The notes below the pieces were generated by a model. That model saw only the letters and a list, made by a program, of their open reading frames with translations, was not told the DNA's origin and did not search any database. DNA of 32,000 bases, taken from Trichodesmium erythraeum IMS101. Its GTDB lineage: Bacteria > Cyanobacteriota > Cyanobacteriia > Cyanobacteriales > Microcoleaceae. The stretch lies in NCBI RefSeq assembly GCF_000014265.1, contig NC_008312.1:5010001-5042000 (forward strand). The letters run 5' to 3'. A program made the position numbers and the translations under genes. Shown here piece after piece: positions 1 through 32,000 of this stretch. Numbering within the stretch: position 1 is the first letter of the stretch; each line of letters opens with the position of its first letter.

Positions 1-945
1 TGCTTCTTCAATTGCCTGATTTAATAATTCGCTAGGTGGAGTTAACTTAGTAATATTAGTTTGAAATTCAACAAAAGCTGATTGATCTTTAATTTCCTCA
101 ATATTTGTAAAAATTTCTGCTAATTTAATTCTGGCTCTAATTGATTTAGGAGTAGGATTAATTTGATTTAAAAAATCAATAATTTCGGGTAAAGTTTCAA
201 TCTGAAATTGTACATAAGTATCTAAATCACCAATTTCTTTAGTAAATTTGACTAGCAAACTAAGATTATTAATAGTTCCTTGAATTTGAACTGATTTGTC
301 AGTAGAAATACTGGCAGCTTCTTGATAATTAGATAAACTTTGATCAACTAGGGTTCGAAGCGCTCGTTCATCTTTTCCACTTCTACGATCGACAGCAATA
401 TTTTGAGCTTGAGAAAGCCTATTGTTACCTAAACTTATCAACAATTGAGCTTTAGTATTGTTAGAATTTACCCACTTATAACTTGCTTCTAATACCTTTT
501 CAGATAACTCCAATTTACCGAACGCCAGCAGTCCATTTCCTAAGATTTGTAACCCCTGAAAATTTAGGCTAGTATTTGATGTTTGAAACTTTTCCAGAAC
601 ATTTTCTAAGTCATTTTCAGTTAAGCGAGCGCATTCTAAATCATTGCCAAATGCTTTTAAGACAGTATTACACGAACGTTCATGAAAACCCAAACTGGTT
701 AAAGCTTGAGCTTGATTAATTTTGGTACCGATAATACCAGTTTGATTTTGATTTTGGCGATAAAGTTCCTCTGCTTTTTGCCAAATTTCTAATGCTGCTT
801 CTGCCTTTCCTTGTTGTAATAATTGAGTTCCTTCTTGAACTAGATGAGTGGCAGAAGATTCAGCTAAAGTGGGAGGTAAAACATTAATTCCCACAGTGAT
901 ACAGAAACTTAATAGAGTAATGGCGAGCAATTTTATGATCTTCAT
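1..945 (-). CDS. Secreted TPR-like repeat protein, first 315 codons only (3' end lies beyond window start). Candidate TPR+CHAT-family partner of the upstream TPS gene.
   Basis: Absent from the supplied ORF track because there is no stop in the window. I checked every plus-strand triplet in phase 1,4,7... from 1 to 945 and found no tta/cta/tca, so the minus frame is open. Start ATG is the complement of 943-945. Translation begins MKIIKLLAITLLSFCITVGINVLPPTLAESSATHLVQEGTQLLQQGKAEAALEIWQKAEELYRQNQNQTG..., a signal peptide followed by helical TPR-like repeats. A CHAT domain would lie outside the window and is not seen. Confidence 0.75.
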   Translation of the reverse strand, partial: MKIIKLLAITLLSFCITVGINVLPPTLAESSATHLVQEGTQLLQQGKAEAALEIWQKAEELYRQNQNQTGIIGTKINQAQALTSLGFHERSCNTVLKAFGNDLECARLTENDLENVLEKFQTSNTSLNFQGLQILGNGLLAFGKLELSEKVLEASYKWVNSNNTKAQLLISLGNNRLSQAQNIAVDRRSGKDERALRTLVDQSLSNYQEAASISTDKSVQIQGTINNLSLLVKFTKEIGDLDTYVQFQIETLPEIIDFLNQINPTPKSIRARIKLAEIFTNIEEIKDQSAFVEFQTNITKLTPPSELLNQAIEEA

Positions 946-1082
946 AATAAATAGATATAAATATCTAAACAATAAAGGGTGTGTTGGGTTTCACTTCGTT
1001 CTACTTTCGGAACTACTTTCAACTACTTTCAACTGGTGTGTCATACTTACCTAAGCTTCATCCCGTCAGTTTACCTCCCTGC

Positions 1083-4000
1083 TCAAAAAGAAAAAGGAGT
1101 AGTAGAAAAAGAAAAATAAAACCCTTCCTCCTGAGCCGTTTTATCTCGCGAGTCCACATCCACTAAAGGAATTCCATAATCTAAGCGCATATTTATCTTC
1201 TCCCATAAATTTACCTGCAACCCCACCCCGGCCGCCGCCAAAGCCTTACTTCCTTCCTCCTCTTTACTATCACTATTCCATGCTACCCCCCCATCAATAA
1301 ACGGCACTACCTGAAATAATCTATTTTTTCCAGATATCCAGGGCACGGGCAACCGCAACTCCACTGTTCCTAACGCTCCATTATCTGTCAAGCGAGTATC
1401 CTGACGATAAGCTCTCACGTTTCGATAACCCCCTAAACCAAACCTTTCCTGAGGCACCAAATCAGATGGAGATAACTGTAGATCTGCTCCCATCAACAAC
1501 AAAGTATTTTTGCCTAACTCACGCACCCATTGTCCTTGACCCCGCCAATAAAAAAATCGACCATCTGGTTCATTACTATTCTTTGTAGCATCCAATATTC
1601 CCAACCCTACATTCAACTGAGAATGAAACGCCAAAACTTGATTTTTTCCCCGTAGTTCATAATCTTGGAAAAGCTGCAAAATTGATAACTTCGTTTCCCC
1701 ATTTTTATCAGCACCCTCAGATAATGGATAATTCTCTCCTAATATAGAAGTTTGACTATCTCGCTTTATTGCAGATAAACCCAAACTTAAAGTTTGCCAG
1801 GGTGTTTGCATTATTGGTTGACTAAATGATAACTTGTAAGTATTTGAATTTGACTCAATATCAAGTCTTTCAAAAGGTGATTCTACCACCTTATTATCTC
1901 TGTGGCGATAAAATAGTTCGATACGACCATTACTGGAGTTCACAGGAATAGCATAAGATACTTCTACCATATCGCTGCCATCAGTATTAGTATAGAGAGC
2001 ACTTAAACTGTCTCCAATACCTGTAACATTTCTATGGTCTACCTCTACCCCTCGCCTGAATGTTCCCACACTTGGTGCCCTGCCATTATTACTGATAGTT
2101 TCTATTTGCCAGGGGTTAGCTGTTTCTATTCTTATGTCTAACCTACTTGTATCTGGGCGGACTCCGGATGAAAGTTCCGCAGATAGAGTTTTGACTAAAG
2201 GGTCTATTTGTAATATTTGTAGGGCAGACAACAACTTTTCTTGATTCAGAGGAGCCGTGGTGGCTTTTTCTAACCGACTTTTGATATAATTTTCATTTAA
2301 TCTACCTTGGATATTGACATTGATTTCACCAACTTTTCCTTCCACTACTCGGAGGGTGACTGTGCCATTTTCAGCCATAGTTTGGGGAGGAATAAATGCT
2401 CCCGATGTGATGTAGTTGTTTTTGGTATAATATTTTGTAATGGCAGTGCGTGCTGCTATGAGTTGAGCAAAGGTAATGGGTTTATTTAGATAAGGTGTGA
2501 GTTGTTGTTGTAGCTCTTGGTTGCTAAATTTTGTGTTACCCTCAAAGTTGAATTGTTTGATAGTAACTTTTAGAGGTTCAGAAGTTGAGGTGGGAATATT
2601 TCCCTTACTGCTTGCGAGTAGATAGGGTGGGGGTTCAAAGGTGTCTAATTGTTCGCAGTTGGGAGGTATTAACCAAGGGGAGGTGGGAGTAGCAGTTTCG
2701 GGGTCAGTGATCAGTTCAATACCTTGAGAATTAGAGCTCCAACCTTGTGCTTCAATGAACTCTTGCTCTGATGGAGTGATAGCTGGTGGAGGAGTAACTG
2801 AGGTTTCTGAGTCTTGCCAGACGTAGGTGGGAGCCAAGGGTTCTTCGAGAGTTGGTGGTAAGCCGCCTCTTCCTGTAATGATGAATTTGCTTTTTTGTCC
2901 TTGTCGGCAAGGGTTTTGGTCGAGGAGGTTGGAGATATCTGGGACGGTATCCTCAAATTCTATCAGTCCGTCACTAGGATCTACATCGGGGGTGTTGATA
3001 TTGACTTCTCCACTGAATGAAGCTCCTAATTCTGAGGTGGCGGTGATGTCGCTTTTGTCTGTTGCTTCAGTACGGAATTCTGTGCCGAATATGCCGGCTG
3101 CGGTGATGTTGACTCGGCCTCCAAATGCCTCGACAGCATTAGCAGAGATGTCGCTGTTGTCTGGGGCAACTAGGTTTTCCGTATTAATGGTAATATTACC
3201 TCCAGTAGCCGTGCCTTCAGAATTAGTGGTGATGTTGCTGTTGTTACGCAGGATGAGGTCTTTATTATTATTGATGGTAATGCTGCCTTCACCTGCTTTG
3301 GTTTCAGCTTTGAGGCTAGCTTGGTTTTCGAGGCGGATGTTGTTGCTGTTTATTATTAAGTCACCTGCAGCTTGTTGGGTAGCAGAGGTGACTATAATTT
3401 CGGCTTCGTTCCGGAGGTTGAGGGTTTCGGTGTTGATGGTTATGGTTCCTGCTGCTCCTGTTGATTCTTTTTTTGCTTCTGCGGTTAAGCTACTGAAGGA
3501 TTTACCATCAGGAGATTTGCCTATTATTTCTATATCTCTAGCAGAGACTATTAAATTCCCTGCATTTCCCTGACCAGAAGTCTTGGTAGAAATAAAAGCT
3601 CCATCTTGCAGCGTTAAACTTTCTGCAGCTTTCACCGTTAAATTCCCTCCGTTACCTTGACCCAAAGTTTCTGCAGACAACATAGTAGAATAACCAATGA
3701 GTATATCTCTAGCAGACACTGTTAAATTCCCTGCATTTCCCTGACTCAAAGTAGTCGTAGAAATAATGGCTCCATCTTGCAGCGTTAAACTTTCTGCAGC
3801 TTTCACCGTTAAATTCCCTCCGTTACCTTGATCAACACTAACACTAACCAAACCACCGAAAAAGTCCCCACCATTCATTTCTATGTCTTTAGCAAACACT
3901 GTTAAATTCCCTCCATTTCCCTGACCCAAAGTAGTCGTAGAAATAAACGCTCCAGGATCCAGCGTTAAACTTTCTGTTTCTACCGTCAACTCCCCGACAT

Positions 4001-5132
4001 TTCCCTTACCGTAAGTGATAAGAATAATAGCACTGTTAGTCTTATTAATGTTTAAAGCTTCTCCTGCTTCGAGCTTATCAGAAAATAAAGACACGTTGAA
4101 TGATGATGTAATATTATTCTCAAAAGGTATTCTACCTTCTATTATAATAGACTTAGATGCTTTAAGAATTGAAGCCCCCCCACCTTCATCGCCTTTAATC
4201 TCTCCTACTATTATTGAAGCATCTCGCACTTTTATCTCTTCTCCTTGAATTTGAAACTCAACTCTTCCACTTCCACTTACATCTATAGAACTCTCTTCAG
4301 ATATTAGAATTTGGCCAAATTTCAGGTTTGGATCATAGCTAAGGGTTTGGTCTTTCGTGATTCCTACTACCCCATTGTGAACACTTCCTAATTCAACACG
4401 TCCTCCAATTGATGTGAGGTTTCCTCCCCTCAAAAATATATCACCACCAACTAACCCTAAGGTTTGGCCTTGGGAAACTTCCAACCCTAGATTCCTGTCC
4501 TCTTTTTCTAATCTTGCTATTCCGTCTTTTGGGTTTAGATAAAAATTTATGTTATGACCTTGACCCTCAACCAAAATACTACCAGGGTTTTCGGGCAACC
4601 TCAACCCAATGGGAACATTAACTGTCAGTAGTGGGGGCGCTTGAGGGTCTGAACTAGCAAATTCAAATCCATTTTTAAATAAGATACTATCGGCAGTAGC
4701 TCCATAGAATGAACCTTGGACATCTAATTTAGCTTCTGGCCCAAAGATTATGCCATTGGGGTTAATGAAAAATAAATCAGCTTTTCCATCTACACCCAAG
4801 GTTCCTAATATGTTAGAGCCATTGTTTCCTGTGACCCGAGTCAGGATATTTTGAACTCCATCAGGGTTGCTAAAGTAAACCCCTCGTCCCTGTTGAATGT
4901 TGAATTCTTGAAAACTGTGGAATAGGTTGGCCCCTCTTTGGGCCCCGCCATCTATGCGATCGCTTTCTATCCCTTTAATATTGATATTCGGTGTGACGAC
5001 AGAATTTTCTTCTCCCAATGTATTATCTGGTTGAAGTTGAGCGATCGCCGATGAAATATCAACCCCAAAATATCCCAGAGTCAAAGATAGCGGAACAATT
5101 CTGAGGAATAGATTTTTGTAAAAAAAAAGCAT
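1083..5132 (-). CDS. Fused two-partner-secretion protein (1349 aa): signal peptide, TPS (haemagglutination-activity) domain, repetitive beta-helix passenger, Pro-rich linker, POTRA, and ShlB/FhaC/HecB-type outer-membrane barrel
   Basis: Single uninterrupted ORF. The N-terminus MLFFYKNLFLRIVPLSLTLGYFGVDISSAIAQ is a signal peptide. TPS hallmarks FSNPDGVQNILTRVTGNNGSNILGTL and FFINPNGIIFG lie at approx nt 4653-5030. GQGN(G/A)GNLTV beta-helix repeats span approx nt 2950-4000. CRQGQKSKFIITGRGGLPP is followed by a P/T/S-rich linker. A POTRA-like segment LKVTIKQFNFEGNTKFSNQEL...VVEGKVGEINV lies at nt 2316-2573. The barrel ends ...FYFSFSTTPFSF with a terminal aromatic beta-signal. Confidence 0.9.
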   Translation of the reverse strand: MLFFYKNLFLRIVPLSLTLGYFGVDISSAIAQLQPDNTLGEENSVVTPNINIKGIESDRIDGGAQRGANLFHSFQEFNIQQGRGVYFSNPDGVQNILTRVTGNNGSNILGTLGVDGKADLFFINPNGIIFGPEAKLDVQGSFYGATADSILFKNGFEFASSDPQAPPLLTVNVPIGLRLPENPGSILVEGQGHNINFYLNPKDGIARLEKEDRNLGLEVSQGQTLGLVGGDIFLRGGNLTSIGGRVELGSVHNGVVGITKDQTLSYDPNLKFGQILISEESSIDVSGSGRVEFQIQGEEIKVRDASIIVGEIKGDEGGGASILKASKSIIIEGRIPFENNITSSFNVSLFSDKLEAGEALNINKTNSAIILITYGKGNVGELTVETESLTLDPGAFISTTTLGQGNGGNLTVFAKDIEMNGGDFFGGLVSVSVDQGNGGNLTVKAAESLTLQDGAIISTTTLSQGNAGNLTVSARDILIGYSTMLSAETLGQGNGGNLTVKAAESLTLQDGAFISTKTSGQGNAGNLIVSARDIEIIGKSPDGKSFSSLTAEAKKESTGAAGTITINTETLNLRNEAEIIVTSATQQAAGDLIINSNNIRLENQASLKAETKAGEGSITINNNKDLILRNNSNITTNSEGTATGGNITINTENLVAPDNSDISANAVEAFGGRVNITAAGIFGTEFRTEATDKSDITATSELGASFSGEVNINTPDVDPSDGLIEFEDTVPDISNLLDQNPCRQGQKSKFIITGRGGLPPTLEEPLAPTYVWQDSETSVTPPPAITPSEQEFIEAQGWSSNSQGIELITDPETATPTSPWLIPPNCEQLDTFEPPPYLLASSKGNIPTSTSEPLKVTIKQFNFEGNTKFSNQELQQQLTPYLNKPITFAQLIAARTAITKYYTKNNYITSGAFIPPQTMAENGTVTLRVVEGKVGEINVNIQGRLNENYIKSRLEKATTAPLNQEKLLSALQILQIDPLVKTLSAELSSGVRPDTSRLDIRIETANPWQIETISNNGRAPSVGTFRRGVEVDHRNVTGIGDSLSALYTNTDGSDMVEVSYAIPVNSSNGRIELFYRHRDNKVVESPFERLDIESNSNTYKLSFSQPIMQTPWQTLSLGLSAIKRDSQTSILGENYPLSEGADKNGETKLSILQLFQDYELRGKNQVLAFHSQLNVGLGILDATKNSNEPDGRFFYWRGQGQWVRELGKNTLLLMGADLQLSPSDLVPQERFGLGGYRNVRAYRQDTRLTDNGALGTVELRLPVPWISGKNRLFQVVPFIDGGVAWNSDSKEEEGSKALAAAGVGLQVNLWEKINMRLDYGIPLVDVDSRDKTAQEEGFYFSFSTTPFSF
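3541..3980. repeat. Intragenic tandem repeat, about 171-180 bp x ~2.5 copies, inside the beta-helix region of the TPS fusion gene
   Basis: ttaaattccctgcatttccctgac starts at 3551 and again at 3722 (period 171). A third variant, ttaaattccctccatttccctgac, starts at 3902. Long stretches are near-identical (ccatcttgcagcgttaaactttctgcagctttcaccgttaaattccctccgttaccttga occurs twice). At protein level the 57-aa unit QGNGGNLTVKAAESLTLQDGA(I/F)IST.. is repeated. Confidence 0.85.
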
Positions 5133-5197
5133 CTTAAGAGTAAAAGTAAATCAACAGTAAGTAAGAACCATAAGTTCTTAACTTCAACATTTACTTA

Positions 5198-5231
5198 GGA
5201 TAACTATTAAAGCCGGATAACTATTAAAGCC
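5198..5231. repeat. Perfect 17-bp tandem duplication (ggataactattaaagcc x2) upstream of the TPS fusion gene
   Basis: Read directly: 5198-5214 and 5215-5231 are identical. Confidence 0.9.
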
Positions 5232-5548
5232 AGTTCCATAAACTCCATGAAAGATGTCCCAAATTATTTTAATTTTCTAAACATTATATGCAAAAACTTA
5301 AAATAAGAAAACTTCAGACTAACTAAAATAACATAATCCTAACCATCAAGATTTCCAGATGGCCTTTTCTTCGTAAAGTAATAAAGTAATTACGAACCAA
5401 CAAATATATAAAAGGTCTAGATACTCTATAAAAGTAGTAACTATGATCAGGACTAAGATCATATTAGAGTCACCTCAAGCAATTCATCCCTCCCAGTTTT
5501 AGGATAGATAAAATCCAACTTACCTAAATAATTTTCTGTAGCCAGGCC

Positions 5549-5577
5549 TTGACTTTTATTAAAAAACGTAGTATAAT
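5549..5577 (+). promoter_or_regulatory. Near-consensus sigma70-type promoter candidate (TTGACT, 17-nt spacer, TATAAT) in ORF-free DNA
   Basis: -35 ttgact at 5549-5554, a spacer of exactly 17 nt (5555-5571), and -10 tataat at 5572-5577. It points toward rseP about 1 kb downstream, with no ORF of 60 aa or more in between on that strand. AT-rich DNA gives many chance -10 boxes, so confidence is low. Confidence 0.3.
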
Positions 5578-6573
5578 TATATCTTACACTTATAAATAAA
5601 CAAAGTATTTATACCAACATAACAAACTAAATAAATTTCCATCAATAACCATTAGCAAAATCAATACAAAAAACCGAAGGTATTAACCTGTTTTTTAATC
5701 TCAAGTCACTCGCACCTAGTTAGAATTGGCAGAACATTTTTTATTGCCTTCGACCAACGAAACCATAGGAGAGACCTTTGGAAGAGCGATCGCCAACCAT
5801 TAACCAGAAAACTCAGATGAATTATAAGATATGCTCGTTTATCGTGATAGCTGAAATTTATGGAACAGAGGGAATTCCTAGCAGGAGTTAAGCTGCTTTC
5901 ACTCTTTGCCTCAAACTAGAAATTTTGATAGTGCTAAACAAGTAATAATTGATCATACTGATGAATGAAATACCAAATTGTACCAATATTATTTTCCACA
6001 AACGACACAAAAGGCAAAGTTTTTTTGTACTAGCCTGCATACCCTTTATCTTAAAGTATTATTGAATCTTTCAATGCCAAGAAATCTTTCCTTTTTCTTT
6101 TCCTACTGCTTGATATCTTTTACTAGGTAAAACAGCACTTAACGCCACAAAAAAATTAGTGTATGCAAGCCTACCTCCTGCAAAGCTACCCCCAATGCAC
6201 AAAAGTAGCTTAGTCAATAAGTTTCTGAGTAGGGTTTTGCAAAATTTTTCCGGCACTGCTGCCCTTAAACCGCTGCTTAACATTATAAATATGACTATTT
6301 TTGACAGTTTTTGAAGATTCACACTTTGAACAGGTCAGCATAGATCAACAACAGTAACTTTTACTCCTCTATTCATAAATCTTGAGCACTACCACCTTTT
6401 TATATTAAAGCCCGTAGAAGGGGTTGAGCTATAAGATAGATAGACCTTATATTTTATGATAAACCATATACCTTATTTATTACTTAATTTATTAGAATTA
6501 ACTCAACTTGAGATGAATTAATGTATAATAAAATTTTAACCGTTTATAGTAGGAAGTTTAATAGGAATAACTC

Positions 6574-7668
6574 ATGTCCGTATTGCTAGCGATCGCAGTT
6601 TTAGGTATTCTAATTGTAGTTCACGAGTTAGGCCATTTTATGGCAGCTCGACTTCAAAACATCCATGTTAACCGTTTTTCCATCGGGTTTGGCCCGGTCA
6701 TCTGGAAATACCAAGGCCCACAAACTGAATATGCACTTCGAGGTTTTCCCTTAGGAGGTTTTGTCGGTTTTCCCGATGATGACCCAGACAGCAAAATACC
6801 CAAAGACGATCCAGACCTATTACGCAACCGCCCAATTTTAGATCGAGCGATCGTTCTCAGTGCAGGAGTAATTGCTAACCTAATATTTGCTTATTTTCTC
6901 TTAGTTACTCAAGTAGGTATTATTGGTGTAGCAGATTTTAACTATGCACCTGGAGTCAAAGTGCCAGAAGTTGCTACAAGTGTTAGTTCTGCTGCCGCTC
7001 GCGCAGGCATTAAGGCAAATGATATTATTTTGTCAGTTGATAACCAACAATTAGGTGCCAACAAAAAAGCTATTAGCACCTTGGTAGCAACTATTCAAAA
7101 TAATCCCAATAGAACTTTGAAGATGGAAATTCAGCGTCAAGAAGAAAAAATATTTCTTGAAGTTACACCAGAATTAGGAGATGATAGCAAAGGTCGTATC
7201 GGTGTACAACTAATTTCCAATGGAGAAATAGTTAGATATCCTACGAAAAATGTTTTTAAAGCTTTGAGCATTGGTGCTGAAGAATTTCAAAAAATAGTTA
7301 TATTGACAGTTCGTGGTTTTTGGCAGCTTATTAGTAATTTCAGTCAGACTGCAGGGAAACTAGCAGGACCTGTTGCCATTGTAGACATGGGAGCAAAAAT
7401 TGCTCAGGATAACGTGGGTGAACTGTTTAAATTTGGCGCATTAATTAGTATTAATTTGGCAGTGATTAATATTTTGCCTTTGCCTGCTTTAGATGGTGGT
7501 CAATTAGCATTTCTAGTGATCGAGGGAGTTAGAGGTAAACCTTTACCACTTCGTATCCAAGAAAATGTCATGCAAACTGGTTTGGTATTGTTATTAGGTC
7601 TAGGAGTATTCCTGATAATTCGGGATACTGCTAATTTAGATGGTGTGCGTTCAATTTTTCAGAGATAA
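6574..7668 (+). CDS. rseP: RIP (site-2) zinc metalloprotease, M50 family, RseP-like with PDZ domain
   Basis: HELGH (HExxH) lies in the first TM helix (VVHELGHFMAARL). The central segment is PDZ-like (AAARAGIKANDIILSVDNQQL). The C-terminal motif NILPLPALDGG is present, and the protein has several hydrophobic segments. Confidence 0.9.
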   Translation: MSVLLAIAVLGILIVVHELGHFMAARLQNIHVNRFSIGFGPVIWKYQGPQTEYALRGFPLGGFVGFPDDDPDSKIPKDDPDLLRNRPILDRAIVLSAGVIANLIFAYFLLVTQVGIIGVADFNYAPGVKVPEVATSVSSAAARAGIKANDIILSVDNQQLGANKKAISTLVATIQNNPNRTLKMEIQRQEEKIFLEVTPELGDDSKGRIGVQLISNGEIVRYPTKNVFKALSIGAEEFQKIVILTVRGFWQLISNFSQTAGKLAGPVAIVDMGAKIAQDNVGELFKFGALISINLAVINILPLPALDGGQLAFLVIEGVRGKPLPLRIQENVMQTGLVLLLGLGVFLIIRDTANLDGVRSIFQR

Positions 7669-7679
7669 GCGTAGAAATA

Positions 7680-7775
7680 ATAGCACTACACAGAAGTCAT
7701 AAATCAGAAGTTATAAGTCATGATAAGTAAATTTGAGCATTTATAAACTTCTGGGCTTTATTTGTGTAGTGCTAT
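7680..7775. repeat. Long imperfect inverted repeat / hairpin (13-bp outer arms plus 5-bp inner stem) starting 12 nt after the rseP stop. Possible terminator or MITE-like element.
   Basis: atagcactacaca (7680-7692) is the exact reverse complement of tgtgtagtgctat (7763-7775). The inner gaagt (7693-7697) pairs with acttc (7747-7751). No T-tract follows the right arm. Confidence 0.55.
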
Positions 7776-8087
7776 AAAATTCAAAGATTAAAAATATTAA
7801 TAGCTAAGGTTTTGATGATTTTGTTGACTACTACACAAATATACAGCAATTTTGAGATATAATTATCTCAGCTCAAAACCAAAACCCAGCAGGAATGTTC
7901 CATGGAAAATCCCTACCGTGGTATGCTAATTATGAAAACCACTTTAATGGTTGAAATATTAATAATATAAGCGTTTTATCTACACCATAGGCATAATATT
8001 TACCTACGGGAGCAAGATACTGTCACTGACAAACCATTAAATATTGACATACCGTACTTTCTTCCTGTTCCTTCTCCATTCCTGACA

Positions 8088-8741
8088 ATGGTAACAACTC
8101 GTAAACATTCACTGAAGCGACAGCGATCGTTAGAATTACTCATTCGTCTCAAGGATCTCTATCCAGATGCGACTTGTACTCTCACTTATAAAACCCCCGT
8201 CCAGTTACTTGTAGCTACTATTCTTTCCGCTCAATGTACTGATGAACGAGTTAATAAGGTTACACCCGCTCTATTTAAAAAGTTCCCGGATGCTCTAGCA
8301 CTGGCAAATGCAGATCTTGAAGAACTAGAAAATTTAGTCCGTTCCACAGGATTTTATCGCAATAAAGCTAAAAATATTCAAAGTGCTTGCCAAATGATTA
8401 TTGATAAGTTCAATTCTCACGTTCCCAAGCAAATGGAACAACTTTTGCAATTACCAGGAGTAGCGAGGAAAACAGCTAATGTTGTTTTAGCTCATGGCTA
8501 CGGAATTATTGTCGGGGTAACAGTAGATACTCATGTTAAACGCTTAAGTCAAAGGTTGGGTTTAACCGAGCATTCCAACCCAGTTAAAATTGAGCGAGAC
8601 TTAATGGAGTTGATACCTCAGCCTGATTGGGAAAACTGGTCAATACGATTAATTTATCATGGTCGGGCAATTTGTAAAGCCAAAAATCCTGCCTGCAATC
8701 AATGTTTATTGGCTGATTTATGTCCAACGGTTGTAGAGTAA
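8088..8741 (+). CDS. nth: Endonuclease III (DNA-(apurinic or apyrimidinic site) lyase / glycosylase)
   Basis: HhH-GPD signature LPGVARKTANVVL, followed by VDTHVKR. The C-terminal 4Fe-4S ligand spacing C-x6-C-x2-C-x5-C is present in CKAKNPACNQCLLADLC. Confidence 0.93.
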   Translation: MVTTRKHSLKRQRSLELLIRLKDLYPDATCTLTYKTPVQLLVATILSAQCTDERVNKVTPALFKKFPDALALANADLEELENLVRSTGFYRNKAKNIQSACQMIIDKFNSHVPKQMEQLLQLPGVARKTANVVLAHGYGIIVGVTVDTHVKRLSQRLGLTEHSNPVKIERDLMELIPQPDWENWSIRLIYHGRAICKAKNPACNQCLLADLCPTVVE

Positions 8742-8840
8742 AAAATTGAGTAATCAAAAAAATTATGGTATTATAATATATTGGGTAAATAAGCTAAAAT
8801 TAAAAATACTAATTATTTTGGAGGAATAAGGTAATTAATC

Positions 8841-9143
8841 ATGGCTAAAAAAAGTATGATCGAGCGTGAGAAAAAACGCAAAAAATTAGTAGAAAAATAT
8901 GCCGAGAAACGTCGAGAACTCAAAGAGCAATTTATGAAGGCAGAAGATTTAGAGCAGAAAATAGAACTTCATCGTCAAATTCAGAGACTACCTCGTAACA
9001 GTGCTCCTAGTCGTGTTAGGAATCGTTGTTGGTTAACTGGACGTCCAAGAGGATTTTATCGGGATTTTGGACTCTCTCGTAATGTCATCCGAGAAATGGC
9101 CCATGAAGGTTTATTGCCAGGAGTTGTGAAGTCTAGCTGGTAG
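8841..9143 (+). CDS. rpsN: 30S ribosomal protein S14 (long, non-zinc form)
   Basis: [20 protein letters not shown]...[41 protein letters not shown] is a classic 100-aa S14. A GGAGG-like RBS (ttggaggaataagg) lies upstream. Confidence 0.95.
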
Positions 9144-9165
9144 TTTCTACCTTTCTGGCCACCCA

Positions 9166-9189
9166 TAGGGGTTTGAGATAAAACCCCTA
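9166..9189. terminator. Hairpin between the convergent genes rpsN and the 109-aa gene (possible bidirectional terminator)
   Basis: taggggttt (9166-9174), loop gagata, then aaaccccta (9181-9189): a 9-bp perfect stem. There is no clear U-tract on either strand. Confidence 0.35.
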
Positions 9190-9343
9190 ATTAAAGGCAA
9201 AAACTTCCCTGAAGCAATAGACTTAGGGCTTACCCAACAGGGCTGAAAGACAAAGTTTCGAAAGAATGAAAAACAATAATTAGGTGAATAAACCTGGTTT
9301 CTTGTTTTGATGGGCAAGTCCGGAAATTGAAACTTTGAATTTT

Positions 9344-9673
9344 CTATTGCCCACAACAACGTTCTATTCCTAGACTATCTAATAGTAAATCACTAACAGC
9401 ATTAGCGATCGCAAACTCCCCATAAAAACTTTGGGAAAAGTCAAAAGCTTGCATTTCTGTAACAATAGCAATTACTAATGATCCTAAATCATTCTCCCCT
9501 TCCATACGGTGGCGAACAAATATTTGAGCTGCTCTGTTGGCAATATCTTCATTCACTTTTTCGGGAATAAATTCTTGATTGAGCCATTTATGTAAGGAAG
9601 TTTTCAACCATTGGCCCTCTTCTTGGGGGTTTTGTGCCGTTGGTAAGGTAACTGCTTTGATTGGTTCTAGCAT
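9344..9673 (-). CDS. Hypothetical protein (109 aa), probably a conserved cyanobacterial protein of unknown function
   Basis: Clean ORF with ordinary composition and codon usage like its neighbours. It is divergent from aat with only a 40-bp gap. I do not recognise a family. The C-terminus is ...LGIERCCGQ. Confidence 0.65.
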   Translation of the reverse strand: MLEPIKAVTLPTAQNPQEEGQWLKTSLHKWLNQEFIPEKVNEDIANRAAQIFVRHRMEGENDLGSLVIAIVTEMQAFDFSQSFYGEFAIANAVSDLLLDSLGIERCCGQ

Positions 9674-9713
9674 AATTTGAAAGTTTATATAGTAAATTGT
9701 TGATAGTATTTCT

Positions 9714-10295
9714 ATGATAGAAGATAGTATTAATTCAATTATACAAGGATATGCTCAGGGCTACTTCCTCATGGCAAATGATGAAGAAGATAGCTTGGGG
9801 TGGTATAGTAGTTATCAGCGAACTTTAATTCCTTTGGATGAAAGATTTCGCTATCCACGGTCACTACGTCGTGCAATTAATCAAAATCGTTTTACTGTTG
9901 CTGTTAATCGAGATTTTGAAGCTGTAGTCAAGGGTTGTGCAGCTAGAGAAACAACTTGGATCTCTGAAGAACTAAAGCAGATTTACAAAAATTTAAATAA
10001 AGTGGGATATGCTTATAGTTTTGAGACTTGGCAAGGAGATGAACTTGCCGGTGGAATTTTAGGAATTGTCATTGGGAGTGCTTTTATTGGAGAGTCAATG
10101 TTTTACAATATTCCAGAAGGGTCAAAGGTGGCGATGGTAAAGTTGGTGGAGCGACTGCGAAAGCGAAAGTTTGTTCTTTTTGATGCTCAGATGAATAACC
10201 CTCACTTGGAAAGATTTGGAGCTTATAGTATCAGTGATAAAAAATATAAAGCACTTTTAAAATATGCGTTAAGTCATGGACGTAGTTTAATATAG
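9714..10295 (+). CDS. aat: Leucyl/phenylalanyl-tRNA--protein transferase
   Basis: [10 protein letters not shown]...[22 protein letters not shown]..., ...[12 protein letters not shown]... and [18 protein letters not shown] match the family's conserved blocks. The length (193 aa) is typical. Confidence 0.9.
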
Positions 10296-10549
10296 CAGGG
10301 AGTAGGTAGAGCTTTTCATGCAACTTTCTCAGGGGAGTAGTAGGAAAAACATTATTCATTTCAATATTTCATTCATAAGTCTATATTCTAATATAATTTT
10401 TTCATTCTGATAATTGCATTTTTTTATATAATCCTATCATACTTTACTTTTTTTATCTCAAAACAAAATTTATACTTAGTAATTGCCAAGGTGTGAGTTT
10501 GAATTCAACTCAAACCCATTAGAGTCGTTGAGAATTAACGGAAAAAAAT

Positions 10550-10590
10550 GGCTTAAGCCCAAAATAGGTTCAGGTTTAAGCCTGCTTTTG
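10550..10590 (+). terminator. Hairpin plus short T-run in the aat-arsJ intergenic region (possible terminator of an unannotated transcript)
   Basis: ggcttaagcc (10550-10559) pairs with ggtttaagcc (10573-10582) over 10 bp with one G-U pair. It is followed by tgcttttg. Confidence 0.25.
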
Positions 10591-10707
10591 AATCCTGAAA
10601 TACTAAAAACCATTAAGAGTAGACCTTTGAATATTTTAAAATTTCCCACACCAAACAACTCTATTATTAGCTTTTCAGATTGATCACCTGATATCAGAAC
10701 TAAAATC

Positions 10708-10741
10708 CTGTAGGGTTTTTTTTGCCAGAAAGCCCCTACAG
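10708..10741 (-). terminator. Hairpin about 118 nt downstream of the arsJ stop (weak terminator candidate)
   Basis: ctgtaggg (10708-10715) is the reverse complement of ccctacag (10734-10741), with an 18-nt loop containing T8 (A8 on the minus strand). The trailing U-tract on the minus strand is weak (gatttta). Confidence 0.3.
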
Positions 10742-10858
10742 TGATTTACCAAAATGAAAACTACTATAAAGTTATTCTAGATAGTAACAAATCTAAACTG
10801 GTCACTTTCTTTACCTTCTCGTAGATATTCAGCCTCCAAATATTCAACCATAGATAAA

Positions 10859-12115
10859 TTAATCTCCAGACCCAGCTTGCCAAGCTATAGCTTTACTAGG
10901 TTTAGCCTCCGGTAACTTTAGAGAAACTAAAGCTGCTCCTAATACAAATAACATGGATACCCACAGACAACCAACCAAACCAAATATTTGATAAACTAAC
11001 CCCGATAAAACTGTACCTGCAAGACGACCACCGGAATTAGCCATATAGTAGAAACCAACATTTAGAGCTACTTTGTCATCATCAGTAAATGCCAATACCA
11101 GGTAGGAATGAACAGCAGAATTAAAAGCAAATACTATACCAAACAACATTAAACCACCAACAACTACCAAATTAGCAGGTAAACCTAATTGTAATGCCAG
11201 AGCGATCACGCAAGGAACAGCAGTCAATGTAAACGTCCAAAATTGGATAGTTTTTGATTGTGGAGGCTTACCAGAACCAAATTTCTGTATAAGAGTCGGT
11301 GCTAAAGATTGAATAATACCATAACCTATGACCCAACAAGCCATAAAACCACCAACTTCATAAAAAGACCAACCCAAAGTACCTTGCAGAAAAACAGGTA
11401 ACCCTACTACAAACCAGACATCTCGCGAACCAAATAAAAAGAAGCGAGCACCAGAAAGAATATTAATTTCCTGACTTTTAGAAAAAAGTTCTTTAAACTT
11501 GACCTTCCTCTTAATTTTGCCCATGTTTTTTGGTAGAATTAAGCCAGTTAACATAATCAAAAATAGTCCTCCCGCCATTATCCACAGAGCATTGACAAAT
11601 CCAAATAATGACAGTAGCGCACTACCTACAAAAAAACCAGCCCCTTTAAGAGCATTCTTGGAACCAGTTAACACAGCTACCCACTTAAATAGAGAGGACT
11701 GAGCATCTTGGGGTACAACTAACCTAATAGCACTTTTAGAGCTCATTTTAGTTAAATCTTTAGCAATTCCAGAAAATGCCTGTGCTACCATTACATAAAA
11801 CACAGCTAACCACTGTACCCAACCTAGGTTTACCCATGAAAGCATAATTAGGGCAAAAATCTGTAACCCAATACCACTGTACAGAGTCACTCTTAATCCA
11901 AGTTGTGAACCTATCCAACCACCGAAAAAATTAGTAAAGATGCCAAAAACTTCATAGAATAAGAATAAAAAGGCTATTTCTAGAGGAGTATAACCAATTT
12001 TGTAGAAGTAAAGTAGCACCAACATTCGCAAAGCACCATCAGTAATGGTGAAACCCCAGTAGGCAAGAGTTACTAGGGCATAATTTCTTAAACTAGCACT
12101 TGTAGTAGAAACCAT
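10859..12115 (-). CDS. arsJ: MFS permease, probable ArsJ (1-arseno-3-phosphoglycerate efflux)
   Basis: 418 aa with about 12 hydrophobic segments, typical of the MFS. It lies 73 bp downstream of a GAPDH gene on the same strand, and an ACR3 gene sits further upstream. This is the arrangement described for GAPDH-ArsJ arsenate resistance. The ArsJ call rests on synteny plus the MFS fold, not on a verified alignment. Confidence 0.75.
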   Translation of the reverse strand: MVSTTSASLRNYALVTLAYWGFTITDGALRMLVLLYFYKIGYTPLEIAFLFLFYEVFGIFTNFFGGWIGSQLGLRVTLYSGIGLQIFALIMLSWVNLGWVQWLAVFYVMVAQAFSGIAKDLTKMSSKSAIRLVVPQDAQSSLFKWVAVLTGSKNALKGAGFFVGSALLSLFGFVNALWIMAGGLFLIMLTGLILPKNMGKIKRKVKFKELFSKSQEINILSGARFFLFGSRDVWFVVGLPVFLQGTLGWSFYEVGGFMACWVIGYGIIQSLAPTLIQKFGSGKPPQSKTIQFWTFTLTAVPCVIALALQLGLPANLVVVGGLMLFGIVFAFNSAVHSYLVLAFTDDDKVALNVGFYYMANSGGRLAGTVLSGLVYQIFGLVGCLWVSMLFVLGAALVSLKLPEAKPSKAIAWQAGSGD

Positions 12116-12188
12116 AATTTTAATGAATTTAAACTATTGCAACCAATTTCCTAAAATTAAACCTTCAATTCTGAAGAGATCTAAATCA

Positions 12189-13211
12189 TTAGAAACTCAA
12201 ACCAGATTTCCAACTTACAACAACTTTTCGAGCTAGCTCTACCATACGGTTAGCATAACCCCACTCATTATCATACCAAGCCAAAATTTTCACTTGAGTT
12301 TCATCTACTACCATTGTTGAAAGAGCATCAATAATAGAAGACCGGGGGTCATCTTTATAGTCAATAGAAACTAAAGGACGTTCTTCATAACCCAAAATTC
12401 CTTTAAGTGGTGGTGTTTCAGATGCAGTTTTGAGCAAGCTATTAATTTCAACTACTGTGGTAGGACGAACTACTTCAAAGACACAGTCTGTCAAAGAAGC
12501 ATTCAATAGAGGAACTCGTACTGCTAAACCATTCAACTTACCGTTAAGTTCCGGATAAATTAGTCCGATCGCTGTTGCCGATCCAGTTGTAGTAGGAATT
12601 AGTGATAGACTTGTAGCTCTGGCACGACGCAAATCTTTATGAGGTGCATCAACAATAATCTGAGTGTTAGTATTGTCATGAATAGTAGTAATAACTCCAT
12701 GTTTAATTCCTAATCCTTCATGAATGACTTTAACCACTGGAGCCAAACAATTTGTGGTACAAGAAGCTGCTGTAAGTAAATGATGTTTTTCGGGGTCATA
12801 CAAATTATCATTGACGCCCATAACTACATTTAAAGCTTCTTCTTTAACTGGCGCGGCAACAATAACCTTTTTTACACCATTTTGAAAGTAAGGTTCTAGA
12901 GTACTTTTAGTTCTAAACTTGCCAGAACATTCTAATACAATATCCACACCAAGTTTTTCCCAAGGTACTTCACCTGGTTCGGAATATTCACTGAAACTGA
13001 GAGGTTTACCATCAATTATTACTTGCTCCCCTGCTGCTTCTACGTCCAGGGACCATTTGCCATGTACAGAATCAAACTTGAGTAAATGTGCCGCTGCTGC
13101 CGTACCTCCTTTAATTTCATTAATGTGAACAAACTCTAGTTCTGGCCATTCCCAAGCTGCACGGAGTGCCAGCCTTCCTATACGACCAAATCCATTTATT
13201 CCAATACGCAT
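12189..13211 (-). CDS. gap: Glyceraldehyde-3-phosphate dehydrogenase (ars-associated type)
   Basis: [17 protein letters not shown] is the NAD-binding N-terminus, the catalytic [11 protein letters not shown] block is present, and [11 protein letters not shown] lies near the C-terminus. Length is 340 aa. Confidence 0.93.
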
Positions 13212-13656
13212 TGCTATATTTTTTCCTTCTTTAAGTTTCCCTTTTAAGGGTGTTGTAATAACTAAAATTTATGAAGATAACCTACTACTATAGCGATCGC
13301 TTAAGAGTATGGTTCATCAAAGCACTTTCTAGATTTGCTGTTAATATAGTCTTGATAGCATCATCATAGGAACAGCCAGAATTAATCTAATGTGTTATTT
13401 TGATAAATCCTGTACAATTCCAAATTAGAAGGGTCATCCATCACTAAGACTATTGCCCCAATACCTAATTTTTGTAGTGCTGGCAACTCTTCGACTATTG
13501 TTTTCCCGAATCTTGCTAGTTTACCTTGAATTGCCCAGCACAAATTTTATACTAATATATAGTTTCCAAAAAATCAGTTATCAAAAACTTTCTTCCGTAA
13601 TTGCCAATTCTATCCTTTTGTCTCCATTTAAATGTCAAAAGCTCCAAAAGTATAAA

Positions 13657-13690
13657 TATTCAACCGGACATAATATTACATCATGTCCGG
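13657..13690. repeat. Variant copy of the TATTCAACCGGACAT dispersed motif, carrying its own hairpin
   Basis: tattcaaccggacat lies at 13657-13671. ccggacat (13664-13671) and atgtccgg (13683-13690) form an 8-bp inverted repeat with an 11-nt loop. Confidence 0.8.
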
Positions 13691-13780
13691 ATAATTAGTT
13701 ATCAAAAAAATTTCTCCCGTAATTGCCAATTCTATCCTTCTGTCTCCTGCTGAGAGCCTCAGCCTCCGATCCTCGAAAGT

Positions 13781-13795
13781 CTAAGTATTCAACCG
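13781..13795 (+). repeat. Dispersed 14-mer family copy (cTAAGTATTCAACCG)
   Basis: The exact string taagtattcaaccg is also present at 30913-30926 (+) and 25772-25785 (-). Confidence 0.9.
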
Positions 13796-14022
13796 AAACT
13801 GATTTGGAAATGGTACTATAGGGGTTCGAGAACCTTTTGGAAAAGATTTTTATTGTTTGAGTTATTTCTTGTTCCATTGTTCAATTTTCCTTTTCTTGAT
13901 ATTCACTATTAAGATCTCTCAAATAGTCAATGAGTATCTGGAAAATTCAAAAAAATGGCCAAGCAAGATGTTCACTCTACTATAATGGCTTGTAGGAAAG
14001 ACTGGCAGAGAAAATATTTGCA

Positions 14023-15174
14023 CTACTCCAATTTACAACAACGGGGGTCTAACAAAGTTGCTTTTTCTGGTTGGCGAGGAAACCAAAAAGCTGTACGTTG
14101 GCATACTGCCACCAACATTAACATTACTGGCACTTCTATTAAGACTCCCACTACCGTAGCTAATGCAGCTCCAGAATTTAAGCCAAATAGAGTAACTGCA
14201 GTTGCGATCGCCACTTCAAAATGATTACTCGCTCCAATTAAAGCAGCAGGTGCAGCATCTTCGTAATCTAACTTCATTTTCAAAGCTGCTACATAACTAA
14301 TCAAGAAAATAAAATTAGTCTGGACAAAAAGTGGTACTGCTATTAATAATATGTGAAATGGATTTTCTACAATTAATTCTCCCTTAAAAGCAAACAATAA
14401 AACTAAAGTTATCAATAACGCACCAGTAGAAACAGGGCTTAAATAATTAATAAACCGACCTTCAAACCAAGCTTTTCCTTTATATTTCAAAATCCAGTAA
14501 CGACTATAAATTCCTGAAGCCAAAGGTAAACCAACATAAATTAGCACTGATAAAACAATAGTTTCCCAAGGTACTGTTAAATTATTTGCTGACAATAACC
14601 ATCGCCCAAGAGGAGCATATAAAAACAACATTGTCAAGGAATTAATTGCCACCATTACTAATGTGTGCCCCTGGTTACTATAGGAAAGATAACCCCACAT
14701 TAACACCATAGCCGTACAAGGTGCGATACCAAGTAATATTGCACCGGCAATATAAGAGTCTGCCAGAGCTACTTCTGTACCCCTTAATATTTCTGTACCT
14801 GTTAGGAATGAGCGGAATAACCAACCAAGAAAAATTTGGGCAAATGCTACCATTGTAAAAGGTTTGACTACCCAATTTACTACTAAAGTTAAAATTACAG
14901 GCTTAGGAGCACGGGCAGCATTTTTAGCTTGGGTAAAGTCTATTTTGACCATGATAGGATACATCATAAAAAATAGACAAATAGCAATAGGGATAGATAC
15001 CTGATAAATGCTCATAGCATCTAACATTCTGGCAACACCAGGAAATGTTTTTCCTAAGAATATACCTGCTACAATGCACAATGCTACCCAGAAAGTCAAA
15101 TATTTTTCAAAGAAACTAAGTTGGCCACCTGCTTGTACTGCAGATTTATTGACTTGGGGTAAATTTGTTGTCAT
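14023..15174 (-). CDS. acr3: ACR3-family arsenite efflux permease
   Basis: [21 protein letters not shown] is at the N-terminus. The conserved [12 protein letters not shown] (catalytic Cys) and [14 protein letters not shown] (conserved Glu) blocks are both present. Length is 383 aa with about 10 TM segments. Confidence 0.93.
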
Positions 15175-15370
15175 AGTTTGTACAATTAATATTCTGTTCG
15201 TTTAATGAGAACTGCAAAAATAGTTAACTTGAGCTGTGCTTTGCAACCAAACACAGTTCCTGCTTTTGTTTTGTAATAATTACAGTTAACCCCTACAGAC
15301 AGCCTATTATCTAGAAGTTTGCGTAAGTATTGTATAACAAAAAATTTTATCTCCCAATAATTTTATTATT

Positions 15371-15391
15371 GTCAAAAGTCAAAAGTCAAAA
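15371..15391. repeat. Heptamer tandem repeat (gtcaaaa x3)
   Basis: Read directly. A related aaagtgcaaaatgcaaaagtcaaaaa tract occurs at about 17989-18014. Confidence 0.9.
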
Positions 15392-16410
15392 GTTTAACTC
15401 AAAGTAAGAGGTAACAGAATAATCTCTAACACATTATTGATATAACGCTATAGTTTGAATAACTCACAAAATATTTTGGGTAGGGAAACCATAAGTTATG
15501 GCAAAGCAAGGGAGAGTTAAGACAATATCTAGCTTCTTTGAGACTAAAGTAAGGAGCGAGAATTTTATTATCTGCATACATTTAATTTCCTAAACTCCAT
15601 ATCATCTGAGTTCTTTGACAACCCTAAAGGTGCTTGTTTGAGTCATCATATTAGTTTATATAAAGTAAAAACATAACCTTTATAAGGACTTTTCCTACCG
15701 TAGTTTAGCCATAAAAAAAACGCTGTAAAATTCAGTTTGAGTAGATTAAAAATATTTTTCTATAAAAGCTTATGAGTCTTTAAAATACCTAATTTATCCC
15801 ACGAAGGAGAATAAACGGATCAAATTAAATATTTCGTGAATTCTGTTCCATTAAGCTGAGTATACAGAGCAAGATAGTTTTATTTAAAGCATAGTAATAG
15901 ATGTTTTTCATAATTTTTTTCTTCAAGATAAGATTTAAAAAAATTATTTAAGGAACAATACTTTTAGGCTAATGATTTATTGGCTTCTTTTATACCTAAA
16001 TTTAGTTTCGATGTTTCTTTTTCAAAAAAATTAATAGATTCAATTAATGTTTTTTTTTCTCAAGAGCTGGCTTACAAGAATTAAAATATTCTTGATTTTT
16101 TTTTATTTTTGCTTCTAATGCTTTTTGACATTTTTTATGAGCTTACTCAGCTTTTTTACCATATTTTAACAAGACTTAAATAGCTTTTTCATAGCATTTT
16201 TCCCCAGAGCAAAATAAATTTTAAGCAATACTGATGGCTAGAACTAGGAAAACTATTAACCCCGCAATTTCCGCTTCAATAGGCTCAATATCAAGATATT
16301 GTAGATAATAGGTATAGCGATCGCTATTAAACTTAGAACAACAAAACCCATAATTAACCAGACGTTTTTAAGTATCTATTGCCGTAAGACTTGAGGAATA
16401 AGGTTAAATC

Positions 16411-16482
16411 ATTTGTTTTAATATTTGTTTTAATGTTTGTTTTAATATTTGTTTTAATATTTGTTTTAATATTTGCTTTAAC
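16411..16482. repeat. 12-bp microsatellite, 6 units (atttgttttaat)
   Basis: Units start at 16411, 16423, 16435 (g variant), 16447, 16459 and 16471 (atttgctttaac). Confidence 0.95.
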
Positions 16483-16531
16483 TATTCCTGCTTCTAAAAT
16501 AATGACACCAATATAACGAAGTTGTAATAAT

Positions 16532-16831
16532 CAGGTTCTGTCTCTGGTAAAGTAGAGTCGATGGCTGCTAATATTTGCAAGAAACCCCTCTTATACTTAA
16601 TTTTTTGAGCAGTAATCTTTTTTAACACTATTTAGAACTCTGCATCTAATAAATTAAAAGCGATCGCTGCTAATGCTTTGAATAGTATTTCTCAAACTCA
16701 ATGTTTTAAAGAGTATCCAAAGCCTATTGTCAAAATTGAGGTTCTGTCTGTAGTAAATTGAAGCGATCGCTGCTAATACTTGCCAGCCTTTATATTAAGA
16801 CGTTAAATATTATTCAACACTATTTTTAAAT
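16532..16831. repeat. Three degenerate tandem units of about 102 bp with a HIP1-containing core (aGCGATCGCtgctaat)
   Basis: Cores are gtcgatggctgctaat at 16557-16572, agcgatcgctgctaat at 16659-16674 and agcgatcgctgctaat at 16762-16777 (periods 102 and 103). The outer units also share aggttctgtct (16533 and 16739) and aacactattt (16624 and 16816). Confidence 0.7.
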
Positions 16832-16979
16832 GTGGGTAAACAACCTAACCCCCCAACTCCCTACACATCATTTTAGCTATGTCGGTCTAGTAGAAGGAAT
16901 GCATCAATTGTCTCTATCAGTATGTGCCTAAGTCCTGATCATCTTATTTATGAAGATTTCTATTAAGCATAAAAGCACC

Positions 16980-17939
16980 TTACATTTGAGTACCACTTAA
17001 ATTAGCTGTACTTAATTCAACCCTAGTTAAAATAGACCCATGAAGGTTAGAATTAGATAAATTTGCTTTTGCTAGATAAGCATCAGTTAAGTCCGCTTTA
17101 GTAAGATTTGCTTCACTTAAGTTAGCTCGACTCAGATCAGCTCTGACTAAATTCACTTTAGTTAGGTTAGTCCCTACTAACTGAGCTTTACCCAATTTTG
17201 CATCTACCATACTTGCACCAGTTAAGTTAGCCTCATTCAAGCATGTATCCATTAATTCAGCTCTTTCAAATTTAGCACTAATTAAACTAGCCCCAGATAA
17301 ATTAACTTCTACCAAATTAGCTTCTGTTAATGATGCATTATCTAGAACTACTTCACGCATATTTGCTTTAGTTAACTTAGCGCCTCTAAGTACAACCTCA
17401 CTTAAATTTGCCCCTCTCAAATCAGCTTTAGTTAAATCAGCTCCAGTCAAATCAACACCACGCATATCAGCTCCCTGCATATTTACCCCGCGAAGATTAG
17501 CTATTTCATAAACCCGTTTTTGATAGCGGAAACTTGCCCCACGCATATAAGCACCCCGCAAGTCAGCACCTTGTAGATTAATTGCTCGCATATCTGCCCC
17601 ACTCAAATTAGCATCCATCAAGTTTGCTAACTCTAGATTAGCCTTTCGCAAGTCTGCATTCTGTAAGTTTGCCCCATGAAGATCAACATCAGCCATCTTA
17701 ACACCCTGTAAATTTGCTTGAGTCAGATATGCACCACTAAGTTTAGCTGTAATTAAATTAGCGCATTGTAAATTAACTCGATTTAGAAATGCTAGCACTA
17801 GTTCTGCTCCCTGAAGATCGGCCTGGGAAAAATTTATACCTATTAAGTCCGCTTTATTTAATTGGATACCTTTGAGATTAATTCCTTGAAAATCGGTTTT
17901 TCCTGCTGCATATTTCCTGAGAATTTCACTACTATTCAT
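16980..17939 (-). CDS. Pentapeptide-repeat protein (319 aa)
   Basis: Nearly the whole protein consists of A(D/N)LxX pentads (ADLIGINFSQADLQGAELVLAFLNRVNLQCANL...). Confidence 0.93.
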   Translation of the reverse strand: MNSSEILRKYAAGKTDFQGINLKGIQLNKADLIGINFSQADLQGAELVLAFLNRVNLQCANLITAKLSGAYLTQANLQGVKMADVDLHGANLQNADLRKANLELANLMDANLSGADMRAINLQGADLRGAYMRGASFRYQKRVYEIANLRGVNMQGADMRGVDLTGADLTKADLRGANLSEVVLRGAKLTKANMREVVLDNASLTEANLVEVNLSGASLISAKFERAELMDTCLNEANLTGASMVDAKLGKAQLVGTNLTKVNLVRADLSRANLSEANLTKADLTDAYLAKANLSNSNLHGSILTRVELSTANLSGTQM

Positions 17940-18178
17940 TATAATAATTTTCCTTTATTTAAAAAAGTATAGGGCTATAAGCTAGACAAAAGTGCAAAAT
18001 GCAAAAGTCAAAAATAATTTATGACTGAGTTTAATCATGTAGAAATGTCGATTATCTTTCCTTTCATTGCTAATAGTTATCAGATTTTCAATTATTAATT
18101 ATAGAGTTTCTCAAGTTACTACAGCATATTTATTTTTCTGATTTTCTCTTCTAACCTAAACCCAACTATAAGTTTATG

Positions 18179-18314
18179 TATTAATGCTCTGCTTAGGTCA
18201 GACTTCAGTTATTAAGCAATTAAGTGCATATGCAAAATTATTTACCTATTCTCATTAAACCAATTCCTATTTATTAATACTTAGCTTAGGTCAAACTTTA
18301 GTTATTAAATAATT
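18179..18314. repeat. Two 43-bp direct repeats (36/43 identical, period 93 bp) upstream of the pentapeptide gene
   Basis: tattaatgctctgcttaggtcagacttcagttattaagcaatt (18179-18221) versus tattaatacttagcttaggtcaaactttagttattaaataatt (18272-18314). Confidence 0.8.
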
Positions 18315-18949
18315 TTTATAAAGAGAATAGAATAACTTTTTTGTTCTCTTCAGCTAAATTAATATTAATGATTATTACAGAGCTTTCTATCATTATAAAG
18401 TACAGCTACGCGAATAAGATTCCCACACTACATAATTTTCATTATTTACTCTGTACATCATTTACCCGGAATATCCCTAAATCCACTGCCCTACTCCTCT
18501 GCTTTCTTACTCAAAAAAACATAGAAAAGTTTTGTGAGAAATATCATATAAGACTTGCTGAATATATTTTATGAGTGAGGATAGGAAGCAAAAGAGGTAT
18601 AAAATATTGAAACAAACAGCCAAGGATCGATGGTAATTACAGAAGATGTGGTCTGTAGTAATTTAAATTTTTATGCCCTTAATAGCTAAAAATTGAGGCT
18701 TTTGAGCTATGTAAAGCCAAGAAATTATATATTCTTTCCACACAAAAAGCCCTTAGTAATATTTAAGTAAATATTTTCAGTTTTTTCAGCTTATCCTAAT
18801 TATTTGACCTCAAAAGAAGGCTAATAATTTAGCTTATATACACATCTAATTAATTGGTATAACAAGTTAATATAAAGGAAATACAATTTTTGCAGGATTA
18901 ACCTTCTCGAGTTATCTTAATCCATACCTATTTCCTAAAACAGAAAAAT

Positions 18950-20623
18950 TTACAATGAAATTGTTTTTGTCCATATAACTGATTTATTTCCTAATTGTCT
19001 CCCATGAATTTTGACATTTTTGAGATATTTTGATTGTAAACTAGCAATTTTTTGCTCTACTAGTGGAGTGACAATTTCTGGATTAGGAACCTGTTCTGAT
19101 TCTAAAACAATATGTATATAATCATTTTTCCTACCAGCTATGGCTGTGATACCTTTTTGCTCAAGTAATTGATTAATTATCATAGCCATTGCCTTAGGAT
19201 TTCCTTGAGTTGCTAATTCAATAATTTTTTGTTGATTTTCATCATAAATTTTTGTTTGTTTATATGATTTTTGACTAATAGTATTAGCTGAATTATTGAG
19301 ATTAAGTTTTTTCCTTTCTTCTTTTTCCAATTCCTTGAGAATTTCTTGATATTTTGTATATTTTTCCTGTATATTACTAATCAAATTCCCTAAGGCTGTA
19401 TATTTTAATAATAAACGTTTTTTTTCTGTTTCACCTTGTAAAAAATGATTTAAAGTTTTTTCTAAGGAAATAAATTCCGCTTCTATAGCATCCATTACAA
19501 CATCTACTTTTTTATTGACAATAGTAGATATTTTATCTTCTATCCTGAGTTTTTGTTTGATAGAATCTAAGATATTGTTTCCTCCTATAGCAGGTTTTTG
19601 TTCTTGGGAAATAGGAACTATTTTTTGATTATAAATTAAAGAGTTTTCAAGAGTTTTTTCCTCTGCTTTATTTGTGGTTTCATCAATAATTTTATCTTTG
19701 TAGGCATTAGTTTTTTCAGAGTAAATTATAGAATATTCTTCTGGGGTAAAGCTAATTTTATCTGTAGAGTTTATAGCTGGCAAATTTGTTAGATTTAGCA
19801 GAGTCATATCGTCTTTATCAAAATAACTATTATCCTCCATATTAATTTTTTTTGTATCTAATATTGATGTTTCAAATTTTTCAGCTTCTGCTTGACTTTG
19901 AGGAACTATAATTTCATCTGAATAGCAAAGGTTTAAAGCCTTAATAACTATATCGGCTACTTGGGTATATTCATCTGGGTCTTCAAAATTATTAGCAGTA
20001 GCATATAAAGAAGACTCTAAATCTGTTATAGATAAGCATAAATTAAATATTTGTCTAAGTAAACTATCTAAGTTTTTTGTTCTCAACAATAACCAATCCT
20101 TATTACCAAAATCAAATTGATGTTGTACAGCCGAAAAAATCAGAATTTTTGCCTTTAATGGATTAGTACCCTGCATAATTTTTTCTCGCACATCAAATAA
20201 TTCTCCAGGATCTCTTGGGTATGATTCTTCTACTACTAATTTATTTGTTAAAACGATTTGGTCATCTAAAACAGTAAGACTCCTGTTAGGAATATATTCC
20301 ATAACAGTCGTCTCTTCTTCTTGAGGATATAATTTACCTATACTGTTAATAATTTTTTGTGCTAACAAACTATATTCTGTTTTTTTATTAACTTTAGAAA
20401 CTATCTCACACAATCGAGCATTTAATGAATCTATATTTTCTATTTGATTGTATAACTTTTCTATTAACTTCTTCATATTAACTCTTTCTAACTTGGTTTC
20501 ATTATCCTCCCATACGTTGTCACAAGCCCAATAAATTACTTTCTTTATCCTCATTAAATCTACATCTTTTTCTAATTCTTTAACTATTGTATCTATGAGT
20601 GAAAATGATTCCATAGTTGCCAT
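18950..20623 (-). CDS. Hypothetical protein, 557 aa. Very AT-rich, with an N/K/E/I-rich central region and better-ordered N- and C-terminal modules.
   Basis: It is the only long ORF in a 5.7 kb low-coding block. It is not low-complexity throughout: the N-terminus reads ...RIKKVIYWACDNVWEDNETKLERVNMKKLIEKLYNQ... and the C-terminus reads ...IIELATQGNPKAMAMIINQLLEQKGITAIAGRKNDYIHIVLESEQVPNPEIVTPLVEQKIASLQSKYLKNVKIHGRQLGNKSVIWTKTISL. I recognise no catalytic motif. Confidence 0.75.
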   Translation of the reverse strand: MATMESFSLIDTIVKELEKDVDLMRIKKVIYWACDNVWEDNETKLERVNMKKLIEKLYNQIENIDSLNARLCEIVSKVNKKTEYSLLAQKIINSIGKLYPQEEETTVMEYIPNRSLTVLDDQIVLTNKLVVEESYPRDPGELFDVREKIMQGTNPLKAKILIFSAVQHQFDFGNKDWLLLRTKNLDSLLRQIFNLCLSITDLESSLYATANNFEDPDEYTQVADIVIKALNLCYSDEIIVPQSQAEAEKFETSILDTKKINMEDNSYFDKDDMTLLNLTNLPAINSTDKISFTPEEYSIIYSEKTNAYKDKIIDETTNKAEEKTLENSLIYNQKIVPISQEQKPAIGGNNILDSIKQKLRIEDKISTIVNKKVDVVMDAIEAEFISLEKTLNHFLQGETEKKRLLLKYTALGNLISNIQEKYTKYQEILKELEKEERKKLNLNNSANTISQKSYKQTKIYDENQQKIIELATQGNPKAMAMIINQLLEQKGITAIAGRKNDYIHIVLESEQVPNPEIVTPLVEQKIASLQSKYLKNVKIHGRQLGNKSVIWTKTISL

Positions 20624-20805
20624 AATTTTTTATTCCTGAAGAATCGTTCAAATATTTTACTAATTTTTATAATTCTTGAAATCTTCAATAAATTTGCTGA
20701 TAATTATCAGTTTTATCCAAAAATATTACTGTAATTGCTATCTTTGATTTGCTTCTGATTATAAAACAGAATAAGGCTATTATATAATGATATAATTATT
20801 TAGAT

Positions 20806-20818
20806 AGCATTCAGCTAT
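20806..20818 (+). repeat. AGCATTCAGCTAT short dispersed repeat copy
   Basis: agcattcagctat lies here. Its reverse complement atagctgaatgct is at 27905-27917. Related copies are agcattccgctatcagcagcc at 27649-27669 and agctgatctgtgactactcaatgctta at 20884-20910 (compare gctgatctctgaatgctta at 27915-27933). Confidence 0.7.
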
Positions 20819-20997
20819 TAACCATCCCGCTGCCCTTAAGGACAGAGGTTTAAATGAATACATATTTTAAGATCAAAAGCAATAGCTGATCTGTGACTAC
20901 TCAATGCTTAGTAAGTCGCTTTGCCAAAGTCAAAATTCATTAACTTCACAATAATAACTGTAATAACTGTAAATAATCTTGTCAAAAACGCTTTGAT

Positions 20998-22506
20998 ATG
21001 GTAAGAACAAAAGATGTGATTGTAATTGGTAGTGGTATTGGAGGCCTCGTTGCTGGAGCAATGCTCGCCTACTATGACAAAAAGGTAGTAATTTGTGAAA
21101 GCCATAGTATTCCTGGGGGAGCCGCTCACTCTTTCTCTCGTCAAGGTTTTCATTTTGATTCGGGCCCATCTTTTTATTGTGGGTTAGCTGACCCTAATAG
21201 TCTTAATCCTTTACAAAAAGTTTTCAACATTTTGGGCGAATCAATTGAAACATGTGTCTATGATCCTCTTGGACATTACCATTTTCCAGAAGGCAGTTTG
21301 CCTGTCTATGCTGGTGGGACATCTTATTTAGAAGCAGTTGCTAAGTTCACCACTCAAGGTGCTAAAGAATTAAAACTTTTTCAAGATAATCTTTTACAAC
21401 TGTATGCTGGTCTTAAAGGAATTCCCCCTATAGTTTTAAGGGCTGATTTTTGGTTAATACCGATTTTATTAGGAAAATATGGATTATCCCTACTAAAAAT
21501 GTTGCCTTCCCTGGGAGAGGTAGGAGGTTCTGTTGGACAAATCATGGATAAGTGGGTAAAAGACCCTTGGGTGCGTCGTTTAATAGACTTGGAATGTTTT
21601 CTATTGTCTGGGTTGAAGGCTAATGGTACTGTTGCCCCAGAAGTAGCATTTATGTTCGGAGAACGTTCTAACTCCGTGATTGAATATCCTATTGGTGGTA
21701 GTAGTGCAATAGTTAATGCCTTAGTTAGAGGTTTGGAGCGTTGGGGTGGTCAATTACGTTTGAATGCTCATGTAGAACAAATCTTAATAGAGTCTGGTCA
21801 AGTTGTGGGGGTTCGCTTGAGAGGAGATGAGGTTATCAAAGCTCCTATTGTTATTTCTAATGCTACTATTTGGGACACCTATACTCAGTTATTAAGACCT
21901 GAAGATTTACCCACTTCTTTACATAAAGAAGCTTTGGGGACTCCTGCGGTAGAAAGTTTTATGCACTTACACTTAGGTATTCGTTCTGATGGTTTAGAAG
22001 GTTTGACTGGACATCATGTGGTTGTTCTCAATGGAGATATTGATATTTCTGTTCCTGGCAATACTTGCATGATTTCTATTCCTTCGGTTTGGGATCCTAC
22101 TTTAGCTCCTTCTGGTCATCATGTTATCCATGCTTATACTTTGGAATCTTTTTCTGGTTGGCAAAAAGATGAATCTTATTCCCAACGGAAACGGGAAAAA
22201 GCAGAATCTTTGTTTTTAGCTTTGGAAAGAATAATTCCTGATATTCGCCAACGTATAACTCTGGAGTTAATTGGTACTCCCCTGACTCATGCTCGCTTTT
22301 TGCGTCGTTATCAGGGTACTTATGGACCTGCTATTGTTGCTGGCAAGGGTAGTTTCCCTGGACCTCAAACTCCTATCCCTGGTTTGTATCGGGTGGGAGA
22401 TAGTACAATGCCTGGTATTGGTGTACCGGCAGTTGCTGCTTCTGGAGTTATTTGTGCGAATACTTTGGCTTCTCTTAACTATTTGAAACTTCTGAGGCAA
22501 CTCTAA
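20998..22506 (+). CDS. FAD-dependent oxidoreductase of the phytoene-desaturase / carotenoid-isomerase (CrtISO-like) family
   Basis: The N-terminal dinucleotide-binding motif is DVIVIGSGIGGLVAGAML, followed by ...ESHSIPGGAAHSF..GF.FDSGPS. Length is 502 aa. The C-terminal GDSTMPGIGVPAVAASG block is typical of the family. Substrate cannot be assigned. Confidence 0.88.
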   Translation: MVRTKDVIVIGSGIGGLVAGAMLAYYDKKVVICESHSIPGGAAHSFSRQGFHFDSGPSFYCGLADPNSLNPLQKVFNILGESIETCVYDPLGHYHFPEGSLPVYAGGTSYLEAVAKFTTQGAKELKLFQDNLLQLYAGLKGIPPIVLRADFWLIPILLGKYGLSLLKMLPSLGEVGGSVGQIMDKWVKDPWVRRLIDLECFLLSGLKANGTVAPEVAFMFGERSNSVIEYPIGGSSAIVNALVRGLERWGGQLRLNAHVEQILIESGQVVGVRLRGDEVIKAPIVISNATIWDTYTQLLRPEDLPTSLHKEALGTPAVESFMHLHLGIRSDGLEGLTGHHVVVLNGDIDISVPGNTCMISIPSVWDPTLAPSGHHVIHAYTLESFSGWQKDESYSQRKREKAESLFLALERIIPDIRQRITLELIGTPLTHARFLRRYQGTYGPAIVAGKGSFPGPQTPIPGLYRVGDSTMPGIGVPAVAASGVICANTLASLNYLKLLRQL

Positions 22507-22530
22507 TATAGAATCCAGTTTTATATAATA
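22504..22530 (+). repeat. Dispersed repeat taatatagaatccagtt(t)tatataata, copy 1
   Basis: The 17-mer taatatagaatccagtt (22504-22520) is identical to 30803-30819. Both are followed by (t)atataata. Confidence 0.85.
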
Positions 22531-22563
22531 GAGTTGTTTAGTCTAGGAAAAAATTAAAATTCC

Positions 22564-22592
22564 CAAAAGCTTTCTATAAGCTTTTGATGATT
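22564..22592 (+). terminator. Rho-independent terminator candidate downstream of the CrtISO-like gene
   Basis: caaaagctt (22564-22572), loop tctat, then aagcttttg (22578-22586): a 9-bp perfect stem. It is followed by atgatttt. Confidence 0.45.
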
Positions 22593-23056
22593 TTACTATA
22601 TCTAAAAAAAACACACTTAAACCTAAACCGACAAGGATTTTAGCTATTTTTTTTCCTTAATTCCCAACAACTCTAATAAGAGACCTCTTCAGAAACTAAG
22701 ATTTAACAAACTTTTTACAGTGGTTTTAGTTGAATTATCTTAGAAATTTAATATATATTTATATTCTATATATTATATTATGTGCAATTAACCGGATTTG
22801 ATATTACTTCCCAAAAACTCCATTTAAAAAACTAGCTTACTAATTGCTGTTACTAAACCTCACCAACTACGGAAAACACTATATGTAGTAGGAGTAAAAG
22901 CTTTAAAATCCACCAATACTGTATAACTTCATTTTTTGTTTAAGTACTCAATTTATTAAACTTTTTTGTAGCTTGATGACCTCAAGTCACAGCAAGAAAG
23001 TATATACTTAAGCGCCTACTTATGACTTCTCACTTATACTATAACTCTCCAAGTAG

Positions 23057-24139
23057 TTGTACAATAGCAATAAAAAAGGAAATATCGTGAGATTAATCAT
23101 CATATTTTTATTATATTTTTTCCTAGTTGGACAAAATTCAGCTTTCGCCGTCTACAAAGTTGATGGAGAATTTATAGTGAATAGTTGTCAAGCTTACACA
23201 AGTATCAAAAAGAAAAGCGAACCTGTCACTCTTGAGCCAGGAAAAGTGTACCAAGTATTAGGACAAAATAAAAAATCTGGAGATTATTTTTCTATAAAAG
23301 TAGGTAAACAAAATAAATGGATCAACAAAAACTGTGGTGAATTTAATCCTAGTGGGCAAAGAGCCTATTATGAAAGTAGAAAGTTTGGTGAATTTAATCC
23401 TAGTGGGCAAAGAGCCTATGAAAGTAAAAGTAGCTATAAAAGTGAAAGTAGCTATGAAAAAAGAAGCCTAACAGAAAAAAACAAGACTATAGCAAATTGC
23501 CCTGCTCAAGGTTGTGCAAGGAAGTATGTACTTGCTATTAGCTGGCAACCCAGTTTTTGTCAGACAAGGCAATACATCCCTGAATGTATTTCCCAAACGA
23601 CAGATCGTTACGATGCAAATAACTTTACTTTACATGGTTTGTGGCCTGACAAACTTACCTATTGTGGAGTGTCTAATCAAGATATAAACAATGATAAGCA
23701 GAGAGAGTGGGATGATTTACCACGTCTAAATTTGGATCAAGAGACTACCTCTGAATTAGCAATAGTGATGCCTGGTGTGCAGTCTTATTTACATCGCCAC
23801 GAATGGACTAAACATGGTACTTGCGATGGTCGAGATGAGGATACTTACTACGATGTTTCTATAGATTTATTGAATGAAGTTAATGCTTCGGAAGTACAAG
23901 ACTTGTTCACAGAAAATATTGGTAAAAGAATTACTCAGTCTCAAATTGAAACAGCTTTTGACAATTCTTTTGGAAAAGGGGCAGGTCAAAGTGTCAAGAT
24001 TAAATGTAACGGTGGGTTAATAAGTGAACTGCAAATTAAAATGCGAAGACCTCTAGTAGGGGAAAAATTAAGGGATGTTTTGATACCGACAAGTGGAAGT
24101 TCTTGCAGTAGTGGCATTGTTGATCCTGTAGGTTTTTGA
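23057..24139 (+). CDS. Secreted ribonuclease T2 family protein with an N-terminal extension (SH3-like segment plus duplicated linker)
   Basis: CAS I motif FTLHGLWPD and CAS II motif LHRHEWTKHGTC are both present. A signal peptide (...RLIIIFLLYFFLVGQNSAFA) is present. The track start is TTG at 23057. The in-frame GTG at 23087, preceded by aaaggaaatatc, is the more likely start. Confidence 0.9.
   Translation: MYNSNKKGNIVRLIIIFLLYFFLVGQNSAFAVYKVDGEFIVNSCQAYTSIKKKSEPVTLEPGKVYQVLGQNKKSGDYFSIKVGKQNKWINKNCGEFNPSGQRAYYESRKFGEFNPSGQRAYESKSSYKSESSYEKRSLTEKNKTIANCPAQGCARKYVLAISWQPSFCQTRQYIPECISQTTDRYDANNFTLHGLWPDKLTYCGVSNQDINNDKQREWDDLPRLNLDQETTSELAIVMPGVQSYLHRHEWTKHGTCDGRDEDTYYDVSIDLLNEVNASEVQDLFTENIGKRITQSQIETAFDNSFGKGAGQSVKIKCNGGLISELQIKMRRPLVGEKLRDVLIPTSGSSCSSGIVDPVGF
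23336..23419 (+). repeat. In-frame 51-bp tandem duplication with a perfect 33-bp core inside the RNase T2 gene
   Basis: ggtgaatttaatcctagtgggcaaagagcctat at 23336-23368 is identical to 23387-23419. At protein level GEFNPSGQRAY occurs twice, followed by SSYKSESSYEK. Confidence 0.92.
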
Positions 24140-24531
24140 TTGACACACACCAAACCTAGAGACCCAGACTGATTTCTAGTTGCAACAGTCAATATATTTA
24201 TAAATACTCCTAATAGTTATATTTTCCTTTAATTATTAGTAGTGGTTTCCCCTACTCACCTATTTTTCCTCCAAGGTCGGGGTTAGGGATAGATTATCCT
24301 GAGAGGGTGAGAGATGGGTCTCCTGCTAGAGTCGGAAATGTATAGCAACGGACATATCAGTTAGGACATCGTATTTTGATTTAAAGGTAACAGGAAAAAG
24401 GCAACTGGCAACAAGAAAGTGTTCTAATAGTTGTGGCGACTGCTATATAAATTTTTTTGATAAATAATATAACTTTTGTGTATCTTGCTATAGAGCATAA
24501 GTGTCTTAACCTTTTAATCAGCCTCCTATAT

Positions 24532-24575
24532 AAACCTGATTAGGTATTATCAGAAATCAGGTTTCTGTCCTCCTT
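24532..24575 (+). promoter_or_regulatory. Leader hairpin with alternative pairing and a T-rich tail immediately upstream of the SDR gene start
   Basis: aaacctgatt (24532-24541) is the reverse complement of aatcaggttt (24555-24564). The loop contains atcag (24549-24553), which could instead pair with ctgat (24536-24540). It is followed by ctgtcctccttttt, then ATG at 24577/24589. Confidence 0.3.
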
Positions 24576-24576
24576 T

Positions 24577-25557
24577 TTGTATTTTATAATGAAAGCTTTT
24601 GTTACTGGTGCCAGTGGTTTTATTGGGGCGAATTTAGTGCGGTTGTTATTACAGCAGGGTTATGCTGTGCGATCGCTAGTTCGCCCTACAAGTCGTCTTG
24701 ATAATCTTCAGGGTTTAGATATAGAAGTTGTAGTGGGAGACTTAAATGACTCCTACTTGTTTGAGTTGATAGAGGGATGTCAGGTTTTATTCCATGTAGC
24801 TGCTCATTATTCTTTGTGGCAAAAAGATAAAGAGTTACTTTATAAAAATAATGTTTTGGGTACACGCAATGTTTTGGCCGCAGCACGACGGGCAAAAATT
24901 GAGCGGACAGTTTATACAAGTTCTGTTGCTGCTATTGGTGTGGGAGTTTCTAGTACAGTCGTTGATGAAACTTATCAGTCTCCACTAAAGAAGTTGGTGG
25001 GAGATTATAAAAAGTCTAAGTTTTTGGCAGAACAAGAGGCGATGAGAGCAGTTACTCTTGGTCAAGATGTGGTAATTGTTAATCCTACAGCTCCTGTTGG
25101 TGCTTGGGATATTAAACCAACTCCGACGGGTGATATTATTGTTCGCTTTTTACGTCGGCAAATGCCTGTTTATGTGGATACTGGTTTAAATATTATAGAT
25201 GTTCGAGACGTGGCATGGGGACATTTATTAGCTTTGGAAAGAGGGAAAAGTGGCGATCGCTATATTTTAGGTAATCAGAATTTGACTCTGAAGGAATTAC
25301 TTGATTTATTGCAGGAAGTTACAGGTTTACCTGCTCCAAGACAAACTATTCCTATATGGTTACCTTTAACTATCGCGTGGGTTGATGAAAAAATTCTTGC
25401 ACCTTTGGGAAAACAACCTTCTATTCCCTTAGATGGCGTGCGGATGTCTCAAAAAAAGATGTATTATGATGCTTCTAAGGCAATAAAAAAATTGGGTTTG
25501 CCCCAGTCTTCAATTAGAGTTGCTCTTGAGAATGCTATTAATTGGTTTGACATTTAA
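24577..25557 (+). CDS. NAD(P)-dependent extended SDR (epimerase/dehydratase; dihydroflavonol-reductase / HpnA-like)
   Basis: Contains VTGASGFIGANLVRLL (Rossmann GxxGxxG) and the catalytic YKKSK (YxxxK). Length is about 322 aa. The true start is probably ATG 24589 (MKAFVTGASG) rather than 24577. Confidence 0.9.
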   Translation: MYFIMKAFVTGASGFIGANLVRLLLQQGYAVRSLVRPTSRLDNLQGLDIEVVVGDLNDSYLFELIEGCQVLFHVAAHYSLWQKDKELLYKNNVLGTRNVLAAARRAKIERTVYTSSVAAIGVGVSSTVVDETYQSPLKKLVGDYKKSKFLAEQEAMRAVTLGQDVVIVNPTAPVGAWDIKPTPTGDIIVRFLRRQMPVYVDTGLNIIDVRDVAWGHLLALERGKSGDRYILGNQNLTLKELLDLLQEVTGLPAPRQTIPIWLPLTIAWVDEKILAPLGKQPSIPLDGVRMSQKKMYYDASKAIKKLGLPQSSIRVALENAINWFDI

Positions 25558-25763
25558 TCATGCTTGGATCATTAATTTAATTACCCAAAAAATTATCCTA
25601 CACCATGTAGCGTTTCTCATCTCAAATTTCATGAATTAGCCATAATAAACAAACTACCTTCAGCCATCTAAAGATGAATTCTGCTCTCAGCCTACAAAAT
25701 TTATTTCTTGACCAACGAAAAAAAAAATCGCCAAGGATGAAATTCTGGTCTAATAGCTTATAT

Positions 25764-25785
25764 CATGTCCGGTTGAATACTTAGG
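25764..25785 (-). repeat. Dispersed 14-mer family copy (reverse orientation; cctaagtattcaaccggacatg on the minus strand)
   Basis: The plus strand reads catgtccggttgaatacttagg. The reverse complement contains the exact taagtattcaaccg plus the gacat extension shared with the 13657 copy. Confidence 0.9.
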
Positions 25786-26533
25786 ATGTGTTGAAAAAAA
25801 TTAAAAACTTACACCGTAAGAATTTAAGGCAGCTTCAACCAGAAATAATATCCTAAAGTTAGCTAAAATACACCAAAAATCAAAGATATATTTGCAGCAA
25901 CAATGTACAAAAAAATGGGCCAATCTAGAGCGATACCTGAAAATTTTGAATAGCCATCAAATTGTCAACTATTCCCAAACAATTGCTGGATAACAATGGC
26001 AAGTTGAATTCCTTGGTCGGAATGTGAAGAGGAATATGGAAATTTATTCTCAGCAGAAAGAGGGGCGCCAGCCTGATATTTTAGGATGGCATTGGGGGCA
26101 TCAATTATCAAAGAAAAATTAAGTACAACAGTGAAACTGAGAGAGGATAAAGCTTTGCCCCTGCAAAACATCAACCTACATCGGAGGTTTTGCTCTATAG
26201 AATTAACCCCCCCGATGCCTAACAGTCCAGAAGGATATCAATCTATTATTTTATTTTTGTAATCTTTATTATATCGTAGTTAATCAAGGAAATTTGGGAT
26301 CAAAAATTATTGGAGGTAGAATCACTTATGTAGAAAGTGAACTCCAGGAGCTTCCTAAACCGGAGATACTGAATTGGAGTTACTGTGTGCTCCCTAAGAT
26401 TGTCAGAAGGCTAATATATTTCGCGTCAGGCTCCATCTCTCCTGCCTCCTGCCTGACTTGAGTATAGCCTTTCTTTGCTCAACTTCCCCCCTTGGATAAA
26501 TAAGGGGAGATGGTTGACTTTTAAATTTAAATA

Positions 26534-27580
26534 CTAATTCGCACTTATAACGCCTGCAACTAAAGGCTCTGGCTGTAATAAGCCTGTTAATATTTCTTCT
26601 GGTCGTTGACCATAAGGCCAAGCAAAAGCATGACGAAAAGCTGCTTTTTGACAAGCTTGCAATTGTTCAAAATTAATTACATCAAATGTTAATAAATTCT
26701 CATATTCAAATGGCAAACGTACATTATGTAAACCAGCATTATCTGTACAAATAGCAATATCTACCCCAGCATCAAAACATTTGTCAAATACTGTTTTCAA
26801 TTGACTAATATTATCCATAGTACCTGTTTTGAAATATGTAGTTGGACAAACTTCTAAACATTGCCCTCTGTTTGCTATTTCCTTTAATAAATTTGGATAT
26901 TTTAAAGGGATTTGAACTCCATGACCAATTCGCATTAAATAAGGTAGTAATTCTGGATGACAACCATTAGAAGTTTCATAAAGATGTCCGGTAGTTTTTA
27001 CTCCCTGTTCACGAGCATATCTATACAGTTTAATAAATTCATCTATATTTTCTTTGTAGTTATTATCTCCTCCTGCTACATCTATAGCACAAACATATTC
27101 TGGATTTTTCACTGCTAAATCAACAATTGCTTGATTTACTTCATTAGGCAAACGAGTATGCATACATAAAATTTGACTAGTAATAATTGGATACTCATTT
27201 TGTTGAGTTGCTTTCCCTACAACTGTAACTATTTCTGACATTAAATCTATACGTTGAGACTGTGGTAAATTATTTGGAGTTCTTAAATAAGGTGTATAAC
27301 GTAGCTCTAAATAAGCTAGATTTTCAAATGTATAAGCACCGCGAATTAAGCGATAAATAAAGTATGGTAATGTCTCAAGAGTTTGAACATTTTCTACTAA
27401 AGTATGTAGCTCTAAATATTCATCTAATGTTTTCCGTGGTTGAGTATAAAATTCTTCAAATTGTTCATATTCAGGAAAACGATTTGCTAGTTCTTGATTT
27501 TGACGTTGGAAATATCTCCATAAAACTCTAGGAACTACAGAGCCTCCTAAATGTCTATGTAATTCTGCGTGTAAAGCCAT
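26534..27580 (-). CDS. Adenosine/AMP-deaminase-family amidohydrolase (divergent)
   Basis: The N-terminal metal motif is ELHRHLGGS (HxH). Internal ...TTGHLYE... and the C-terminal ...AICTDNAG... block align by eye with ADA motifs (canonical HVHLDG and NTDDP). Length is 348 aa. Confidence 0.85.
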   Translation of the reverse strand: MALHAELHRHLGGSVVPRVLWRYFQRQNQELANRFPEYEQFEEFYTQPRKTLDEYLELHTLVENVQTLETLPYFIYRLIRGAYTFENLAYLELRYTPYLRTPNNLPQSQRIDLMSEIVTVVGKATQQNEYPIITSQILCMHTRLPNEVNQAIVDLAVKNPEYVCAIDVAGGDNNYKENIDEFIKLYRYAREQGVKTTGHLYETSNGCHPELLPYLMRIGHGVQIPLKYPNLLKEIANRGQCLEVCPTTYFKTGTMDNISQLKTVFDKCFDAGVDIAICTDNAGLHNVRLPFEYENLLTFDVINFEQLQACQKAAFRHAFAWPYGQRPEEILTGLLQPEPLVAGVISAN

Positions 27581-27688
27581 AGAAATTTATTAATTTATCC
27601 TTAGTATTTATTTATCTAACAAAAAGATTATAGACATATCATATAGTAAGCATTCCGCTATCAGCAGCCAGGTCTCAGGTTTTGAGTT

Positions 27689-27765
27689 TATAAACTACTT
27701 ATAAATTACTTATAAACTACTTATAAACTACTTATAAACTACTTCTGAACTACTTATAAACTACT
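27689..27765. repeat. 11-bp tandem repeat, 7 units (tataaactact), about 110 bp upstream of the deaminase-family gene
   Basis: Units run from 27689 to 27765. Unit 2 is tataaattact and unit 6 is tctgaactact. The other five are identical. Confidence 0.95.
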
Positions 27766-28428
27766 AAGGTTACCTGATAATCAATTCATTTCTTAACATT
27801 CCTAATATACGGAATGTAGATCAAAGGTCATGCTGTGCAAAGATAACTGTATTAATTCTGCTTTGAGAATAATTCCTCCTTCCAATATAATGAGTTAATA
27901 ATTCATAGCTGAATGCTGATCTCTGAATGCTTAAGACATATAAGCTTAGTGATTCTATATATTCATACACTAAAGGTTCAAATTAAGCGAAGAGGATAAT
28001 ATTTTTTGGGGACAGAAGATAGAAGAAAGAAGACAGGAGATAATTTTTGCTACTAGAAAAAAAAATTTTTTTTTGAATAAAAAACTCTGCTTTTCTGCTC
28101 TGTCTATTTATTAGCTTTACCTTGATCAAGTCTTTTAATTAAATTTTCAAGTACCGAGTCATCCATGGGCAGAAGCAATACAGGAAAAAAGATTGAAAAA
28201 TCCTCCAAAATATCCAATATCTCCATTCTTACTCTTAATTTTGAAATATATTCCTTCACTTAACCCAAACTTGTCATGTTTTTCTACCTAGCTATAAAGC
28301 ACCATAGAGTTTAAAAAAAACAGTTTGACTTTTCTAAATCTAGGATTATTTTAACAAAAATTAATAAAAATTTATTGACATAATTTTTAGTTAATGCAAA
28401 GATTATAAATAGTGTTAACTATCCGTAG

Positions 28429-29751
<1,323 letters not shown>

Positions 29752-30141
29752 TGGTATTTACAGCCTTTCTTAAATGCTCAACCTTGATTTTTAGCTGGTG
29801 GTGTATTGCAGTTATTTTGGTTAGGAAAACAGTGGGAGTATCTTGTTCTTCTGTTAGGTATTTTGTTCCTATCCACCATTAGGGGAGGAAGACTACCTAT
29901 TTTTTTCATAGTAGATCACATATAATGTCCCTTAAAAATTTTGGTTGTAACAGTTATGTCTAAGGAATTTATAGTGGTTTTTACTTTCATTGATACAAGG
30001 AAAAATCTATATCTAACAAGGATTTTCAGTAACTGATTTGTAATATTCATTTTTTATATATGGTATCATCAATCTGAAAAGTACTCTTTTTGAATGAAAA
30101 CATGACTTCCTTTTGCTAAACAATATCTATATCTAAAATTT

Positions 30142-30150
30142 TGGTATAAT
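30142..30150 (+). promoter_or_regulatory. Extended -10 promoter element (TGgTATAAT) 32 nt upstream of the L25 start codon
   Basis: tggtataat lies at 30142-30150. Position and orientation fit a short leader for the L25 gene. Confidence 0.35.
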
Positions 30151-30181
30151 AAGTAAGCAAATTAAGAGAAAAAAAGTCAAG

Positions 30182-30490
30182 ATGGAAGTTACAGTAGAAT
30201 GTCAAAAAAGACCATTAGGAAGCAAAACTAAAGCTTTACGAAGGGAAGGATTAATTCCTGCAGTATTGTATGGTCATCAGCTTACAGAATCAGTTTCATT
30301 AACAATTGATATTAAGGAAGCGCAGCAGTTGTTAAAAAATGCTTCTACGAATAAGACTGTTATTGATCTTAAAGTTCCTGAGATTTCTTGGAATGGTAAA
30401 ACTCTTCTTAGGGAAGTTCAATATCATCCCTATAAATCTGAGATTTACCACCTGAGCTTTTTCTCCATAAGCGATCGCGGAGATACTTAA
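30182..30490 (+). CDS. rplY: 50S ribosomal protein L25 (short, single-domain form)
   Basis: ...KALRREGLIPAVLYGH... matches the L25/Ctc N-terminal domain signature. Length is 102 aa. Confidence 0.85.
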   Translation: MEVTVECQKRPLGSKTKALRREGLIPAVLYGHQLTESVSLTIDIKEAQQLLKNASTNKTVIDLKVPEISWNGKTLLREVQYHPYKSEIYHLSFFSISDRGDT

Positions 30491-30602
30491 TAAATAATAT
30501 TAAATCTGTTTGGGAGTAGAGTATTATTAAGAAACCAGGTTGATAGGAGACATACGTTAGTATGCTAAGAAACCTATAGCTAAAGTCAGAAATTTAGTTC
30601 AC

Positions 30603-30642
30603 AGCACAGACTAAATGTGAGATAGGTAAGAATGTCTGTGCT
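30603..30642. repeat. Inverted repeat (9-bp arms, 22-nt loop) in the ORF-free region
   Basis: agcacagac (30603-30611) is the reverse complement of gtctgtgct (30634-30642). Confidence 0.5.
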
Positions 30643-30802
30643 AGTAACGGCAACTGCTATAATACAAGACAGGCTTCTATATTTTATTGATACCAATACT
30701 ACTGGATTTAATATAATTGCGCGTCTATGGGGCTTGGTTATCAAGTCCCTATCGGCTATTATTTCAGGTATCAGTTATTACTTACACCAAATTTCCCAAG
30801 TG

Positions 30803-30829
30803 TAATATAGAATCCAGTTATATAATATA
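30803..30829 (+). repeat. Dispersed repeat taatatagaatccagttatataata, copy 2
   Basis: See 22504-22530. Confidence 0.85.
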
Positions 30830-30912
30830 TATTTATAATTCTATAATTACTTATTACTTCAATATTCTATCTCCCCACTTTCCCGGGAACCCCATCTCCC
30901 CGAATTATACAA

Positions 30913-30926
30913 TAAGTATTCAACCG
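30913..30926 (+). repeat. Dispersed 14-mer family copy (TAAGTATTCAACCG)
   Basis: Exact match to 13782-13795 and to the reverse complement of 25772-25785. Confidence 0.9.
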
Positions 30927-31270
30927 TATTTGATCTCAGAGGGTATTTTTATCAAGTAATAGCGTTGCTAAATAGGGGGTTAGCTTTTTTATACCTAGAC
31001 TTGTTGGTCTGAGCTTCCGAGTGAGAGAAACTGTGAAATTCCTTACCTCCCCTTGAAGTTGGAGACCTGAAATACATAATTTTCTTGACTATTTCTTTAA
31101 AAGGGGAAGCTAAAACCTTATTTATTATTTACTTTGATATCCTAGCGACATCAAATCAGAGATTATAATGTAAGATTTCCATCTATTAATTAAACAACCT
31201 AAGCTGTTCAAAAAACTGAAGGCAGATTAACAAATTATTGCTATTTGCTTGCTTTTTACAGAGAGACTGA

Positions 31271-31364
31271 TATAGTCATTCCGAATAAGAATAAGATACT
31301 TTTTCAGCTAAAACCCTTTAAAGCTAGAAAAAACTTGTCTCAATTAATCACCAGAATGACTATA
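31271..31364. repeat. 94-bp element bounded by perfect 11-bp terminal inverted repeats (MITE-like or long hairpin)
   Basis: tatagtcattc (31271-31281) is the reverse complement of gaatgactata (31354-31364). Confidence 0.5.
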
Positions 31365-31432
31365 ACTGCTCCGTGTCTGTTTAATTGTCGACCGTCGACC
31401 GTCGGTGACTATATCAAAAAGTGAATGAGAAA

Positions 31433-32000
31433 TTAGGCATTAATTATTTGTTGAACTTTATCGGCCCAAGACCCTTCTAAACGTGGACCTTGAATTTGTA
31501 CAACGTTAGAAGCTAGATAATTTCCCCAACGTGCAGCTTGAGTAGGTTCATAACCATGAGTAAGACCATATAACACACCTCCAGCAAAAGCATCTCCTGC
31601 ACCAACAGTATCGATCGCCGTTGCATTAAACCCAGGTACGGAAGTAATTTGTTTATCCTTAACAACTAAACAACCTTCCTTGCCATTGGTAATAAAAGCT
31701 GTTTCTACCAACTCTCCTATACTTTTTGCAGAGTCATCTAAAGAGTCTTTTTTGCAAAAACTACGGGCTTCATCAGCATTACAGAATAATACATCACAAT
31801 AATCTAAAAGTAATGAACGGAACTCATCAGCGAACATATCTACTAGGAACTGATCTGAGAAGGTAAAACAAACTTTTACTTTTTCATCCTTAGAATATTG
31901 CATAGCTTGCTTACAAGCTTCTTTTGTACTGTCTCCAGTCCACAAATAACCTTCTACATAACTATATTTGCAACGCTTAATTTGTTCTACATCAATATCA
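31433..32000 (-). CDS. PfkB-family carbohydrate/nucleoside kinase (adenosine-kinase-like), C-terminal part. The 5' end lies beyond the window end.
   Basis: PfkB signature DTVGAGDAFAGGVLYGL is present. The frame stays open upstream of the track's first start, to nt 31999: ...DIDVEQIKRCKYSYVEGYLWTGDSTKEA. The gene is therefore truncated by the window edge. Confidence 0.88.
   Translation of the reverse strand, partial: DIDVEQIKRCKYSYVEGYLWTGDSTKEACKQAMQYSKDEKVKVCFTFSDQFLVDMFADEFRSLLLDYCDVLFCNADEARSFCKKDSLDDSAKSIGELVETAFITNGKEGCLVVKDKQITSVPGFNATAIDTVGAGDAFAGGVLYGLTHGYEPTQAARWGNYLASNVVQIQGPRLEGSWADKVQQIINA

Follow-up and report, generated by a model that had tools for sequence, protein, structure and literature searches.

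A TpsA-TpsB fusion protein of Trichodesmium erythraeum IMS101 and the adjoining gene for a predicted exported TPR-CHAT protease

The gene described here encodes a single-chain two-partner secretion system, in which a complete TpsA is joined via a linker of approximately 25 aa to a complete TpsB. It lies in a 32,000 nt stretch of T. erythraeum IMS101 DNA (the window; positions 5,010,001 to 5,042,000 of NC_008312.1) and is followed on the same strand by a gene that runs off the window edge. Comparison with related loci indicates that the two form a two-gene unit, in which a tpsA-tpsB-CHAT module widespread among cyanobacteria occurs in fused form. Our best explanation of the unit, which taken whole we hold to be about evenly balanced between right and wrong, is a TpsA-TpsB chain that would export its own passenger, stay tethered through a conserved C-terminal module (CTM) of the TpsA part, and have a TPR-CHAT protease as its third component. 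The features are:

1..945, minus strand: 5' part (315 codons) of the predicted exported TPR-CHAT protease gene, assigned from identity to an orthologue; ends at the window edge
946..1082, minus strand: 137 nt intergenic spacer separating the CHAT gene from the fused gene (sequence and terminator scan)
1083..5132, minus strand: fused tpsA-tpsB gene, 1349 aa, stop codon 1083-1085 (uninterrupted ORF and domain matches)
1086..2120, minus strand: 16-stranded TpsB/Omp85-type barrel, aa ~1005-1349 (Pfam ShlB, AlphaFold, Foldseek, motifs)
2121..2567, minus strand: two periplasmic POTRA domains, POTRA1 aa ~856-942 and POTRA2 aa ~943-1004 (Pfam POTRA_2, AlphaFold)
2568..2642, minus strand: fusion junction and linker, aa 831-855 (comparison with the N-termini of standalone TpsB ORFs)
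2643..2987, minus strand: TpsA CTM, aa ~716-830 (alignment with standalone TpsA C-termini, Cys census)
2988..4316, minus strand: right-handed beta-helix shaft, aa 273-715 (AlphaFold model m0beb452de5b3, fold matches, motifs)
4317..5042, minus strand: TPS secretion domain, aa 31-272, with NPDG (aa 89) and NPNGI (aa 124) (PF05860, TIGR01901, motifs, Foldseek)
5040..5132, minus strand: predicted Sec signal peptide, aa 1-31, read from the sequence, with cleavage inferred between MLFFYKNLFLRIVPLSLTLGYFGVDISSAIA and QLQPD

The 1349 aa protein is identical to the GenBank entry ABG52378.1 (UniProt Q10ZE6). Its parts follow one another in the order signal peptide, TPS domain, TpsA-type beta-helix, CTM, short linker, two POTRA domains and 16-strand TpsB barrel. 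Single-base errors easily fuse related ORFs; indeed, one related sequence (P0075) is a tpsB-CHAT frameshift chimera, and the orthologue of the fused gene in locus L001 is broken inside the TPS domain. However, an assembly artefact or pseudogene, with two genes run together through a sequencing error or through a recent mutation not under selection, is effectively refuted here. No frameshift or join was found at nt 2550-2950, and the finished IMS101 genome reads in frame across the junction, as do assemblies made independently for Okeania, Dapis, Oscillatoria and many others. Comparison with the N-termini of standalone TpsB shows a clean deletion of the TpsB signal peptide, and the hallmark motifs (NPDG89, NPNGI124, the GN(G/A)GNL rungs, GRGGLP754, VRAY1239, FIDGG1278 and the C-terminal ...TPFSF) are all intact. 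The single uninterrupted ORF carrying both halves that a preliminary description had proposed is thus confirmed, and its concern over the junction is answered.

The passenger half has the properties of a TpsA protein. The predicted signal peptide has a basic n-region, a hydrophobic core and an AxA sequence followed by Q; the family consensus A-x-A-Q-I-V-P-D comes after a variable N-terminus, and the N-terminus of the fused protein is conserved in one orthologue (P0006). The TPS domain that follows, with motifs of the NPNL/NPNGI type (NPDG89 and NPNGI124), was matched by PF05860 (aa 31-272, E 1.6e-53) and by the NCBIfam model adhes_NPXG (TIGR01901; aa 71-148), and its Foldseek matches were the secretion domains of HMW1, EtpA, HxuA, HpmA and FHA. 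The remainder of the passenger was modelled as an extended right-handed beta-helix (m0beb452de5b3; all-beta, pLDDT >90 over most of aa 31-715, overall pLDDT 79), for which the best fold matches were the TpsA proteins EtpA, HMW1, HxuA, HpmA and FHA. The shaft contains five GN(G/A)GNL rungs of ~29 aa (aa 405-522) and an insert (aa 336-365) that was modelled with low confidence. After the TPS domain the helix extends for about 440 aa, rather than the 600 aa or so first estimated.

The second half is a TpsB transporter, with two POTRA domains and then a 16-stranded barrel. Pfam returned POTRA_2 (PF08479, aa 857-932, E 6.5e-21) and ShlB (PF03865, aa 995-1306, E 5.9e-24). In the AlphaFold model of the C-terminal half (pLDDT 69; two POTRAs and 16 long strands), POTRA1 and POTRA2 appear as two beta-alpha-alpha-beta-beta units with pLDDT 80-90 (m99fc4a0d2455). 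Foldseek matched this half to CdiB (6wim, E 2e-24) and FhaC (4ql0, E 1.7e-21), while the POTRA region also has sequence matches to CdiB 6wim and to the TpsB4 POTRA 2mhj. Both Omp85 signatures are found, the (V/I)RG(Y/F) type in L6 as VRAY1239, with Ala in place of Gly (family consensus RGYRQD), and FxDxG on the inner barrel wall as FIDGG1278. A C-terminal beta-signal closes the barrel with the final Phe that had been pointed out, and the barrel groups with cyanobacterial TpsB. Profile HMMs, two AlphaFold models and Foldseek therefore agree on a TpsA passenger and a TpsB translocator, TPS domain and ShlB barrel included, in one chain. The POTRA module of the preliminary description is present but comprises two domains, not one.

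In FhaC, an N-terminal helix (H1) with its linker spans the pore and connects the surface with POTRA1 (structures 2QDZ and 4QKY). No confident helix was modelled ahead of POTRA1 in m99fc4a0d2455, and where an FhaC-type H1 would sit the standalone cyanobacterial TpsB relatives have a Pro-rich region. As no H1-type plug helix was found in the model or the TpsB N-termini, gating may differ from that of FhaC.

Between the two halves lies the CTM, with the layout DPSxGL... C742 ...F.ITGRGGLPP... Pro/Thr-rich spacer ...EAQGW..G.IEL hairpin... C826. The FIITGRGGLPP segment was noticed at the outset and assigned, with the Pro/Thr-rich stretch, to a linker; alignment places it instead within a module conserved at the C-terminus of standalone cyanobacterial TpsA. 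The CTM matched no Pfam or NCBIfam model, was not found described in the literature searched and, the hairpin excepted, has low pLDDT in both AlphaFold models. C742 and C826 (codons 2907-2909 and 2655-2657) bracket the CTM and are the sole cysteines of the fused protein. A census of CTM-bearing proteins found exactly two Cys, both flanking the CTM, in 177 of 179, and the passengers are otherwise Cys-free in 157 of the 179. In standalone TpsA the second Cys lies a median of 3 aa from the C-terminus (n=87). As the standalone homologues end with the same CTM, the TpsA that has been fused is complete. The TpsB is likewise complete, with its two POTRAs and 16-strand barrel; the PPPxxLL motif before the POTRAs has been kept and the TpsB signal peptide lost. 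What remains in the linker is EPPPYLL, a vestige of the LPPPEELL found ahead of POTRA1 in standalone TpsB. In 64 fused proteins, the second Cys and POTRA1 lie 16-93 aa apart (median 29).

Contrary to the novelty first implied, such a fusion had been reported before. TPSS proteins of T. erythraeum such as Tery_3487 were noted in 2010 as gene fusions with a beta-helical substrate, two POTRAs and a barrel (Arnold, Zeth & Linke 2010, PMC2878562), and the same fusion appears in Leo, Grin & Linke 2012 (PMC3297439). Those papers give it one or two sentences and a figure footnote and mention neither the CTM with its cysteine pair nor the CHAT partner nor how the fusion is distributed, and no functional characterisation or experiments were found in the literature searched. 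Organism and architecture agree (an N-terminal hemagglutinin-like beta-helical domain, two POTRAs and a beta-barrel from one gene); the protein in the window is either Tery_3487 itself or a paralogue encoded by the same T. erythraeum genome. Tery_3486, the neighbour of Tery_3487, has been described as a 60% GC mRNA (PMC4143802); no such GC island flanks the fused gene within the window.

Classical type Vb systems (FhaB/FhaC, CdiA/CdiB, HMW1/HMW1B, ShlA/ShlB) share with the fused protein a TPS domain with NPNG motifs, a beta-helix passenger, two POTRAs and a 16-strand barrel with (V/I)RG(Y/F)-type L6 and FxDxG motifs, and provided the best fold matches for both the transporter (CdiB, FhaC) and the passenger (EtpA, HMW1, HxuA). 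However, their passenger and transporter are separate polypeptides, whereas here there is a single ORF, kept so in many genomes, one signal peptide, no detected H1 plug helix, a Pro-rich pre-POTRA region and a Cys-bracketed C-terminal module. The topology resembles that of type Vd, as originally suggested: PlpD of Pseudomonas aeruginosa and FplA of Fusobacterium nucleatum also have a passenger fused N-terminally to a POTRA-bearing 16-strand Omp85/TpsB-like barrel, and release by cleavage is possible there too. The type Vd passenger is a patatin-like lipase without a TPS domain, and most members have a single POTRA; the fused protein has no patatin domain, and combines a TPS/beta-helix passenger with two POTRAs. 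With 16 strands, two POTRAs and no match to an autotransporter beta-domain, it also differs from type Va, in which a 12-stranded barrel lacks POTRAs.

The downstream ORF starts at an ATG (945..943), 137 nt beyond the fused gene and on the same strand, as previously recorded. The spacer contains a short GAAAGTAGTT tandem repeat at about 1001-1030, and no terminator-like hairpin was found on its minus strand. The product has a signal peptide, MKIIKLLAITLLSFCITVGINVLPPTLA, and is 66% identical over 316 aa to the N-terminus of an 845 aa orthologue (L001:11352-13889) that has TPR_12 and CHAT domains (CHAT E 7e-63). The assignment of TPR and CHAT rests on this orthologue, as the CHAT part lies beyond the window edge; the TPR protein that had been recognised is borne out by the TPR_12 match in the orthologue, but the 315 aa in the window gave no Pfam match to TPR. 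In the 38 full-length CHAT orthologues, the His (H.ATHG) and Cys (LSAC.TA) dyad is invariant, and all 38 have an N-terminal hydrophobic export or anchor segment.

A comparison of 80 related loci showed that tpsA, tpsB and CHAT make up a conserved module. Of the loci with both tpsA and tpsB, 32 are long enough for a verdict on CHAT, which was present in 31 of these, and in 5/5 fused loci; this confirms the pairing of cyanobacterial ShlB-like genes with TPR-CHAT genes that had been pointed out. One locus (L068) has tpsB and tpsA without CHAT within 5.8 kb, and approximately 30 related tpsB genes are orphans. The order tpsA>tpsB>CHAT, with abutting or overlapping ORFs, was seen in 14 loci; in many, the CHAT ORF overlaps the 3' end of tpsB by 46 nt and has a conserved MARKR start. 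Split loci have up to three TpsA for one TpsB. All recovered loci are from filamentous or colonial cyanobacteria. No link between CHAT and tpsA/tpsB was found in the literature searched, and the three-part module is apparently undescribed.

About 45 of the 120 matches listed are fused, and fused proteins come from Trichodesmium, Okeania, Dapis, Oscillatoria, Laspinema, Phormidium, Geitlerinema and Baaleninema. At 50% identity (1.84 billion representatives), the architecture forms at least 14 complete protein clusters from several oscillatorian genera, and at about 0.5% of TpsB-like clusters it is rare. Abutting tpsA>tpsB genes have given rise to the fusion repeatedly.

Caspase-fold proteases, CHAT among them, often serve as effectors of conflict or cell death, including in multicellular cyanobacteria, and the role of the protease here may therefore be unrelated to maturation. 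The unit could be a defence or programmed-death module, in which the surface beta-helix would sense phage, grazers or neighbouring cells and the periplasmic TPR-CHAT protein, activated through the CTM, would degrade envelope proteins. The strictly conserved catalytic dyad and the filamentous or colonial hosts fit this reading. However, neither the fused nor the downstream protein matched a PADLOC defence model, the module of the related loci has no NTPase, sensor or immunity genes, and the tight translational coupling to tpsB and multiple tpsA per CHAT resemble a secretion/maturation operon. We consider a defence function improbable.

In the self-export explanation, the precursor would cross the inner membrane via Sec and BAM would insert the barrel. 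The TPS domain would then dock onto the POTRAs of its own chain, and the beta-helix would thread out through the barrel and fold on the trichome surface. A fused cholera toxin B result indicates that TpsB cannot export a disulfide-bonded domain (summarised in PMC3297439). For this reason, and as the second Cys lies close to the periplasmic POTRA1, we place the CTM in the periplasm. The invariant Cys pair would form a disulfide-closed loop of ~85-100 aa that could not pass the pore, so translocation would halt there and the CTM would remain periplasmic, adjoining POTRA1, with the conserved DPSxGL segment just ahead of the first Cys sitting in the pore. The course of H1 and its linker in FhaC provides a topological precedent for such a chain crossing the pore to POTRA1. 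The outcome would be an autotransporter-like surface fibre, covalently anchored to a single-use transporter.

To our knowledge, POTRA-TPS recognition is intermolecular in all type Vb systems studied. One molecule's barrel might export a neighbour's passenger or free TpsA paralogues, giving daisy-chained or shared transporters; split relatives serve several TpsA per TpsB, and PlpD reportedly forms homodimers in the outer membrane (PMC11116518). We find such secretion in trans still harder to credit than defence, as a tether of 16-30 aa between the second Cys and POTRA1 gives little reach to another molecule's pore and the window contains no standalone TpsA gene.

As the third component of the self-exporting system, the periplasmic TPR-CHAT protease would most probably recognise and cut the CTM or linker, thereby freeing the fibre or turning it over; in split loci, with several TpsA to one TpsB, the cut would also clear the channel. 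Against this, a candidate cleavage motif in the CTM, GRGG cut after R, varies in the alignment, with K, Q, S, G, N or T in place of R. The C-terminal prodomain of FhaB is likewise retained in the periplasm and removed there by proteases, although SphB1, CtpA or DegP act in such systems, whereas here the protease would be a dedicated exported CHAT. As a working analogy from general knowledge only, with no sequence relationship, C-terminal sorting signals removed by caspase-fold (clan CD) peptidases, namely the T9SS C-terminal domain (PorU) and the GPI signal (GPI8), resemble the module in pairing a conserved C-terminal module, common to several exported paralogues, with one dedicated cysteine peptidase encoded alongside.

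Cleavage could have a simpler meaning. In a polyprotein precursor, fusion would only co-deliver both halves via one signal peptide, and a periplasmic cut in the linker after Cys826, possibly by CHAT and before or during barrel assembly, would yield an ordinary type Vb pair able to turn over. Consistent with this, the entire TpsA module is kept up to the residue where standalone TpsA end, the protease gene always adjoins fused genes, and, according to Leo et al. 2012 (PMC3297439), cleavage separates PlpD from its barrel. Repeated origin from abutting genes also suggests that fusion changes little functionally. However, the linker is short, differs considerably between clades and showed no common cleavage motif in the alignment, and split loci, which need no linker cut, conserve the CHAT gene to the same degree. 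We regard a polyprotein as rather unlikely, though less so than defence or secretion in trans.

Tentatively, and with less confidence than in the self-export explanation, we propose that the module is an undescribed cyanobacterial three-component variant of type V secretion, in which a periplasmic disulfide-closed CTM acts as a stopper that anchors the fibre through the TpsB pore, and TPR-CHAT recognises the CTM, releases the fibre and re-opens the channel. If so, the Trichodesmium-type fusion would be the covalent, single-use extreme of this variant, and a natural trapped translocation intermediate of two-partner secretion.

The fused gene lies at 1083-5132 on the minus strand of the window, as a single ORF of 1349 aa without interruption, as the preliminary description had read it. 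Its product is identical to the T. erythraeum IMS101 protein ABG52378.1 / Q10ZE6. Pfam matched both a TPS domain and a ShlB barrel in this one chain, an NPXG adhesin N-terminal domain was also matched (NCBIfam), and all of the passenger, junction and terminal motifs picked out earlier were located. We regard this architecture and identity as practically certain. The features of the fused protein are:

aa 31-272: TPS secretion domain (Pfam, E 1.6e-53)
NPDG89, NPNGI124, five GN(G/A)GNL rungs, GRGGLP754 and a C-terminal Phe: motifs
aa 857-932: ShlB-type POTRA (Pfam, E 6.5e-21)
aa 995-1306: ShlB/FhaC barrel (Pfam, E 5.9e-24)
VRAY1239 (loop L6) and FIDGG1278: Omp85 signatures

The RefSeq version (WP_052845818.1, 1333 aa) begins at a TTG at codon 17, 16 codons inside the ORF, which strips the signal peptide of its basic n-region (window 5085-5132, minus strand). 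The ATG at 5132, used in the GenBank entry ABG52378.1 (1349 aa), leaves a normal signal peptide and is favoured because the N-terminus that it generates is conserved in the orthologue P0006 (MLHFYKNFFLRI).

Structural models, together with the domain matches, supported the earlier structural interpretation, with a correction to the number of POTRA units. The AlphaFold model of aa 730-1349 (pLDDT 69) contains 16 long barrel strands and two beta-alpha-alpha-beta-beta POTRA units, not the single module described previously, and no confident plug helix ahead of POTRA1. Its top structural matches were the TpsB transporters CdiB (6wim, E 2e-24; 6wil) and FhaC (4ql0, 4qky). In the model of aa 1-830 (pLDDT 79), residues 31 to approximately 715 form a confident all-beta helix; the model is nearest to the TpsA proteins EtpA, HMW1, HxuA, HpmA and FHA.

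Whether such a fusion had been characterised was left as a question in the preliminary description. T. erythraeum is already known to have a TpsA-TpsB fusion, which was reported in 2010 and 2012; no experimental work on it was found. Leo, Grin & Linke 2012 (PMC3297439) describe Tery_3487, in their type Vd section, as a TPSS fused at the gene level to a typical beta-helical passenger, and Arnold, Zeth & Linke 2010 (PMC2878562) state that functional data are absent for cyanobacterial TPSS proteins. In the literature searched, Tery_3487 is named only in these two papers. In later reviews, type Vb systems always consist of separate chains, and Heinz & Lithgow 2014 report TpsB barrels without further associated domains, and thus missed the fusion. 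The window's gene is either Tery_3487 or a paralogue. Tery_3486, the neighbour of Tery_3487, has been described as a 60% GC mRNA (PMC4143802); no GC-rich island flanks the fused gene in the window.

The segment joining the passenger and transporter halves had been taken for a FIITGRGGLPP stretch plus a Pro/Thr-rich linker. The stretch is present, but alignment revealed that the segment is not a mere linker: it is the conserved C-terminus of standalone cyanobacterial TpsA-like homologues, here called the C-terminal module (CTM). It follows the pattern DPSxGLVxLP...Cys1...SxFxITGRGGLPP...variable Pro/Ser spacer...(I/V)EAQGW..G.(I/V).L...Cys2. Standalone TpsA-like proteins end a median of 3 residues past Cys2, while fused proteins retain the whole CTM and then continue for 16-93 aa (median 29) up to POTRA1. 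Standalone TpsB relatives have a signal peptide and then a Pro-rich region ending in LPPPEELL directly ahead of POTRA1. As the fused protein has the CTM whole, retains EPPPYLL and lacks a second signal peptide, its gene is, judged from these alignments, an entire tpsA fused to a tpsB that has lost its 5' end.

The only cysteines in the fused protein, C742 and C826, flank the CTM. Among 179 proteins with a near-full-length CTM, 177 have exactly two CTM cysteines, spaced 74-127 aa apart (median 97), and in 157/179 the mature passenger is otherwise free of cysteine. In 62 of 66 fused proteins the POTRA-barrel part has no cysteine either. That exported proteins of approximately 1,350 aa should lack cysteine apart from one invariant pair suggests a disulfide.

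Approximately 45 of the best 120 homologues share the TPS, POTRA and ShlB architecture, and the fused ones come from Trichodesmium, Okeania, Dapis, Oscillatoria, Laspinema, Phormidium, Geitlerinema and Baaleninema. When a profile of the C-terminal 620 aa was used to search 1.84 billion 50%-identity representatives exhaustively (E <= 1e-30), 3,594 TpsB-like clusters were returned. Only about 16 matches over the full length of the profile fell in long proteins, 14 of them complete TPS, CTM and POTRA/barrel chains, with a few more truncated. As both the homologues and the 14 complete clusters share it, the fusion is real, recurrent and rare, making up roughly 0.5% of TpsB-like clusters in this search, and an artefact is effectively excluded as the source of the ORF. 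In a rough neighbour-joining tree of the POTRA and barrel regions, drawn without support values, fused proteins fall into at least two groups with split ones between, which suggests more than one fusion event.

Several other long representatives were rejected. P0075 (2353 aa; TPS, ShlB, TPR and CHAT) is a frameshift chimera and not a functional triple fusion, as its barrel is missing the final strand and, at a 46-nt overlap, the reading frame shifts into MARKR, where CHAT begins. P0177, P0192, P0227 and other long TpsB-like representatives have N-terminal extensions of 350-950 aa without a Pfam domain, and were discarded as fusions for want of a TPS domain. The closest orthologue recovered, at 7089-11084 of locus L001 (a MAG; 79% identity), is broken within the TPS domain into ORFs 7089-7784 and 7824-11084, a break that is either a MAG sequencing error or a pseudogene.

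Downstream of the fused gene, an ORF starts at 945, 137 nt past the stop, and continues beyond the window edge. The spacing, signal peptide (MKIIKLLAITLLSFCITVGINVLPPTLA) and off-window end that had been attributed to it stood; the TPR repeats are found not in the window codons, where Pfam returned no match in 315 codons, but in an orthologue. These codons are 66% identical to the N-terminus of an 845-aa protein immediately downstream of the L001 orthologue, a protein that combines TPR repeats with a CHAT domain (E 7e-63), and the assignment of the window gene as a putative CHAT protease gene rests on such orthologues. Both catalytic residues, His (H.ATHG) and Cys (LSAC.TA), are retained in all 38 full-length CHAT proteins, each of which also has a hydrophobic segment for export or anchoring at its N-terminus. 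No solved homologue of the CHAT partner was significantly matched by sequence. A role of the enzyme in defence or cell death is a rival to one in secretion; against defence, PADLOC returned no match for either the fused protein or the CHAT partner.

A conserved linkage to TPR/CHAT genes had been anticipated, and a tpsA-tpsB-CHAT module did recur when 80 loci around the nearest POTRA-barrel relatives were scanned with home-made HMMs for TPS, CTM, POTRA plus barrel, and CHAT.

Table. Gene arrangements at the 80 loci scanned
Single-ORF fusions: 5/80, CHAT next in all 5
tpsA>tpsB>CHAT: 14/80, ORFs abut or overlap
tpsB>tpsA (1-3 copies)>CHAT: 12/80
tpsB>tpsA, cut by contig end: 12/80
tpsB>tpsA without CHAT in 5.8 kb: 1/80 (L068)
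tpsB and CHAT only: a few of 80
Orphan tpsB, TPS and CHAT genes both absent within 10 kb: approximately 30/80 (L007-L011, L013, L014, L017, L022, L024, L025, L032, L035, L043-L046, L048-L050, L056, L057, L070, L072, L076, L078, L080)

In L004, L026, L028, L030, L036, L037, L041, L058, L074, L077 and L079, the CHAT ORF, with a conserved MARKR start, overlaps the last 46 nt of tpsB, an arrangement that suggests translational coupling. The window differs, with fused and CHAT genes 137 nt apart. No terminator-like hairpin lies between them on their strand, which is weak evidence that they may be co-transcribed. The spacer carries a tandem repeat, GAAAGTAGTT, about 2.5 times (1001-1030, minus strand). 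Many orphan TpsB proteins have long Pro-rich N-terminal extensions (100-290 aa) ahead of POTRA1. L019, labelled 'Actinomycetota bacterium MAG69', holds a tpsB-tpsA pair typical of cyanobacteria (47% identity with the query barrel) and is probably a mis-binned cyanobacterial contig.

The other genes in the window are housekeeping genes unrelated to this unit. Rfam returned no match anywhere in the window, and promoter-like and terminator-like sites were no more frequent than in shuffles. A 1.4-kb AT-rich gap (5133-6573) with no convincing ORF or Rfam match separates the fused gene from a divergent M50 (RseP-like) protease gene. The best promoter-like site there (TTGACT-17-TATAAT, 11/12 matches, plus strand, 5549-5577) could belong to a non-coding transcript, of which many have been reported in T. 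erythraeum (PMC4143802). Elsewhere, 18000-21000 is very AT-rich (27.5% GC vs 35-40%) and includes a 557-aa ORF without a Pfam match (18950-20623, minus strand). At 23057-24139 (plus strand), a TTG-initiated ORF encodes an RNase T2 family domain (aa 157-327) behind an N-terminal extension of approximately 150 aa without a domain match.

The N-terminal H1 helix of FhaC, together with its linker, passes from the surface down the pore to POTRA1, and the C-terminal prodomain of FhaB is periplasmic until removed by proteases. The topology that we propose for the fused protein resembles the former, and a periplasmic CTM the latter. Once the chain has been exported by Sec and its barrel inserted with the help of BAM, the TPS domain would bind the POTRAs of the same chain, and the beta-helix would be threaded outward and fold on the surface. 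We lean towards such export in cis with tethering over two alternatives, export in trans and a polyprotein cut into ordinary TpsA and TpsB. In the tethered form, the conserved DPSxGL segment would sit in the channel. Cys2 would be periplasmic because as few as 16 residues separate it from the periplasmic POTRA1 and, if it is bonded to Cys1, so would the entire CTM. As a disulfide-closed loop would be unable to pass the TpsB pore, the CTM would act as a stopper and leave the fibre anchored, a step to which we give slightly less than an even chance. FHA is no longer secreted when fused to the cholera toxin B subunit, which contains a disulfide (summarised in Leo et al. 2012, PMC3297439). The TPR-CHAT protease is the obvious candidate to process the CTM as both would occupy the same compartment; it might bind and cut the module and so free the fibre; at split loci, where one TpsB serves several TpsA, the cut would also clear the channel. 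This last proposal is the most tentative of the three. The GRGG of the CTM, cut after its Arg, was considered as the cleavage site and is a weak candidate as the Arg is not invariant.

The literature searched held nothing on CHAT linkage, the CTM or the Cys pair, and nothing relevant joining CHAT with TPS, ShlB, FhaC, filamentous hemagglutinin or all5110-all5116. Thus, while the fusion itself naturally links two-partner secretion with autotransporters, the very point for which it was cited in 2012, the module appears to be undescribed: a conserved tpsA-tpsB-CHAT unit, with a Cys-bracketed CTM on each of 179 substrates and a caspase-like protease, itself exported, whose catalytic dyad is intact. 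A substrate permanently linked to its transporter would be a ready-made stalled intermediate for structures of TpsB/Omp85 threading, and the pattern offers a testable function for cyanobacterial CHAT proteins, a large set that is uncharacterised. For Trichodesmium and other filamentous, colony-forming cyanobacteria, it also suggests a way in which surface fibres may be anchored and shed, with a bearing on how colonies form and particles are captured.
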